Assembly (NCBI GenBank): GCA_016278285.1
Contig: JADQCD010000127.1
Coordinates: 1 to 52,555 of the forward strand
DNA: 52,555 nt
Origin: Actibacterium sp.
Lineage (GTDB): Bacteria > Pseudomonadota > Alphaproteobacteria > Rhodobacterales > Rhodobacteraceae
Direction: 5' to 3'
The notes beneath the pieces are model-generated. The model was not told the origin of the DNA, searched no databases, and worked only from the letters and a program-made list of their open reading frames with translations. Below are positions 1-52,555 of this stretch, in pieces. The translations under genes were made by a program, and so were the position numbers. Position 1 is the first letter of the stretch. The number at the start of each line of letters is the position of its first letter.

Positions 1-567
1 CCGGTGATGCTGCGGCGCCTCGGTGCGGCCAAGCCGGCCGTAAAGGGCGCGCATGGTGGGCCCCAGTTGCAGCCATACCGTCTCGGCCATGGCCAGCATC
101 GCCGGCGCCTGGGCACGCAGATAAAGGGTTCGGTGAAATTCCAGGTTGGCGCGGATGTATCCCACCGCATCCTTGCGGGCGACGACCTCGGCAATGGAGG
201 AATTGATCGTCTGCAAGCGTTCGATCAGGGCCAGATGCGCCCGCGGCAGGGCGCGCGCGGCCAGTTCGGGTTCAAGCAAGGCACGCAGCGCGGCCAGTTC
301 CTCGATCCGTTCATTCGACAGCTCGGGTGTGGCCACCCGGCCCGAGGAGGACAGCGAAAGCGCGCCTTCGGCGACCAGCCGGCGCATCGCCTCTCGGGCG
401 GGGGTCATCGACACGTCGAATTGCCGGCCGATGCCACGCAGCGTCATCGACGCGCCCGGCGTCAGCTCGCCATGCATGATCCGGCTGCGCAGCGTGCGAT
501 AGATGCGGTCATGCGCGGCGCTGCCGCTGTCGGCGGGACGGGGGGGCTGCATCAACATGGCATTCAT
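1..567 (-). CDS. GntR family transcriptional regulator (FCD-type), 3' end outside window
   Basis: My own minus-strand translation from ATG at 567 gives MNAMLMQPPRPADSGSAAHDRIYRTLRSRIMHGELTPG...GRQFDVSMTPAREAMRRLVAEGAL... This is a typical GntR wHTH followed by a helical FCD-like region. It is open to position 1 and absent from the ORF track because no stop lies in the window. Confidence 0.8.
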   Translation of the reverse strand, partial: MNAMLMQPPRPADSGSAAHDRIYRTLRSRIMHGELTPGASMTLRGIGRQFDVSMTPAREAMRRLVAEGALSLSSSGRVATPELSNERIEELAALRALLEPELAARALPRAHLALIERLQTINSSIAEVVARKDAVGYIRANLEFHRTLYLRAQAPAMLAMAETVWLQLGPTMRALYGRLGRTEAPQHHR

Positions 568-589
568 GTGATCACATAAATCCGCGCAG

Positions 590-1297
590 TCAATCGAAGA
601 AACGATAGCGATGCAGCGTGGCGCCTTCGCGCCGCAGCCAGGTGCGCGGCGCCTCATGGCCCGGGCAAAGCTGCGCAACCAGCGCCCAGAACGCCGGCGA
701 ATGGTTCATCTGCTCCAGATGGGCGACCTCATGCGCGGCGACATATTCAAGCACGGCGGCCGGCGCCATCACCAGCCGCCAGGAATACATCAGATCCCCA
801 GAAGCCGAACACGATCCCCAGCGCGACCGGGTGTCGCGCAACGTCAGGCGTCGATACCCCCGGCCCAATGCGGCCGCGTGCCGGTCCGAGGCCGCCGCCA
901 GCCGGTCACGCGCCGCCTGTTTCAGAAATGCCTGCACGCGGCGCCCTGCCCTTGCCGGATCGCCGGGCACAAGCAACTGTCCGCGCTCGACCCGCGGACC
1001 CCGCCCATCCCCGGGCACCACCGCAAGCGTGCGCCCTTCGAACGGCACCGTCTGCCCGTGCCCCACCACCACGGCCGCGGGCCGCGTTCGAAGATGGTCC
1101 AGGATCCAGCTTTCCCTTTCGTGCAGAAAGGACAGCCCTTCCTTCAGCGACGCGCGGAGCGGAAGCGTCAACGTCACCTTGCCGTCAAGCTGCGAGATCC
1201 GCAGCGAATAGCGCCGGGCACGCGCCGACCGGCGCAGCGCCACCGCGATTCCCGGCGCGCCGGGCAATCTGGTGCTGGACGGGGTGTCGCGGCTCAT
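590..1297 (-). CDS. YgjP-like (DUF45/M48 family) metal-dependent hydrolase
   Basis: In the ORF 590..1546 frame. Start placed at the internal ATG at 1297 (MSRDTPSS...). HExxH zinc motif (AAHEVAHLEQMNHSPAFW) lies near the C-terminus, as in YgjP/SprT-like proteins. Confidence 0.8.
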   Translation of the reverse strand: MSRDTPSSTRLPGAPGIAVALRRSARARRYSLRISQLDGKVTLTLPLRASLKEGLSFLHERESWILDHLRTRPAAVVVGHGQTVPFEGRTLAVVPGDGRGPRVERGQLLVPGDPARAGRRVQAFLKQAARDRLAAASDRHAAALGRGYRRLTLRDTRSRWGSCSASGDLMYSWRLVMAPAAVLEYVAAHEVAHLEQMNHSPAFWALVAQLCPGHEAPRTWLRREGATLHRYRFFD

Positions 1298-1444
1298 GGG
1301 CTGGACTTTAACAGCGGGCACGGACCTGCGCAGCCACAAATCGAAACCATCCTCCGCACCGGAACAAAAGGGCTTTGACAGCCCCATGGACTTGTGGCAG
1401 TTGGCTGCGACTCTGAACAGCCAATGACGATCGAGGGGAATCCC

Positions 1445-1783
1445 ATGCCCAAGGACGAATGGGGCGTCAAGCGCGTCTGCCCGAACTGCTCGACCCGCTT
1501 TTACGACCTTCAGCGTAATCCGATGACATGCCCTTCCTGCGGGCATAGCTTCTCGCTCGAGAGCCTGACCAGCGGCAAGGGGCGGACACTGGTGGCCGAC
1601 AAGTCGGATGCCAAAAGCGCGACCAGCGACACCAAGGAAACAACCGAAGGCTCCGAGGTCGTGCTTGACGACGACGATACCGAAGTCGATCTCGGCGACG
1701 ACGTTCTTGAAGATGACGAGGATGACGACAACGTGTCGCTTGACGACATCGCCGACGTGTCCTCCGAAGACGAGGACAGTTGA
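1445..1783 (+). CDS. TIGR02300/FYDLN_acid family zinc-ribbon protein with acidic tail
   Basis: MPKDEWGVKRVCPNCSTRFYDLQRNPMTCPSCGH has two CxxC pairs and the FYDL motif, followed by a D/E-rich C-terminal tail. Start moved to ATG at 1445. Confidence 0.75.
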   Translation: MPKDEWGVKRVCPNCSTRFYDLQRNPMTCPSCGHSFSLESLTSGKGRTLVADKSDAKSATSDTKETTEGSEVVLDDDDTEVDLGDDVLEDDEDDDNVSLDDIADVSSEDEDS

Positions 1784-1841
1784 ACATCCGGACCGGGATT
1801 TTTCACTTGAACTCGACCCGGTGATTCCATACAGACACGCG

Positions 1842-1861
1842 GGCAGGCTTTCAGGCCTGCC
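1842..1861 (+). terminator. GC-rich hairpin downstream of the zinc-ribbon gene, just before the tRNA
   Basis: GGCAGGC (1842-1848) pairs with GCCTGCC (1855-1861) around a 6-nt loop. There is no clear T-tract, so its role as a terminator is uncertain. Confidence 0.3.
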
Positions 1862-1870
1862 GCATCGGTT

Positions 1871-1946
<76 letters not shown>

Positions 1947-2568
1947 TCCCGCACTTTTTGGGTGAAATGTCCGCTAACACCTTGAATGGAAAGGTGATTA
2001 TAGCGGTTCGATAGCCATTATCGCGGCTGTAATGCCGAGGCTCTGCGAAAGCCAGTCCAAGCACTGTTCTCTTGAAGGCCAATCTGCCATTTTCGTATAG
2101 TTTCCAAGGGCTTTCTAAAAACTCAAGCGCCGGTTCGATAAACTCCTCCAGCCTGCCCTTCGGCGGTACGATTCGAGCCGCTTTTCGGTCAGCGGCAGCT
2201 TCTCCCGCTCCAGCTTGGCGAAATTGCCTTCATAGGCTTTGATGACGCTGGCGTTGTCAGCCTCGACGATCCCACCGAAGACCTCGGGCCGCGGATGGAT
2301 CACCGGCATTCACCCGCACATGCTCGCTCCTTCCGACCCGTGATCCGAGGATTATCCGCTTTCCGACACTCTGGGGTTTTCGCGCGCAATCGGTCATTCT
2401 TGTTGCGCTTCGACGAACAAACCCTTATGCGGCACCGCAGCGAACCTGGACCCGGAAGAGATTCCGGGTGGCTCTTCCGGCCGCCGATCCGCCGGACAAC
2501 CATGGAAAATGGTGCACTTGCACGCCGATCTCGCGCAAGCCGCAGGACCGGTATCGGACAGAATTTAA

Positions 2569-4059
2569 ATGATCTCACTCGACGTTTACCGCGCCCAGTG
2601 GCTCGGCAACATTCGCGGCGACCTGCTCGCCGGGCTCGTCGTGGCGCTGGCGCTCATCCCTGAGGCCATCGCGTTTTCCATCATTGCGGGCGTCGACCCG
2701 AAGGTGGGGCTCTATGCCAGCTTCTCCATCGCCGTTATCACCGCGATCACCGGGGGGCGCCCCGGCATGATATCGGCCGCGACCGCCGCGACAGCGGTCC
2801 TGATGGTGACGCTGGTGCGCGACCATGGGCTGCAATATCTTCTGGCTGCCACCGTGCTGGCCGGTCTCTTGCAGATCGGTGCCGGGGGGCTGCGGCTGGG
2901 TTTCGTGATGCGCTACGTGTCGAAATCTGTGATGACGGGCTTCGTCAATGCGCTCGCCATCCTGATCTTCATGGCGCAGCTTCCCGAACTCGATCCGCGC
3001 GAGGTAACCTGGATCACCTATGCGCTCGTGGCGGCGGGGCTGGCGATCATCTACCTGTTTCCGCTTCTCACGACAGCGGTGCCATCACCGCTCGTCACCA
3101 TTGTCGTGCTGACAGGGCTCACTGTCGCGCTGGGGCTCGATGTGCGGACCGTGGGCGACATGGGCGCCCTGCCCGACACGCTGCCCGTGTTTCTGATCCC
3201 CGACATCCCGCTGAACCTCCAGACGCTTCAGATCATCCTGCCTTATTCGGTCGCCGTGGCGGTCGTGGGGTTGCTGGAAAGCCTGATGACGCAGAACATA
3301 GTCGACGACCTGACCGACACGAAATCGAACCGGAACCAGGAATGCGTGGGCCAGGGCCTGGCCAACACCGCCACCGGCTTAATCGGCGGGATGGCGGGCT
3401 GTGCCATGATCGGCCAGTCGATCATCAACGTGAAGTCCGGCGGGCGCGGGCGGCTGTCGTGCTTCGTGGCGGGCGTGTTCCTGCTGATCCTGGTCGTCGG
3501 TCTGGGCGACCTCGTCAGCATCATCCCGATGCCGGCGCTGGTGGCGATCATGATCATGGTCTCGATCGGCACCTTCTCGTGGTCGTCGATCAGGAACCTC
3601 GCGGTGCATCCGCGCTCCTCCTCGATCGTGATGATCGCGACGGTGGTTACCGTGGTTTACACACACAATCTCGCCATCGGTGTGCTGGTGGGCGTGCTGC
3701 TGTCGGGCATCTTCTTCGCCGGCAAGATCGCGCAGCTGTTCCGCGTCACTTCCCAGATCAGCGACGACGGGCGCGTGCGGACCTACCGGGTACAAGGGCA
3801 GCTGTTCTATGGATCGGTCGAGGACTTCATGGACGCCTTTGACTTCAAGGAGGCGCCCGAGCGCGTCGTGATCGACGTGAGCGCCGCGCATATCTGGGAT
3901 ATCAGCTCGGTACAGGCGCTGGACATGGCGATCCTCAAGTTCCGCCGCGATGGGGCCGAGGTCGAGGTCGTCGGCATGAATGCGGCGACCGAAACGCTCG
4001 TCGACCGGCTGGCCATCCACGACAAGCCCGGGGCCATGGACAGGCTGATGGCGCATTGA
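2569..4059 (+). CDS. SulP family inorganic anion transporter with C-terminal STAS domain
   Basis: 496 aa. The N-terminus ([26 protein letters not shown]) and multiple TM segments are typical of SulP. The soluble C-terminal ~120 aa look STAS-like. Confidence 0.9.
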
Positions 4060-4072
4060 GGGAGGAGAGACC

Positions 4073-4927
4073 ATGACAGACAAGATCATCGCCCTGGTGG
4101 ATGGTTCAATCTATTCGGAAAGCGTCTGCCATCACGCCGCCTGGATCGCGCAACGGACGCAAGCGCCCGTCGAACTGATCCATGTGCTGGGCCGGCGCGA
4201 GGCGCCGGAGAAGACCGACCTCTCCGGCGCGATCCGGCTTGGGGCGCGGACAAGACTGATGGATGAACTGGCTGTACTGGACGCGCAGCGCGCCAAGCTT
4301 GTCAGCCACCGGGGCCGCGCGATCCTCGAGGACGCGCGCGCCATCCTCGATCAGAACGGCGTGACCGAGATCACCACGCGTCTGCGTCATGGCGATATCG
4401 TCGAGGCCATCGGCGAGATCGAGGGTGAGGCTCGCGTGATCGTCATCGGCAAGCGCGGCGAGGCCGCGGATTTCGCCAAGGGGCATCTGGGCTCGAATCT
4501 CGAACAGATCGTGCGCGCAGCGCATCGGCCCATCTTCGTCGCGTCCCGCGCCTTCAAGCCCATCGGCAATGTGCTGGTGGCCTATGACGGCGGAGCGTCC
4601 GCGAAGAAGGCTGTGGACCACATCGCACGCAGCCCGCTCTTCGCCGGGCTGGCCATCACCGTCGTGACCGTCGGCAGCGAGACGCCCGAGATCAAGAAGG
4701 GCCTCGCAGATGCGAAGGCGCTGTTGCAGGCGGCAGGCATCGACGCCCAGACACGCATCGTCGCCGGCCAGCCGGAAACCGAGCTGGGCAAGCTGGTTGA
4801 GGAAGAAGGTTTCGGCATGGTCGTCATGGGCGCCTATGGCCACAGCCGCATCCGCAGCCTGGTGATCGGCTCGACCACGACCGAAATGGTCCGCTCTTGC
4901 AGGGTTCCTGTCATTCTGATGAGGTGA
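4073..4927 (+). CDS. Universal stress protein, tandem UspA domains
   Basis: 284 aa with two USP repeats, each ending in a G-x2-G-x9-G(S/T)-like motif (VIGKRGEA...; VMGAYGHSRIRSLVIGSTT). Starts 13 nt after the SulP gene. Confidence 0.9.
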   Translation: MTDKIIALVDGSIYSESVCHHAAWIAQRTQAPVELIHVLGRREAPEKTDLSGAIRLGARTRLMDELAVLDAQRAKLVSHRGRAILEDARAILDQNGVTEITTRLRHGDIVEAIGEIEGEARVIVIGKRGEAADFAKGHLGSNLEQIVRAAHRPIFVASRAFKPIGNVLVAYDGGASAKKAVDHIARSPLFAGLAITVVTVGSETPEIKKGLADAKALLQAAGIDAQTRIVAGQPETELGKLVEEEGFGMVVMGAYGHSRIRSLVIGSTTTEMVRSCRVPVILMR

Positions 4928-4931
4928 AGCA

Positions 4932-5279
4932 ATGCCCGAGCCGACGTCAGAGCAGGTGAGAGCCCGTTTCCTTCGGCATCTTCGGGAGGAGCTCGACGCC
5001 CTGAGACAGGCCTCTGACGCCACGTCGGAGGGCCGCAGGCCGGTCGAACTGGACCAGCAAAGCGTCGGCCGCCTGAGCCGGATGGACGCGATGCAGCAAC
5101 AGGCCATGGCGGCGGCTCAGGAAGCACGCCGGCATGGACGTATCCGCGCGCTTGAGGCCGCCATCCGGCGAATACAGGCCGGCGAGTTCGGCTGGTGCGA
5201 AGATTGCGGCGGGTTCATCGGCATGCCCCGGCTGGAACTCGAACCGACCGTCATGCGATGCCGCGACTGCGCAAGCTGA
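4932..5279 (+). CDS. TraR/DksA family C4-type zinc finger protein
   Basis: 115 aa. Coiled-coil N-terminal part, then CEDCGGFIG...MRCRDC (a C4 finger). Starts 4 nt after the USP gene. Confidence 0.85.
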   Translation: MPEPTSEQVRARFLRHLREELDALRQASDATSEGRRPVELDQQSVGRLSRMDAMQQQAMAAAQEARRHGRIRALEAAIRRIQAGEFGWCEDCGGFIGMPRLELEPTVMRCRDCAS

Positions 5280-5446
5280 CACGACCTCCCCGGGCCTGCA
5301 ATCCGGACGTCGTTCGGATCCGGGCAAACGCAGGACCGTAACCCGAAGGTTCGGCTGCCGGGATCGACGCGGCTGGATGCGCTGCGCGACGTCTTGAGCG
5401 ATATCTTCCGGGAAAAATAACGCTTGCCCCGGCCGCGATCTTCTGG

Positions 5447-5470
5447 CGATATGTTTGCCGAACCATATTG
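5447..5470. promoter_or_regulatory. Possible Mo-box-like dyad upstream of modA
   Basis: CGATATG-N9-CCATATTG is an imperfect dyad (7 of 8 positions) lying 16 nt upstream of the modA ATG. It resembles the CGnTATA...TATAnCG type ModE/MopA boxes. No modE or mopA gene is present in the window. Confidence 0.3.
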
Positions 5471-5485
5471 TGTCGGAAAGTCAGC

Positions 5486-6277
5486 ATGCCCGTTTCCATC
5501 GCCCGGCGGTCGCTTCTCGCGGCGGTCGCAGCGCTCGCCCTCGCAACAGGATCCGCGTCCGCGCGGGACGATGCGCCGATTATCGCCGCCGCCTCGGACC
5601 TGCAATTCGCGATGACCGAGATCGCAGCGGCGTTCCGCGCCGAAACCGGGATGGACGTGCGGCTTTCCTTCGGCTCGACCGGTAACTTCGCGCGCCAGAT
5701 CCGCGAAGGCGCGCCCTTCCAGATCTTCATGGCGGCCGACGAGCGTTTCATCGAAGAACTGCACCGAGACGGCTTCACCCGCGACGCGGGCGATCTCTAT
5801 GCGCTCGGGCGCGTGGTGATCGTCGCGCCGCATGAATCGCCCCTTACGCCGGACACCGAACTGGACAATCTGGCCGAGTTGTTGAAGGCGGGGCAGATCA
5901 CCCGCTTCGCCATCGCCAATCCAGATCACGCCCCCTATGGCATGCGGGCGATGGAGGCGCTGAAGACCAGAGGCATCTGGGACGATCTGCAGCCTGTACT
6001 CGTGCTGGGGGAAAATGTCAGCCAGGCGGCGCAATTCGCACTATCGGGAAATGCCACCGGCGGCATCATCGCCTATTCGCTGGCGCTTGCCCCCAAGGTC
6101 GCCCCGCGCGGCACCTATGCCCTGATCCCCGAAGACTGGCATGACCCCTTGCGTCAGCGCATGGTCTTGCTGGACGAGGCGGGCGACGTGGCCGAGGCAT
6201 TCTATGCCTACATGAGCGAACCGGCAGCGCGCGCGATCATGAAGCGCTACGGCTTCGTCTTGCCCGCGGACGAGTGA
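5486..6277 (+). CDS. modA: Molybdate ABC transporter substrate-binding protein
   Basis: Signal peptide MPVSIARRSLLAAVAALALATGSASA, then a ModA-like core (AAASDLQFAM...SFGSTGNFARQI...). It is followed by modB and modC. Confidence 0.9.
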   Translation: MPVSIARRSLLAAVAALALATGSASARDDAPIIAAASDLQFAMTEIAAAFRAETGMDVRLSFGSTGNFARQIREGAPFQIFMAADERFIEELHRDGFTRDAGDLYALGRVVIVAPHESPLTPDTELDNLAELLKAGQITRFAIANPDHAPYGMRAMEALKTRGIWDDLQPVLVLGENVSQAAQFALSGNATGGIIAYSLALAPKVAPRGTYALIPEDWHDPLRQRMVLLDEAGDVAEAFYAYMSEPAARAIMKRYGFVLPADE

Positions 6278-6281
6278 CCGT

Positions 6282-6950
6282 ATGGACTGGACCGCGCTAT
6301 GGCTCTCGCTGCGGCTGGCGGGATGGACCGTCTTGTTCCTTCTGCCGGTCGGAATCGTCATGGGCCGATTTCTGGCCTATCGCCAGTTCCGCTCGAAGGG
6401 GTTGGTCGAGGCGGTGGTGATGCTGCCACTGGTGCTGCCGCCTACGGTCTTCGGCTTCTGCCTGCTGGTCGCTTTCGGCCGGAACTCCCCGGTGGGCGAT
6501 CTGTGGCAAAGCCTGTTCGGCCACCAGCTCGTGTTCAGCTTCGAGGGGCTGGTGCTCGCCTCGATCATCTTCAACCTGCCGTTTGCAATCCAGCCCGCAC
6601 AGCGCGGATTCGAAGCGGTCCCGGCCGAGCTCCGCGAAGCGGCCGCCTGTTGCGGAATGTCGCCCTTGCGGTCCTTGTGGAAGGTCGAGCTGCCGCTGGC
6701 CTGGCCGGGGCTGATGACCGCCATGGTGCTGACCTTCGCGCATACGCTGGGCGAGTTTGGCATCGTGCTGATGGTCGGCGGCTCGATTCCCGGCGAGACC
6801 AGGACCATCGCCATTTCGATCTATGACCGGGTGCAGGCCTTCGACGGGCAGTCGGCGGCGATCATGTCGGCGGTGTTGGTGACAATCTCGCTTTTCACTA
6901 TTGCGGTGACATTCTGGCTGTCGGCGCGCCTGGGGCGGGGGTTGTCCTGA
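6282..6950 (+). CDS. modB: Molybdate ABC transporter permease
   Basis: 222-aa multi-TM protein with an EAA-like loop (ELREAAACCGMSPLRSLWKVELPLA). Lies between modA and modC. Confidence 0.9.
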   Translation: MDWTALWLSLRLAGWTVLFLLPVGIVMGRFLAYRQFRSKGLVEAVVMLPLVLPPTVFGFCLLVAFGRNSPVGDLWQSLFGHQLVFSFEGLVLASIIFNLPFAIQPAQRGFEAVPAELREAAACCGMSPLRSLWKVELPLAWPGLMTAMVLTFAHTLGEFGIVLMVGGSIPGETRTIAISIYDRVQAFDGQSAAIMSAVLVTISLFTIAVTFWLSARLGRGLS

Positions 6951-8062
6951 TGGCTTTGGACGTGATGGCGGAGGCCCGGTCTCCGATCCCGCTGGATGTC
7001 GCGTTCCGGGTGGAGCCGGGGGAGGTGCTGGCACTGGTGGGCCATTCCGGGTCGGGCAAGACGACGCTGCTCAGGACCATCGCGGGGCTCTGGCGACCCG
7101 TCAGGGGGCGTGTGACGGTAAACGGCACCCGCTGGCTCGACACGGTCGCGCAGGTGGATCTCGCGCCGCATCGCCGCCGACTGGGCATCGTGTTCCAGAA
7201 TTACGCGCTTTTTCCGCACATGACGGCGGCGCAGAATGTCATGGCAGCGATGGACCGCGCCGACCCGAGGGAGGCCGAGCGCCTCCTCGATCTCGTCAAC
7301 CTGCACGGGTTATCCGACCGCATGCCCGCGCAGCTCTCGGGCGGTCAGCAGCAGCGTGTCGCGGTGGCACGGGCGCTCGCGCGCCGTCCGCAGGTGCTGT
7401 TGCTGGATGAACCCTTTTCGGCGGTGGACCGCGCCACCCGCGAAAAGCTCCATGCCGAGATCATCGCGCTGCGCGCGCATCTGAAGATGCCGGTGGTCCT
7501 GGTCACGCATGACGTGAACGAGGCCCAGCTTCTGGCCGACCGGATGGTGGTGATCGAGAAAGGGAGCGTCGTGCGCGCGGGCAGCACGGCGCAGGTGATG
7601 GCCGACCCCGACGCGCTGCGTGCCATGGGCATCCGCGAAGTGGCGGCGATGCTGCCCGCGACGGTGGCCGAGCATCTCCCCGACGGGCTGACCCGCCTCG
7701 ACGCGGCGACCGGCCCCCTGTTCCTGCCCACGGTCGAGGGCGCGCCGGGCACGCGCGTGCATGTGCGGGTCATGGCGCACGAGGTCATCCTGTCGCGCGC
7801 GCGCCCCGAAGGGCTTTCGGCGCAGAACATCCTCGCCGGTCGCGTGACCCGGGTCGTGCCGGGCGTGGGACCGGGCGTGATGGTGCATGTGACGGTCGGC
7901 GACCACGAAATCCTTGCCCGCATCACCCGCCGCGCCGCCGAACAATTGCACCTGCAACCGGGCGACACGGTCCATGCGATCCTCAAATCCATGTCGGTCG
8001 CCCGCGATCACGTTGCCCGCGCGCGCGACACGGCGCCCGACCTCAAGCAAGTCACGCGATGA
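6950..8062 (+). CDS. modC: Molybdate ABC transporter ATP-binding protein with C-terminal TOBE/Mop domain
   Basis: Walker A GHSGSGKT, signature LSGGQQQR, Walker B LLLDEP, and a C-terminal ~140 aa TOBE-like region. Its ATG overlaps the modB stop (TGATG). Confidence 0.9.
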   Translation: MALDVMAEARSPIPLDVAFRVEPGEVLALVGHSGSGKTTLLRTIAGLWRPVRGRVTVNGTRWLDTVAQVDLAPHRRRLGIVFQNYALFPHMTAAQNVMAAMDRADPREAERLLDLVNLHGLSDRMPAQLSGGQQQRVAVARALARRPQVLLLDEPFSAVDRATREKLHAEIIALRAHLKMPVVLVTHDVNEAQLLADRMVVIEKGSVVRAGSTAQVMADPDALRAMGIREVAAMLPATVAEHLPDGLTRLDAATGPLFLPTVEGAPGTRVHVRVMAHEVILSRARPEGLSAQNILAGRVTRVVPGVGPGVMVHVTVGDHEILARITRRAAEQLHLQPGDTVHAILKSMSVARDHVARARDTAPDLKQVTR

Positions 8063-8172
8063 CCTGCCCGGCGCTGGCCTTCGGACGGGTGCGGCGGTCG
8101 AAAGTGCGGGCGCGCCGATCGGTCCGGACCGGGCCGGGGCCGGCCAGCCCGCGCTGGCCGGATCGCTCGGTT

Positions 8173-8600
8173 TCACGGCGCCGCAGGTCCATATCGGACA
8201 GCAGGGATGTCACGGATGGCACGCAACCCGGTGTTCATGCCGTCTCTTGTCCGCCCGATCAGGCATCCACGGCTCCGTCCCCCTTTCAGGCCGATTCTGG
8301 GCACTATCCGATGCGATTCCAGACAGGTGGCGTCGATCATCACGGTCTTGTCTTCGCCCTGCTCGGCAGCCAGGCCGGCCATGATCCGGGCCAGAACGCC
8401 CGTCTCACTTGATCGCTTCCGCCTGTTGCAGAGCGCCTTGTGAAGACCGTATTCCGCAGGCGCCCGCGTGTCCGGTGAAACGGGTGCAATATCATTGGGT
8501 GGGAAGGCAGTTGATCCCGTCGGGTCAGTGCGCCCCTTTGCCCTCCCAGGATCGAGCGCCCCTTCCTTCGCCTTGTCGAAAATACTCCGGGGGTCTGGGG
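8173..8600 (-). pseudogene. IS5-family transposase remnant (degenerate, truncated)
   Basis: The ORF 8173..8640 translation contains ...PAEYGLHKALCNRRKRSSETGVLARIMAGLAAEQGEDKTVMIDATCLESHR...GRTRDGMNTGLRAI... This matches the conserved IS5/IS427-group N-terminal half (YNRWKRWS..GVF.RI...L......MIDAT..KAH......GRTKGGMNTKLHA). It is truncated, with no DDE C-terminal half. Confidence 0.7.
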
Positions 8601-8646
8601 GCTGGCCCCCAGCTGGCCGGGACGTGCTGGATGTTTGCAACGGGGC

Positions 8647-9909
8647 CTAAAGCGCCCGCCAGCCGATATCGCGACGATGGAACCCGCCGGGCCAATCTAT
8701 CTGGCCGACCATCTCATAGGCTCTGTCGCGTGCCTGTTGCAGGCTCGCGCCCCGCGCGGTGACGTTCAGAACCCGGCCGCCCACCGCGGTTATCTTGCCG
8801 TCCGTGGCGCGCGTTCCGGCATGGAAAACCATGCGCGCGGAATCCTCGGGTAGCGAATCCAGCCCGTTAATCACCGTGCCCTTCTCGTAGGCCCGGGGAT
8901 AACCTTTCGCGGCCATTACCACGGTCATGGCATGGTCTTCGGCCCAGTTGACGCGCGCCTGCTGCAGGCGGCCCTCGGCACAGGCCAGCAGCAGGTCCAG
9001 CGCCTGTGCGCCCAGGCGCATCATCAGAACCTGGCATTCCGGATCGCCAAAGCGTGCATTGTATTCCACCAGCCTGGGCTGGCCGTCGCGGATCATCAAT
9101 CCGGCATAAAGAACCCCCTGATAGGGGGTTCCGCGTTTCGCCATCTCGGCCACGGTCGGGCGGATGATTTCGACCATCGCCCGGTCGATCACCGTCTCGG
9201 TCATCACCGGCGCCGGCGAATAGGCGCCCATGCCGCCGGTATTCGGGCCGGTGTCGCCCTCGCCCACGCGCTTGTGGTCCTGCGCCGTGCCGAAGGGCAG
9301 CACGTTTTCGCCATCACAAAGCACGAAAAACGAGGCTTCCTCGCCCTCCATGAACTCCTCGATGACCACCTCGGCGCCCGCCGCGCCAAACTCGCCGCCG
9401 AACATGTCGTCGATGGCGGCCAGCGCCGTGTCCGGTTCCATCGCCACGATCACGCCTTTTCCGGCGGCCAACCCGTCGGCCTTGACCACGATCGGGGCGC
9501 CGTGGGCGCGGACGTAATCCTTTGCCGGCGCGGCGGCGTCGAACCGGGCCCAGGCGGCGGTGGGGGCGCCGCAGGCGTCGCAGACTTCCTTGGTAAAGGT
9601 CTTGCTGGTCTCCAGCGCCGCCGCTGCCTTGTCCGGGCCGAATACCGCGATACCGGCGGCGCGCAGGTCGTCGGCCACACCTGCGGCCAGGGGCGCCTCG
9701 GGGCCGATCACGACGAATCCGATGGCATTCTCCTCGGCAAAGGTGGCCACGGCTCCGCCGTCCTCGATGTTCAGCGTGGCGCACTCGGCGATCCGGGCGA
9801 TACCTGCATTGCCGGGGGCCACGATCAGGCGGTCGCATTTCGGGTTCTGCTGGATCGCCCAGGCCAGCGCGTGTTCGCGCCCCCCGCCGCCCAGAATCAG
9901 GATGTTCAT
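8647..9909 (-). CDS. purD: Phosphoribosylamine--glycine ligase
   Basis: 420 aa. MNILILGGGGREHALAWA... with ATP-grasp motifs throughout; a full-length PurD. Confidence 0.95.
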   Translation of the reverse strand: MNILILGGGGREHALAWAIQQNPKCDRLIVAPGNAGIARIAECATLNIEDGGAVATFAEENAIGFVVIGPEAPLAAGVADDLRAAGIAVFGPDKAAAALETSKTFTKEVCDACGAPTAAWARFDAAAPAKDYVRAHGAPIVVKADGLAAGKGVIVAMEPDTALAAIDDMFGGEFGAAGAEVVIEEFMEGEEASFFVLCDGENVLPFGTAQDHKRVGEGDTGPNTGGMGAYSPAPVMTETVIDRAMVEIIRPTVAEMAKRGTPYQGVLYAGLMIRDGQPRLVEYNARFGDPECQVLMMRLGAQALDLLLACAEGRLQQARVNWAEDHAMTVVMAAKGYPRAYEKGTVINGLDSLPEDSARMVFHAGTRATDGKITAVGGRVLNVTARGASLQQARDRAYEMVGQIDWPGGFHRRDIGWRAL

Positions 9910-9981
9910 CTGTGCCCCCGCTATTGGAGTCCGCCTTGCCGCGTTCTAAGCTGCCGCCGGACCCAAGACAAGCGAGCACCG

Positions 9982-11451
9982 ATGTCCGATCTTTTCGACG
10001 CCCCGGCCCCCGGCACGAACGCCCCGGAATTCACCGTCTCGGAAATCTCCGGCGCAGTGAAAAAGATGATCGAGGGCGAGTTCGGCCATGTCCGTATCCG
10101 CGGCGAGATCGGCCGCGTCAGCCGGCCACGATCGGGGCATGTCTATCTTGACCTCAAGGACGACCGCGCGGTGCTGTCCGGCGTGATCTGGAAGGGGGTG
10201 GCCGCGCGTCTGGCCACCCAGCCCGAAGAGGGGCTGGAGGTGGTCGCCATCGGGCGACTCACGACCTTTCCCGGCCAATCGAAATACCAGATCGTGATCG
10301 AGCACATCGCGCCCGCCGGCATGGGCGCACTGATGGCGATGCTGGAAAAACGCAAGAAGGCACTTGAGGCCGAAGGGCTGTTCGCGGCCGAACGAAAGCA
10401 GCCACTGCCCTATCTGCCCGAGGTGATCGGCGTCATCACATCGCCCTCGGGCGCGGTGATCCGCGACATCCTGCACCGGCTGCGCGACCGGTTCCCGCGC
10501 AAGGTGCTGATCTGGCCGGTCGCCGTGCAGGGCGAGAAATGCGCGTCCGAGGTTGCCCGCGCGATCGAGGGGTTCAACCGCCTGACACCGGGCGGGGCGC
10601 TGCCCCGGCCAGATCTGTTGATCGTGGCGCGCGGCGGCGGCTCGATCGAGGATCTGTGGGGTTTCAACGAGGAAATCGTGGTGCGTGCCGCTGCGGCCTC
10701 GCGGATACCGCTGATCTCGGCCGTGGGGCATGAGACCGATACCACGCTGATCGACCATGCCGCCGACCGGCGCGCGCCGACACCCACCGCCGCGGCCGAA
10801 CTGGCGGTGCCGGTTCGCATGGAGCTTCTGGCCTGGACCGACGGGCAGGGCGCCCGGCTGACCCATGCGCTGACCCGGGGCGTCGCGCTGCGCGGCCAGC
10901 GCATGAAGGATTTGGCCCGGGCGCTACCACGCCCCGCGCAACTGGTCGAATCGGCGCGCCAGCGGCTGGATTACACCGGCGACCGGCTGGGCCCGGCGCT
11001 GGTGGCCGCGGCACAGGGTCGGCGTGTCAAACTCTCGCAGGTCAGTGGTTCGCTGCGTCCCGCGGCGCTGCGTCGTCTGACATCCGAGGCGCGAATCCGC
11101 CTTGGCGATCGCACCGCGCGGCTGACGCCCGACACGCTGCAACGCGACATCGCCCGCAAGAGGCGTGAGCTGGACGCTGTGCTCGCGCGTCTGTCCCGCG
11201 CCGGTTCGGTGCAGACCGATGCCTGGCGCAAGCGGATCGACGGGCTGGAGAGGATGCGTCAAAGTCTCGGCTACACCGAGACGCTGAAACGTGGCTACGC
11301 AGTGGTGCGCGGGGGTGGACAGGTCGTCACCACCAGGGCCGAGGCCGAAACCGCCCAGGGGCTGGAGATAGAGTTCCAGGACGGTCGCCTGACGGTTGAC
11401 CGCGCCCCGACGAAAATCCCCGAAGCCAGATCCGACCCGCCCGGGCAGTAA
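9982..11451 (+). CDS. xseA: Exodeoxyribonuclease VII large subunit
   Basis: Real start at ATG 9982 (MSDLFDAPAPG...EFTVSEISGAVKKMIEGEFGHVRIRGEI...). The OB-fold N-terminus and catalytic core (ITSPSGAVIRDILHRL; ARGGGSIEDLW) are present. The upstream part of ORF 8932..11451 is antisense to purD. Confidence 0.93.
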   Translation: MSDLFDAPAPGTNAPEFTVSEISGAVKKMIEGEFGHVRIRGEIGRVSRPRSGHVYLDLKDDRAVLSGVIWKGVAARLATQPEEGLEVVAIGRLTTFPGQSKYQIVIEHIAPAGMGALMAMLEKRKKALEAEGLFAAERKQPLPYLPEVIGVITSPSGAVIRDILHRLRDRFPRKVLIWPVAVQGEKCASEVARAIEGFNRLTPGGALPRPDLLIVARGGGSIEDLWGFNEEIVVRAAAASRIPLISAVGHETDTTLIDHAADRRAPTPTAAAELAVPVRMELLAWTDGQGARLTHALTRGVALRGQRMKDLARALPRPAQLVESARQRLDYTGDRLGPALVAAAQGRRVKLSQVSGSLRPAALRRLTSEARIRLGDRTARLTPDTLQRDIARKRRELDAVLARLSRAGSVQTDAWRKRIDGLERMRQSLGYTETLKRGYAVVRGGGQVVTTRAEAETAQGLEIEFQDGRLTVDRAPTKIPEARSDPPGQ

Positions 11452-11551
11452 GCCATGTGATGTGCTGAAGGCCTGAGGACCGAGCATGCATCCCGCAGCG
11501 CGGCATCCGTCATGTTGCGGGCGTGGCCGCGGTCCTTCGGGTCTTCGGCAC

Positions 11552-11761
11552 CGCACCCCTGATCGGGAAGCCGACAACCGGCCCTGGCAGAACGCTTATG
11601 TCGAGCGCTACCACAGGACGGTCCGGCACGAAAGGCTGGACCAACAGATCAAGAACATCGAGAAGGCCAGGGATCAGGCCAGGCAAGGACTATGGACTTG
11701 CGACACCGACCGCCCCAACATGGGCGTAGCCGGCATTACACCCGCCATGAAACTGAAAAAG
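11552..11761 (+). pseudogene. IS3-family (rve integrase core) transposase C-terminal fragment
   Basis: ...NRPWQNAYVERYHRTVRHERLDQQIKNIEKARDQARQGLWTCDTDRPNMGVAGITPAMKLKK matches the conserved tail of IS3-family OrfB (KPQQNAFIERFNRT.R.E.L....F.S.....A......YN..RPH.ALGG.TP). There is no N-terminal part. Confidence 0.65.
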
Positions 11762-11915
11762 ACCGCGCAAGTGCTGCGGACGTACCCCATTGAAAATGGG
11801 GAGATTACCGGAGGATCCGCCATGAGCATCGCCTGCAAATTCTTTCCGCTGCCCAACGTTCAGGTTTATCGCGCGAAGGCCGCCAGGATGTTGTCCATGG
11901 GGTCCCCTGACGCCT

Positions 11916-12552
11916 TTGGTCAGGCGCCGCCGATTTCTCGTCGCTCTGGCCGGTGTCGCCGCGATCCCGAAGGGCCTCAAGGCCACAACGTGGCGGCCCG
12001 CACCCGTGCTCATCACCTCCGCTTGCCAGGAAGACGCCCCGATGACCGACAGCATCCTCGTCGTGCATGCAACCCGCACCGGGTCAACCGCCGAGGTGGC
12101 GGACAAGATCGCCCGGCACTTGTGCAAGGCAAGCCTTTCGGCCGACACGCGGGCCGTGACCGAGGGAACAGGCCCTGAGGTTTTCCGGCGCCGTTCTGGG
12201 CAGCGCGGTGCGTTATGGGTCTCGGCCACGCGAGATGACGGACTTCCTTTCGGCAAATCGCAACGCACTGTTCGCCATGCCTGTGGCGTATTTCACGATG
12301 CACATGCTGGCCGTCGACAACGATCCTGCCACCGCGACCGAGCGGGCGAAATACACGGCGAAGGCGCGCGATCTGGTCGCGCCTGCCGACGAAGCCTTCT
12401 TCGAAGGCATGATCGACCCCGCGCGCCTGTCCTTCCACGACCGCTTCGCTGTCAGTCCCGTGAAATCACCGGTGGGCGACAAACGAGACTGGGAAAGGGT
12501 CGCCGCCTGGACAGAAAGGCCGGCGCCGCACCTGGTGTCGGCGCCGGCATGA
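11916..12552 (+). pseudogene. Flavodoxin-domain protein with Tat signal, apparently frameshifted
   Basis: A TTG start at 11916 gives VRRRRFLVALAGVAAIP (twin-arginine signal), then MTDSILVVHATRTGSTAEVADKIA (flavodoxin N-terminus). Homology continues in the +1 frame from about 12163 (..FSGAVLGSAVRYGSRPREMTDFLSANRNALFAMPVAYFT...). One frameshift near 12150-12170 is therefore required. Confidence 0.6.
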
Positions 12553-13004
12553 CGACCGGACGCGCCTTTCCCGTGGGTCCGGGCAGGCTGATACTGGCCG
12601 GTGACAGCCATACGGCGGGCACGTTTCGAGAGACGCGCAGGCAGTCCGACAGCAGATCATTCGAAAAAGGGCACCCTGATTCAGACAAGCGCGGGCCGCC
12701 GGAATACGCGGTGGCGGGCGAAGACCCGCCCCTGATGATGATCCACGGAACCGGCGGCGGATTCGATCAGGGGCTCCTGTTAGCCGCCGGGCTGCGCCCG
12801 AGCGGCTTGCGGATTGTTACGCCGTCGCGCTTCGGCCATCTCGGCAGCGCCCGTCCCGGCGAGGCTGCGGCCGCCCGTCAGGCCGACCGAATTCCCGGCG
12901 CGCGCCTCATCGTCTATCCCGACGGCGGGCATATCCGGCTCGGCCATGACGCCGACCTGAGCCGCGTCTTTGACGCGTTCACCACCGGGATCCCCATCGC
13001 CTGA
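12549..13004 (+). pseudogene. Alpha/beta-hydrolase remnant with internal deletion
   Basis: ...PPLMMIHGTGGGFDQG...GLRIVTPSRFGHLGS... (N-terminal HG oxyanion region) is joined directly to ...IPGARLIVYPDGGHIRLGHDA...FDAF (C-terminal His region). The nucleophile-elbow segment and cap are missing. The ORF is about 150 aa, against about 270 aa expected. Confidence 0.5.
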
Positions 13005-13023
13005 TTCTTCAAGGAGTACCCCC

Positions 13024-14034
13024 ATGCCCTATACCCGAGTCACGCTGCAGGCCTTCGGGGGCCCAGAAAACCTTGAGCTGGAAACCGTCGCCGACCTGCC
13101 TGAACCCAAAGCGGGCAAAGTACGGGTGCGCGTGCGGGTGACAAGTGCGGCCTTCACCGACGTGATGATCCGCAAGGGGATGTACCCGGACGTGAAGGAA
13201 AAGCCGCCCTTCACCCCCGGCTACGACATGGTGGGGATCGTCGAAGTAACGGACTCCGGCACGACCCGCTTCCGGCCCGGCGACCGTGTCGCCGACCTGA
13301 CCACCATCGGCGCCTACGCAGAATACATCTGCCTGCCCGAGGATCGCCTGACGCCCGTGCCCGAAGGCGTGTCGGATGTCGATGCGCTCGGCATGATCCT
13401 GTCGGCGGTGACACCCTGGCAAATGCTGACTCGCGTAGCGAAGATGCAGGCGGGCCAGAGCCTGCTGATCCATGGCGCGGGCGGCGCGGTGGGCACCGCA
13501 ATGCTGCAACTGGCGCGCGATGCGGGGATCGCGGCCTTCGGCACCGACGTTGCCGCCAAGCATGACCTGATCCGCAACCTCGGCGCCACGCCGATCGACG
13601 CCGATGCCCCCGAGGCGGCGCTGATCGAGGCGACGGGCGGCGGCGTCGATGTCGTGTTCGACCCGCTCGGCGGCGAGAGCCTGTCGCGCTCGCTTCATGC
13701 GCTGAAGCCGGGCGGGATGCTGGTCGCCTTCGGTTTCCAGAACGAGGTGCTGGGACGCGGCGGCTCGATCCCGATGGATTTCGTGAAGCTGACGCTCTGG
13801 GACTGGCTTCCGAACGGGCACGCCACCGCCTTCTACTCCATCGGCGCGATGCGGCGGAGACACCCCGACTGGTTCCGCGAGGATCTGGCGACGCTCTTCG
13901 CCATGCTGGCCGAGGGCCGGATAGCCCCGGTGGTGGCCGAGGTGCTGCCGCTGTCCGAGGTGCGGCATGCGCATGAACGGGTGGAGGCGGGAGAGGTTTC
14001 GGGGAAACTCGTCCTGAGGGTGACGGCGCAATGA
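13024..14034 (+). CDS. Zinc-independent MDR family NADPH:quinone oxidoreductase-like protein
   Basis: MPYTRVTLQAFGGPENLELETV...PGYDMVGIVE...LIHGAGGAVGTAMLQLA (Rossmann GxGxxG) ...GKLVLRV. Start placed at ATG 13024. Confidence 0.85.
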   Translation: MPYTRVTLQAFGGPENLELETVADLPEPKAGKVRVRVRVTSAAFTDVMIRKGMYPDVKEKPPFTPGYDMVGIVEVTDSGTTRFRPGDRVADLTTIGAYAEYICLPEDRLTPVPEGVSDVDALGMILSAVTPWQMLTRVAKMQAGQSLLIHGAGGAVGTAMLQLARDAGIAAFGTDVAAKHDLIRNLGATPIDADAPEAALIEATGGGVDVVFDPLGGESLSRSLHALKPGGMLVAFGFQNEVLGRGGSIPMDFVKLTLWDWLPNGHATAFYSIGAMRRRHPDWFREDLATLFAMLAEGRIAPVVAEVLPLSEVRHAHERVEAGEVSGKLVLRVTAQ

Positions 14035-14039
14035 CGCAG

Positions 14040-14390
14040 GTGTTCAGGCCCGTCTGGCATTTGCCCTGGCCATCTTCGTGGCAACCGAGATCCGCGCGCA
14101 ATCCGAGACGTTCCTGCGGTGCCTGCTTCGCAACGGCGTTCTGGCAAAGCACGAAGCAAGCGTGGGACGACCAGCCCAGAGTTTGCTGTGGGCGCTCATC
14201 GCTTTCGCCGTGGGGTTCGCGCCGCCGGCGGCGCCTTCCTCGTTCTCCTTGGCGCGACGGGCGATCTCGGTATCACGCGTGGCGATCTCTGCCTACAGCT
14301 GGGCCGATGCCGTGATCAGGACCTTGAGCGTGGGGATGACATCGGCAGGCAGGTCGCATTTCGGGTCTTCGACGCAACCCTGATTATCAA
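14040..14390 (-). pseudogene. IS110-family transposase fragment (stop and frameshift disrupted)
   Basis: My minus-strand translation gives ...LKVLITASAQL*AEIATRDTEIARRAKENEE..., and in another frame ...LGWSSHACFVLCQNAVAKQAPQERLGLRADLG... These resemble the IS110 middle and C-terminal regions (L..EI..LD.EIARRA.EDE...; AWLGL.PRQ.SSGGK.RLG.ISK.G). The match is weak and degenerate. Confidence 0.5.
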
Positions 14391-14429
14391 GGAGTGGTCG
14401 GACGCGCCACGCGCCCGACCGAACGCCGA

Positions 14430-15242
14430 TCAGCCGTCCCGATCCATGATCCACTGCACCGCCGGGTCCGGTTTAAAACGCCAGTTGCGGCGCGGTCCGG
14501 CCATGACGTTGAGATAATACATTTCGAATCCATACGGGGCGCCACAGGGATGGTGGCCGCGCGGTACCAGCACCACGTCGCCATCCTTGACGGCCATGGG
14601 TTCGTCCAGCGTGCCGTCCTCGGTATAGACCCGTTGAAACCCGAAGCCCTGGGCCGGGTTCAGCCGGTGATAGTATGTCTCTTCAAGATACGTGATGCGG
14701 GGAAAATCATCCTCGTCATGGCGATGACTGGGATAGGACGACCAGTGCCCGTCCGGCGTGAAGACCTCGGTCACCAGAAGGCTGTCGGCGAAATCCTCGG
14801 CCTCCATCGCAATGTTATTGATATGGCGGGTGTTCACGCCGGTGCCGCGTTCGGTCAGCATGATCCCGTCGGGTCCGATCCGGCGGGGTGGATGGCCGCC
14901 CCGACCGGGGGCGGAACACACTGCCACGATGCAGTCGGTTTCGGCCACCAGCGACCAGTCGTGGTCATTAGGCACATACAGGCAGTGCGGCGGCGTCTTC
15001 TCGAACACGTTCATCCGGTCGCCCAGAACGCCCCAATCCTGGCCGGCGGCGCTGATCCGCGCCTTGCCCTCGACCATCACCAGGATGACCTCGCGCGCGC
15101 CGGTCGGCTCGGCCGCAGCCTCGCCGGGTCGCAATCGGTACAGCGAAAACCCTACATAACGCCAGCCGGCACTTTCGGGGGTGATCTGGTGAACCTTGCC
15201 ACGGGTCCCGAAAGGTTTGCAGAGAAGGTCAGGCATCATCAT
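14430..15242 (-). CDS. iolB: 5-deoxy-glucuronate isomerase
   Basis: Cupin-type IolB (..WSSYPSHRHDEDD...ETYYHR...VPRGHHPCGAPYGFEMYYLNVMAG). The start is within ATGATGATG (15242, 15239 or 15236) and overlaps the stop of the upstream 67-aa ORF. Confidence 0.9.
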   Translation of the reverse strand: MMMPDLLCKPFGTRGKVHQITPESAGWRYVGFSLYRLRPGEAAAEPTGAREVILVMVEGKARISAAGQDWGVLGDRMNVFEKTPPHCLYVPNDHDWSLVAETDCIVAVCSAPGRGGHPPRRIGPDGIMLTERGTGVNTRHINNIAMEAEDFADSLLVTEVFTPDGHWSSYPSHRHDEDDFPRITYLEETYYHRLNPAQGFGFQRVYTEDGTLDEPMAVKDGDVVLVPRGHHPCGAPYGFEMYYLNVMAGPRRNWRFKPDPAVQWIMDRDG

Positions 15243-15432
15243 CTTCCTTGTAATTAACGGGATCGAAGACCACGAAGAATTCATAGGCGCACCAGGCCCC
15301 GATCGCGCCGAAGATCAGGGCCCAGCCGGGATTGCCCATCGCCAGTTCGGCCAGAGCCCAGCCGGACGCCACCCCTGTTGTAAGAACACGCACGGCAAGC
15401 GGCCGGAAGAAGGGGTGACGCAGGTTGAACAT
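15229..15432 (-). CDS. Small hydrophobic protein (about 2 TM helices), function unknown
   Basis: 67 aa: MFNLRHPFFRPLAVRVLTTGVASGWALAELAMGNPGWALIFGAIGAWCAYEFFVVFDPVNYKEDDDA. Its ATG lies 3 nt after the PhyH stop (TGAGCGATG) and its stop overlaps the iolB start. It therefore exactly fills the gap in the operon. No homology was recognised. Confidence 0.55.
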   Translation of the reverse strand: MFNLRHPFFRPLAVRVLTTGVASGWALAELAMGNPGWALIFGAIGAWCAYEFFVVFDPVNYKEDDDA

Positions 15433-15435
15433 CGC

Positions 15436-16617
15436 TCAGGCCGCCTGACGGGTGCGTTGGTCGGCCAGCGTGCGGGCAAGGTCGTCGCGCGTCCAGCTCT
15501 CGGCTACGGCCTTGCGCATCAGATCGGCCTGGCTGTCCGGCGCAAGCCCGCCGATGGGCGGGTCGGTGTCGAGGTTGGTGGGGAACGGATACCCCTCGGC
15601 ACAGGCGGCGATCGCCGCGTCAATCTGGGCCGCGCTCAGCGCGCCGGATTGTTTCAGCCGCACCAGGGATGGAAACAGCGCCTCGGACATGGCACGGCGA
15701 TCAACCGCTTCCAGCGAGCGTCCAAACGCCGACGAGATCTGCAGAAGGTTCACCATCCGCTCGACATCGGCGCTGCGGTTCTCGCCCGCGGCGTGAAACA
15801 TCGCGGGGTTGAAGAAGACCGCGTCGCCCTTTTCAAGGGGCAGTTGCACATGCGCGGTCTCGAAATGATCGCGGAATGCCGGATCATGAAACGCCAGATA
15901 GCCCGGCCCAAAGGCTTGCGAGAACGGTAACAGTTTGGTCGGTCCCGACTCGACCGGCATGTCGACATGGGCCACCGCGCCTTGCAGCGTCAGGGTCGCC
16001 GTCACCTCGTGGGCGTGGGCGGGATAGCGGGCGCTTTGCTCGGCGCTCATGAACCCCAGGTGATAATCGCAATGCGCGGTCTGCGCCTTGCCGCCGGGGC
16101 GCACCTGGTTGACCTGCGCGGTCACCTGGTAATTCGGTCCCAGCCACGCCTCGGACGCCGCCGCCACCGACGTGTTGCCGAAGTACAGGGCAAAGCCTTC
16201 GGGGTCGCGCAGGCATTGCTTTTGCAGCGCGTTCCAGATCCGGTCATTTGCCCCCGCGGCGGCGAAGTGGTCGCCCTTGCCCGCCGCGCTGGCGCGCTCG
16301 GCCGCGATGATATCGCGGAAGATGTCGCTGGCCCGGTCGACCACGGAGGTATCGGCATAGGCGCTTTTCAGCGCGATCACCCCGGCCGAAGCGCGCAGCA
16401 CATGGCCCCACTCGGCCAGCAGCGCGCGACGGCGCGCCGCGTCGTCCAGCGCGGGGCGCAGCGCCGCCATGTCGTAGACGGGCACGTTGTGCACGATCCC
16501 GCTGGCATGGGGCACCGTGTCGATGGTCAGGTTCTGCGACGTCAACACCTTGAACTCGTTCAGATCGCAGGATTCGCGATCGAAATAGCCAACGTACCCG
16601 AGTTCTCTGTCTACCAT
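15436..16617 (-). CDS. Phytanoyl-CoA dioxygenase (PhyH) family Fe(II)/2-oxoglutarate oxygenase
   Basis: 393 aa. Has an HxD facial-triad motif (AHCDYH), a distal His (NPAMFHAAGEN) and a PhyH-like overall layout. GAGGAG Shine-Dalgarno lies 6-7 nt upstream of the ATG. Confidence 0.85.
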   Translation of the reverse strand: MVDRELGYVGYFDRESCDLNEFKVLTSQNLTIDTVPHASGIVHNVPVYDMAALRPALDDAARRRALLAEWGHVLRASAGVIALKSAYADTSVVDRASDIFRDIIAAERASAAGKGDHFAAAGANDRIWNALQKQCLRDPEGFALYFGNTSVAAASEAWLGPNYQVTAQVNQVRPGGKAQTAHCDYHLGFMSAEQSARYPAHAHEVTATLTLQGAVAHVDMPVESGPTKLLPFSQAFGPGYLAFHDPAFRDHFETAHVQLPLEKGDAVFFNPAMFHAAGENRSADVERMVNLLQISSAFGRSLEAVDRRAMSEALFPSLVRLKQSGALSAAQIDAAIAACAEGYPFPTNLDTDPPIGGLAPDSQADLMRKAVAESWTRDDLARTLADQRTRQAA

Positions 16618-16671
16618 GATTTTCTCCTCGTTCTCATGGGGACGGTGTCGACCCGCAGGGGCCGGTGAAAC

Positions 16672-17577
16672 CTAGCTGTCGATGACCAGCCCGGAGCGGT
16701 CGCAGATCCTTACGATATGGTCGTGACCCAGTCTGGAGTAGTCATCCGGGGGCGCCTTCGCGGGGTCCTGTTCAGCCTCGACGACGATCCAGCCGTCATA
16801 ATCCACCGCCTTCAGGCGGTCAGTGATCGCCTGGAAATCGATGCAGCCCTCGGGGTCACCGGGCACCGAGAAGACACCCGCGCGCACCCCGTCGAGAAAG
16901 CTGAGATCCTCGGCCCGGACCCGGGCCATCACGTCGGCACGCACATCCTTGAAATGGACGTGATGGATGCGGTCGCCCCACTTGTCGAGCACGGCCAGCG
17001 GATCGGCCCCGCCGAACAGCAGATGCCCTGTGTCGAACAGCAACGTGACCTCGGGGGCCGAGCCCTCCATCAGCCAGTCGATGTCTTCGGCATCCTCGAT
17101 CATCGAGCCCATGTGGTGGTGATAGGACAGGGTCAGGCCCTTGTCGGCCATCCACTTGGCCAGTTCCGACAGCTTTCCGGCATAGGTCTGCACCTCCTCC
17201 CGCGTCAGCTTGGGGCGCGCGTTTACGGGGATCGTCGAATCCCCCTGCACGGTGTTCGAGCACTCTGCATAGACGATGCAAGGCGCCGTCAGCGCGGCGA
17301 ACTGCTCGACCTGGCCGCGAACGTTGGCCTTTTCCTCGGCGAGTGTGGCGGTCATCAGACTGCCCGAACACCAACCGCCGCACAGCGAAAGGCCATAGCG
17401 ATCGAGGTAGCGGCGCAGCCCCTCGGTGTCGGCCGGCATGCGCCGCCCGCGCTCGACCCCGGAATAGCCGATGCGCGCCGCGGCCTCCATCGCGTCTTCG
17501 GTGGTGAACGCGGCGGTCAGGTCCGGCAGATCGTCATTCTGCCATGCGATCAGGGACACCCCAAGCTTCACACCCAT
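16672..17577 (-). CDS. iolE: Myo-inosose-2 dehydratase
   Basis: MGVKLGVSLIAWQNDDLPDL... is a TIM-barrel IolE. ATG at 17577 overlaps the iolD stop (TGATG). The track's first codon at 17580 is TTG. Confidence 0.9.
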   Translation of the reverse strand: MGVKLGVSLIAWQNDDLPDLTAAFTTEDAMEAAARIGYSGVERGRRMPADTEGLRRYLDRYGLSLCGGWCSGSLMTATLAEEKANVRGQVEQFAALTAPCIVYAECSNTVQGDSTIPVNARPKLTREEVQTYAGKLSELAKWMADKGLTLSYHHHMGSMIEDAEDIDWLMEGSAPEVTLLFDTGHLLFGGADPLAVLDKWGDRIHHVHFKDVRADVMARVRAEDLSFLDGVRAGVFSVPGDPEGCIDFQAITDRLKAVDYDGWIVVEAEQDPAKAPPDDYSRLGHDHIVRICDRSGLVIDS

Positions 17578-19409
17578 CAATCGGCCCTCTGAGTCTGCTT
17601 GTTGGAAAGATAGCCCTTGTAGGCCTCTTGCACCTGTTCGCGGTCAGACACCTCGGGCACGCCGACCTCCCACCAGGTGCCGCCATGGGGGGTGCTGGCA
17701 TTGGGGTCGGTATCGATGACGACAACATACGGGCCCTTGACCTCGTGACGCCGGGCCAGTGCCGCTTCCAACTCGGCGATGCTGGAAACCTTGACCGAGG
17801 TCGCCCCCATCGCGCCGGCATGGGCGGCGAAGTCGATGGCACTCGGCGTCTGATGAACCGTATGGTCGAGCATATTGTTGAATTCGGCCCCGCCGGTGCC
17901 CACCTGAAGCCGGTTGATGCAGGCGAACCCCCGGTTGTCGGTGACCACCACGGTGAAGGAGACGCCCATCATCGCCGCTGTCGCCATCTCGGAATTGGCC
18001 ATCATGTAGGTGCCGTCGCCGGTGAAGCAGATCACGTCGGCCTCGGGCTGGGCCATCTTGATGCCCATCGCTCCGGGAATTTCGTATCCCATGCAGGAAA
18101 ACCCGTATTCCATGTGATAACTGCCCGGCCGCCCGGCCTTCCACAGTTTGTGCAGCTCGCCCGGCATCGAGCCGGCGGCGCACATGGCGACGGTCGTGTC
18201 GCCGGCCGCGCGCTGCACAGCGCCGATCACCTGCATGTCTGTGGGCGGCTCGTTTCTGTCGGCGGGCGCCGCAGTCAACGGATCGACCTTGGCAAACCAG
18301 TCGGGCTTCAATCCGGCGATGTCGCCCGGGGCCCTGTGCGCGTCCAACGCCTGCGACAATGCGTCAAGCCCCACCTTCGCATCGCAGACCAGCGGCTCGG
18401 CCAGATGTTTGCCCGCGTCATAGGCCGCGACGTTGAGGCTGACCAGCCGCCGCGCGGGGTTGGCGAACAGCCCCCACGACCCGGTCGTGAAATCCTGAAA
18501 CCGGGTGCCGACGCCCAGCACCAGGTCGGCCTCGGCGCCGATGGTGTTGGCAGGCTCGCCGCCGGTGACACCGATCGGACCCAGGTTTAGCGGATGGTCC
18601 CATGGCAGCGCCGATTTGCCCGCCTGTGTCTCTGTGACGGGGATGTTGTGTGCCTCGACAAAGGCGCGCAGGGCCTCGGTCGCCTCGGAATAATGCACGC
18701 CGCCGCCAGCCACGATGACCGGGCGTTTCGCGCCTCTCAGGCTGTCGGCCACATCGGCCAGTTCGGCGGTGTCGGGGCGCGGGCGGCGCCGCCGCCAGAC
18801 GCGGGGTTCGAAGAAACTGGCCGGATAATCATACGCTTCGGCCTGCACGTCCTGGCACAGCGACAGCGTGACCGGGCCGCAATCGGCCGGGTCCGTCATC
18901 GTGCGGAAGGCCCGCGGCAGCGCGGTCAGAAGATGTTCGGGCCGGCTGATCCGGTCGAAATAGCGGCTGACGGTCTTGAACGTGTCGTTAACGCTGACCG
19001 TGCCGTCGCCAAAGGCCTCGATCTGTTGCAGCACCGGGTCGGGGCCGCGATCGGCGAACACGTCCCCGGGCAACAGAAGCACCGGCAAGCGGTTCACATG
19101 CGCAAGCGCGGCGGCCGTCACCATGTTGGTGGCCCCCGGCCCGATCGACGAGGTCACCGCCATCGCCCGCTTGCGCCGCGATTGCTTGGCATAGGCGATG
19201 GCGCAATGGGCCATCGTCTGTTCGCAATGGCCGCGATAGGTCGGCAGCCTGTCCTGCATCGGGTACAACGCTTCGCCAAGCCCGGCGACGTTGCCATGGC
19301 CGAAAATGGCCCAGCAGCCTGCGATGAAGGGCACACCCTCTTCGGTCATCTGGGCCGCGACATAGCGCACCAGCGCCTGCGCGGCGGTCAGTCGGATCGT
19401 GTCGGTCAT
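17577..19409 (-). CDS. iolD: 3D-(3,5/4)-trihydroxycyclohexane-1,2-dione acylhydrolase (ThDP enzyme)
   Basis: Real start at ATG 19409 (MTDTIRLTAAQALVRYVAAQ...), 610 aa. ThDP motif GDGTYMMANSE is present. ATGA overlap with the iolC stop. Confidence 0.93.
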   Translation of the reverse strand: MTDTIRLTAAQALVRYVAAQMTEEGVPFIAGCWAIFGHGNVAGLGEALYPMQDRLPTYRGHCEQTMAHCAIAYAKQSRRKRAMAVTSSIGPGATNMVTAAALAHVNRLPVLLLPGDVFADRGPDPVLQQIEAFGDGTVSVNDTFKTVSRYFDRISRPEHLLTALPRAFRTMTDPADCGPVTLSLCQDVQAEAYDYPASFFEPRVWRRRRPRPDTAELADVADSLRGAKRPVIVAGGGVHYSEATEALRAFVEAHNIPVTETQAGKSALPWDHPLNLGPIGVTGGEPANTIGAEADLVLGVGTRFQDFTTGSWGLFANPARRLVSLNVAAYDAGKHLAEPLVCDAKVGLDALSQALDAHRAPGDIAGLKPDWFAKVDPLTAAPADRNEPPTDMQVIGAVQRAAGDTTVAMCAAGSMPGELHKLWKAGRPGSYHMEYGFSCMGYEIPGAMGIKMAQPEADVICFTGDGTYMMANSEMATAAMMGVSFTVVVTDNRGFACINRLQVGTGGAEFNNMLDHTVHQTPSAIDFAAHAGAMGATSVKVSSIAELEAALARRHEVKGPYVVVIDTDPNASTPHGGTWWEVGVPEVSDREQVQEAYKGYLSNKQTQRAD

Positions 19410-21307
19410 GATATCGCGGCCTCCCGAGCCGTGTCCCAGATTGTGCACAAGGTGCGGAAGCGGTCGGTCATCTGCGCCACCGCCGCCGCGTTGGTGATCT
19501 CTCCGGCCATCCAGGCCCGCGCGGCGTGGCCAAAAATCGTGCGGCCCACGGCGAATCCGCGCACCAGGGGCTGTTTCGCCGCGCGGGCGAAGCTTTCGGC
19601 CAGGTCGGCCTCGGGGGCGTCGAGCCCCAGAACCACGATCCCGCGGGTGTGGGGATCGTTGCGTTCGATCGCGGCCACCGCCTGTTGCCAGGCCGTGTCG
19701 GTGGTCATCGGTTCCAGTTTCCACCAGTCGGGATAGATGCCGGCGTCATAGAATTGCTGGATCAGCGTGGCAGTCGTGGCGTCGTCCACCGCGGCGACCT
19801 TTGAGGGAATCACCTCGAGCAGGAATTCCAGCCCGTTGCGTCGCGCGGCGGTGAACAGCCGCCTGACCCGGCGTTCCTGTAGCGCGCGCGTTTCGGCGTC
19901 GTCGTCGGGATGGCAAAAGACCAGCAGCTTCACCACGTTGTCGCGCGGCCATTCGCACAGCCCGCCCAGGTCGTCGCCCAGATCGGGCTCGAACGCGATC
20001 GGCCGTGCGCCCGGCCATTCCGCAGGCCGCCCGATCCACAGCCCCGATCCGCTGGCGCGGTGCAACGCCGTGCGTCCGATGCGATTGTCGCAAAGGATGC
20101 CATAGCCGCCCCTTCCCTCGGCCACCGCAAGCGCCGCGTCCAGGCACAACTCCTTGAAGGCCGCGCCCTTTTCGGGAGTATAGCCCGGCATCTCTTCCAG
20201 CTGCTTGCGATGATCGAAGGCAAAGGTGCGCAACGTGGACCAGTCGCCATGGCGTGTGGTGGCCCAATGGATCTGGTTCAGCGTGGCATCGTTGCGCAGG
20301 TCGGGGCGAGGGACGCCGCAGTCGAGGAAGAATTCCAGCTCCGCCAGCGAGGGATAGGCCGGGGTGCAGCCATGGCGGCTGACGGCGAAGGCCCCGCAGG
20401 CATTGGCGTATTTCAGCGCCGTGGGCCAATCGGCCCCGTCAAGCCAGCCCTTCAGCAGGCCTGACATGAAGCCGTCACCCGCCCCCAACACGTTGAACAC
20501 CTCGATCGGGAAGCCTGGACCGGTCTGCCCCGCGTCAAGGTTGTCGGGGATCGCGCCCTCGAAGGCGACCGCGCCGGCGGCGCCGCGCTTGCACACCAGC
20601 GTCGCGTCCGAAACTGCGCGCACGGCGCGCAACGCCGCAAGCGTGTCGGTGGTCCCGCCGGCGATATGGAACTCCTCTTCCGTGCCGACGATCAGGTCGA
20701 AATAATGCAGGGTGGATTGCAGCTTTGCGGTGACCGCGTCGCTTGCGACAAAACGGCTTTCGCCATCGCCATGGGCGGCGACCCCCCACAGGTTTGGCCG
20801 ATAATCGATGTCCAGTGCCGTGCGCAGTCCGTGCTTGCGCGCCAGATCCATCGCGCGGATCACCGCAGCTTCGGTGCGCGGATGGCTCAGATGCGTGCCG
20901 GTCGGCACCACGGCGCGGGCCGAGGCGATGTAATCCTCGTCGATATCGCCTTCGCACAACGCCATGTCGGCGCAATCCTCGCGATAGAAGATAAGTGGAA
21001 ACCGGTCCTGGTCCCGAATACCGAGGATCACCAGCGCGGTCAGCCGGTCGGGATCGGTGCGCACGCCCGCCACATCGACGCCCTCGCGGACCAACTGTTC
21101 GCGGATGAAGCGGCCCATATGTTCATCCCCGACCCGCGTGATCAGCCCCGATTTCAGGCCAAGCCGTGCGGTGCCACAGGCGATGTTGGTGGGCGAGCCG
21201 CCGATATATTTCTCGAAACTGCCCATGTCCTCCAGCCGGCCACCGATCTGGGCGCCGTAAAGATCCACGCCTGCGCGTCCGATGGTTATGACGTCCAGAG
21301 CCTTCAT
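19406..21307 (-). CDS. iolC: Bifunctional 5-dehydro-2-deoxygluconokinase / DUF2090-type 5-dehydro-2-deoxyphosphogluconate aldolase
   Basis: 633 aa. The N-terminal PfkB kinase (MKALDVITIGRAGVDLYG...; NVLGAGDGFMSG) is fused to a ~300-aa C-terminal domain of the DUF2090 type. ATGA overlap with the iolG stop. Confidence 0.9.
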   Translation of the reverse strand: MKALDVITIGRAGVDLYGAQIGGRLEDMGSFEKYIGGSPTNIACGTARLGLKSGLITRVGDEHMGRFIREQLVREGVDVAGVRTDPDRLTALVILGIRDQDRFPLIFYREDCADMALCEGDIDEDYIASARAVVPTGTHLSHPRTEAAVIRAMDLARKHGLRTALDIDYRPNLWGVAAHGDGESRFVASDAVTAKLQSTLHYFDLIVGTEEEFHIAGGTTDTLAALRAVRAVSDATLVCKRGAAGAVAFEGAIPDNLDAGQTGPGFPIEVFNVLGAGDGFMSGLLKGWLDGADWPTALKYANACGAFAVSRHGCTPAYPSLAELEFFLDCGVPRPDLRNDATLNQIHWATTRHGDWSTLRTFAFDHRKQLEEMPGYTPEKGAAFKELCLDAALAVAEGRGGYGILCDNRIGRTALHRASGSGLWIGRPAEWPGARPIAFEPDLGDDLGGLCEWPRDNVVKLLVFCHPDDDAETRALQERRVRRLFTAARRNGLEFLLEVIPSKVAAVDDATTATLIQQFYDAGIYPDWWKLEPMTTDTAWQQAVAAIERNDPHTRGIVVLGLDAPEADLAESFARAAKQPLVRGFAVGRTIFGHAARAWMAGEITNAAAVAQMTDRFRTLCTIWDTAREAAIS

Positions 21308-22311
21308 GGCGCGTCCCGCAGGATATCGGCGACGCGCACGGCACGGCCCTCAGCCGCCGACAGCACGGCCGCATCGGCCAGCGCCAGCGCCATCAGCCCA
21401 TCGTGACCCGTGGCGGGAATCGGGCCGCCCCCGGATGCCGCGACGACGAATTCGGCGATCTCGTTGGCATAGGCAGCGGCATAGCGCGTCATGAAGAAGT
21501 TCAATAGCGGCGGCCGCCCGAAGCCCTCGGTGCTGGCGAACTCGATATTGGCCTCGTGGGTGTTGCGCGCCGCCACCATGCCGGTCGCGCCCAGCACCTC
21601 GACCCGCTGGTCATAGCCATAGGCCGCCCGGCGTGAATTGGTGATGATCGCCTGCTTGCCCGAAGCCGTGCGCAGGATCAGGTTGGCGCTGTCGTAATCG
21701 CCCAGCTCGCCGATGGCGGGATCCACCAGGACCGAACCGCTGGCCATCACCGTCTCGATCTCTTCGCCCAGCAACCAGCGTGCAACATCGAAATCGTGGA
21801 TCGTCATGTCTCGGAATATACCCCCCGAGCGGGCGATATACTCGGCCGGCGGCGCGCCGGGATCGCGGCTGATGATCGTCACCATCTCTACCGCGCCAAC
21901 CCGGCCGGCGTCGATGGCGGCCCGAACGGCACGGAAATCAGGGTCGAAACGGCGGTTGAAGCCGACCATCAGCATGGCGCCCATGTCCTCGACGACGCGC
22001 AGGCAATCGCGCACCCGCGCAAGGCTCAGGTCGATTGGCTTTTCGCAGAATATCGCTTTGCCGGCCCGGGCGAATTGTTCGATCAGGTCTGCATGGGTGT
22101 CGGTCGGGGTGCAGATGATGACCGCGTCGACGTCGTCGCTTTGGGCGATCGTATCGATATCGCGAATGTCGCAGTCATGATTCTCGGCCACCGCCCTGGC
22201 CGCCTCGGGCACCGGATCGGCCACCGCGGTAAGGCGCGCACCGGCCACTGCCGCGATGGCGTCGGCATGCACTCGGCCAATGCGGCCAGTCCCCAGAAGT
22301 CCAAATCTCAT
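21304..22311 (-). CDS. iolG: Inositol 2-dehydrogenase (Gfo/Idh/MocA family)
   Basis: Real start at ATG 22311 (MRFGLLGTGRIGRVHADAI...CEKPIDL...), 335 aa. The upstream part of ORF 21304..22920 is a non-coding extension. Confidence 0.9.
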   Translation of the reverse strand: MRFGLLGTGRIGRVHADAIAAVAGARLTAVADPVPEAARAVAENHDCDIRDIDTIAQSDDVDAVIICTPTDTHADLIEQFARAGKAIFCEKPIDLSLARVRDCLRVVEDMGAMLMVGFNRRFDPDFRAVRAAIDAGRVGAVEMVTIISRDPGAPPAEYIARSGGIFRDMTIHDFDVARWLLGEEIETVMASGSVLVDPAIGELGDYDSANLILRTASGKQAIITNSRRAAYGYDQRVEVLGATGMVAARNTHEANIEFASTEGFGRPPLLNFFMTRYAAAYANEIAEFVVAASGGGPIPATGHDGLMALALADAAVLSAAEGRAVRVADILRDAP

Positions 22312-22466
22312 CTCGTCGCGTCCTTTCGTTACTGTCCGGCCCATTTCGGGACAGGTGCCGGCGGCGTCTTGATCGGCAAAGTCTGTCAAGATCCCGGCGA
22401 CCGCGTGCGGCCGGCGGCGTTCTGCCGACGCGGGACACGCGCGGGCCGACCCTGTCCAGCGGCGCC

Positions 22467-23270
22467 TCAGGCGGCGCCGTCGATGTCGTATTCGGGCTGA
22501 GTCTTTGCCCCGGTTATATAGGCGACCACGTCCTGGCCGTCGGTCTGGTCCCGGTCGAGGTTCGCGACGATCCGACCGCGGCGGAACACGACAATGCGAT
22601 CCACAAGGTCCATGACCTGACGCATGTTGTGGCTGACCAGGATCAGAGGTTCGTTCTGCTCTTTCAGGGTACGCACGATGTTCTCGACCTGCTCGGTCTC
22701 CTGCACGCCCAACGCCGCCGTCGGCTCGTCCATGATCGTCAGCTTGGAGTGGAAGCTGGCGGTCCGGGCGATGGCGACGCATTGGCGCTGGCCGCCCGAC
22801 ATGTTCTGGATCGTGTTGTGGATGTTGGGAATTTTCACGCCGGTCTTCTCCAGCGCGGCAACCGTTTCCTTGTGCATCCTCTTGTAGTCGAGGAACCGGA
22901 ACGGACCCAGCCAGTCCCACTTGGTCTTTTCGCGCCCGAGGAACAGGTTGTCGGCCACGTTGAGGTGGTCGGCCAGCGCCAGCGTCTGGAACACCGCCTC
23001 GATCCCGGCGCGGCGGGCTTCGAGCGGGCCGACGAACTGCACCGGCGCGCCGTCAAAGATGATCTCCCCGCGGGTGGGCTGCTCGACTCCGGTAATCTGG
23101 CGCACGAAGGTCGATTTGCCGGCCCCGTTATCGCCCATGATCGCCACGTGTTCGCCCTGGTGCAGCACGAAATCGGCCCCTTCCAGCGCATGAACGCCGC
23201 CGTAGTGTTTGGTCAGGTCCCGCGTTTCGAGGATGACCTTGTCGGTGTTCGTCATGTCGGCATCGATCAT
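22467..23270 (-). CDS. Sugar (probably inositol) ABC transporter ATP-binding protein
   Basis: 267 aa, single NBD. Walker A GDNGAGKST, signature MSGGQRQ, Walker B IMDEPTAAL. Confidence 0.9.
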   Translation of the reverse strand: MIDADMTNTDKVILETRDLTKHYGGVHALEGADFVLHQGEHVAIMGDNGAGKSTFVRQITGVEQPTRGEIIFDGAPVQFVGPLEARRAGIEAVFQTLALADHLNVADNLFLGREKTKWDWLGPFRFLDYKRMHKETVAALEKTGVKIPNIHNTIQNMSGGQRQCVAIARTASFHSKLTIMDEPTAALGVQETEQVENIVRTLKEQNEPLILVSHNMRQVMDLVDRIVVFRRGRIVANLDRDQTDGQDVVAYITGAKTQPEYDIDGAA

Positions 23271-23283
23271 TTGCGTCTCCTCC

Positions 23284-24369
23284 TCAGACCCGGTCGGCGT
23301 TTCGGCGTTGGCGCCACTGATCGAGCACCACGGCTCCCACGATGATCGCGCCCTTGACCATTTCCTGGTAGTAGGCGTCGAGCTTGAGATAGGTGAACCC
23401 CGAGATGATGACGCCGAAGATCAGCGCCCCCAGAACGGTTCCGATGATCGACCCGCGGCCGCCCTGAAGCGATACGCCCCCGATCACCGCCATGGCTATG
23501 GCGTCAAGTTCGTACATGATGCCCATCCCGGCCTGTGCGGTCAGGTTCTTCGCACTCAGAACGATCGCGGCGACGGCCGCCAGCATCCCCGCGATGGAAT
23601 AGACCAGCGTCAGGTGCCGCTTGACGTTGATCCCGGACATCCGCGCCGCGTCGATGTTCGACCCGATGGCATAGGTGTGCTTGCCATACACGGTGTACCG
23701 CATGACGATGTGGAACAGGACCGCCAGCAACAGGAACCAGACCACCGGCATCATACCCGCCCCGATGGCGGCATAGCCTTCGGTGGGGAACGACACGGGC
23801 TGACCCCTGGTCCACCAGCTGGCCGCGCCGCGAGCCGAAACCATCATTCCCAGCGTGGCGATGAAGGGCGGAATCCCGGTATAGGCGATCAGGGAGCCGT
23901 TGATCAGGCCCGCAAACACCCCCACGCACAGGCCGACGGCAACGGGCACCACCACCGGCAGATTGACCCACCCTTGATCGAGGAAGATCGCGCGCGGGTT
24001 GGCCATGCCGTTGACCTCGGCCACCTGGGCGAAGCTCATCGCCACCATGGCGGTGAAACCCACGACCGAGCCCGAACTCAGGTCGATCCCCCCGGTGATG
24101 ATGACCTGCGTCACGCCGAGCGCGATGATACCGACGATCGCGACCTGAAGAATGATGATCCGGAGCCGCGCTTCGTTGAAGATCGTGTCGAATCGGTCCC
24201 CGGTGTCGAACAGCAGGCTCTGGCCTTCCATGTAGGGCAGCACCTGCCCCAGAATCTCGAATGTCGCGACGATCAGAACCAACGCGATCAGGACGTTGAA
24301 TTCCTGCGGGCGCTTGCGTTTGGAATGATCGTATTTCAGCCCGCCCGTCCCGTGGGTCGCCTCGGCCAT
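23284..24369 (-). CDS. Sugar ABC transporter permease (ribose/xylose-type)
   Basis: 361-aa multi-TM protein with motifs typical of the RbsC/AraH family (GGIDLSSGSV...; TLGMMVSARG). Confidence 0.9.
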   Translation of the reverse strand: MAEATHGTGGLKYDHSKRKRPQEFNVLIALVLIVATFEILGQVLPYMEGQSLLFDTGDRFDTIFNEARLRIIILQVAIVGIIALGVTQVIITGGIDLSSGSVVGFTAMVAMSFAQVAEVNGMANPRAIFLDQGWVNLPVVVPVAVGLCVGVFAGLINGSLIAYTGIPPFIATLGMMVSARGAASWWTRGQPVSFPTEGYAAIGAGMMPVVWFLLLAVLFHIVMRYTVYGKHTYAIGSNIDAARMSGINVKRHLTLVYSIAGMLAAVAAIVLSAKNLTAQAGMGIMYELDAIAMAVIGGVSLQGGRGSIIGTVLGALIFGVIISGFTYLKLDAYYQEMVKGAIIVGAVVLDQWRQRRNADRV

Positions 24370-24449
24370 GCGTCATGTCCTCCCTGTCCGGTTACGCCAG
24401 TCGGGCGGGCGGCGCCACGATGGCCCGCCCGCCGGCCTGCGCTTCGGTC

Positions 24450-25397
24450 TTAGTTTTCGTCCATGAAGCTCTGCATGTTGTCCGGCGTCACCAGCTTGAA
24501 CGGGATATAGACCTTCTGGTTCACGTCCTCTCCGTTGGCCAGCGCCAGCGCGGCATCCAGCGCCCCCGAGCCCTGCCCGGCGGCATCCTGGAACACGGTC
24601 ACGTCAAGATCGCCGGCGGCCATCGACAGCAGCGCGTCCTGCGTGGCGTCCACGCCGGTGACGACCACGTCGTCCATCGAGATGCCCGACGCCTTCATGG
24701 CCTGGATCGCGCCGATGGCCATCTCGTCGTTGTTGGAAAAGACCACGTCGAAATCCTCGCCAGAGGACAGCCAGTTGGTCATCTGGTCCTGGGCCATGTT
24801 GCGCGACCACTCGGCGCTTTGTTCGTCGATCAGGTCGATGAAATTGCACATTGAAATGCCGACGATGTCACGCACGTCCTGGCTGCGCTGAACGGCGGCC
24901 TGGTTCGACAGCTTGCCCATCAGCATATAACCCTTGGCGCCGTTCGACTTGCCCTGCGCGCGCAACATCTTGCAGGCCTCGAAGGCCGCCAGCGTCCCGC
25001 TTTCGACCTCGTTCGAGCCGACGAATGCCTGGTTGTCGGGCAGCGTGTCGACGTTCACCGGCTGGCGGTTGACATAGACCAGCGGCACGCCCGCGCTTTG
25101 CGCTGCGTTGGTTATCGCCTGCGTGGCAGAAGTGTCGACAGGGTTGACGATCATCGCGTCAACGCCCGAGGCGATGAAGTTCTTGATCTGGTTGAGCTGC
25201 TTGGCGACGTCGCTGGTCGCGTCCTCGACCTGCAGGTCGACATCGTCCATCTCGGCGGCGGTCTCGATCATGCCGTTGCGCAACACGGTCAGGAAGTTGT
25301 CGTCGAACCGCGCCATGCTTACCCCGATGGTCTCGGCCATGGCCGAGGTGCTCACCAGAGATGCAAGCGCCGTCGCTGCGATAAGTGTCGTCTTCAT
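24450..25397 (-). CDS. Sugar ABC transporter periplasmic substrate-binding protein (probably inositol-binding)
   Basis: Real start at ATG 25397 (MKTTLIAATALASLVSTSAMA signal peptide), then a type-1 periplasmic binding protein fold (ETIGVSMARFDDNFLTVLRNGM...). Confidence 0.9.
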   Translation of the reverse strand: MKTTLIAATALASLVSTSAMAETIGVSMARFDDNFLTVLRNGMIETAAEMDDVDLQVEDATSDVAKQLNQIKNFIASGVDAMIVNPVDTSATQAITNAAQSAGVPLVYVNRQPVNVDTLPDNQAFVGSNEVESGTLAAFEACKMLRAQGKSNGAKGYMLMGKLSNQAAVQRSQDVRDIVGISMCNFIDLIDEQSAEWSRNMAQDQMTNWLSSGEDFDVVFSNNDEMAIGAIQAMKASGISMDDVVVTGVDATQDALLSMAAGDLDVTVFQDAAGQGSGALDAALALANGEDVNQKVYIPFKLVTPDNMQSFMDEN

Positions 25398-25476
25398 CTG
25401 TTTCCTCCCAATTGTGGTGTCCGGCACACCATTGTCTTCACCGGATTGCCCCCGGCTTCGGGGCGGTTGCCCCGCG

Positions 25477-26292
25477 TCAGGTCGCCTGGGCGGCGAGACG
25501 CGCGGAAATGAAGTCGAACGAGCGGCCGATCGCCCGTTCTGGATCGGGCAGCGCGTGGGTTTCGGGCGCGAAGCATTCGTAAGAGATCGGACCGTCATAT
25601 CCGGCGCGTATCAGCGCCGCGATCTGGTCGACGGTGCCAAGACAATCCGTCTCGTCGACCAGCACGCGATGCGCGTCCTCCATCTGGTCCAGCGAACGGA
25701 TCGGATCGGCAACCCCCGAGATATGGACGATGCCGGTCTGCGCGGGGAAAATCGGCCCGCCCCCTGCCAGCGCGTGGTGAAAGGTGTCATGGACGATGCG
25801 GAACTGGTCGGTTCCGTCCAACGCCTCGATCGTCTCGACCAGATCGGCCTTGAAGCGCAACGACGATGTCGTGAACCCCAGCGGCTCGACCAGCGCGACC
25901 ATGCCGGCATCCTCAAGCATCGGCTTGCACGCTTTCAGCGCGATGCGCAGGTTGGCGTGGCGTTCGCCGTTGCCCAACCCGATGCCGTCGTTGCGCGGGA
26001 TCAGGCTGATCGTCTCGGCCCCTGCCGCCCGCGCGGTGTCGATCAGCGCCGCGACCTCGGCCGCGCGCGCGTCGGACCAGTCGTTAAATGGATAAACCTG
26101 GCTCAGCCCGACCAGCCGCAAGCCCTTGTCGCGGATCATGCGGCGCGCGGCGCCGGGTGGCATCCCGTCGAACAGGGGACGGTCGATATCGTTGCGTAGC
26201 TCGACTCCGACACAATCGAGCGCGGTGGCGAGGTCGAGGAACGCCTCCAGCCCCAGACCGGGCGTCGTCATGTGGTTCAATGCACGTTTCAT
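25477..26292 (-). CDS. Xylose-isomerase-like TIM-barrel protein (IolI-like inosose isomerase candidate)
   Basis: 271 aa of the AP_endonuc_2-type sugar phosphate isomerase/epimerase family (..VGVELRND...EPLGF...HDTFHH...). First gene of the minus-strand iol operon. Confidence 0.8.
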   Translation of the reverse strand: MKRALNHMTTPGLGLEAFLDLATALDCVGVELRNDIDRPLFDGMPPGAARRMIRDKGLRLVGLSQVYPFNDWSDARAAEVAALIDTARAAGAETISLIPRNDGIGLGNGERHANLRIALKACKPMLEDAGMVALVEPLGFTTSSLRFKADLVETIEALDGTDQFRIVHDTFHHALAGGGPIFPAQTGIVHISGVADPIRSLDQMEDAHRVLVDETDCLGTVDQIAALIRAGYDGPISYECFAPETHALPDPERAIGRSFDFISARLAAQAT

Positions 26293-26423
26293 TCGATCCC
26301 CGTCGACGCGCCCCTTTGCCGGTCACGTCGCTCCTCGGGTGCGAGGGTGCACGGGGCCGGTCCGATCGGTCAATCGGGCAGACCGTAAATTACATCATTC
26401 ATGACGTTTTTTTGCGCATGCAA

Positions 26424-26443
26424 AATGACGCTTTTTCGTCATT
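26424..26443. promoter_or_regulatory. Candidate operator in the iol operon promoter region
   Basis: AATGACG-CTTTTT-CGTCATT has perfect 7-nt inverted arms. An extra ATGACG copy lies at 26401-26406 and TTTGC-GCAT-GCAAA at 26411-26424. All sit in a conspicuously AT-rich ~60-bp patch about 130-170 bp upstream of the first operon gene. Confidence 0.35.
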
Positions 26444-26464
26444 CTGATCTGGCCGGCACCTCGA

Positions 26465-27496
26465 TCAAACGATCTCGGGCAGGATCAGCCGGGGAGCCAG
26501 GAAGTGCTGCCCGATCGTCCCATCGGAGGCTTCGTCCTGCGCATGCAACATCAACTGGACCACTTCTGTGCACAATTCACGCAACGGGGTGGACACCACC
26601 ATCCGAACATAACCGTCGAGCAGCCCGGCACGGCTTTCGGTAGTTACCTCGTTGACCACCAACGCCACCTCCTCGGGGGCACGAACCTCTCGCAGGGCGG
26701 CGATGGCGCCTTCCATGCCGCCGCCGGCGACATAGATGCCGGAAAGATCGGGGTGCCGCGTCAGCAGGTCCAGCGTCGCCTCGTAGGTCAGTTGCCGCGT
26801 CTCGAGGTTCACCAGTGTATCGAGCACGGTGAAGGCGGGCGCGTTTTCCCGCATGAAGGCGCGGAACCCGACCTCGCGCAGGTCGTGCCCGTGCCAGCGG
26901 TTGCCCCCCACGAAGATCGCCACCTTCCCAGGTGTGGAACAGGTGCGGGTAATCGTCCACGCCGCCTGGCGACCGACTTTCATGTTGTTCAATCCGATGT
27001 AATTGCGCCGGATTCCCTGGGCGAAATCATTAAGCAGCGAAAACGTCGGAACCCCGGCGTCCTGCAGGTCCTGCACCACCTGGTCGAGCATTCGGTGGTT
27101 GACGGCGATCGCGGCCAGAGCATCGACCTGGCCACCGACATCGCGCAGTAACTGCGCGATTTCTCCAGGCGATTGCGACTGTGCGAACCGGATCACGGCC
27201 GTCGCGCGCACATCGCAGCGCGCAGCCGTCGCGGCCTCGATCTCGCGGCGAAAATTGCGATAGAATTCCTGCTTTTCCTTCAGCTGAACAAACCCCAGCC
27301 GGACCTCGGGCACACTGAGATCCAGCCGTTGATCGAACAACCCGCGCGCGTGATAGCCAATGCGGTGTGCTGCCTCGGCGATCTTGCGCATCGTCTCTTC
27401 GCGCACCGTGACACGACCGTTGAGCGCCCTGTCGACGGTGGACATGCTGACCCCCGCCTCGCGGGCGATATCCTTGATGGTGGCGCGGCGGGCCAT
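26465..27496 (-). CDS. LacI family transcriptional regulator (candidate inositol regulator)
   Basis: 343 aa. N-terminal HTH (ATIKDIAREAGVSMSTVDRALNG) plus a periplasmic-binding-like effector domain. Close paralog of 37101..38126. Confidence 0.9.
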   Translation of the reverse strand: MARRATIKDIAREAGVSMSTVDRALNGRVTVREETMRKIAEAAHRIGYHARGLFDQRLDLSVPEVRLGFVQLKEKQEFYRNFRREIEAATAARCDVRATAVIRFAQSQSPGEIAQLLRDVGGQVDALAAIAVNHRMLDQVVQDLQDAGVPTFSLLNDFAQGIRRNYIGLNNMKVGRQAAWTITRTCSTPGKVAIFVGGNRWHGHDLREVGFRAFMRENAPAFTVLDTLVNLETRQLTYEATLDLLTRHPDLSGIYVAGGGMEGAIAALREVRAPEEVALVVNEVTTESRAGLLDGYVRMVVSTPLRELCTEVVQLMLHAQDEASDGTIGQHFLAPRLILPEIV

Positions 27497-27661
27497 GGCA
27501 CACTCCGATCCTTGTCTTGCCGATATCGGACCACGGATGACGCCCTAACGGCAAGCCATGATATGAAAACCATCATTCACGCCGCCCTTCGAGTCGAAAG
27601 CTGTTGCACATCGAGCGCCGACCCGGTCTCATGCCCCGTGTTGCATAACCAAAGAGGACGC

Positions 27662-28684
27662 ATGGCCGTTACCCTGCAGGACGTGGCCCGCAAGGCCGGG
27701 GTCTCCAAATCTGCCGCGTCGCGGACCTTCACCGACGGGGCATCGGTTTCAGCGCACACCCGTGCCAAGGTCGAGGCGGCGGCGCTGGCGCTCGGATATA
27801 GCCCCAATGCCCTGGCCGCCGCGCTGACCACCGGGCGGACCAAGTTGATCGGGCTGATTTCAAACAACTTTTCCAACCCCTATTTTCTGGAGATCTTCGA
27901 TCGTTTTACCCGCGCCATCCAGGACGCGGGCCTGCGCACCCTTCTGGTAAACCTCAGCACGGAAGAAGATGCCGACCGCTCACTGCAGATGCTGCGTCAA
28001 TACAACGTCGACGGCGTGATCGTCGCCTCGTCGACCCTCCCGCCCAGCTTCGCATCCGCGTTCCAGCAGGCCGGGCTGCCCATCGTCCACGCCTTCGGCT
28101 GGTCAGCGACCGAACCGCGCACCGCGCTGGTCAGCATCGACAACGTCGAAGCCGGACGAATGGCTGCACGAACTCTGCTGGCTCGGGGCTACACCCGTAT
28201 CGGGTTCCTGGGCGGTCCAGAAAAGGCCGCCACCACCCAGGATCGCCTGGCCGGCCTGGACGAGGGGCTGCGCGCCATCGGCCTGACGCCCGATCGCGCC
28301 TTTGCCACAGCTTATGCCTACGACGCGGGACGTGATGCGATGGCGCGGATCCTGACCGGCCGCAATCCAGCCGAGGCTTGGTTCTGTGGTGACGACGTCA
28401 TCGCGCTTGGTGCCATGAGTGCAGCCCATGAGGCCGGTCTGAGAATTCCAGACCAGATCGGGTTTCTCGGGCTAAACGATATGGCGATGGCCGCCTGGGA
28501 GCGTCATGCCCTTACCACGATCCGCCAGCCGCTGGCCGAGATCGTGGACGAGGCCGTGGCGGCGATCCGCGCACGGATCGATGCCCCCGACAGCTCGATC
28601 GAGATCAGGCGTTTTCCTTGCGAGATTGTCGAGCGCGCCTCGCTGCGCCCGCTACTGCACCCCGAGCCAGCGCCGGGGGCGTGA
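27662..28684 (+). CDS. LacI family transcriptional regulator
   Basis: Real start at ATG 27662 (MAVTLQDVARKAGVSKSAASRTFTDG...), 340 aa. Divergent from the other LacI gene. Confidence 0.9.
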   Translation: MAVTLQDVARKAGVSKSAASRTFTDGASVSAHTRAKVEAAALALGYSPNALAAALTTGRTKLIGLISNNFSNPYFLEIFDRFTRAIQDAGLRTLLVNLSTEEDADRSLQMLRQYNVDGVIVASSTLPPSFASAFQQAGLPIVHAFGWSATEPRTALVSIDNVEAGRMAARTLLARGYTRIGFLGGPEKAATTQDRLAGLDEGLRAIGLTPDRAFATAYAYDAGRDAMARILTGRNPAEAWFCGDDVIALGAMSAAHEAGLRIPDQIGFLGLNDMAMAAWERHALTTIRQPLAEIVDEAVAAIRARIDAPDSSIEIRRFPCEIVERASLRPLLHPEPAPGA

Positions 28685-28748
28685 CGGACATACACCGCCC
28701 CGCCCCTGCCCTGCTGGCGCGCCGGAGATCGCCCGCGTCGTCCGCGCC

Positions 28749-29912
28749 TCAGTCGCCGCGAAACATCGGCGGACGCGCGTCGACCCAGGCGCCCTCGGTC
28801 GCGCCGCTTTCAGCGACCGAGGCCACCGCCGCCATCGAGCGCAGGCCATCCTCGGCCCGGGGATAGAGGTCGGCGGCCGGATCCGTCTCGCGGCCCTCCT
28901 TGCGGGCGTGAATCGCCTCGGCCAGGTCGAGATAGATGTTGGCGAAAGCCAGCGGCATGCCTTCGGCATGTCCGATGGCGACGCGGGTGGTGCGATCGGC
29001 CGCGGGCGACAGGTTCGCCTCGCCCCGCTCGATCACTTGCCGTCGTCCGCCCAGCGGCATCCACGACAGCTGGTTGGGCTGTTCCTGCGCCCAGGCAAGC
29101 CCGCCCTTTTCGCCGAAAACCTGCAATGTCAACCCATGCTGGCGGCCCAATGCAATCGAAGAGGTCCACAGCCGGCCGACCGCGCCGCCATCGAAGCGCA
29201 GGTTGACCATGGCATCGTCTTCAAGCTGCCGGGTTTCGATACATGACACCGTGTCGGCGGACAGCCGGCTGACTTCCTGACCGATCACGAAGCTGGCCAT
29301 GTGCAGCGCGTGGATGCCGCAATCTGCGAACTGCGCAGATACGCCGGCCTGCTGCGGATCATAGCGCCAGCGCACCCGCGGATTGTCGGCATCCGCCGCA
29401 TCGGCGTGGTGGCCATGCGCAAACTCGGCCTTGACCATGCGGATGCGGCCCAGATCGCCGCGCGCCACCATCGCGCGCATGTGCCGTACCAGGCTGTAAC
29501 CGGTATAACCATAATTCACCGCGCAGATGCGGCCCGTGGCGCGGGCGGTGGCCACGATATCCTCTCCCTCGGCCACGGTCATGGTCATCGGCTTTTCGCA
29601 CAACACATGAAAGCCGGCTTCAAGGAACGCCTTGGAAATCTCGTAATGTGTGAAATTGGGCGTGGCCACGGTAACAAGATCGACGCGGTCGTCGCGCGCC
29701 ACCTCGCCCGCCAGCATCTCGCGCCAATCACCATAGGCGCGATCCGCAGACAGGCCCAGCCGCTGCGCATAGGCGCGGCCGGCCTCGGGACGGTGATCCA
29801 GCGCGCCGGCGACGAACTCGAACTGTCCGTCCAGCCTCGCGCCCAGCCGGTGGGCCGGCCCGATCTGGCTGCCTTCGCCCCCGCCGATCATGCCCCAGCG
29901 AAGTTTCGTCAT
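28749..29912 (-). CDS. Gfo/Idh/MocA family oxidoreductase
   Basis: Real start at ATG 29912 (MTKLRWGMIGGGEGSQIGPAHR...CEKPMT...), 387 aa. Confidence 0.88.
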   Translation of the reverse strand: MTKLRWGMIGGGEGSQIGPAHRLGARLDGQFEFVAGALDHRPEAGRAYAQRLGLSADRAYGDWREMLAGEVARDDRVDLVTVATPNFTHYEISKAFLEAGFHVLCEKPMTMTVAEGEDIVATARATGRICAVNYGYTGYSLVRHMRAMVARGDLGRIRMVKAEFAHGHHADAADADNPRVRWRYDPQQAGVSAQFADCGIHALHMASFVIGQEVSRLSADTVSCIETRQLEDDAMVNLRFDGGAVGRLWTSSIALGRQHGLTLQVFGEKGGLAWAQEQPNQLSWMPLGGRRQVIERGEANLSPAADRTTRVAIGHAEGMPLAFANIYLDLAEAIHARKEGRETDPAADLYPRAEDGLRSMAAVASVAESGATEGAWVDARPPMFRGD

Positions 29913-29965
29913 GTCCTCGATCCTTTCCTGATCCTGCGGGGTAGTCCCGTTCCTGCCCGGTCGGC

Positions 29966-30856
29966 TCAGAACCCGATGCGCTCCAGATAAGCCCGGTTGG
30001 CCCGCGCATCGTCCAGCGGCGCCACGTCGAGCGTGGGGTCGCAATCCTGTTCGACAGTGCACCAGCCCGCGAAACCGGCTTGCATCAAGGCCTCGCGCAC
30101 CGCGGGGAAATCCACGTCACCCGCCCCCAGATTGCAGAAAATGCCCTGTCCGCAGGCGGTATAGAAATCGGTTCCGGCGGCAACGACCTGCGCCTTCACC
30201 TGCGGGTCGATATCCTTGAAGTGGACATAGCTGACACGGCTTCCCCAGCGCCTCAGGAACGCCACCGGATCATAGCCGGCATAAGAGTGATGGCCGGTGT
30301 CGAGGCATATCTTCAGCACGTCCGCATCGGTTTCGTTCAACAGGCGCTCCAGTTCGGGCTCGAAGTCGATGAACCCGCCGGCGTGGGCATGAATGCTGAC
30401 GGTCAGGCCATAGACCTCGGCGCCTGTGGACGCGATATAGGAAATGCGATCCCGGAAGGCGGCCCATTCGGCGGGTTGCATCTGCTCGGCTGCACTGGCG
30501 CGCCCAGCGGTCGGCGCCCGGCGCGACGAAATCGAATCGATCAGCACCAGATGACGCGCCCCGTGCGACACCAGCGACCGGCATGTCCGTTCGGCCGCTT
30601 CGACCACGTCCAGCCACTGGTCCGGGTCATGGAACGGGCGAAAGACGACACCGCCCGTCAGCGTCAGACCATTGGCGGCCAGCGCCTCGCCCAAGACCGC
30701 CGGATCCTCGGGCATGTACCCCACCGGACCCAGCTCGATCCCGCGATAGCCGGCGGCGGCGCATTCGGCCAGAACCTGCCGCCACGGCGGGTTGCGCGGA
30801 TCATCCGCGAATTCGACTCCCCAGGAACAGGGTGCGTTACCGATGCGAATGGTCAT
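29966..30856 (-). CDS. Xylose-isomerase-like TIM-barrel protein (IolE/MocC-like sugar phosphate isomerase/epimerase family)
   Basis: 296 aa: MTIRIGNAPCSWGVEF...GIELGP...HAHAGG...LDTGHH...VHFKD...EQD. It has the metal-binding pattern typical of this fold. Confidence 0.85.
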   Translation of the reverse strand: MTIRIGNAPCSWGVEFADDPRNPPWRQVLAECAAAGYRGIELGPVGYMPEDPAVLGEALAANGLTLTGGVVFRPFHDPDQWLDVVEAAERTCRSLVSHGARHLVLIDSISSRRAPTAGRASAAEQMQPAEWAAFRDRISYIASTGAEVYGLTVSIHAHAGGFIDFEPELERLLNETDADVLKICLDTGHHSYAGYDPVAFLRRWGSRVSYVHFKDIDPQVKAQVVAAGTDFYTACGQGIFCNLGAGDVDFPAVREALMQAGFAGWCTVEQDCDPTLDVAPLDDARANRAYLERIGF

Positions 30857-30867
30857 GGCATTCTCCC

Positions 30868-31971
30868 TCAGGCTGTCTCGACGGCGATCCAGCGCTTGTC
30901 CCCGGCCGATTTCATCGCCGCTTCGACCACCTGTGCCACGGCAAGGCCGTCGGCGAAGGTGGGCCAGACGGGCGCGCCGGTCTCGATCGCGGTCAGGAAA
31001 TCGCGCGCCTCGATGATGATCTGGTCCTGGTATCCGGTGCCGTGCCCGGCCCCCTGGCAGAAGGCGGCATAATCGGGATGCTCAGGCCCGATCAGGATCT
31101 TTCGAAAACCGCGTGTCGCCGCCGGGCCCGCGGCCTCGTACAGCCACAGCGCGTTCTGGTCTTCCTGGTCGAAGCGGATGGCACCGCGCGTGCCGAAGAT
31201 TTCGTAGGCATATCCCATCTTGCGGCCGGTCGCGATGCGGCTGGAATAGATGTGCCCCATCACGCCGCTCTCGAACCGGCACATGATCTGGGCGTGATCG
31301 TCGTTCGTCACGTTGCCGCCGGGGCGAGTCGCGTGGACGGTTTCGATATCGGCACAGACCCGGGCGATCGGCCCCATCAGCGCCAGCGCCGCGTTGATCG
31401 GGTGCGGGGCCAGGTCGCCCATGTTGCCGTTGGCCGCGCCGGAACATCGCCAGTCGTGCGGCGCGGCCGGATCGGACAGGAAATCCTCGGTGTGCTCGCC
31501 ACGATAAAAGGTGACGTCGCCAATTGCGCCCTCGGCCAACAGATGGCGGGCGAACTGGCTGGCGGGCGTTCGGATATAATTGAACCCGATCATGTTTGCC
31601 ACGCCGGCCGCCCCGGCCGCTGCAACCATGGCACGGGCGTCGGACAGCGTGTCGGCCAGCGGCTTTTCGCACAGCACGGGTTTGCCCAGGGCAAACGCCG
31701 CCTCGGCGATGGCGCGATGGGTTTCCTGCGGCGTGGCGATGACGACGGCCTGCACCTCGGGATCGGCGACCAGGGTCTGCCAGTCCGGCGCGGCCCGGCG
31801 AAACCCGAAGGACGCACGATAGCGTTCGGCGCTATGGGGGCTCGACGCCGCGACCATTTCAAGGCGGGGGCGCAGCGTGGTTTCGAACACCGCGCCCACG
31901 GCCGCAAAAGCCACCGCATGCGCCTTGCCCATATACCCGCCACCGACGATCCCGATACCGAGTTCTGCCAT
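30868..31971 (-). CDS. Gfo/Idh/MocA family oxidoreductase
   Basis: 367 aa: MAELGIGIVGGGYMGKAHAVAF...CEKPLA... Confidence 0.88.
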   Translation of the reverse strand: MAELGIGIVGGGYMGKAHAVAFAAVGAVFETTLRPRLEMVAASSPHSAERYRASFGFRRAAPDWQTLVADPEVQAVVIATPQETHRAIAEAAFALGKPVLCEKPLADTLSDARAMVAAAGAAGVANMIGFNYIRTPASQFARHLLAEGAIGDVTFYRGEHTEDFLSDPAAPHDWRCSGAANGNMGDLAPHPINAALALMGPIARVCADIETVHATRPGGNVTNDDHAQIMCRFESGVMGHIYSSRIATGRKMGYAYEIFGTRGAIRFDQEDQNALWLYEAAGPAATRGFRKILIGPEHPDYAAFCQGAGHGTGYQDQIIIEARDFLTAIETGAPVWPTFADGLAVAQVVEAAMKSAGDKRWIAVETA

Positions 31972-31996
31972 GATCCCCCCATCCGTTCAACGGACC

Positions 31997-32012
31997 TTGC
32001 AACCGGTTGCAA
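31997..32012. promoter_or_regulatory. Perfect 16-bp palindrome, candidate LacI-type operator
   Basis: TTGCAACCGGTTGCAA is fully self-complementary. It lies in the 93-bp divergent intergenic region, 26 bp from the oxidoreductase ATG and 53 bp from the iolC-like ATG. Confidence 0.5.
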
Positions 32013-32064
32013 AAGCCGTATCGTGAGCGGCGATGGGTCGCAACAGCAAATTGGTCACAACCGC

Positions 32065-33045
32065 ATGGCAAACCTTGGACAACTTGAGGGCGGATCGTTT
32101 CTGGTGATCGGACGGGCGGGTATGGACCTTTACGCCGATCCGCCTGGCACACGCCTGGAGGACGCCACGCAATTCACCGCCGCGCTTGGCGGATCGTCGG
32201 CCAATATCGCCGCGGGGCTGTGCCGGCAGGGATGCGACGCGGCGCTGGTCACGCGTGTCTCGGACGACGCGGTGGGCCGCTTCTGCCTGGCGCAGCTCGA
32301 TGCCTATGGGGTCGATCGGCGTTTTGTCGCGGTCGAGGGCGGCGAGGCGCGCAACTCCCTGGCCATTGTCGAGACGCGGGCGACCGACACGCAGGCAGTG
32401 CTGTATCGCCACCGGGCCGCTGATTTCGAGATGGTCGAAGCGGACGTGACGGCCCTGTCCTATCACGCGTATTCGGCACTGATCACCACTGGCACAGTGC
32501 TGGCCGCCCAGCCGTCGCGCGATGCCTGTTTCGCGGCGTTCGACCAGGCCTGCGCCGCAGGCCTGCCGCTTGTTTTCGACGTCGATTACCGGCCTTATTC
32601 TTGGACGTCGCAAGAAGAGGCGGCCGAGGTCTATGCCCGCGCCGCGGCGCTGTGCGACATCGTGATCGGCAACGACGTGGAATTCGGCGTGATGGCCGGA
32701 GATCACGACGCCGGCCTCGAAACCGCACGCGCGCTTGTTGCCGGCGGCGCCCGCGTCGTTGTCTACAAGATGGGCGAGAAAGGGGCGGTCACGATCACGC
32801 CCGAGGGCGAGATGCGCACCGGCATCTACCGCTCGCAGGCGATCAAGCCGACCGGCGCGGGCGACGGCTTCATGGCCGGTTTTCTGGCCGGCCTCGCTGA
32901 CGGCCACGACGTGGCCGAGGCAGTCGCGCGCGGTTCGGCCGCTGCGGCGCTGGTGGTGTCGCGCGTCGGCTGCGCCCCGGCCATGCCCACGGCGGCCGAG
33001 ATCGACCGTTTCCGCGCCACTACCGAAATGACACCCCCCGCTTAG
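32065..33045 (+). CDS. PfkB family sugar kinase, IolC-like (5-dehydro-2-deoxygluconokinase candidate)
   Basis: Real start at ATG 32065 (MANLGQLEGGSFLVIGRAGMDLYADPPG...; PTGAGDGFMAG), 326 aa. The upstream 490 aa of ORF 30583..33045 are antisense to other genes. Confidence 0.85.
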   Translation: MANLGQLEGGSFLVIGRAGMDLYADPPGTRLEDATQFTAALGGSSANIAAGLCRQGCDAALVTRVSDDAVGRFCLAQLDAYGVDRRFVAVEGGEARNSLAIVETRATDTQAVLYRHRAADFEMVEADVTALSYHAYSALITTGTVLAAQPSRDACFAAFDQACAAGLPLVFDVDYRPYSWTSQEEAAEVYARAAALCDIVIGNDVEFGVMAGDHDAGLETARALVAGGARVVVYKMGEKGAVTITPEGEMRTGIYRSQAIKPTGAGDGFMAGFLAGLADGHDVAEAVARGSAAAALVVSRVGCAPAMPTAAEIDRFRATTEMTPPA

Positions 33046-33054
33046 GAGGCGACC

Positions 33055-33909
33055 ATGCATATTCTCCCCCATGACAACGCCAATCGCCCGATCGTCGATG
33101 TCGATAACGACCGGGTGCCGCTGAACTATTTCAACATAGTCAAGCTGAAGGCCGGCGAGCATTTCGATTATCGGGTCGATGGCTACGAGACCTGCGTGGT
33201 GCCCGCCACCGGCACCGTCACCGTCGAGGTCGGCGACCAGACCTTCGCCGATATCGGCCAGCGCCGCACCGACGTCTGGGACGGCGATCCCGAGGGCGTC
33301 TATGTCCCCAGCGGACAGGGCGCGCGCATCACCGCGCGCACCGATACCGAAACCTTCGTCGCCGGCGCGAAATACGCCGACACGCTGACGCCCTTCGCCG
33401 TGCGCGCGGACGACCTGGACCTGGTGCAATACGGCTCGGACGACACCAAGACACACCGCAAGATCAAGCACATCCTGGGCGCGGAACATCACGACCGGGT
33501 CGGTCGGCTGCTGGTCAGCGAGTTGTTCACCGTTGGCGCCGGCGGCTGGTCGGGCTTTCCCAGCCACAAGCACGACACCGACCGGCTGGACAGCGACGCC
33601 GAGGTGATCGAGACGCGCCACGACGAGACCTACAATTTCCGGTTCAAACCGGACTATGGATCGGGGCTCCAAATGCTGCAACGCACCGACAACGAACCCG
33701 GCGATGCGTATCACGTCATGAACGGCTCGACCGTGCTGATCGACAAGGGGTATCATCCCTGCTGCGTCCTGCCCGGCTACGAGATGTATTATTTCACCAT
33801 CCTCGGCGGACGGTCGCAGCGGTCGCTGAAACAGTATTTTCAGCCCACCCACGCCGAACAGTTGCACACCATCCCCGGCATCATGGACATGGTGGCCAAG
33901 TTCAAATGA
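33055..33909 (+). CDS. IolB-like cupin (5-deoxy-glucuronate isomerase family), divergent second copy
   Basis: 284 aa: ..WSGFPSHKHDTD...ETYNFR...IDKGYHPCCVLPGYEMYYFTILGG. It shares the IolB signature but differs strongly from the 14430..15242 copy. Confidence 0.85.
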   Translation: MHILPHDNANRPIVDVDNDRVPLNYFNIVKLKAGEHFDYRVDGYETCVVPATGTVTVEVGDQTFADIGQRRTDVWDGDPEGVYVPSGQGARITARTDTETFVAGAKYADTLTPFAVRADDLDLVQYGSDDTKTHRKIKHILGAEHHDRVGRLLVSELFTVGAGGWSGFPSHKHDTDRLDSDAEVIETRHDETYNFRFKPDYGSGLQMLQRTDNEPGDAYHVMNGSTVLIDKGYHPCCVLPGYEMYYFTILGGRSQRSLKQYFQPTHAEQLHTIPGIMDMVAKFK

Positions 33910-34739
33910 CCCGCGCGACCCTGGCCGAGGTTCTGGCGCCCGCCCTGCGCGACGGCCATGCCGTGGCCGGGCTGGTCTGTCAGGGGTGGGAGGACGCGCG
34001 CGCCTATGTCGCGGCCGCCGAGGCCGAAGCCGCCCCGGTGATCCTACAGGTTGGCCCCGGCGCCCGGGCGCACATGCCGCTGACCGTCTGGGCGGCGATG
34101 CTGGCCGAATTGGCCGGGGCAGCCAGCGTCCCGGTGGTGCTGCATCTCGACCACGGCACCAGCGCCGAAGACTGCCGGGCCGCCATCGACCTCGGCTTCA
34201 CTTCGGTGATGTTCGACGGCTCGGCCCTGCCGCTTGAGGACAACATCGCCCAGACCCGCCAGGTGGCTGCCATGGCAAGGGACGCGGGCGTTTCCTGCGA
34301 GGGCGAGATCGGCATCGTCGGCTATGCCGGCGGAGCCAGGACAGAGGGAACCGACCCGGACGAAGCGGCGCGCTTTGCCGCCGAAACGAGCATCGACGCC
34401 ATGGCCGTGTCCGTCGGCAACGTGCATCTGCAACAGACACGGCAGGCCAGAATCGACCACGACCGGCTGAGCGCGATCGCCGAACGCACCGGCGTGCCGC
34501 TGGTGATCCACGGCGGATCCGGTCTGTCGCACGACATGCGCCGCACGCTGGCGCGGACCAGCCCGGTATGCAAGTTCAACATCGGCACCGAGTTGCGAAT
34601 ATGCTTTGGCCGGGCCTTGCGCGATACGCTGACGGACGATCCGGCGCTATTCGACCGAATCGCCATTCTTTCGGCGACCGAACCGGTGCTGACCGACACC
34701 GCCCGCAGGATCATCGCCGGGCTGCGCCACCCGACCTAG
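33906..34739 (+). CDS. Class II (metal-dependent) ketose-bisphosphate aldolase family, IolJ-like
   Basis: 277 aa: ...VVLHLDHG...MFDGS...GEIG...VGNVHL...IHGGSG... (FbaA/IolJ/KbaY family motifs). ATGA overlap with the iolB-like stop. Confidence 0.85.
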   Translation: MTRATLAEVLAPALRDGHAVAGLVCQGWEDARAYVAAAEAEAAPVILQVGPGARAHMPLTVWAAMLAELAGAASVPVVLHLDHGTSAEDCRAAIDLGFTSVMFDGSALPLEDNIAQTRQVAAMARDAGVSCEGEIGIVGYAGGARTEGTDPDEAARFAAETSIDAMAVSVGNVHLQQTRQARIDHDRLSAIAERTGVPLVIHGGSGLSHDMRRTLARTSPVCKFNIGTELRICFGRALRDTLTDDPALFDRIAILSATEPVLTDTARRIIAGLRHPT

Positions 34740-35542
34740 CGTGGGTCGAGCCCGTCCAGGAAGGCGTCGAACGCCGCGTCTTCGATCGGGACCGCGTGGT
34801 CGCACGCGGGATAGGCCCCGCTGGCTACATCGGCGACGAATTCCGAAAACGCCGCCGTGCGTTCCTGATGCAGCCGCGCGAATTCAGTGGCAAAATCGCG
34901 ATAGACCTTGGCGTGACGCGGCGCGCGCGTCCGCCCATAGCCCAGCAGATCCTCGGTGAACAGATACTGCGCATCCGTATGCGGCCCGGCGCCCATCCCC
35001 AGAAGCAACAACCCGCTGTTGCGCGCGACAACCTCGGCAACGCGGTCGGGGACGACCTCGATTTCGGCCCCGAAACACCCGATCTGCTCCAGGCGCGTGA
35101 CGTGATCCCACACCTCGCGGGCGCTGGCGGCGGTCTTGCCCACCGCCTTGAACCCGCCGGTCCAGGTCGCCTGCGAGGGGATCAACCCGACATGGCCGAC
35201 CACCGGAATCGCATTGTCACCCAACAGTTTCTGGATATCGAGCGCGGCCGCACAGTATACGCAATCGCCACCATTTTGCATCGCGGCATGGGCCGCGCGC
35301 AAGTAATCTCCGGCGGTGCAAAGCTCGCCATACAGCAGACCGATCTGCACGAAACACGACCCCGCCGCCGCGCGCATCGCCGGGCTCCAGCGCGGCGCGG
35401 CGATCGACAGCATATCGACACCGGCGGCGGCGGCGGCGCAGGCCTCGTCCTCGGTTTCGACATAGACCATGGTCAGTTTCTCACCCCGCGCCTTGCGCGC
35501 GCGCAAGTCGGCAACGGTGGGGCGCCCGACCGTTTCTGGCAT
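34736..35542 (-). CDS. PanB (3-methyl-2-oxobutanoate hydroxymethyltransferase) family protein, divergent
   Basis: Real start at ATG 35542 (MPETVGRPTVADLRARKARGEKLTMVY...IPVVGHVGLIPSQATWTGGFKAVGK...LLLLGMGAGPHTDAQYL...), 268 aa. The overall PanB layout is recognisable. I could not recognise the canonical GDS(L)GM segment (it reads DMLSIAAPRW here). Confidence 0.75.
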   Translation of the reverse strand: MPETVGRPTVADLRARKARGEKLTMVYVETEDEACAAAAAGVDMLSIAAPRWSPAMRAAAGSCFVQIGLLYGELCTAGDYLRAAHAAMQNGGDCVYCAAALDIQKLLGDNAIPVVGHVGLIPSQATWTGGFKAVGKTAASAREVWDHVTRLEQIGCFGAEIEVVPDRVAEVVARNSGLLLLGMGAGPHTDAQYLFTEDLLGYGRTRAPRHAKVYRDFATEFARLHQERTAAFSEFVADVASGAYPACDHAVPIEDAAFDAFLDGLDPR

Positions 35543-35544
35543 TC

Positions 35545-35853
35545 TTAGACCTCCACCAGGACACGGCCGCCGTCGACCTTCGTCGGATAGGTCGCCAGGT
35601 TGACGCAGGCCGGGGCGCGCTTGGCCTCGCCGGTGCGGTAATCGAAGGTGGCGTTGTGCTTGGGGCACTCGATCTCGTAATCCATCACCAAACCGTCCGC
35701 CAGATGGACCTGTTCGTGGGTGCAAAGCCCGTCTGTGCAGAAAAAGTCGCCATCGGGACTGTGATAAATGGCGAAGGTCCGGCCGTCGTGATCGAAGCGA
35801 ACCAGATCCTCTTGCTCGATCTCGTCGGTGGCGCAGGCGTCGATCCAGGGCAT
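35545..35853 (-). CDS. Rieske [2Fe-2S] ferredoxin (MocE-like)
   Basis: 102 aa with CTH...CPKH cluster ligands. ATG at 35853 is preceded by AAGGAGGA at 5-nt spacing. An alternative ATG at 35880 overlaps the upstream stop (ATGA). Confidence 0.85.
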   Translation of the reverse strand: MPWIDACATDEIEQEDLVRFDHDGRTFAIYHSPDGDFFCTDGLCTHEQVHLADGLVMDYEIECPKHNATFDYRTGEAKRAPACVNLATYPTKVDGGRVLVEV

Positions 35854-35876
35854 GTCATCCTCCTTTTGGATAGTGG

Positions 35877-36959
35877 TCATTCGGCGGGCACGCCCACCGG
35901 GACGGTCGCGTGCAGATCCGCGCGATAGGGTTTGGCGGTGTCCGGCAGGGTGCGCTTGATGAAATGATCCTCGTCGCGCAACTGGCGGACCAGGGCGGGC
36001 CACATCTCGGCGAAGGCCTCGGGGATGGACCGGTTGGGCGCCGGCAGGTCATGCTTGATCGCCTCATGCAACTGGGGAAGCCGATGATAGGGCACCATCG
36101 GAAACATGTGATGTTCGACGTGGTAATTCATGTTCCAATAGATGAAGCGGCTGATCGGGTTCATCAGGACGGTGCGCGAATTCAACCGGTGATCGGTGAC
36201 ATTCTCGGCCAGCCCTCCGTGCTGCAACACCCCCGTCATGACATGGTGCCACGCGCCATAGAGCCGCGGCAGCCCTATCAACATCAGCGGCAGGATCGAG
36301 TTCAGAGCAAACGCCATCGCGATCACCGTGGCATAAATCGCCACCCAGATGCGGGCCACGCGGATCACCTTGGGCTGCTCGGGCCTGGGCACGAAATCCG
36401 CCTCGTCCGGCGTCAGCCGCCCGGTCGCATTGGTCAGCATGCGGCCTATGGCGGTCCAGGCGTCCACCAGACCGAAGAAATTGGCTATTACTCGTGCCAG
36501 CGCCGGCGGCCGCATCAGCACCACCTCGGGGTCGCGCCCGACGATAACCGTGTCGGTGTGGTGGCGGGCATGGGACCAGCGCCAGGTATGCGGGTTACGC
36601 ATCATGCAGAAGCTGGCGATCTGGTACAGCCAGTCGTTGTAGGAACGGGTCTTGAAGGCCGTGCCGTGACCGCATTCGTGCCAGCGCGAATCCATCGCCG
36701 AGCCGTAAAGCACCCCGTAGCCAAGCCAGAACGGCACCGACCACAGCGTGGGCCACAGAACGATCCCGAACCCTGCCAGCACGATCATCGAGGCGAACAG
36801 GATGGCGGTGTCTCGGATCGCCGGGCCGTTCGTTCGTTTCATCAGATCCTTCATCGTCTTGCGCGGCAGGTCGGTGTGATACCAGTCCGCCGCGGCCAGC
36901 CCGGTCTGCACAGCCCACGCGGAGTCGGGGCCGGTCATCGAATAGTCACGCTGGGTCAT
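35877..36959 (-). CDS. Membrane fatty-acid desaturase/hydrocarbon oxygenase family di-iron protein (MocD-like)
   Basis: 360 aa with three histidine boxes (HECGH, HARHH, NYHVEHH) and hydrophobic segments between them. Confidence 0.85.
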   Translation of the reverse strand: MTQRDYSMTGPDSAWAVQTGLAAADWYHTDLPRKTMKDLMKRTNGPAIRDTAILFASMIVLAGFGIVLWPTLWSVPFWLGYGVLYGSAMDSRWHECGHGTAFKTRSYNDWLYQIASFCMMRNPHTWRWSHARHHTDTVIVGRDPEVVLMRPPALARVIANFFGLVDAWTAIGRMLTNATGRLTPDEADFVPRPEQPKVIRVARIWVAIYATVIAMAFALNSILPLMLIGLPRLYGAWHHVMTGVLQHGGLAENVTDHRLNSRTVLMNPISRFIYWNMNYHVEHHMFPMVPYHRLPQLHEAIKHDLPAPNRSIPEAFAEMWPALVRQLRDEDHFIKRTLPDTAKPYRADLHATVPVGVPAE

Positions 36960-37100
36960 GGCTTTCTCCCGGATCGTCTGAGCGTTTCCGTCAATCTACC
37001 CGCGCAAACGACCGGGGCGTGAGAGCCGGGCTTGCTTTTCAATCAAAATCCATCAGAATCTCAGCGTCTTTGTTGATGTTTTCCGATCAAGGACCAGCCG

Positions 37101-38126
37101 ATGGCCAAGCGCCCCACCCTGCAGGACCTGGCCCGGGAGGCCGGCGTGGGCATCGCCACCGTCGACCGCGTTGTGCACGGCCGACCTCATGTCAGCGTGC
37201 AAACGGCGGACCGGGTGGCCGCCGCAGCCGAACGGATAGGCTATCACGTCGGTGGGCGCATCGCAGCGCGGCACGGCCCCGCGCCGCGACGCATCCGGCT
37301 GGGGATCGTCCTGCACAAGCAGGCGCAGCCGTTCTATCGCGCCTTTGCCTCCGCGCTTGAAGTTGCGGTGGCTCGCATTGACGCACGCGTCGATTCGCGC
37401 ATCGTCTATGCCCCCTCGCAATCGCCCGAGGATTTTGCCGCAGCCTTGCGCGAAGTGGCCGAGGACGCGGATGCCATCGCTGGTTCGGCGGTCAACCACA
37501 CCGCCGTGGACACGGCAGTGCGCGAATTGACCGCCGCCGGTCTGCCGGTCTTCGCGCTGCTCAACGATTTCGCCCAAGGCGCGCGGACGGCGTATTTCGG
37601 CCTCGATAACATGCGTGTCGGGCGCATCGCCGGATGGATGCTGGCCACCTTGATCCGGCAACCCGGAAACGTCGCGGTTTTCGTGGGCGGCAATCGCTGG
37701 CACGGGCATGTCCTGCGTGAGATGGGCTTTCGCGCCTGCCTGCGCGAGCGGGCGAGCACGCTTCAAGTTCTGGAGACGAAGGTCAACCTTGAGACGCGGC
37801 AGGTCACTTACGAGGCGACGCTGGACCTGTTGGATCGTGTCCCCGACCTGCGCGGTCTTTACGTCGCGGGCGGCGGCATGGAGGGTGCGATCGGGGCGCT
37901 GCGCGAGACCCGTCCGCCCGGCCGAGTGATGCTGGTCGTGAACGAACTGACGCCCGATAGCCGCGCGGCGTTAGCCGACGGTTATGCTGTGCTGGCAATC
38001 GCCACCCCGCTCGAGGCTCTGTCCCGGAGTCTTGTCGCAGCGATGCTGAGCGCCGCCAAAGGCCAGCCCCCTACGACGGATCGCCACATCTTTGAGCCGC
38101 AGCTGTATCTGCCGGAGTCGGTCTGA
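37101..38126 (+). CDS. LacI family transcriptional regulator (paralog of 26465..27496)
   Basis: 341 aa. HTH PTLQDLAREAGVGIATVDRVVHG. Shares long identical stretches with the other regulator (VAIFVGGNRWHGH, VNLETRQ.TYEATLDLL, YVAGGGMEGAI.ALRE). Confidence 0.9.
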   Translation: MAKRPTLQDLAREAGVGIATVDRVVHGRPHVSVQTADRVAAAAERIGYHVGGRIAARHGPAPRRIRLGIVLHKQAQPFYRAFASALEVAVARIDARVDSRIVYAPSQSPEDFAAALREVAEDADAIAGSAVNHTAVDTAVRELTAAGLPVFALLNDFAQGARTAYFGLDNMRVGRIAGWMLATLIRQPGNVAVFVGGNRWHGHVLREMGFRACLRERASTLQVLETKVNLETRQVTYEATLDLLDRVPDLRGLYVAGGGMEGAIGALRETRPPGRVMLVVNELTPDSRAALADGYAVLAIATPLEALSRSLVAAMLSAAKGQPPTTDRHIFEPQLYLPESV

Positions 38127-38169
38127 ACCGGCCGTCGCGACACGCGCCACTTTTCGCATCAAGTCACCT

Positions 38170-38395
38170 GTTCGGGGGATGGCGACAGGGCCGAGGCAGA
38201 GCGACTGATTTATCCGCGGACAGCACGCGATGTTTCGAACCGCGCGGCACATCCTGGCTGGGTGGATATCCACCGCAGGTTACGTCGCAAGGGCGTGACG
38301 CTGTCGCTGCTGTTGGCGTGACCTGCCGCGGAAATTTCATCCGGCCGCGATCGGAGCCCGGTTGGTGTTCACGCAACTTGGCGCGGGCTGAGCAA
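38170..38395 (+). pseudogene. IS21-family IstA transposase fragment
   Basis: My translation gives ...DGDRAEAERLIYPRTARDVSNRAAHPGWVDIHRRLRRKGVTLSLLLA*. This resembles the IstA segment (..LE..LFP.....RP.PDW..IH.EL.RKGVTL.LLWEEY). It is followed by weak out-of-frame continuation (..HPAAIGARLVFTQL..). Only about 70 aa are present. Confidence 0.55.
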
Positions 38396-38460
38396 TCTTC
38401 CTGCGCGCGGAGCTTTCATCTTTTGCAGCGCGGCGGTCGTGTTGTGGCTGCGTCCGGTCA

Positions 38461-38489
38461 GACCGGCGGCCCGCCCCGGGCCGCCGGTC
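38461..38489 (-). terminator. Strong GC hairpin immediately after soxD
   Basis: GACCGGCGGCCCG-CCC-CGGGCCGCCGGTC has 13 perfectly complementary positions on each arm. It lies 21 nt downstream of the soxD stop. There is no T-tract. Confidence 0.5.
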
Positions 38490-38509
38490 AGTCCCGAACT
38501 GTTCCAAGC

Positions 38510-39538
38510 CTATTCGAAGGTCTTGAGATAGGCGATCACGGCGTCGCGATCGGCCGCGTCGCTCAGGCCGCGGAAGGCCATTCGCGTGCGGCTGACATAG
38601 TCGCGCGGGTTTTCCAGGAAGGCGTGCAGCGCCTCTTCGTCCCAGACCTGCCCCTCTTCGCCCATCGCGGCCATCGCGTTCGAATAGCGAAAACCGTCTA
38701 CCGTGCCGATGGTCCGGCCCACGACACCGTTCAACTGCGGGCCCACCCGGTTCTTGGCGCCCTCGCCGACCATGTGACAGGCCTTGCACTGGCGGAACAC
38801 GTCTTCGCCCGCAGCGACCAGTTCAGGGTCCGGACTGGCAGGCGCGGCCGGTTCCGGCGCGGCCGAAGCGTCCTGCTGTTCCTCGGCGGCCTCCTCGTCG
38901 GTCTGCGTGCCCGGCGTCACGTCCAGAACCGAGGCATGCATGGTGATCTCGACACTGTCCTTGCAATTTTCCATGCAGGGTTCCTTGACGAATTTCGGAA
39001 ACTCCACCTCTTCGCGGTTGTCCACGATGAACCCGTCGGCATTCGGCATCTCGACATCCAGGAAATTCTCGTTCGAAAGAACGAAGTCGCTGTCCACCAG
39101 GAAGTTGGAATAAAGGATGTAGGCCGTGATTGCATAGGTCTCGTCGACGGTCAGCGTCTGCGCGTTGCCGAACGGCATAGAGCGGTGAACATAGTCCCAG
39201 GCCGTCGACAGGTAGGGCCAGTAAGAACCGACCGTCTTGACCGGGTCGCGGCGGTCGAGCGTGCCCATCCCGCCGGCAAGTTTCGGCCAGCGGCCGACCC
39301 CTTCGGCAAATTCGCCATGGCACGCCGCGCATTTCTCGACGAACAGGGTTTCCCCTTCGCTCACCGAACCCGACCCGGCGGGCAGTCCGGTGCCGTCGGG
39401 ACTGACATCCAGGTTCCATGCGGCGATTTCTTCGGGCGTGGCGGGACGTCCCAGGCCATATTCCTGGGCCATCGCCGGGCCGGCCACCAGTGCAGAGGCC
39501 AGCGCAGCACCGATCACCAGGTTACGATACTTCGACAT
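38510..39538 (-). CDS. soxD: Sulfane dehydrogenase diheme cytochrome c subunit
   Basis: Real start at ATG 39538 (MSKYRNLVIGAALASALVAGPAMA signal peptide). Two CxxCH motifs (CAACH, CKACH). Overlaps the soxC end by 17 nt. Confidence 0.9.
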   Translation of the reverse strand: MSKYRNLVIGAALASALVAGPAMAQEYGLGRPATPEEIAAWNLDVSPDGTGLPAGSGSVSEGETLFVEKCAACHGEFAEGVGRWPKLAGGMGTLDRRDPVKTVGSYWPYLSTAWDYVHRSMPFGNAQTLTVDETYAITAYILYSNFLVDSDFVLSNENFLDVEMPNADGFIVDNREEVEFPKFVKEPCMENCKDSVEITMHASVLDVTPGTQTDEEAAEEQQDASAAPEPAAPASPDPELVAAGEDVFRQCKACHMVGEGAKNRVGPQLNGVVGRTIGTVDGFRYSNAMAAMGEEGQVWDEEALHAFLENPRDYVSRTRMAFRGLSDAADRDAVIAYLKTFE

Positions 39539-40799
39539 TCTCGGCCTCCCCGTTCGGCTTGACCCACCAGGTCTGGATGCCGTTGTTGTGGTAGATGGAA
39601 TTTTCGCCCCGGATCGCGCGCAGCGCATCCTTGGTCGGCTGGACATAGCCCAGGCTGTCCATGGCACGACTTTGCAGCAGCATTTCAGATCCGTCCCAGT
39701 CGATCTCCAGGTAGAACCGGCTGACCGCCTTGTTCTGCCCGGGCGCGGCAAGGCGCGCGGTCTGCCAGTTCTTGCCGCCGTCGATCGAGACATCGACCCG
39801 CTCGATGGCACCGCGGCCCGACCAGGCCAGCCCTGTGATAACCAGCGGACCGGCGCCGTGGGTGATCGGTGACTGCGGGCTGGGCGAGGTAATGATCGAT
39901 TTCGCGTCCATCTCCCAGGTCCATTTGCGCGAGGTTCCGTCGGCCAGCGTGTCGGTGTATTTGCTGGTCTCTTCGCGGCTTTCCACGGGGCCGTCCATCA
40001 CCTCGACGCGGCGCAGCCATTTGACCCACATGTTGCCTTCCCAACCGGGAACGACCAGGCGCACGGGATAGCCATGTTCCTTGCGCAGCGCCTCGCCATT
40101 GGCCTTGAAGGCCACCAACACGTCGTCGAGTGCCTTGTCCATCGGGATCGACCGGCCGTTCGACGAAGCATCGGCACCCTCGACATAGATCCACTTCCCG
40201 CTCAAATCACCGGCGGCATCCAGTCCGGCCTCTTCCAGCAGGGTGCGCAGAGGCACGCCGGAATATTCCATGTTGTGGATCATGCCGTGCGTGAACTGCG
40301 CGCCGTTCAACTGCGCCCCGGCCCATTCCATCCCGCTATTGGCGGCGCATTCGCAGAAATAGACGTGGTTTTCGCGCGGGAACCGCTCCAGGTCGGCATA
40401 GGTGAAGACCAGCGGCCGGTCGACCAGGCCGTTGATCATCAGCCGGTAATCTTCCTTCCGCAGCTCGATCGCGCCCGAATGGTGCCGTTCGAAGGCGCAA
40501 CCCTGCGGGGTGATCGTCCCGTCCAGCGCGTGGATTGGCGTGAAATTGACCGAGCTCAGGGTCTCGGCCGTGAGCCAAGGCACGTTGCGCCGGATCACGT
40601 CGTCCTCGAACTTGATTGGCAGGCCATAGGGCACGGCATCGACCCCAACGCCGGTATAGCGCGCCCAGGGCTGAACCTCGGTGATAAGCGGATCGCCCGC
40701 GGCACGGGCCGCCCCGGCCGTGGCAACTGTGCCCCCCGCGGCGAGCCCTGCTTGCAGAAAGCCGCGCCGGGTGGTCGAGGATCCTGACTGATCTGTCAT
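39522..40799 (-). CDS. soxC: Sulfane dehydrogenase molybdopterin subunit
   Basis: Tat signal TRRGFLQAGLAAGG and a sulfite-oxidase-family Moco domain. Lies between soxB and soxD. Confidence 0.93.
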   Translation of the reverse strand: MTDQSGSSTTRRGFLQAGLAAGGTVATAGAARAAGDPLITEVQPWARYTGVGVDAVPYGLPIKFEDDVIRRNVPWLTAETLSSVNFTPIHALDGTITPQGCAFERHHSGAIELRKEDYRLMINGLVDRPLVFTYADLERFPRENHVYFCECAANSGMEWAGAQLNGAQFTHGMIHNMEYSGVPLRTLLEEAGLDAAGDLSGKWIYVEGADASSNGRSIPMDKALDDVLVAFKANGEALRKEHGYPVRLVVPGWEGNMWVKWLRRVEVMDGPVESREETSKYTDTLADGTSRKWTWEMDAKSIITSPSPQSPITHGAGPLVITGLAWSGRGAIERVDVSIDGGKNWQTARLAAPGQNKAVSRFYLEIDWDGSEMLLQSRAMDSLGYVQPTKDALRAIRGENSIYHNNGIQTWWVKPNGEAENVEVS

Positions 40800-40867
40800 A
40801 TCTGCAACCTCCTCAAAAGATGCATCACTTTATATTCGCATCTCAGAATATGTAAATCGGATTTCGT

Positions 40868-42559
40868 TCACGCACCCGTGACCTTGACCGATTTGTTCGG
40901 ATCGACCTGAACGGTGCCCTGCTGCTTGATGTAGCTTTCCACCACATCCCATATGGCCGGCCCCTCGGTGCCTTCATTGACCGAGGCCCAGCCGGCCACG
41001 ACATAGCTGCGCTCTGGCGCGATCGGTTCGCCGGTCTTCAGCAGGGTCATGCCGCTGATGCGGTTGCCCCGCTCCGCGCGCACGTCGATATGATAGCCCA
41101 TGCCGCCAACACGAACCATGTCCCCGCCCTGCTGATAATAGGGGTCGGGGTGGAACAGGTTGTCGGCCACATCTTCGAGGATCGTCTTCAGCGTCTCGCC
41201 GGTCATCTCGGAGCGATAGGCCTCCGGATAGGTCATTGCCGTGGCGTTGAACAGATCCTCGCGGGTGATCGGCTCGCCCGGCAACAGGCTTGGCCCCCAA
41301 CGGAAACCGGGCGACAAGGCGATCTCGGCCTCGCGCTCGTCGATAAGCGCGTTGCAGATCAGATCGTCCCATGTGCCGTTGAAATTGCCGCGCCGATACA
41401 ACAGGGTGTCGGTGGTCCCCAGCACCTCGTCCAGCTCGGCCTGGAACGGTGCGCGCTGCTTCTCGATCAGCGCGGCCACATTCTTGTCAGGCTCGATCAC
41501 GTCGGAAAAGATCGGGATCAGCTTATGCCGGAATCCCATCAACTGCCCGTCCCGGACGTCCAGATCAAGCCGCGTGACGAATTTGCCGTTCGAGCCGCTG
41601 GCGATCAGCATCGTGTCGCCCACCATGACCGGCTCGGGCAGAGCGTCATGGGTGTGGCCGGTCAGGATCACGTCGATCCCCTTGATCTGCCCGGCCATCT
41701 TGCGATCCACGTCAAAGCCGTTATGCGACAGAACCACCACCAGGTCGGCGCCCGCGTCGCGCACCTCCTGCACCAATTCGGCCATCCGTTCGTCACGGAT
41801 GCCAAAGCTGAGTTCGGGGAACATCCAGTCGGGATTGGCGATCGGCAGATACGGGAAGGCCTGACCGATCACCGCGATCTTCGCACCGCCCCGCTCGAAC
41901 ATCTTGTAGGGCTCATAGGCGGGTTCGTCCCAGGTCGCGTCGAAGATATTGGCGCCCAGGAAAGGGAAGTCGAGCCCGGCCACGATCTCGTTCACCCGCT
42001 CGGTGCCCAGGGTAAACTCCCAGTGCGACGTCATCGCGTCGGGTTTCAGGGCGTCCATGACGTTGACCATGTCCTGCCCGGCCGTCTTGAGCGTGGTGTA
42101 GGAGCCGTGCCAGGTATCGCCGCCGTCCAGCAGCAGCGCATCCGGTCGGTCGGCGCGGATCGCGTTCAACACGGTGGCCACCCGGTCCAACCCGCCCATC
42201 TTGCCATAACTGCGCGCCAGCGCGACAAAATCCAGGTAGGTCAGCGCATAGGCATGGGGCGTGCCCGGCTTCATGTCGTAATAGTTCAGAAACTCCTGCC
42301 CCGTCAGGTGCGGTGGCTGCCCCCGCGCCGCACCGACGCCGATATTGATCTCCGGCTCGCGGAACCATATCGGCTTCAGCTGGCCGTGAATGTCGGTTAC
42401 ATGAACCAGGGTCACGTTGCCGAACGTGTCGAAGTCAAGCAGTTGATCCTGGGTCAATGCCTGCTGGGCCGCCAGTTTCGACCAGTTGCCAACACCCGAA
42501 GCGCCATAGATGGCCGAGGCCGCGACCGTCGCCTGAAGAAAATCTCGCCGCGATATCAT
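40868..42559 (-). CDS. soxB: Thiosulfohydrolase (dimanganese 5'-nucleotidase-like)
   Basis: 563 aa. Tat signal MISRRDFLQATVAASA and metallophosphoesterase motifs (VHVTDIHGQ, GGDTWHG, GHTH). Confidence 0.95.
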   Translation of the reverse strand: MISRRDFLQATVAASAIYGASGVGNWSKLAAQQALTQDQLLDFDTFGNVTLVHVTDIHGQLKPIWFREPEINIGVGAARGQPPHLTGQEFLNYYDMKPGTPHAYALTYLDFVALARSYGKMGGLDRVATVLNAIRADRPDALLLDGGDTWHGSYTTLKTAGQDMVNVMDALKPDAMTSHWEFTLGTERVNEIVAGLDFPFLGANIFDATWDEPAYEPYKMFERGGAKIAVIGQAFPYLPIANPDWMFPELSFGIRDERMAELVQEVRDAGADLVVVLSHNGFDVDRKMAGQIKGIDVILTGHTHDALPEPVMVGDTMLIASGSNGKFVTRLDLDVRDGQLMGFRHKLIPIFSDVIEPDKNVAALIEKQRAPFQAELDEVLGTTDTLLYRRGNFNGTWDDLICNALIDEREAEIALSPGFRWGPSLLPGEPITREDLFNATAMTYPEAYRSEMTGETLKTILEDVADNLFHPDPYYQQGGDMVRVGGMGYHIDVRAERGNRISGMTLLKTGEPIAPERSYVVAGWASVNEGTEGPAIWDVVESYIKQQGTVQVDPNKSVKVTGA

Positions 42560-42640
42560 GTTCGTCGTCTCCGTTCAGGATGCACCGCGCCGAGCGGCGA
42601 ATGCAGGGCATCGGCCGATCGGCACGCTTTGGGGTAAAGG

Positions 42641-42682
42641 AACAAACGAATGAAAACCGCGCGCCGGCAATCCGGCGCGCGG
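42641..42682 (-). terminator. Canonical intrinsic terminator or attenuator between soxA and soxB
   Basis: On the coding (minus) strand: CCGCGCGCCGG-ATTG-CCGGCGCGCGG, a perfect 11-bp stem, followed directly by TTTTCATTCGTTTGTT. It begins 8 nt after the soxA stop. Confidence 0.55.
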
Positions 42683-42689
42683 CGGTCGA

Positions 42690-43550
42690 TCAGTTGCGCA
42701 CCGACGGCGCCTCGACATCGAGCCCGTTGCCGCGCGAGGCGACGTAAAGCTCCAGCGCCACGAATTCGGGCGAACCGGGCTTGTAGGTCTCCGCCCGGGT
42801 ATCCCGCACACAGCCCTTGAACCGCGAATGCACCGCATTGAGTTTGGCGTTCTTCAGACGATAGACCGGAAAGCCGTTGATCTGGCCCTGGCTGAGATGA
42901 TCCGCCCGGATCATGTCGCCGTAATGATCCTCGTGACAATTGGCGCAGCTCAGTTCCAGCTGACCGGTCCGGGTATAGTAGAGCTCCTTGCCCTTTTCCC
43001 AGGTCGACTGCGCCGGACCATCGATCGCCACATCCACCGGCATCCCCCGCGACTGAAGCGAGATCAGTGCAACCATGCTGGTCATCCCCGTGTCGGTATA
43101 GCCCCAAGCCTCGGCGCCCATGCGGTCGGTGCGGCAATCATTGATCTGCATTTCGAGAGTACGCACTTCCTGCGCATCCTCGTTCCATTTCGGATAGACC
43201 GCACGCACGCCCTTCATGCTGTCCGCCGGGTCGTCATGACACGAGGCGCAGGACTTGCCCTCGGTGCCATCGACCGTGTTCCAGACCTGCCGCGCCTTGT
43301 CGACGAAGATCATGCCCGGATTGTCGAAATCGTCCATCTGGACCGCACGGGTCGTGGGCGAGCGGAATTCCCACCCCGAATAGATCGTGTCGAGCGCACC
43401 CTCCAGATGGGCCGGCGCGGGCGCTTCGGTGATGATTTCGGTTTCACCGTTGATCACAAGCTTCTCGTCCGTCTGCCCCGCGGCCGCGCCGGCGCCAAGC
43501 GTCAGCATCGCCGCGGTGCAGATCATCGTCTTGAGCGACGTCGTTTTCAT
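42690..43550 (-). CDS. soxA: Diheme cytochrome c SoxA
   Basis: Signal peptide and two CxxCH motifs (CASCH, CANCH). Position is between soxZ and soxB. Confidence 0.93.
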   Translation of the reverse strand: MKTTSLKTMICTAAMLTLGAGAAAGQTDEKLVINGETEIITEAPAPAHLEGALDTIYSGWEFRSPTTRAVQMDDFDNPGMIFVDKARQVWNTVDGTEGKSCASCHDDPADSMKGVRAVYPKWNEDAQEVRTLEMQINDCRTDRMGAEAWGYTDTGMTSMVALISLQSRGMPVDVAIDGPAQSTWEKGKELYYTRTGQLELSCANCHEDHYGDMIRADHLSQGQINGFPVYRLKNAKLNAVHSRFKGCVRDTRAETYKPGSPEFVALELYVASRGNGLDVEAPSVRN

Positions 43551-43579
43551 GTCATTCCTCCCTGAATGCGACCCGGCAA

Positions 43580-43909
43580 TCAGCCGACCGAGACGGATTT
43601 CGATTCCTCGTAAACGGACCCGTCATCGTCATACCAGGTGAATTTCATCTCACCGGATTCGGGGATCTTTGCCTCGAACTCGAAATAGGGGTTGGTCGAG
43701 ATCGCCGGCTGCATGTTCACGTCGATCACGTTCTGCCCGTTGAAATCGCACACGAAGCGATGAATGATCGAGCGCGGGATGATGTTGCCTTCGCTGTCCT
43801 TGCGCTGACCCGATTCCATCGGGTGGCTGATCAGGGTCTTGATGACCACAGACTCGCCGGCTGAGGCCGAGCTTGGCACCTTCACGCGTGCGCGTACACC
43901 TTCTGCCAT
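43580..43909 (-). CDS. soxZ: Thiosulfate oxidation carrier complex protein SoxZ
   Basis: 109 aa, MAEGVRARVKVPSSASAGE..., typical SoxZ size. Immediately downstream of soxY. Confidence 0.93.
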   Translation of the reverse strand: MAEGVRARVKVPSSASAGESVVIKTLISHPMESGQRKDSEGNIIPRSIIHRFVCDFNGQNVIDVNMQPAISTNPYFEFEAKIPESGEMKFTWYDDDGSVYEESKSVSVG

Positions 43910-43927
43910 TTCTTCTTACTCCTCTGA

Positions 43928-44344
43928 TCAGCCGCCGCAGCCGCCGATGGTGACTTTCACGTTGTTGGACGTGCTGACGAAACTGCCGTCCGACATCTTG
44001 GCGACGGCCATCACGTCCTGCGTGCCTGCCAGGCGAATACGGGTGGACGCGCGCTGCGCCCCGGCCAGCGGGCCGAAATTGAACGTGACCACCTTGGGCG
44101 TCGGATTGCCGGTGGCCAGCACTGTGATCGCGGTGGCTCCGGGCGCCGAAACCTCGATCGGTACGGTGTTCCCGTTTTCGGCGATTTCGGGCGTGATCAG
44201 CTCCAGACCACCTTCGCCGATCTCGGCGCCGCCGGTGAACTCCGCGATCGCCTCATCCACGCTGGCCATTGCACGAATCGGCAGCGCCAGAGTGGCCGCG
44301 ACACCGGCGCCCAGAGCGATCGCTCCACGTCGTGTCAGTTCCAT
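43928..44344 (-). CDS. soxY: Thiosulfate oxidation carrier protein SoxY
   Basis: Tat-like signal MELTRRGAIALGAG and the diagnostic C-terminal GGCGG swinging-arm motif (VKVTIGGCGG). Confidence 0.93.
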   Translation of the reverse strand: MELTRRGAIALGAGVAATLALPIRAMASVDEAIAEFTGGAEIGEGGLELITPEIAENGNTVPIEVSAPGATAITVLATGNPTPKVVTFNFGPLAGAQRASTRIRLAGTQDVMAVAKMSDGSFVSTSNNVKVTIGGCGG

Positions 44345-44380
44345 TTCTCTCTCCTTGTCTGAAAGCGACCCGAAGCGGGG

Positions 44381-44863
44381 TCACTCATATTTCAGCGTCA
44401 TCAGATACGCGACAACATCCTCGATCTGTTGCGCAGTCAAAAGCGGCGGCAGCGGCTCTTCCGCGGCCTTGCCGGTGAACCCCTTGCCGGGACGGATATA
44501 GCCGGTGGTCTTGTAGAAAGACGGCATCATGGATTCGGGAAAGGTCTTCTTGGCGTCGGCGACGATTCCACGAAGCTCGGCCTCGCTCCAGCGGTCGCCG
44601 GCCCCGTCAAGCGGCGGCCCGATCTCGCCCTGGAAGGCCACATCGTCCATTTCCGAGATCACATGGCAGGCCACGCAGTTGCCAAGGCTCTTGGTTCCCA
44701 TGACCTTGCGCCCCGCCGCCGAATCGCCGGCCTGCCCGGTCAACGACTGTTCGACGGCGCCATATTCGCCATATTGCACATCCTTGGGCGCCACCACCTC
44801 GGCGGCCGACGCGGCCCCGACACTGGCCGCGACACAGACGGCGCTCATTATTGCGCGATTCAT
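44381..44863 (-). CDS. soxX: Monoheme cytochrome c SoxX
   Basis: 160 aa with a signal peptide and a single CVACH heme motif. Lies upstream of soxY. Confidence 0.9.
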   Translation of the reverse strand: MNRAIMSAVCVAASVGAASAAEVVAPKDVQYGEYGAVEQSLTGQAGDSAAGRKVMGTKSLGNCVACHVISEMDDVAFQGEIGPPLDGAGDRWSEAELRGIVADAKKTFPESMMPSFYKTTGYIRPGKGFTGKAAEEPLPPLLTAQQIEDVVAYLMTLKYE

Positions 44864-44920
44864 TAGTGTCTCCTCCCGCTCCTTTTTCGTTTTCCGAACC
44901 TATCTCAGGTATCCCGCCGC

Positions 44921-44948
44921 ATGCAACAACAAATCTATTTTTCTGCAT
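44921..44948. promoter_or_regulatory. AT-rich candidate SoxR operator in the soxW-soxX intergenic region
   Basis: ATGCAACAACAAATCTATTTTTCTGCAT has ATGCA/TGCAT ends and shares AACAA...ATTTTTCT-like elements with the soxV-soxS intergenic region (46371..46404). Confidence 0.35.
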
Positions 44949-45023
44949 ACGACGGGGTGCCCGTCACGATCCCTGCAACCACCCCGATTGACACTGACAA
45001 TTTCCTGCACGATGCCGAGTGTC

Positions 45024-45593
45024 TCAGTCGTTGCCGGTCACCTGGCGGGCGACGTATTTCTGGAAATGCTCGTCCGTTTCATACCCTTTTTCAAGCACCC
45101 AGGTCAGCATCGCCTTGGTCGTTCCCTTGCCGAATGCGCCGGGCATGGTCATCACCGCGGCCTTGCCGGCATTGCCCGTCTCCGGCGCCTCCTCGGGCAT
45201 GAACATCATGGTCGGTGTGAACATGATGCCCCAGCGGCGGGCCATCTCCTTTTCGGGCAGGGTCGTGCCATCGAAATCGGTCACTTCGACATCGCCGAAC
45301 AGGTTCAGCTGGACAACATAGTATTTCTCGCGCAGCAGAGCGTCGATCTCGGGATCCGGGAACACTTCTTCATGCATCTTGCGGCAATAGATGCAGCCGC
45401 GCTGTTCCCAGATCAGCAGCAGGCGCTTGTCCTGCGCGTTGGCGGTGGCCAGATCGTCGCCCACATCCTTGAACGTCTCTTCCAGCCAGACGGGTTTGTG
45501 CAGGCCATCATCACCCATCGGCGCTTCGGCCAGAACGGGCCCGGCCAATGCCAGGAAACCAGCCAAAGCATACGAAAAAAGTCGGGTCATCAT
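45024..45593 (-). CDS. soxW: Periplasmic thioredoxin SoxW
   Basis: Signal peptide and a thioredoxin CxxC motif (WEQRGCIYCRKMH). Lies between soxV and soxX. Confidence 0.88.
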   Translation of the reverse strand: MMTRLFSYALAGFLALAGPVLAEAPMGDDGLHKPVWLEETFKDVGDDLATANAQDKRLLLIWEQRGCIYCRKMHEEVFPDPEIDALLREKYYVVQLNLFGDVEVTDFDGTTLPEKEMARRWGIMFTPTMMFMPEEAPETGNAGKAAVMTMPGAFGKGTTKAMLTWVLEKGYETDEHFQKYVARQVTGND

Positions 45594-45608
45594 CGTCTCC
45601 TCCTCAGT

Positions 45609-46346
45609 TCACCCGTACCTGGAAAAGGCCGGGAAGGTATCAAGCATCCACTGGGCGATATAGTTGACCGAATTGGTTGCGATCAGCACCCCGAACAGGA
45701 TCAGCATTGCCCCCATCACCTTTTCCACATGGCCCATGTATTTCCGGTTTCGCTGCATCCAGCCCAGGAACGCCTTGGAAAACAGCGCGGCAACGACAAA
45801 GGGCGCGGTCATCGCCAGGCCGTAGACCAGCAGCAACAGCCCGCCGCGCCAGACATCGCCCATGCCACTGGCCACCATCAGGATTGCCGCCAAGGCCGGG
45901 CCGACGCAGGGTGTCCAGCCGAATCCGAAGGCCAGCCCCATCACATAGGCGCCCAGCACGGTCGAAGGCTCTGCCCGGCTTTCCAACCGCGCCTCGCGAT
46001 ACAGAAACGGGATGCGGAAAATCCCCAGAAAGTGCAGCCCGAACAGGATCAGGATCACCGCGGCGACATAGGACAGCGGAGTCATCCAGGCACGAAAGGC
46101 CTGGCCAAGCGCGGTGGCGCCCATTCCGAGAACCACGAAGATCGTGGTGACGCCCAGCGCAAAGAATAACGATGACAGCACCAGCCGCCGCTGCGCGCCC
46201 GGCGCGATCTCTCCGTCGCCGCGCAGTTGCGACATTGAAATGCCCGCCATGTAGCACAGGTAGAATGGCACCATCGGCAAGACACATGGAGACAGAAAGG
46301 ACAGGATGCCGGCCAACGCCGCCCCGCCGAAGGAAATATCAAGCAA
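45609..46346 (-). CDS. soxV: CcdA/DsbD-family membrane thiol:disulfide electron transporter SoxV
   Basis: Multi-TM protein with the conserved SFLSPCVLPMVP cysteine motif. I favour the TTG start at 46346, preceded by AAGGGAGGGG (245 aa), over the track ATG at 46382. The ATG would leave only 12 bp to the track start of soxS. Confidence 0.85.
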   Translation of the reverse strand: MLDISFGGAALAGILSFLSPCVLPMVPFYLCYMAGISMSQLRGDGEIAPGAQRRLVLSSLFFALGVTTIFVVLGMGATALGQAFRAWMTPLSYVAAVILILFGLHFLGIFRIPFLYREARLESRAEPSTVLGAYVMGLAFGFGWTPCVGPALAAILMVASGMGDVWRGGLLLLVYGLAMTAPFVVAALFSKAFLGWMQRNRKYMGHVEKVMGAMLILFGVLIATNSVNYIAQWMLDTFPAFSRYG

Positions 46347-46370
46347 CCGCGCCCCTCCCTTGTCGCGTAC

Positions 46371-46404
46371 GAACAAACACATTACATTATTTCTATGTTT
46401 AACC
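46371..46404. promoter_or_regulatory. AT-rich candidate SoxR operator/promoter in the soxV-soxS divergent intergenic region
   Basis: GAACAAACACATTACATTATTTCTATGTTTAACC is the only AT-rich patch between the divergent sox genes. It shares elements with 44921..44948. Confidence 0.35.
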
Positions 46405-46415
46405 GGAGCTGGTCA

Positions 46416-46823
46416 ATGGTGCGTTTCCTGATTTCGCTTGCCGCTGCGACGATTGTCGCCCTGGGCATCGCCCTGCCTGCCGGGGCCGAATTGCGTCTGG
46501 TGATGTTCGAAGAGAAGGGCTGCACCTATTGCGCCATGTGGAACAGCCAGATCGCGCCGATCTATCCCAAGACGCCCGAAGGTCGCGCCGCCCCGTTGCA
46601 GCGCGTGGATGTGAACGGCGCCCTGCCCGAGGATCTGAGCCTGACTTCCCGGCCGCGCTTCACGCCGACCTTCGTGCTGGTGCGCGATGGCGTGGAACTG
46701 GGACGGATCGAGGGCTATCCGGGCGAGGCGTTCTTCTGGGGTCTTCTGGGCATGATGCTGACCGAACGCGCCGAAGTTACGCTGAACGCGCAGGACGACA
46801 GGGAATTGGCGGCCGAGGGATGA
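46416..46823 (+). CDS. soxS: Periplasmic thioredoxin-like protein SoxS
   Basis: MVRFLISLAAATIVALGIALPAGA signal peptide and a CxxC motif (EEKGCTYCAMW). Alternative ATG at 46395. Confidence 0.8.
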   Translation: MVRFLISLAAATIVALGIALPAGAELRLVMFEEKGCTYCAMWNSQIAPIYPKTPEGRAAPLQRVDVNGALPEDLSLTSRPRFTPTFVLVRDGVELGRIEGYPGEAFFWGLLGMMLTERAEVTLNAQDDRELAAEG

Positions 46824-46972
46824 GCCCGGTCAAAAATACCGCACTCCGCCAGCGGAGTACCGGCAATTCCCGGATCGATTCCCTTTTGGACCCAAGTTAT
46901 GCTATGAGCCTGCTGCGAACGAATAATCACTCGGGAAACGGGACGGGACCGGGCGACGGCCCTGAAACAGAC

Positions 46973-47338
46973 ATGGCAGAAGCAATTCATCCCTTTGACA
47001 TGAACGCCCGCGACCTGGATTCTTCCGACGCCAGCCCGGTCGTGGCCGACGACATGATGGAAAAGGCCGAGGCGGCTTCGGGCTTTCTCAAGGCGCTGTC
47101 GCACGAAGGGCGACTGATGATCCTGTGCCATCTGTCCACCGGTGAAAAGACCGTGACCGAGCTGGAAAATCTGCTTTCCTCGCGGCAGGCCGCGGTCAGT
47201 CAGCAACTGGCACGGCTGCGGCTGGAAGGGTTGGTCGCCTGCCGGCGCGAAGGCAAGGCGATCTACTATTCGCTTGCCGACGACCGCGCACGGCGTACGA
47301 TCGAGCTGGTCTACGACATGTTCTGCAACCGGGCCTGA
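46973..47338 (+). CDS. soxR: ArsR family transcriptional repressor SoxR
   Basis: 121 aa from ATG 46973. ArsR wHTH (FLKALSHEGRLMILCHLSTGEKTVTELENLLSSRQAAVSQQLARLRLEGLV). Lies downstream of soxS. The start choice is uncertain. Confidence 0.85.
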   Translation: MAEAIHPFDMNARDLDSSDASPVVADDMMEKAEAASGFLKALSHEGRLMILCHLSTGEKTVTELENLLSSRQAAVSQQLARLRLEGLVACRREGKAIYYSLADDRARRTIELVYDMFCNRA

Positions 47339-47377
47339 CGGGCGCGGGCAGCAGCGGAACGTACGGAGGGCCACGCA

Positions 47378-48424
47378 ATGGCGATTTTACCGATAGGCGC
47401 CATCGCGGCGTTGATTGGCCTGGCAACGGGCGTGGTGCTGGGGCTTGCCGCCCGGCTGGGGGAGTTCTGCACCCTGGGAGCCATCGAAAGCGCCGTCTAC
47501 GGGCACGATCAGCGCCGGTTGCGCATGTGGGGAATCGTACTCGGCGCCGCGATCTTCCTGACCTTCCTGCTGGGCGGGGCCGGCCTGGTCGATATCGAGG
47601 CGACGATGTATCACTCGGTCGTCTGGAATCCGGCCGCCAGCGTGGTGGGCGGCGGCGCCTTCGGCTATGGCATGGCGCTTGCGGGAAATTGCGGCTTCGG
47701 CGCCTTGGCACGATTTGGCGGCGGCGACTTGCGATCCATGGTGGTGGTCGTGGTGATCGCGATCTTCGGCTTCATCACCCTGAACGGCCCGCTGGCCAAT
47801 CTACGCATGTTCCTGTTTCCCCAAGAGTTGTCTGCCGCCCCACAAGGCTTTGCCCACCTGATCGAAAGCCAGCTTGGTCTGTCCAGAATGGTTTTCGCCA
47901 CGCTGGTCTCGGTGGCGTTCGTCATCTGGGGCCTGTCCTACGCGCCGCTGCGTCGCTCACCGCGTCGTATCGCATGGGCCGCGGCGGTGGGGGCCACGAT
48001 CACCCTGGCATTCTGGGGAACCACCGCGCTGCACGAACAGAGCTTCGGGGCGGTTCCGGTCGAGGGGCACAGCTTTACCGCTCCACTTGGCCGCACGCTG
48101 CTTTGGCTGATGACCTCATCCGCCGGCGGGCTGGGATTCGGCGTGGGCTCTGTCATCGGGGTGCTGGTCGGGGCCTTCCTCGGCTCCTCCATCAAGGGCC
48201 TGTTCCGATGGGAGGCATGCGAGGACCCGCGCGAGCTTGGCCGCCAGGTTACGGGGGCCGCGCTGATGGGGATTGGCGGGGTGGTCGCACTGGGCTGTTC
48301 GGTCGGCCAGGGCGTATCGGCCTTTGCCACCCTGGCCTATTCGGCGCCGGTCACTCTGGGCGCGATCTATCTGGGCGCGGTGGTCGGGCTGCGGCGACTG
48401 ATCCACGGCTTTCAGCCGGACTGA
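47378..48424 (+). CDS. YeeE/YedE family sulfur-compound (thiosulfate) permease, SoxT-like
   Basis: 348-aa polytopic membrane protein with two repeats, each containing a conserved Cys in a G.C..G context (LGEFCTLGA, LAGNCGFGA, ALGCSVGQG). Starts 39 nt after soxR. Confidence 0.85.
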   Translation: MAILPIGAIAALIGLATGVVLGLAARLGEFCTLGAIESAVYGHDQRRLRMWGIVLGAAIFLTFLLGGAGLVDIEATMYHSVVWNPAASVVGGGAFGYGMALAGNCGFGALARFGGGDLRSMVVVVVIAIFGFITLNGPLANLRMFLFPQELSAAPQGFAHLIESQLGLSRMVFATLVSVAFVIWGLSYAPLRRSPRRIAWAAAVGATITLAFWGTTALHEQSFGAVPVEGHSFTAPLGRTLLWLMTSSAGGLGFGVGSVIGVLVGAFLGSSIKGLFRWEACEDPRELGRQVTGAALMGIGGVVALGCSVGQGVSAFATLAYSAPVTLGAIYLGAVVGLRRLIHGFQPD

Positions 48425-48492
48425 CGCAGAGGGCGTTGCATCGCGGTCCGCTCTTCCTGCAAATGTGCGGGAACGCCGAAGGAAGGATCCCG

Positions 48493-49875
48493 ATGAACCA
48501 CGACGAGCTTGCCCATTGGTCGAAACGCGCAGCCGATTGGGCGCGCGATTATCACGCCGGGCTGCGCGACCGCCCCGTCCGTGCCCGCACAAACCCCGGC
48601 GAGACGGCTGCAAAACTGCCCGCGCAGCCCCCGGAAAAGCCCGACCCCATGGAACGGATCTTCGCCGATTTCGAGGCGATCGTGCCCGATGCCATGACCC
48701 ATTGGCAGCACCCGCGTTTCTTCGCCTATTTCCCGGCCAACGCGGCGCCCGCCTCGATGCTGGCCGAGCAGCTGACCAATGCGGTCGCGGCGCAGTGCAT
48801 GTTGTGGCAAACCGCGCCGGCGGCGACCGAGATCGAGCAGGTGATGGCCGGCTGGCTGCGCGAAGCGCTGGGGCTGGGCCCTCATTTCACGGGCACGATT
48901 CATGACAGCGCGACCACTGCCACGCTCTCGGCAGTGCTGACGATGCGTGAACGGGCGCTGGACTGGGCGGGAAACGCCGCGGGATTGTCGGGACAGCCGC
49001 AGCTGCGCCTCTATGCATCGGACCAGACACATTTTTCGGTGGACAAGGCCGCGCGGATCGCCGGAATCGGGCAGGACAACCTGGTCAAGGTGGCCACCGA
49101 CGACGCGCTGGCGATGGACCCCGCCGCGCTGGACGCCGCCATTCGCGCCGATCGGGACGCGGGCCTTGTGCCGGCCGGCGTGGTTCTTTGCATCGGCGGC
49201 ACCTCGGTCGGCGCGTCTGACCGTCTGGACGCGGCAATCACCGTGGCGCGCCACCACGGTCTGATGACCCATGTCGATGCGGCCTGGGCGGGATCGGCCA
49301 TGATCTGCCCTGAATTCCGCCCCCTGTGGCAGGGTGTGGACCGCGCCGATTCGCTGGTCTTCAACCCGCACAAATGGCTGGGGGCACAGTTCGACTGCGC
49401 GGTGCAATTCCTTGCCGATCCGGTGGACCAGGTGCGGACCCTTGGCCTGCGCCCCGATTACCTGGAAACGCTCGACCAGGACGCGGTGGTGAATTTCAAT
49501 GAATGGACGGTGCCCCTGGGCCGCCGGTTCCGCGCACTCAAGCTGTGGTTCACCCTGCGCGCCTACGGGCTGGAGGGTCTGCGCACACGGATTCGCAACC
49601 ATGTGACCTGGGCGGCGGAACTTGCCGAGGCGATCAGCAGCCTGCCGGAATTCCAGATCGTGACAGGGCCTGCGCTTTCGCTGTTCACCTTCCGCTACCG
49701 CGACAGCGACGATGAAACCGCGGCCCTGCTGACACGGATCAACGACGATGGGCGCGTCTACCTGACCCAGACCCGGCACCAGGGGCGGTTCGTGATCCGG
49801 GTGCAGGTCGGACAGTTCGACTGCACCCGAGACGACGTCATGTGCGTGTCGAAGGTCCTGCGCGAGCTGGCCTGA
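48493..49875 (+). CDS. Group II pyridoxal-phosphate-dependent (aromatic-L-amino-acid-type) decarboxylase
   Basis: Real start at ATG 48493 (MNHDELAHW...THWQHPRFFAYFPAN...; PLP-lysine motif NPHKW), 460 aa. The N-terminal part of ORF 47527..49875 is out of frame over the YeeE gene. Confidence 0.88.
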   Translation: MNHDELAHWSKRAADWARDYHAGLRDRPVRARTNPGETAAKLPAQPPEKPDPMERIFADFEAIVPDAMTHWQHPRFFAYFPANAAPASMLAEQLTNAVAAQCMLWQTAPAATEIEQVMAGWLREALGLGPHFTGTIHDSATTATLSAVLTMRERALDWAGNAAGLSGQPQLRLYASDQTHFSVDKAARIAGIGQDNLVKVATDDALAMDPAALDAAIRADRDAGLVPAGVVLCIGGTSVGASDRLDAAITVARHHGLMTHVDAAWAGSAMICPEFRPLWQGVDRADSLVFNPHKWLGAQFDCAVQFLADPVDQVRTLGLRPDYLETLDQDAVVNFNEWTVPLGRRFRALKLWFTLRAYGLEGLRTRIRNHVTWAAELAEAISSLPEFQIVTGPALSLFTFRYRDSDDETAALLTRINDDGRVYLTQTRHQGRFVIRVQVGQFDCTRDDVMCVSKVLRELA

Positions 49876-49917
49876 AAAACCGGCGCGGTTCGATTTCCGG
49901 TCGGGCTCGCCCCACGA

Positions 49918-50412
49918 TCAGCCCTGCTTTTGCCCCAGTTTTTCGGCCAGCCGCGCCTTGACGGCGGGGCTGACGAATTTGGAAACGTCTCCACCAAGGC
50001 GCGCGATCTCCTTGACCAGCTTGGAGGCAATGGCCTGGCGCCGGGCGTCGGCCATCAGGAACACCGTTTCAACGCTTGAATCGAGCGCACGGTTCATGCC
50101 GACCATCTGGAATTCATATTCGAAATCTGCCACCGCACGCAGCCCGCGCACGATCACCGTCGCACCCACATCATGGGCACAGTCGATCAGCAGGTTATCG
50201 AACGGATGGACGACGACCTCGGCCACGGTGATCTGGGCGCATTCTTCCTGCAGCATCTCGACGCGTTCATCGAGGTCGAACAGGGGGCCCTTGTCGCGGT
50301 TGATCGCCACCCCGATCACCAGCCGATCAACCAGGGTCGCCGCCCGCTGGATGATATCCAGATGCCCCAACGTGACCGGGTCGAAGGTCCCGGGATAAAG
50401 GCCGATGCGCAT
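49918..50412 (-). CDS. coaD: Phosphopantetheine adenylyltransferase
   Basis: MRIGLYPGTFDPVTLGHLDIIQRA... (T/HxGH nucleotidyltransferase motif), 164 aa from ATG 50412. Confidence 0.93.
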   Translation of the reverse strand: MRIGLYPGTFDPVTLGHLDIIQRAATLVDRLVIGVAINRDKGPLFDLDERVEMLQEECAQITVAEVVVHPFDNLLIDCAHDVGATVIVRGLRAVADFEYEFQMVGMNRALDSSVETVFLMADARRQAIASKLVKEIARLGGDVSKFVSPAVKARLAEKLGQKQG

Positions 50413-50479
50413 GACTGTCCCCTTTTGCATTTTTCCGCACGCAACAATAACGCGCCCGCGAATGCAAGGGGACGCCGCG

Positions 50480-50914
50480 TCAATGGCCCATGATCATGCC
50501 TTCCAGCGCGTCCTTTTCCATCGCCAGTTCGGCCAGCCGCGCCTTGACCACGTCACCGATCGAGATCAGCCCGATCATCTGGTCGCCGTCCATCACCGGC
50601 ATGTGACGAAAGCGCCCGTCGGTCATCTTCTGCAAGACCTCGACGGCGGTTTCGTCACGCGCGCAGCTAACGATCTCGCGCGTCATCAGGTCATCCACCA
50701 TGTCGGACATGCAGGCGACACCGCGCCGGCCCAGCTCGCGCACGATATCACGCTCTGACAGGATGCCGGCCACATCCTTGCCATCGGAGGAGACGACCAG
50801 CGAGCCGATGCGTTTGTCGGACAGGATCCCGGCCGCTTCGGACACTGTTGTTCCAGGTCTGATCGTCAGCACGCCTTCGTCGGCTTTCATCTTGAGGATC
50901 TGATGCACTTTCAT
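50480..50914 (-). CDS. CBS domain pair protein
   Basis: 144 aa with two CBS repeats (..IGSLVVSSDGKDVAGILSERDI.. and ..FRHMPVMDGDQMIGLISIGDV..). Confidence 0.85.
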   Translation of the reverse strand: MKVHQILKMKADEGVLTIRPGTTVSEAAGILSDKRIGSLVVSSDGKDVAGILSERDIVRELGRRGVACMSDMVDDLMTREIVSCARDETAVEVLQKMTDGRFRHMPVMDGDQMIGLISIGDVVKARLAELAMEKDALEGMIMGH

Positions 50915-50970
50915 GGTGGACCGGCCTCCAATTTCCGATCAGAAAGGTTCACCCGCCGGGCCGGCCGCTG

Positions 50971-51870
50971 TCAAGTCAGTGATTCCAGCCGGGCCACCTC
51001 GCGCTTCAGCCCTTCAACCAGTTCCGCGGCGAAACGGGTCAGCCGCTCGACCTTGCGATCATCGGCATGGCGCAACAGATAGAAACTGCGCGTGAGCGAC
51101 AGGGCCTCGGGCAGCACCTTGACCACCTTCGGCGCGAATGGCAGCGCGAAATCGTGGACGATCCCCACCCCTGCGTGCTGTCGCAGAAAATTAAGCTGCA
51201 CCGCGACCGAGTTCGACGACAGGTCCACCCGGTCGGCACCGGTGGCGGAAAGATAGTCCAGTTCCTTGTCGAAGATCATGTCGGGGATATAACCGACCAT
51301 CCGATGCGCCTTGAGCTGATCCAGCGAGTCGATCGGACCGTTGATCCGGAGATAGCGGCGCGACGCCACGAGATGCAGGTGATAATCGGTGATCTTCTGC
51401 ACCGTCAGCCGGCCGGTGTCGGGCGGGCTGACGGCGATGGCCATGTCCGCTTCGCGCCGGGTCAGGTTGACCACGCGGGGTTGGGCGATGATCTGCACCT
51501 CCAGCCCCGGATGGGTGTCGCAGATCGCGGTGCAAACCTGTGGCAACAGGAAATTGGCGCACCCGTCCGGCGCCCCGATTCGCACCGTGCCGGTCAATTG
51601 CCCGGCCAGGCCGCCGGCCTCTTCGGTGGCAAGCGAGACCGCCTGCTCTGCCTGTTCGGCGCGTATCAACAAACGCGCGCCGTCATCCGATAACGCATAG
51701 CCCTGCGGTGACTTGGCGAACAGCGTTGCGCCCAGCCCCTCTTCCAGGCGTTGAATGCGCCGGCCCACCGTGGCCGGGTCCATCTTCAGCACACGCCCCG
51801 CGCCGCTGAGACTCTCGGCCCGGGCCACGGCAAGGAACACGCGCAGATCGTCCCAGTTGGGCTCCACCAC
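50971..51870 (-). CDS. LysR family transcriptional regulator
   Basis: 299 aa. N-terminal HTH (WDDLRVFLAVARAESLSGAGRVLKMDPATVGRRIQRLE) plus a LysR substrate-binding domain. Divergent from mmsA. Confidence 0.9.
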   Translation of the reverse strand: MVEPNWDDLRVFLAVARAESLSGAGRVLKMDPATVGRRIQRLEEGLGATLFAKSPQGYALSDDGARLLIRAEQAEQAVSLATEEAGGLAGQLTGTVRIGAPDGCANFLLPQVCTAICDTHPGLEVQIIAQPRVVNLTRREADMAIAVSPPDTGRLTVQKITDYHLHLVASRRYLRINGPIDSLDQLKAHRMVGYIPDMIFDKELDYLSATGADRVDLSSNSVAVQLNFLRQHAGVGIVHDFALPFAPKVVKVLPEALSLTRSFYLLRHADDRKVERLTRFAAELVEGLKREVARLESLT

Positions 51871-51970
51871 CGAACCCCTATTCTTGCAAAACGCTTTTGA
51901 AACACTGTCCCTTTTCGACCCAGATTTGCAAGGCTATCATATAATCCAGATTTCCCCGATGGAGGACCCC

Positions 51971-52555
51971 ATGGAAGAGCTTTGCCATTTCATCAACGGA
52001 AAGCGTGTCAAGGGCACGTCGGGCCGTTTCGCCGATGTCTACAACCCCGCCACCGGCGAGGTCCAGGCCAGGGTTCCGCTGGCGAGCCAGCAGGAACTGG
52101 ACGCCGCCGTGGCCGACGCCGCCGAGTCGCAGGTCAAATGGGGCGCCACCAACCCTCAACGCCGGGCGCGGGTGATGATGGAATTCGTTCGCCTGCTGAA
52201 CCGCGACATGGACAAGCTGGCCGAAAAGCTCAGCTCCGAGCATGGCAAGACGTTTCCGGACGCGAAGGGCGACGTGCAGCGCGGGCTTGAGGTGATCGAG
52301 TTCTGCATCGGCGCACCACATTTCATGAAGGGCGAGTTCAGCGACGGCGCCGGGCCGGGGATCGACATGTATTCCTTGCGCCAACCCCTTGGCGTCGCGG
52401 CTGGAATCACCCCGTTCAATTTCCCGGCCATGATCCCGATGTGGAAAATGGGCCCGGCCCTGGCCGCGGGCAATGCCTTCATTCTCAAGCCGTCCGAACG
52501 CGACCCCTCGGTGCCGCTGATGCTGGCCGAACTGTTGCAGGAGGCCGGCCTGCCC
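51971..52555 (+). CDS. mmsA: Methylmalonate/malonate-semialdehyde dehydrogenase (CoA-acylating), 5' part only
   Basis: My translation from ATG 51971: MEELCHFINGKRVKGTSGRFADVYNPATGEVQARVPLASQQELDAAV...GITPFNFPAMIPMWKMGPALAAGNAFILKPSERDP... This is the MmsA/IolA aldehyde dehydrogenase N-terminus. It is open to the window end and so absent from the ORF track. Confidence 0.9.
   Translation, partial: MEELCHFINGKRVKGTSGRFADVYNPATGEVQARVPLASQQELDAAVADAAESQVKWGATNPQRRARVMMEFVRLLNRDMDKLAEKLSSEHGKTFPDAKGDVQRGLEVIEFCIGAPHFMKGEFSDGAGPGIDMYSLRQPLGVAAGITPFNFPAMIPMWKMGPALAAGNAFILKPSERDPSVPLMLAELLQEAGLP

Follow-up and report, generated by a model that had tools for sequence, protein, structure and literature searches.

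The second of two inositol catabolism (iol) gene sets in a stretch of Actibacterium sp. DNA (JADQCD010000127.1 of assembly GCA_016278285.1; 52,555 nucleotides, hereafter the window) is probably a paralogous set that shares IolD1, IolG1 and IolA with its surroundings and is the local copy of a Rhodobacterales divergon. This set, module 2, occupies positions 28,749 to 34,739. It most likely borrows the iolD and iolG functions from the neighbouring operon, module 1, and acts on the intermediates that module 1 uses. On sequence comparison it is a member of an already known iol divergon and not a new pathway; because the missing functions would come from the neighbour, we read it as an ordinary pathway whose genes are arranged as a mosaic.

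Genes of module 2 and their families

All six genes that the initial annotation had named in this region were recovered where it had placed them with Pfam and NCBIfam models, with refined gene starts (Table 1); the iolC2 start codon was taken from the sequence itself. The plus-strand genes are as closely packed as the annotation had described, with a gap of 9 nt between iolC2 and iolB2 and an overlap of 4 nt between iolB2 and the aldolase gene. The minus-strand genes are separated by 11 and 53 nt. The six reading frames are all intact, and their dN/dS values (0.04–0.28) are near those of the neighbouring module 1 genes. Measured against Salibaculum the range is 0.12–0.28, and inside the clade of modules without iolD (18 rows, many genera) it is 0.04–0.21. 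The genes of the iolD-less form are under purifying selection.

Table 1. Coordinates of module 2 and associated features in the window, with the main supporting match.
Feature	Position	Strand	Support
iolD1 (module 1), presumed source of 5-deoxy-glucuronate for both lower pathways	17586-19394	-	TIGR04377, 897 bits (cut-off 715)
LacI-B, LacI-family regulator	27662-28684	+	LacI HTH and Peripla_BP_3/1 domains
MocA-a, Gfo/Idh/MocA oxidoreductase	28749-29912	-	PF01408, PF22725, PF02894
TIM2, IolE-like xylose-isomerase-fold TIM barrel	29966-30856	-	PF01261
MocA-b, Gfo/Idh/MocA oxidoreductase, LgdA-like	30868-31971	-	303 bits to 5YA8
Putative LacI-type operator, 16-bp perfect palindrome TTGCAACCGGTTGCAA	31997-32012		93-bp divergent intergenic region
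iolC2, 5-dehydro-2-deoxygluconokinase (PfkB, unfused)	32065-33045	+	TIGR04382, 317 bits
iolB2, predicted divergent 5-deoxy-glucuronate isomerase (KduI/IolB cupin)	33055-33909	+	PF04962, 257 bits
Class II metal-dependent aldolase, predicted IolJ-type (2-deoxy-5-keto-gluconate-6-phosphate aldolase)	33906-34739	+	PF01116, 247 bits
iolA/mmsA-like methylmalonate/malonate-semialdehyde dehydrogenase, 5' part, cut by contig end	51986-52555	+	TIGR01722 positions 3-192, 223 bits

The minus-strand genes differ in how closely they match characterised proteins. MocA-a reached no NCBIfam equivalog, and its closest relatives of solved structure, 3V5N, 7D5M and 3DTY, are oxidoreductases without annotation; the gene is kept in 109 of 117 related loci. 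MocA-b aligned to Pl-scyllo-IDH (LgdA; PDB 5YA8) across 353 residues and has residues identical to K106, R178, D191, H195 and H318 of the latter, which places MocA-b in the same subfamily by residue content. In Pl-scyllo-IDH, K106, D191 and H195 are catalytic, and R178 binds the substrate together with H318 of the neighbouring subunit (PMC5969746). The match of TIM2 to the IolE model TIGR04379 runs end to end at 178.7 bits, below the cut-off of 290 (IolE1 scores 379 bits), and its best solved relative is IolE 3CNY. TIM2 orthologues (179–182 bits) are the best and only full-length matches to this model in five near-complete, IolD-bearing genomes (G088, G111, G063, G034 and G005), so that TIM2 is the sole IolE-like gene where the rest of the iol operon is complete. 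It is probably an inosose dehydratase.

On the plus strand, iolC2 exceeds its equivalog cut-off of 300 (316.7 bits over positions 4–308 of the 309 in TIGR04382). IolB2 belongs to the Pfam KduI/IolB family and falls below the IolB equivalog cut-off (158.3 bits against 205 for TIGR04378; IolB1 scores 343); no KduI-specific model matched this cupin, and only the IolB model did. The initial annotation held that the two IolB proteins share nothing beyond the cupin core motifs. Their divergence is clear, but they can be aligned along 244 residues, 30% of them identical. Of 151 genera sampled, about 59 have an IolB2 orthologue, at 65–88% identity. The firmest case for an IolB role is genome G066, which has an IolD and only IolB2 and IolC2: the IolB family model finds the IolB2 type alone there, as the sole IolB-family gene alongside IolD, IolC and the aldolase. 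A further line comes from 19 sampled genera whose operon includes iolD, where an IolB2 protein query (E ≤ 1e-20) returned no IolB1-type gene; this evidence is weaker because the same query missed the IolB1 of genome G120. As both IolB2 and TIM2 score under the NCBI equivalog cut-offs, we read their exact activities from context.

The aldolase reached no fructose-bisphosphate (FBA) or tagatose equivalog among the NCBIfam models. It has the class II FBA fold, lies directly 3' of iolB2 in 114 of 117 related loci, and is annotated as a DKGP aldolase on Marinovum pMaD8. Its orthologues also occur in genomes without a DUF2090 aldolase, none being found in five near-complete genomes that have only the module 2 type. 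Fold, operon context and distribution together predict an IolJ-type activity. In Phaeobacter inhibens an IolJ-like aldolase is important for growth on myo-inositol (PMC9007349); the closest 120 aldolase homologues listed include no entry from that species.

A conserved divergon and its operator

The same divergon is common across Rhodobacteraceae and is found in 139 related loci, and gene-content counts refer to the 117 that have enough flanking DNA. Its standard order is LacI, then MocA-a, the IolE-like TIM barrel and MocA-b on one side of the operator, and iolD, iolC, iolB, the class II aldolase and sometimes iolG on the other. A copy of iolD sits between the divergent promoter and iolC, directly upstream of the iolC2 orthologue, in 71 of the 117 loci, and 40 of these 71 also have iolG downstream; 46 loci are without both genes. 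Annotated examples bearing iolD, iolC and iolG labels include the Ruegeria sp. TM1040 megaplasmid and Marinovum pMaD8. TIM2 is kept in 36/46 loci of the iolD-less form versus 69/71 of those with iolD. Nine of the 46 have no MocA-b, and two genomes (G149 and G056) lack iolC2 and the aldolase. Components of the two iol types are freely mixed across genomes, and in five near-complete genomes the module 2 type is the only iol gene set, with TIM2 the only IolE-like gene. The annotation's view that module 2 is not a recent duplication is borne out: with 28–34% identity protein for protein, it is an ancient paralogue of module 1.

The palindrome in the divergent intergenic region has one exact match in the window, which is also the only one in the genome. 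Among 125 related loci, 108 have the exact sequence and ten more differ from it by no more than one base, at the same position and independently of whether iolD is present. The LacI-B orthologue adjoins the MocA-a gene in most related loci. We infer that LacI-B is probably the repressor of module 2, acting through this invariant palindrome. A copy with one mismatch on contig C318 falls within reading frames that overlap; such copies occur at the level of a reversed-pattern control, and it was taken as chance. Scanning the divergent region for promoter and terminator consensus sequences found nothing.

A shared IolD and the alternatives

Neither iolD nor iolG lies within 28,749–34,739. The absence of IolD, already noted in the initial annotation, is confirmed, and the sole IolD of the genome is the one in module 1. 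A genome-wide search found no second copy, the other ThDP enzymes reaching at most 179 bits against TIGR04377. With IolD and IolG both outside it, module 2 is not a self-contained iol operon in this genome, as the annotation had also proposed. For the dehydrogenase cut by the end of the contig, TIGR01722 positions 277–477 were recovered at the start of contig C85. Across sampled genera carrying the iolD-less module, IolD is present elsewhere in 22 of 23 (the exception is 70% complete); by our count it is found in about 35% of sampled genera without IolB2, and where a sampled genus carries both IolB types, just one IolD is present in 27 of 37 cases.

Under the preferred reading, IolG1 would convert myo-inositol, and the LgdA-like MocA-b scyllo-inositol, to scyllo-inosose. 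IolE1 or TIM2 would dehydrate the inosose, and the single IolD1 would open the ring to give 5-deoxy-glucuronate. IolB2 would then isomerise this product, IolC2 would phosphorylate it, and the class II aldolase would cleave it to DHAP and malonate semialdehyde, the latter to be taken by the IolA-like dehydrogenase at the window end. Repression by LacI-B at the palindrome would make this a second, separately regulated lower pathway with extra entry dehydrogenases. Module 2 may add scyllo-inositol entry or separate regulation. Comparative sequence evidence points toward redundancy with module 1. Pure redundancy nevertheless predicts decay, and the intact module under purifying selection hints at a non-redundant role, as does the retention of both IolB types around one IolD in most of the genera that have them.

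The initial annotation had suggested that the module processes a different cyclitol or a sugar acid by a route that bypasses IolD. A non-inositol pathway of this kind (sugar acid, levoglucosan-like or 3-keto-glycoside, or hexuronate) would fit the lack of IolD inside the module, the scores of IolB2 and TIM2 below their equivalog cut-offs, and the fact that the best NCBIfam match of MocA-b is levoglucosan dehydrogenase. That match reaches 279 bits (103 for MocA-a) against a cut-off of 650, so the levoglucosan route was rejected, and MocA-b matches the scyllo-inositol dehydrogenase 5YA8 more strongly. The hexuronate route was likewise set aside: KdgK models gave 66–104 bits against cut-offs of at least 400, while IolC2 passes its own. 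Comparative data also tell against the proposal. Orthologous modules mostly carry iolD, and often iolG, behind the same operator; the module 2 type is the only iol set of five near-complete genomes; and copies that lack iolD co-occur with an IolD elsewhere in nearly all sampled genera. An IolD-independent pathway is therefore largely refuted and very unlikely. Even less probable is that module 2 no longer functions and is decaying, as what is left of a second iol operon after iolD and iolG were lost. The two missing genes and piecemeal losses in other iolD-less loci (TIM2 from 10/46, MocA-b from 9/46, iolC2 and the aldolase from the two genomes named above) would suit decay; the intact frames, low dN/dS, exact operator and spread of the iolD-less clade over many genera speak against it.

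Rather unlikely, though less so, is a specialised branch in genomes with two modules, serving scyllo-inositol (through MocA-b), chiro-inositol, or O-methyl-inositols that the adjacent MocD/MocE-like oxygenase operon would demethylate. Such a branch would either funnel them to scyllo-inosose or handle an epimeric 5-deoxy-uronate produced by the shared IolD. Several observations suit it: MocA-b resembles scyllo-inositol dehydrogenase with its key residues kept, module 2 has its own regulator and operator and stays under purifying selection although module 1 is complete, and both IolB types are often kept with one IolD. Converging on module 2 is also an operon that encodes a desaturase-like oxygenase and a Rieske protein of the MocE family (171 bits; cut-off 136), an arrangement seen again at loci of Salibaculum, Salipiger, Loktanella and Cypionkella. 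Set against these, IolB2, IolC2 and the aldolase form the sole lower pathway in genomes with an iolG-containing operon and therefore would handle ordinary myo-inositol intermediates; the components of the two types are freely mixed, and TIM2 or MocA-b is lost more often in operons without iolD. The narrower proposal that two-module genomes keep the iolD-less module for a distinct substrate branch, perhaps through such an epimer, we consider unlikely. If true, it would mean that the two lower pathways differ stereochemically and not merely genetically.

A paralogous set around a shared IolD thus remains our preferred reading, and its main value is correct annotation. Where pathway-prediction tools meet iolC, iolB and an aldolase without iolD, they should first check for an IolD nearby or elsewhere in the genome, and only then call the pathway incomplete or the chemistry new. 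The mixing of two non-homologous lower inositol solutions around a single IolD across Rhodobacteraceae is mildly interesting for pathway evolution. The LacI operator is invariant over more than 100 loci, and with its regulator it would offer an easy target for regulon prediction or an inositol-responsive switch.

Comparison with known systems

Module 1 is an iol operon of the Rhizobium/Caulobacter type, with an IolC-DUF2090 fusion. Module 2 would carry out the same pathway steps and share its IolD, IolG, IolA and transporter, but the aldolases come from unrelated families, DUF2090/LacD-like in module 1 and class II in module 2. In this respect module 2 is closer to the lower pathway of Bacillus subtilis (IolB, unfused IolC and class II IolJ; PMC9007349), with all three enzyme families and their predicted roles in common: its PfkB kinase and class II aldolase stand alone, with no IolC-DUF2090 fusion. 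It differs from B. subtilis in an IolB2 below the IolB cut-off, a LacI-type regulator, the way its genes are ordered and its divergent oxidoreductase trio. By eye, MocA-b is identical to Pl-scyllo-IDH/LgdA from Paracoccus laeviglucosivorans at about half of the aligned positions, and the corresponding activity is predicted. Compared at family level, module 2 also resembles the rhizopine genes (MocA, MocC, MocD and MocE) in its Gfo/Idh/MocA oxidoreductases, its IolE/MocC-like TIM barrel, and the adjacent convergent operon with the MocE-family Rieske protein and desaturase-like oxygenase; its orthologues, in contrast, lie in ordinary iol operons and not in rhizopine loci. The likeness to the iol divergon of marine Rhodobacterales extends to gene layout. 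The Ruegeria sp. TM1040 megaplasmid (NC_008043, TM1040_RS02140-RS02180) and Marinovum algicola pMaD8 share with module 2 the nine-gene layout, the orientation, the LacI neighbour and the 16-bp operator, with protein identities of 55% to 88%. Module 2 departs from them in lacking the iolD between operator and iolC and the trailing iolG, the form seen in the 46 loci counted above.

Gene content of module 2 and its surroundings

Module 2 has the arrangement that the initial annotation described, with a minus-strand trio (MocA-a, TIM2 and MocA-b) divergent from the plus-strand genes for IolC2, IolB2 and a class II aldolase. Judged by the equivalog cut-offs of the NCBI curated models, IolC2 lies above that for IolC (317 vs 300 bits). 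IolB2 and TIM2 fall below those for IolB (158 vs 205 bits) and IolE (179 vs 290 bits), yet both match end to end. In module 1, the complete neighbouring iol operon, IolB1, IolE1, IolC-DUF2090 and IolG1 each exceed their own cut-off, and the proteins of the two modules share only 28-34% identity. IolD is indeed absent from module 2: the genome (3.1 Mb, 322 contigs, completeness rated at 100%) has a single IolD, located in module 1.

Features of module 2 and of the surrounding inositol island
Feature	Coordinates	Strand	Remarks
PhyH-family (phytanoyl-CoA dioxygenase-like) gene	15436-16617	-	In module 1, between iolE1 and iolB1
Third xylose-isomerase-fold TIM barrel	25477-26292	-	Upstream of the module 1 ABC transporter genes
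LacI-HTH + Peripla_BP_4 regulator	26465-27496	-	Flanks the transporter side of module 1
LacI-B, LacI-family regulator	27662-28684		Beside MocA-a
MocA-a, Gfo/Idh/MocA oxidoreductase	28749-29912	-	True start ATG 29912; upstream GTG discarded
TIM2, xylose-isomerase-fold TIM barrel	29966-30856	-	
MocA-b, second Gfo/Idh/MocA oxidoreductase	30868-31971	-	
Perfect 16-bp palindrome TTGCAACCGGTTGCAA	31997-32012		Within the 93-bp divergent region
IolC2, PfkB kinase	32065-33045	+	Start is the ATG at 32065
IolB2, KduI/IolB cupin	33055-33909	+	
Class II aldolase	33906-34739	+	
Operon: fatty-acid-desaturase-like oxygenase, MocE-family Rieske ferredoxin, divergent PanB-like protein	34736-36959	-	Converges on the aldolase gene
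LacI-HTH + Peripla_BP_4 regulator (LacI paralogue)	37101-38126	+	Flanks the MocD/MocE-like oxygenase operon
sox cluster: SoxD-like cytochrome c, SoxC molybdopterin protein, SoxB-like 5'-nucleotidase-family protein, SoxA	38510-43550		Adjoins the inositol island
Methylmalonate/malonate-semialdehyde dehydrogenase (iolA/mmsA-like)	51986-52555	+	Truncated at the contig end

Among proteins of solved structure, MocA-b comes closest to LgdA, the scyllo-inositol dehydrogenase of Paracoccus laeviglucosivorans (5YA8; 303 bits), and retains its catalytic K106, D191 and H195 as well as its substrate-binding R178 and H318. LgdA has scyllo-inositol as its preferred substrate (Km 3.7 mM) and can oxidise myo-inositol too (PMC5969746). 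The best solved relatives of MocA-a are unannotated structural-genomics oxidoreductases.

The Rieske ferredoxin beside module 2 scores 171 bits against a MocE-family cut-off of 136. The MocD/MocE-like operon is also linked to the iol island in loci from Salibaculum, Salipiger, Loktanella and Cypionkella, as well as in two sampled genomes (G049, G102). Because this convergent operon adjoins module 2 and recurs in related loci, module 2 may have a role in methyl-inositol use, though nothing here requires one.

Two further genes of the island have no NCBIfam match. Orthologues of the PhyH-family gene accompany iol genes elsewhere, in a lone PhyH-IolB1 pair (G052, G042) or beside type 2 operons, as we call divergons like module 2 (G088, G123 and loci L099 and L110). 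The third TIM barrel has no BLASTP-detectable similarity to IolE1 or TIM2 and is conserved alongside the transporter in relatives; it could be an IolI/IolH-like inosose isomerase.

The divergon across Rhodobacteraceae

Close relatives of IolB2 in Rhodobacteraceae number in the thousands. The closest named ones, from Salibaculum, Marivita, Amaricoccus and others (82-88% identity), are all annotated as 5-deoxy-glucuronate isomerase. The outcome of a family survey (151 genera, one genome each) was bimodal, with IolB2 orthologues (65-87% identity) in 59 genera and IolB1-type proteins (about 30% identity) as a separate group. By IolD-model score, IolD proteins fall into groups at about 880-930 and 770-810 bits, with a few intermediates at about 810-820. 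Read from coordinates, the high-scoring group adjoins IolB1; the lower-scoring group lies about 1 kb from IolB2 and in related loci is 44-50% identical to IolD1.

The window's proteins were mapped onto about 20 kb surrounding IolB2 in each of the 59 sampled genomes and 80 named loci. The recurrent layout is LacI, MocA-a, TIM2 and MocA-b, then a divergent promoter, then iolD, iolC2, iolB2, class II aldolase and, in some loci, iolG. In 71 of the 117 loci with sufficient flanking sequence, iolD lies inside the operon, and 40 of these also have iolG 3' of the aldolase. The remaining 46, including the window's copy, have neither. Cultured relatives that share the window's architecture include Salipiger sp. 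IMCC34102, Loktanella sp. IMCC34160 and Nioella aestuarii JCM 30752.

No second exact copy of the palindrome in the divergent region exists in the window or elsewhere in the genome. Of 125 related loci, which come from many genera, 108 have an exact match at the equivalent position and 10 more have at most one mismatch, irrespective of which gene, iolD or iolC2, comes first on the plus strand. Non-coding sequence is seldom conserved as strongly. The position of the LacI-B gene is equally conserved, and the obvious candidate for a repressor of module 2 is LacI-B; we infer that it pairs with the palindrome. The other two LacI-family regulators are 53% identical to each other, and LacI-B shares only 26-28% identity with them.

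Probable role of module 2 in inositol catabolism

The initial annotation took the lack of IolD to mean that module 2 might process a different cyclitol or sugar acid. The genomes surveyed do not support such a pathway. Five near-complete genomes (G088, G111, G063, G034, G005) have a type 2 operon only; each lacks a DUF2090 aldolase, and the IolE model finds no full-length match in them other than the TIM2 orthologue. If the operons in these genomes work at all, the IolE, IolB, IolC and IolJ steps must fall to TIM2, IolB2, IolC2 and the class II aldolase, respectively. Components are also mixed between genomes. In G066 a high-scoring IolD is accompanied by IolB2 and IolC2 alone, and G052 and G042 combine a complete type 2 operon with the lone PhyH-IolB1 pair. 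In G149 and G056, IolB2 is kept beside the oxidoreductase trio and the sole IolC-type kinase is encoded elsewhere in the genome; at these loci (L028 on G149:C1, and L034), IolB2 stands alone after the divergent trio and IolD-IolB1 is at a third site, so that the iol pathway is fully dispersed. An IolD was found elsewhere in the genome in 22 of the 23 sampled genera with an iolD-less module, the exception being a 70%-complete genome; by our own count, an IolD is present in about 35% of the genera that have no IolB2. Together with the model scores, these observations point to ordinary iol chemistry.

Known non-inositol routes fared no better. For hexuronate, KdgK models scored 66-104 bits against cut-offs of at least 400, and no KduI-specific model matched IolB2; for levoglucosan, the dehydrogenase model gave 279 bits for MocA-b and 103 for MocA-a against a cut-off of 650. 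Decay was considered as well. TIM2 and MocA-b are lost more often from iolD-less loci (TIM2 is present in 36/46, vs 69/71 iolD-bearing loci), which fits partial redundancy with module 1. In a FastTree phylogeny of concatenated IolC2-IolB2-aldolase (120 rows), well-supported branches require 7 or more switches between presence and absence of iolD (11 by parsimony), and the window belongs to a clade with 99% support whose 18 rows, from several genera, all lack iolD. Within this clade, dN/dS is 0.04-0.28 for the six module 2 genes, similar to the neighbouring module 1 genes; module 2 is therefore maintained and not a decayed remnant.

In this genome, the most likely route begins with uptake of inositols by the ABC transporter of module 1. 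Scyllo-inosose would be formed by oxidation, from myo-inositol by IolG1 and, probably, from scyllo-inositol by MocA-b. Either IolE1 or TIM2 could then dehydrate the inosose, leaving ring opening to the single IolD1. The lower pathway would run through IolB1 and IolC1-DUF2090 or through IolB2, IolC2 and the class II aldolase, both yielding DHAP and malonate semialdehyde, the latter taken up by an IolA-like dehydrogenase. Its iolA/mmsA-like gene at the contig end has an apparent continuation at C85:3-614, and the island probably extends onto that contig (C85). Both lower pathways may be retained for the sake of separate regulation, for dosage or to serve other isomers.

The data thus lend no support to a new IolD-independent pathway for a cyclitol or sugar acid; module 2 belongs to a known operon type that is widely annotated, here in its common iolD-less mosaic form. 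In Phaeobacter inhibens, the IolJ-like PGA1_c07220 is the aldolase for myo-inositol use according to RB-TnSeq fitness data (PMC9007349), and IolB2 orthologues are present in Phaeobacter. The aldolase of the equivalent operon on Marinovum pMaD8 is annotated as 5-keto-2-deoxy-D-gluconate-6-phosphate aldolase. An annotated, named case of the complete form, with iolD, is found on the megaplasmid of Ruegeria sp. TM1040, whereas the window's copy lacks both iolD and iolG.

Follow-up and report, generated by a model that had tools for sequence, protein, structure and literature searches.

The three genes described here probably form a LacI-controlled module that demethylates an O-methyl-cyclitol of the pinitol kind, produced by plants or algae, and feeds the product into the iol pathway, with a PanB-derived protein passing the released C1 unit to tetrahydrofolate (THF); we assign this reading a probability of about 0.55. 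The genes are co-directional and lie on the minus strand of the 52,555-nucleotide stretch of Rhodobacterales DNA analysed as a whole (the window). They encode a MocD-like integral-membrane di-iron (His-box) oxygenase of 360 aa (35877–36959), the proposed methyl-group hydroxylase; a MocE-family Rieske [2Fe-2S] ferredoxin of 102 aa (35545–35853), predicted to donate electrons to the oxygenase; and a PanB-fold protein of 268 aa (34736–35542), a non-canonical PanB proposed to couple C1 (formaldehyde or hydroxymethyl) to THF. The ORFs and their spacing match those given by an earlier, sequence-only reading of this DNA, with gaps of 23 nt between the oxygenase and Rieske genes and 2 nt between the Rieske and PanB-like genes; AAGGAGGA precedes the Rieske ATG by 5 nt.

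The oxygenase was assigned by Pfam scan to FA_desaturase (PF00487, 5e-34). The His boxes listed in the sequence-only reading were all located, HECGH at 94, HARHH at 130 and HVEHH at 280, and are invariant in 14 homologs. Identity is 72–77% with Rhodobacterales homologs and 68% with MocD of Phyllobacterium zundukense Tri-48, which belongs to a rhizopine-type locus linked to MocR, mocB and mocA (L008); the orthology comparison rests on this Tri-48 protein. The MocR-linked MocD of L008 is 88% identical to the LacI-linked pSymB protein of S. meliloti (L003), and the oxygenases linked to the two kinds of regulator intermix. Because of this identity, MocR-linked and LacI-linked oxygenases can be regarded as one group; judged by sequence comparison, the oxygenase of the window belongs to a single conserved orthologous group that spans Rhodobacterales and rhizobia. 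No PDB sequence matched it at E ≤ 1. The ferredoxin is a Rieske protein (PF00355) whose ligands, read from the sequence, are C44-x-H46 and C63-x-x-H66, and it scores 171.3 bits with the MocE family model TIGR02377, above the cutoff of 136.15. The MocD/MocE-type assignment made previously is thus upheld by both proteins.

Gene neighbourhoods were surveyed in 59 related genome loci, which are phylogenetically non-independent. The Rieske gene lies immediately downstream of the oxygenase gene in 56 of them (95%), a divergent LacI gene is found in 53 (90%), a MocF reductase gene in 40 (68%), and a PanB-like gene shares the catabolic operon with oxygenase and ferredoxin in 33 (56%). A TIM-barrel gene stands beside the LacI gene in 39 loci (about 65%); a MocB-like sugar ABC transporter and an IolG-like gene are present in about 65% and 49% of the 59, respectively. 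The triad arrangement itself is common in genomes, and a layout identical to that of the window is seen in Salibaculum-type contigs (L011, L093, L095). Among the carriers of the operon are Marivivens sp. JLT3646, S. meliloti 1021 (SM_b20818-20) and R. leguminosarum. Several hundred bacterial species or more have the locus type in their genomes, rhizobia as well as Rhodobacterales of the sea and of soda lakes, and the family is most abundant in rhizobia and in metagenomes of the rhizosphere. The sequence-only reading had named as refuting it closest characterised homologs that act on lipids or carotenoids and a triad that is not co-conserved with inositol genes. Neither turned up: the oxygenase/ferredoxin pair is co-conserved with genes for the transport and catabolism of cyclitols and not with lipid genes.

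One element of that reading had to be revised. It had noted, correctly, that a MocF-like reductase is missing, and we draw the same conclusion for the window because the best tblastn match of Rhizobium MocF over the whole 52.5 kb had E = 1.6. It had also placed the PanB-like gene where a reductase would be expected. In 23 of the 59 loci, however, the genes run oxygenase-Rieske-reductase-PanB-like, and this co-occurrence rules out the PanB-like gene as a replacement for MocF. The full gene order is D-E-F-PanBL, with the PanB-like gene as a conserved fourth gene, and the window carries a reductase-less variant that is found in 9 of the 59 related loci.

The PanB-like protein matches Pantoate_transf (PF02548, 1e-35) over profile positions 81–258 only, and remains below the cutoffs of the PanB equivalogs (TIGR00222, 83.8 vs 207.55; PRK00311, 107.3 vs 272). 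Residues D45, S46, D84, K112 and E114 of E. coli PanB (1M3U), which we take to be its Mg2+/ketopantoate ligands, are absent at the corresponding positions in every member of the PanB-like family. In the protein of the window (alignment A2), a 20-residue deletion takes out the D45/S46 region, where A48/A49 are now found, and D84, K112 and E114 (E. coli numbering) are replaced by G68, Y96 and A98. Kept from PanB are H136, E181 and the C-terminal motifs; GH(V/L)GL(I/T)P, E(V/C)VP and G(M/I)GAG are common to the family and PanB. New invariant residues of the family are Y80-L81-R82, D93, Y96-C97, T126-W127-T128 and R209-H210. When the AF2 model (pLDDT 82, pTM 0.83) was compared with the PDB, the top 28 matches were all PanB structures, mostly with TM 0.70–0.79, the best ones having TM 0.75–0.79 and 22–26% identity. 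Model and alignment indicate a PanB (beta/alpha)8 fold, yet not a canonical PanB (EC 2.1.2.11).

Automatic annotation tells a different story. PGAP labels homologs of the oxygenase "fatty acid desaturase family protein" and those of the PanB-like protein "3-methyl-2-oxobutanoate hydroxymethyltransferase", and these labels, together with the Pfam family names, would make the triad a set of housekeeping genes: a lipid desaturase, its ferredoxin and a true pantothenate PanB. This is scarcely credible. Scores lie far under every NCBIfam desaturase and PanB equivalog cutoff (no lipid-desaturase equivalog comes near its own, with 38 bits vs 500 for the oxygenase), the metal and substrate ligands of PanB are gone, and the genes are consistently embedded among LacI, sugar ABC transporter and iol genes. 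In the loci inspected, no pan genes (panC/panD/panE context) were found among the annotated neighbours of the PanB-like gene, whose systematic annotation as a pantothenate-biosynthesis gene looks wrong.

The partners of the PanB-like gene were examined in a second set, made of 33 loci centred on that gene. A membrane di-iron oxygenase gene is nearby in 29 of the 33 and a MocE-like Rieske gene in 27; in 4 there is no oxygenase nearby, and the isolated copies inspected (L090, L113, L161, L168) are flanked by unrelated genes. The oxygenase partners fall into three classes: MocD-type proteins, a FADS of Caldilineaceae with 29% identity, and PF04116 FA_hydroxylase. The latter two rule out that the PanB-like protein is tied to one specific oxygenase. 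In several lineages purU directly follows the PanB-like gene (L008, L031, L042, L055, L076, L088, L125, L128), and folD follows purU (L008, L042, L100, L102). All purU-containing loci of the genome set carry the PanB-like gene too, although purU/folD adjacency concerns only about 12% of the genome loci, which are phylogenetically non-independent; neither gene is present within the window. In the sequence-only reading, processing of the liberated C1 unit was one guess at the function of the PanB-like protein, and the purU-folD linkage lends that guess comparative support.

The same linkage bears on what the oxygenase does. Membrane His-box enzymes hydroxylate unactivated C-H bonds and GntB is a weak NCBIfam match to the oxygenase, which might suggest that the oxygenase hydroxylates the ring or a side chain instead of demethylating, for instance by converting a deoxy-inositol (quercitol, viburnitol) to an inositol. 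Such an activity seems improbable, as purU and folD in related operons imply one-carbon release and the literature model has mocDEF specifically required for the methylated rhizopine.

Demethylation might also proceed as we propose while the PanB-like protein does something other than C1 chemistry: it might enolise or epimerise a keto-cyclitol, or accompany the membrane oxygenase without being a catalyst. In that case C1 would reach THF spontaneously or be detoxified elsewhere. The loss of the canonical PanB catalytic residues is compatible with this view. So is the absence of the PanB-like gene from 41–44% of related loci, on account of which the gene must be dispensable or replaceable. In some loci (L045, L062, L133, L139, L150) it lies within the transporter/IolG operon instead, and TIM-barrel and dehydrogenase genes are always near it. 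We nevertheless consider a role outside C1 metabolism rather unlikely: purU-folD directly follows the gene in several lineages, the protein goes along with three kinds of oxygenase that are distant or unrelated, and its identity of 60–77% across phyla argues for a constrained catalytic role.

The surroundings of the triad are those of an inositol locus, and family scans agree with the earlier description of MocA-family dehydrogenases and TIM barrels. There are two each of MocA-family dehydrogenases, AP_endonuc_2 TIM barrels, IolB genes and LacI regulators, along with IolG, a sugar ABC transporter and IolC in a short and a long version. The sugar-type transporter, identified by Pfam (22467–25397, minus strand), consists of a MocB-like periplasmic binding protein (24450–25397), a permease (23284–24369) and an ATPase (22467–23270); the binding protein is 58% identical to its counterpart in the MocR-type locus L008. 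An IolG-like inositol dehydrogenase (21304–22311, minus strand), 70% identical to an annotated Marivivens IolG, closes the transporter operon and leads into iolC-iolD-iolE-iolB. Next to the transporter, a TIM-barrel protein (25477–26292, minus strand; PF01261, the Pfam family of IolI, IolE and MocC) is the positional equivalent of the Msi119 homologs beside rhizobial mocDEF clusters. Its matches in a PDB search were uncharacterised structural-genomics entries only (4HGX, 2Q02), which do not justify naming it an IolI-type inosose isomerase.

Divergent to the triad, a LacI-family regulator (37101–38126, plus strand; PF00356 and PF13407) is the likely repressor of the oxygenase operon. The interval between them (36960–37100) is a putative divergent promoter/operator region: a pattern CATCAA ... 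TGATGG-ATTTTGATTG ... GCAAG, a TTGATG-type repeat, is kept in the equivalent intergenic regions of 12 related loci, as seen when 13 loci were compared by eye, and an inverted-repeat search of 36940–37120 detected no classical LacI palindrome. A second LacI-family regulator found by Pfam scan (26465–27496, minus strand) heads the transporter/TIM-barrel module; among the loci in which it lies contiguous to the triad are those of Marivivens and Natronohydrobacter. No MocR homolog (GntR/PLP-aminotransferase type) is encoded within the window; LacI-family regulators are found there instead. A divergent LacI gene has also been described beside rhizobial mocDEF homologs (PMC3538637).

For the substrate, the demethylation chemistry and the coupling to THF, we infer the following scheme. 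The nearby MocB-like transporter would import a methylated cyclitol, most likely an O-methyl-inositol (D-pinitol, ononitol) and less likely a rhizopine-like O-methyl-inosamine, because the host is a Rhodobacterales organism and not a rhizobium. The membrane di-iron oxygenase would hydroxylate the methyl group with electrons received through the MocE-type ferredoxin, which would in turn receive them from an NAD(P)H:ferredoxin reductase whose gene presumably lies beyond the window. The resulting hemiacetal would yield the free cyclitol and a C1 unit at the oxidation level of formaldehyde, which the PanB-like protein, having kept the PanB barrel and lost the Mg2+/alpha-keto-acid site, may couple to THF as 5,10-methylene-THF; in related operons FolD and PurU would then oxidise the C1 of methylene-THF to formate. 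The demethylated cyclitol would enter the adjacent iol pathway by means of IolG-type dehydrogenases and a TIM-barrel isomerase. The sequence-only reading is partly supported: the MocD/MocE type and the co-conservation with cyclitol genes hold up and the C1 guess gains support, but the placing of the PanB-like gene in a reductase slot does not stand.

Hemiacetals of this kind lose formaldehyde spontaneously, and formaldehyde and THF condense non-enzymatically; therefore, an enzyme for C1 coupling is not strictly required. A retro-aldol route would give a reason for needing one at all. There, the oxygenase would hydroxylate the C-methyl group of a C-methyl-inositol, the algal laminitol or mytilitol, a MocA/IolG-type dehydrogenase would create the adjacent ketone, and the PanB-like protein would run the PanB reaction backwards, so that the hydroxymethyl group passes to THF and an inosose remains. 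PanB chemistry is indeed hydroxymethyl transfer between methylene-THF and a ketone-adjacent carbon, a dehydrogenase gene directly adjoins the PanB-like gene in many loci, the purU-folD linkage fits, and the organism of the window is of a saline or marine Rhodobacterales type. We find this route quite unlikely, however, given that the family peaks in rhizobia and in metagenomes of the rhizosphere, a setting dominated by O-methyl-inositols, that the same PanB-like gene follows mocDEF in the MocR-type locus, which is known to act on an O-methyl compound, and that all PanB metal ligands for enolate stabilisation are gone.

O-demethylation as proposed finds its closest precedent in rhizopine catabolism. 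The mocDEF genes are needed for catabolism of 3-O-methyl-scyllo-inosamine and are rhizopine-induced (PMC10107442); that they demethylate is a genetic model (Bahar et al. 1998, as cited in PMC10107442). Like the rhizopine loci of S. meliloti L5-30 and R. leguminosarum, the window has a membrane His-box oxygenase followed by a MocE-family Rieske protein, with a MocB-like binding protein, MocA-family dehydrogenases and MocC-family TIM barrels near the triad; unlike them, it lacks MocF, has LacI in place of MocR (GntR/aminotransferase), shows no sign of inosamine-specific steps, and comes from a Rhodobacterales host rather than a rhizobium. The LacI-linked mocDEF homologs of non-rhizopine rhizobia (S. 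meliloti 1021 SM_b20817-20820; FixV-homolog/Msi119 neighbourhoods) share with it the divergent LacI, the adjacent AP_endonuc_2 TIM barrel and the orthologous oxygenase and ferredoxin, whereas the reductase is normally kept in the rhizobial operons. This LacI-mocDEF-TIM-barrel neighbourhood was already recorded in rhizobia in 2013 (PMC3538637), and the passages of PMC3538637 and PMC11387232 on which the comparison draws make no mention of downstream PanB-like, purU or folD genes for rhizobial mocDEF. Homologs of mocDEF were up-regulated by a Mimosa exudate with pinitol as its main component (PMC5789663). The literature searched yielded no enzymology of MocD, no functional study of SM_b20817-20820, of pinitol catabolism or a pinitol demethylase, or of PanB paralogs, and no biochemically defined bacterial enzyme that demethylates methylated inositols. 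A 2018 MSc thesis by Kennedy-Mendez reportedly deals with pinitol catabolism in S. meliloti.

PanB of E. coli (1M3U) and M. tuberculosis (1OY0) resembles the third protein in its (beta/alpha)8 fold and motifs, and 5,10-methylene-THF is presumed to be the common cofactor; the differences are the low identity, the deletion, the replaced ligands and a catabolic context in place of panCD. Folate-linked demethylation modules are exemplified by sarcosine/dimethylglycine oxidase operons with purU-folD and by LigM-MetF-LigH of Sphingobium. There, too, purU and folD share a cluster with the gene of a demethylating enzyme, and methyl-derived C1 is oxidised on THF to formate. In those modules, however, the demethylase itself binds THF, while in the triad a separate PanB-derived protein is the proposed link to an O2-dependent membrane oxygenase. 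The formaldehyde-activating enzyme Fae of methylotrophs has the role proposed here, the joining of formaldehyde to a pterin C1 carrier by an enzyme, but it uses tetrahydromethanopterin and has an unrelated fold; we know of no dedicated formaldehyde-activating enzyme of the THF type. A further speculation, to which we give less than even odds, is that the PanB-like protein is the founder of an unrecognised PanB-derived family for THF-dependent capture of formaldehyde or hydroxymethyl groups. Having discarded the Mg2+/keto-acid half-site, it would be a THF counterpart of Fae and would connect the folate C1 pool, physically or kinetically, with O2-dependent membrane O-demethylases that stem from three or more oxygenase lineages.

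In legumes, conifers and halophytes, methylated inositols such as pinitol and ononitol rank with the most abundant soluble carbon compounds, and the triad locus type is a concrete candidate for the step that demethylates them. Promoters and regulators of the mocDE type already serve as synthetic parts for plant-to-microbe signalling, which gives practical value to LacI-controlled relatives that have another ligand. Mislabelling of the PanB-like protein as a pantothenate enzyme would mislead metabolic reconstructions. If it is true that this protein loads oxygenase-derived formaldehyde onto THF, a gap would be filled, and it would be explained how O2-dependent demethylases escape formaldehyde toxicity.

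The three minus-strand genes noted from sequence alone were recovered at their positions: an oxygenase (35877-36959, 360 aa), a Rieske ferredoxin (35545-35853, 102 aa) and a PanB-like protein (34736-35542, 268 aa), separated by gaps of 23 nt and 2 nt. The sequence AAGGAGGA lies upstream of the ferredoxin start codon. The oxygenase carries the His boxes HECGH (residue 94), HARHH (130) and HVEHH (280), and the Rieske ligands of the ferredoxin are C44/H46 and C63/H66. Pfam searches assigned the oxygenase to FA_desaturase (5e-34), the ferredoxin to Rieske (1e-19) and the PanB-like protein to Pantoate_transf (1e-35), the latter match being limited to the C-terminal two-thirds of the profile. When the NCBIfam models were used, the ferredoxin fell into the MocE family (171 bits, with a curated cutoff of 136). 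Scores for the oxygenase were far under every cutoff of the lipid-desaturase equivalogs (38 vs 500), and those of the PanB-like protein were far under the cutoffs of both PanB models (84 vs 208 and 107 vs 272). The annotated reading, a lipid desaturase plus PanB, is effectively excluded, and its probability is close to nil.

The PanB-like gene shares a palindromic CTAG end (34736-34739) with a convergent class II aldolase gene on the plus strand. The genes overlap by 4 nt and their stop codons by 2 nt, so that a terminator would not fit between these two operons.

Relatives of the oxygenase number in the thousands. The nearest ones (72-77% identical) are spread over many Rhodobacterales genera, and the sole label on all of them is 'fatty acid desaturase family protein'. 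Plasmid copies (248 records, 60-80% identity) are found chiefly in Rhizobium and Sinorhizobium. A homolog 68% identical to the window oxygenase is present in a rhizopine-type locus of Phyllobacterium zundukense Tri-48, where the gene order is MocA-family dehydrogenase, binding protein, MocR-type regulator of the PLP-aminotransferase family, oxygenase, MocE ferredoxin, FAD oxidoreductase, 'PanB' and purU, followed by an unannotated folD. This identity, together with the ferredoxin score above the MocE cutoff, bears out the proposal of a MocD/MocE-type pair. In R. leguminosarum, a TIM barrel and a LacI gene are followed divergently by oxygenase, MocE, FAD oxidoreductase and 'PanB', while pSymB of S. 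meliloti carries LacI, oxygenase, MocE and reductase; the pSymB genes are SM_b20817-20820, named mocDEF in strain 1021 (PMC11387232). On a Marivivens plasmid, the triad is contiguous with LacI, a TIM barrel, an ABC transporter, iolG, iolC and iolD. The MocR-linked Phyllobacterium oxygenase and the LacI-linked protein of S. meliloti share 88% identity, so they form one orthologous group adopted by different regulators.

When one genome was scanned for each species, at least 586 oxygenase relatives were found, and 80 loci were kept. Loci were compared by tblastn with the window proteins and with reference sequences of MocF, PurU and MocR, and counts were made on the 59 loci that had sufficient flanking DNA. 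The Rieske ferredoxin gene is directly downstream of the oxygenase gene in 56/59 loci, and a divergent LacI gene is present in 53. MocF was detected in 40 of these loci, a TIM barrel of the type found at 25 kb in the window in 39, an ABC transporter in 38-39, an IolG-like dehydrogenase in 29 and PurU in 7. The PanB-like gene is downstream in 33 loci, and anywhere in the locus in 35. When the oxygenase, ferredoxin, reductase and PanB-like genes are designated D, E, F and P, the orders found are D-E-F-P (23 loci), D-E-F (17), D-E-P (9, the type of the window) and D-E (7). The sequence-only reading had placed the PanB-like gene where a reductase would be expected; its presence behind MocF in 23 loci indicates instead that it is a conserved fourth gene and not a reductase substitute. 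The absence of a reductase was confirmed, as neither a MocF-type gene nor MocR or PurU was detectable anywhere in the window. The window operon represents a reductase-less variant often seen among Rhodobacterales, and the entire layout recurs in Salibaculum-type contigs (L011, L093-L095).

Divergent from the triad operon is a LacI gene (37101-38126, plus strand). The intergenic region (36960-37100) contains the pattern CATCAA, ~17 nt, TTGATG-n-TTTTGA(T/G)G, GCAAG, also present in the related loci L005, L009, L011-L013, L015, L019, L093-L095, L097, L110 and L130. The pattern differs from the classical LacI palindrome and is a candidate for an operator or promoter architecture. The DNA downstream of the LacI gene, past 38.3 kb, is occupied by unrelated genes of sulfur oxidation (block at 38510-48424), which encode a cytochrome c, a SorA-like molybdopterin oxidoreductase, a SoxB-like 5'-nucleotidase-family protein, a SoxA-type cytochrome and a sulphur-transport protein.

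On the other side, a short PfkB kinase, IolB and the class II aldolase (32065-34739, plus strand) converge with the triad operon. They are followed on the minus strand by an IolE-like TIM barrel between two MocA-dehydrogenases (28749-31971), by a transporter module (22467-27496) in which another LacI gene and an AP_endonuc_2 TIM barrel precede the periplasmic binding protein, permease and ATPase, and by the canonical iol cluster (14430-22311) with IolG, a long IolC, IolD, IolE and another IolB. The region between triad and transporter module (28749-34739) is a second, partial iol-like set that duplicates most of the canonical cluster, IolD excepted, and is kept beside the oxygenase in L011, L018, L019, L062, L093 and L095. 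The canonical cluster also contains, flanked by IolB and the IolE-like gene, a gene for a 393-aa PhyH-family protein (phytanoyl-CoA dioxygenase-like, Fe/2-oxoglutarate; 15436-16617, minus strand).

Relatives of the PanB-like protein are 60-77% identical even between phyla, including one Caldilineaceae (Chloroflexota) genome. When the family was aligned with E. coli PanB, a 20-residue deletion was found beside the G-D45-S46 motif, D84 was replaced by an invariant Gly, K112 by Tyr, and E114 by Ala or Ser. The lost positions (D45, S46, D84, K112, E114) are presumably the Mg2+ and ketopantoate ligands of the 1M3U structure. H136, E181 and the GxGAG and DxQ motifs are retained, and new invariant residues appear (YLR 80-82, D93, Y96-C97, TWT 126-128, R209-H210). 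The AlphaFold model is a (beta/alpha)8 barrel (pLDDT 82, pTM 0.83) whose low confidence is limited to residues 121-132 and 202-214, two loops of high conservation, and PanB structures make up all of its best PDB matches (mostly TM 0.70-0.79, 22-26% identity). The protein has a PanB fold yet is not a PanB. In L004, L005, L006 and L008 (the Tri-48 locus), RefSeq/PGAP calls the PanB-like proteins '3-methyl-2-oxobutanoate hydroxymethyltransferase' and attaches the GO term pantothenate biosynthesis, which probably reflects systematic misannotation. A retro-aldol cleavage that takes a hydroxymethyl group off a C-methyl-inositol would be a more literal use of PanB chemistry; it is, however, an unlikely function, as it fits less well with both the lost metal site and the occurrence in soil and rhizobia. 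In one locus of a Rhodobacterales MAG (L026), an IolG-like gene lies between two PanB-like paralogs (positions 11411 and 13345) that have 48% and 62% identity to the window protein.

A metagenome scan centred on the PanB-like protein provided 80 further loci, of which 33 have 3.5 kb or more of upstream sequence. In 29/33, there is a membrane di-iron oxygenase, which is of one of three kinds: MocD-type in 20, a PF04116 FA_hydroxylase (~338 aa, boxes HRLIH, HSVHH and HYLHH) in 7, and a FADS 29% identical to the window oxygenase, as in Caldilineaceae, in 2. A MocE-like ferredoxin is found in 27/33, and TIM-barrel and IolG-like genes are usually alongside. Operons with the PF04116 protein in place of the MocD-type oxygenase (L145, 2560-3576; also L102, L121, L141, L147 and L171) keep the MocE-like Rieske, TIM barrel, PanB-like, IolG-like dehydrogenase, purU, folD and MocF genes. 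In the Caldilineaceae MAG L089 (8720-10810), a PanB-like protein 67% identical to that of the window is encoded beside the 29% identical FADS, and no Rieske gene was called near the pair. This arrangement suggests that the PanB-like gene has spread horizontally independently of the oxygenase.

The PanB-like gene is immediately followed by purU in L008, L031, L042, L055, L076, L088, L125 and L128, and purU by folD in L008, L042, L100 and L102; in the genome set, every locus with purU contains the PanB-like gene. PurU turns 10-formyl-THF back into THF and acts as an irreversible sink. The presence of purU and folD indicates that methylene-THF is generated by the operon, and the PanB-like protein is the only member of a folate-using family in these operons. 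The earlier suggestion that it handles the released C1 unit thus gains from the purU/folD linkage in some loci and is weakened by the absence of the gene from about 42% of loci. The same absence would fit a role unrelated to C1, which we regard as improbable but worth keeping in mind since formaldehyde can react with THF spontaneously. That the oxygenase is a plain ring hydroxylase is less probable still, being disfavoured by the purU-folD linkage.

Because of this linkage, and because no other folate-family protein is encoded there, we favour demethylation of a methylated cyclitol with capture of the C1 unit on THF by the PanB-derived protein. After uptake, the di-iron oxygenase would hydroxylate the methyl group with electrons that reach it from a reductase encoded elsewhere by way of the Rieske ferredoxin; the hemiacetal would collapse, the PanB-derived protein would catch the C1 unit on THF, and the free cyclitol would be broken down via the IolG, TIM-barrel and iol genes. 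The conserved TIM barrel, by analogy with IolI a putative inosose isomerase, would be explained if the substrate were of the D-chiro type, for example pinitol. Pinitol catabolism in S. meliloti is reportedly the subject of a 2018 MSc thesis by Kennedy-Mendez. The published literature is consistent with the favoured mechanism, if indirectly: mocDEF is rhizopine-inducible and part of the 3-O-methyl-scyllo-inosamine pathway (PMC10107442), and mocDEF homologs are upregulated in pinitol-dominated Mimosa exudate (PMC5789663). A further study describes rhizobial LacI (FixV-homolog) genes divergent from mocDEF, together with a pfam01261 TIM barrel, and reads the set as inositol-derivative catabolism (PMC3538637).

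The oxygenase/ferredoxin pair adds a new member to a known family, no member of which is known to have been characterised biochemically, and the LacI-linked form of the pair had been noticed earlier. The reductase-less arrangement appears to be undescribed, and so does the chief new point, the PanB-derived accessory protein with its linkage to folate C1 metabolism. The main value of these observations lies in a sharply testable hypothesis on the PanB-like family and in the correction of a widespread annotation.
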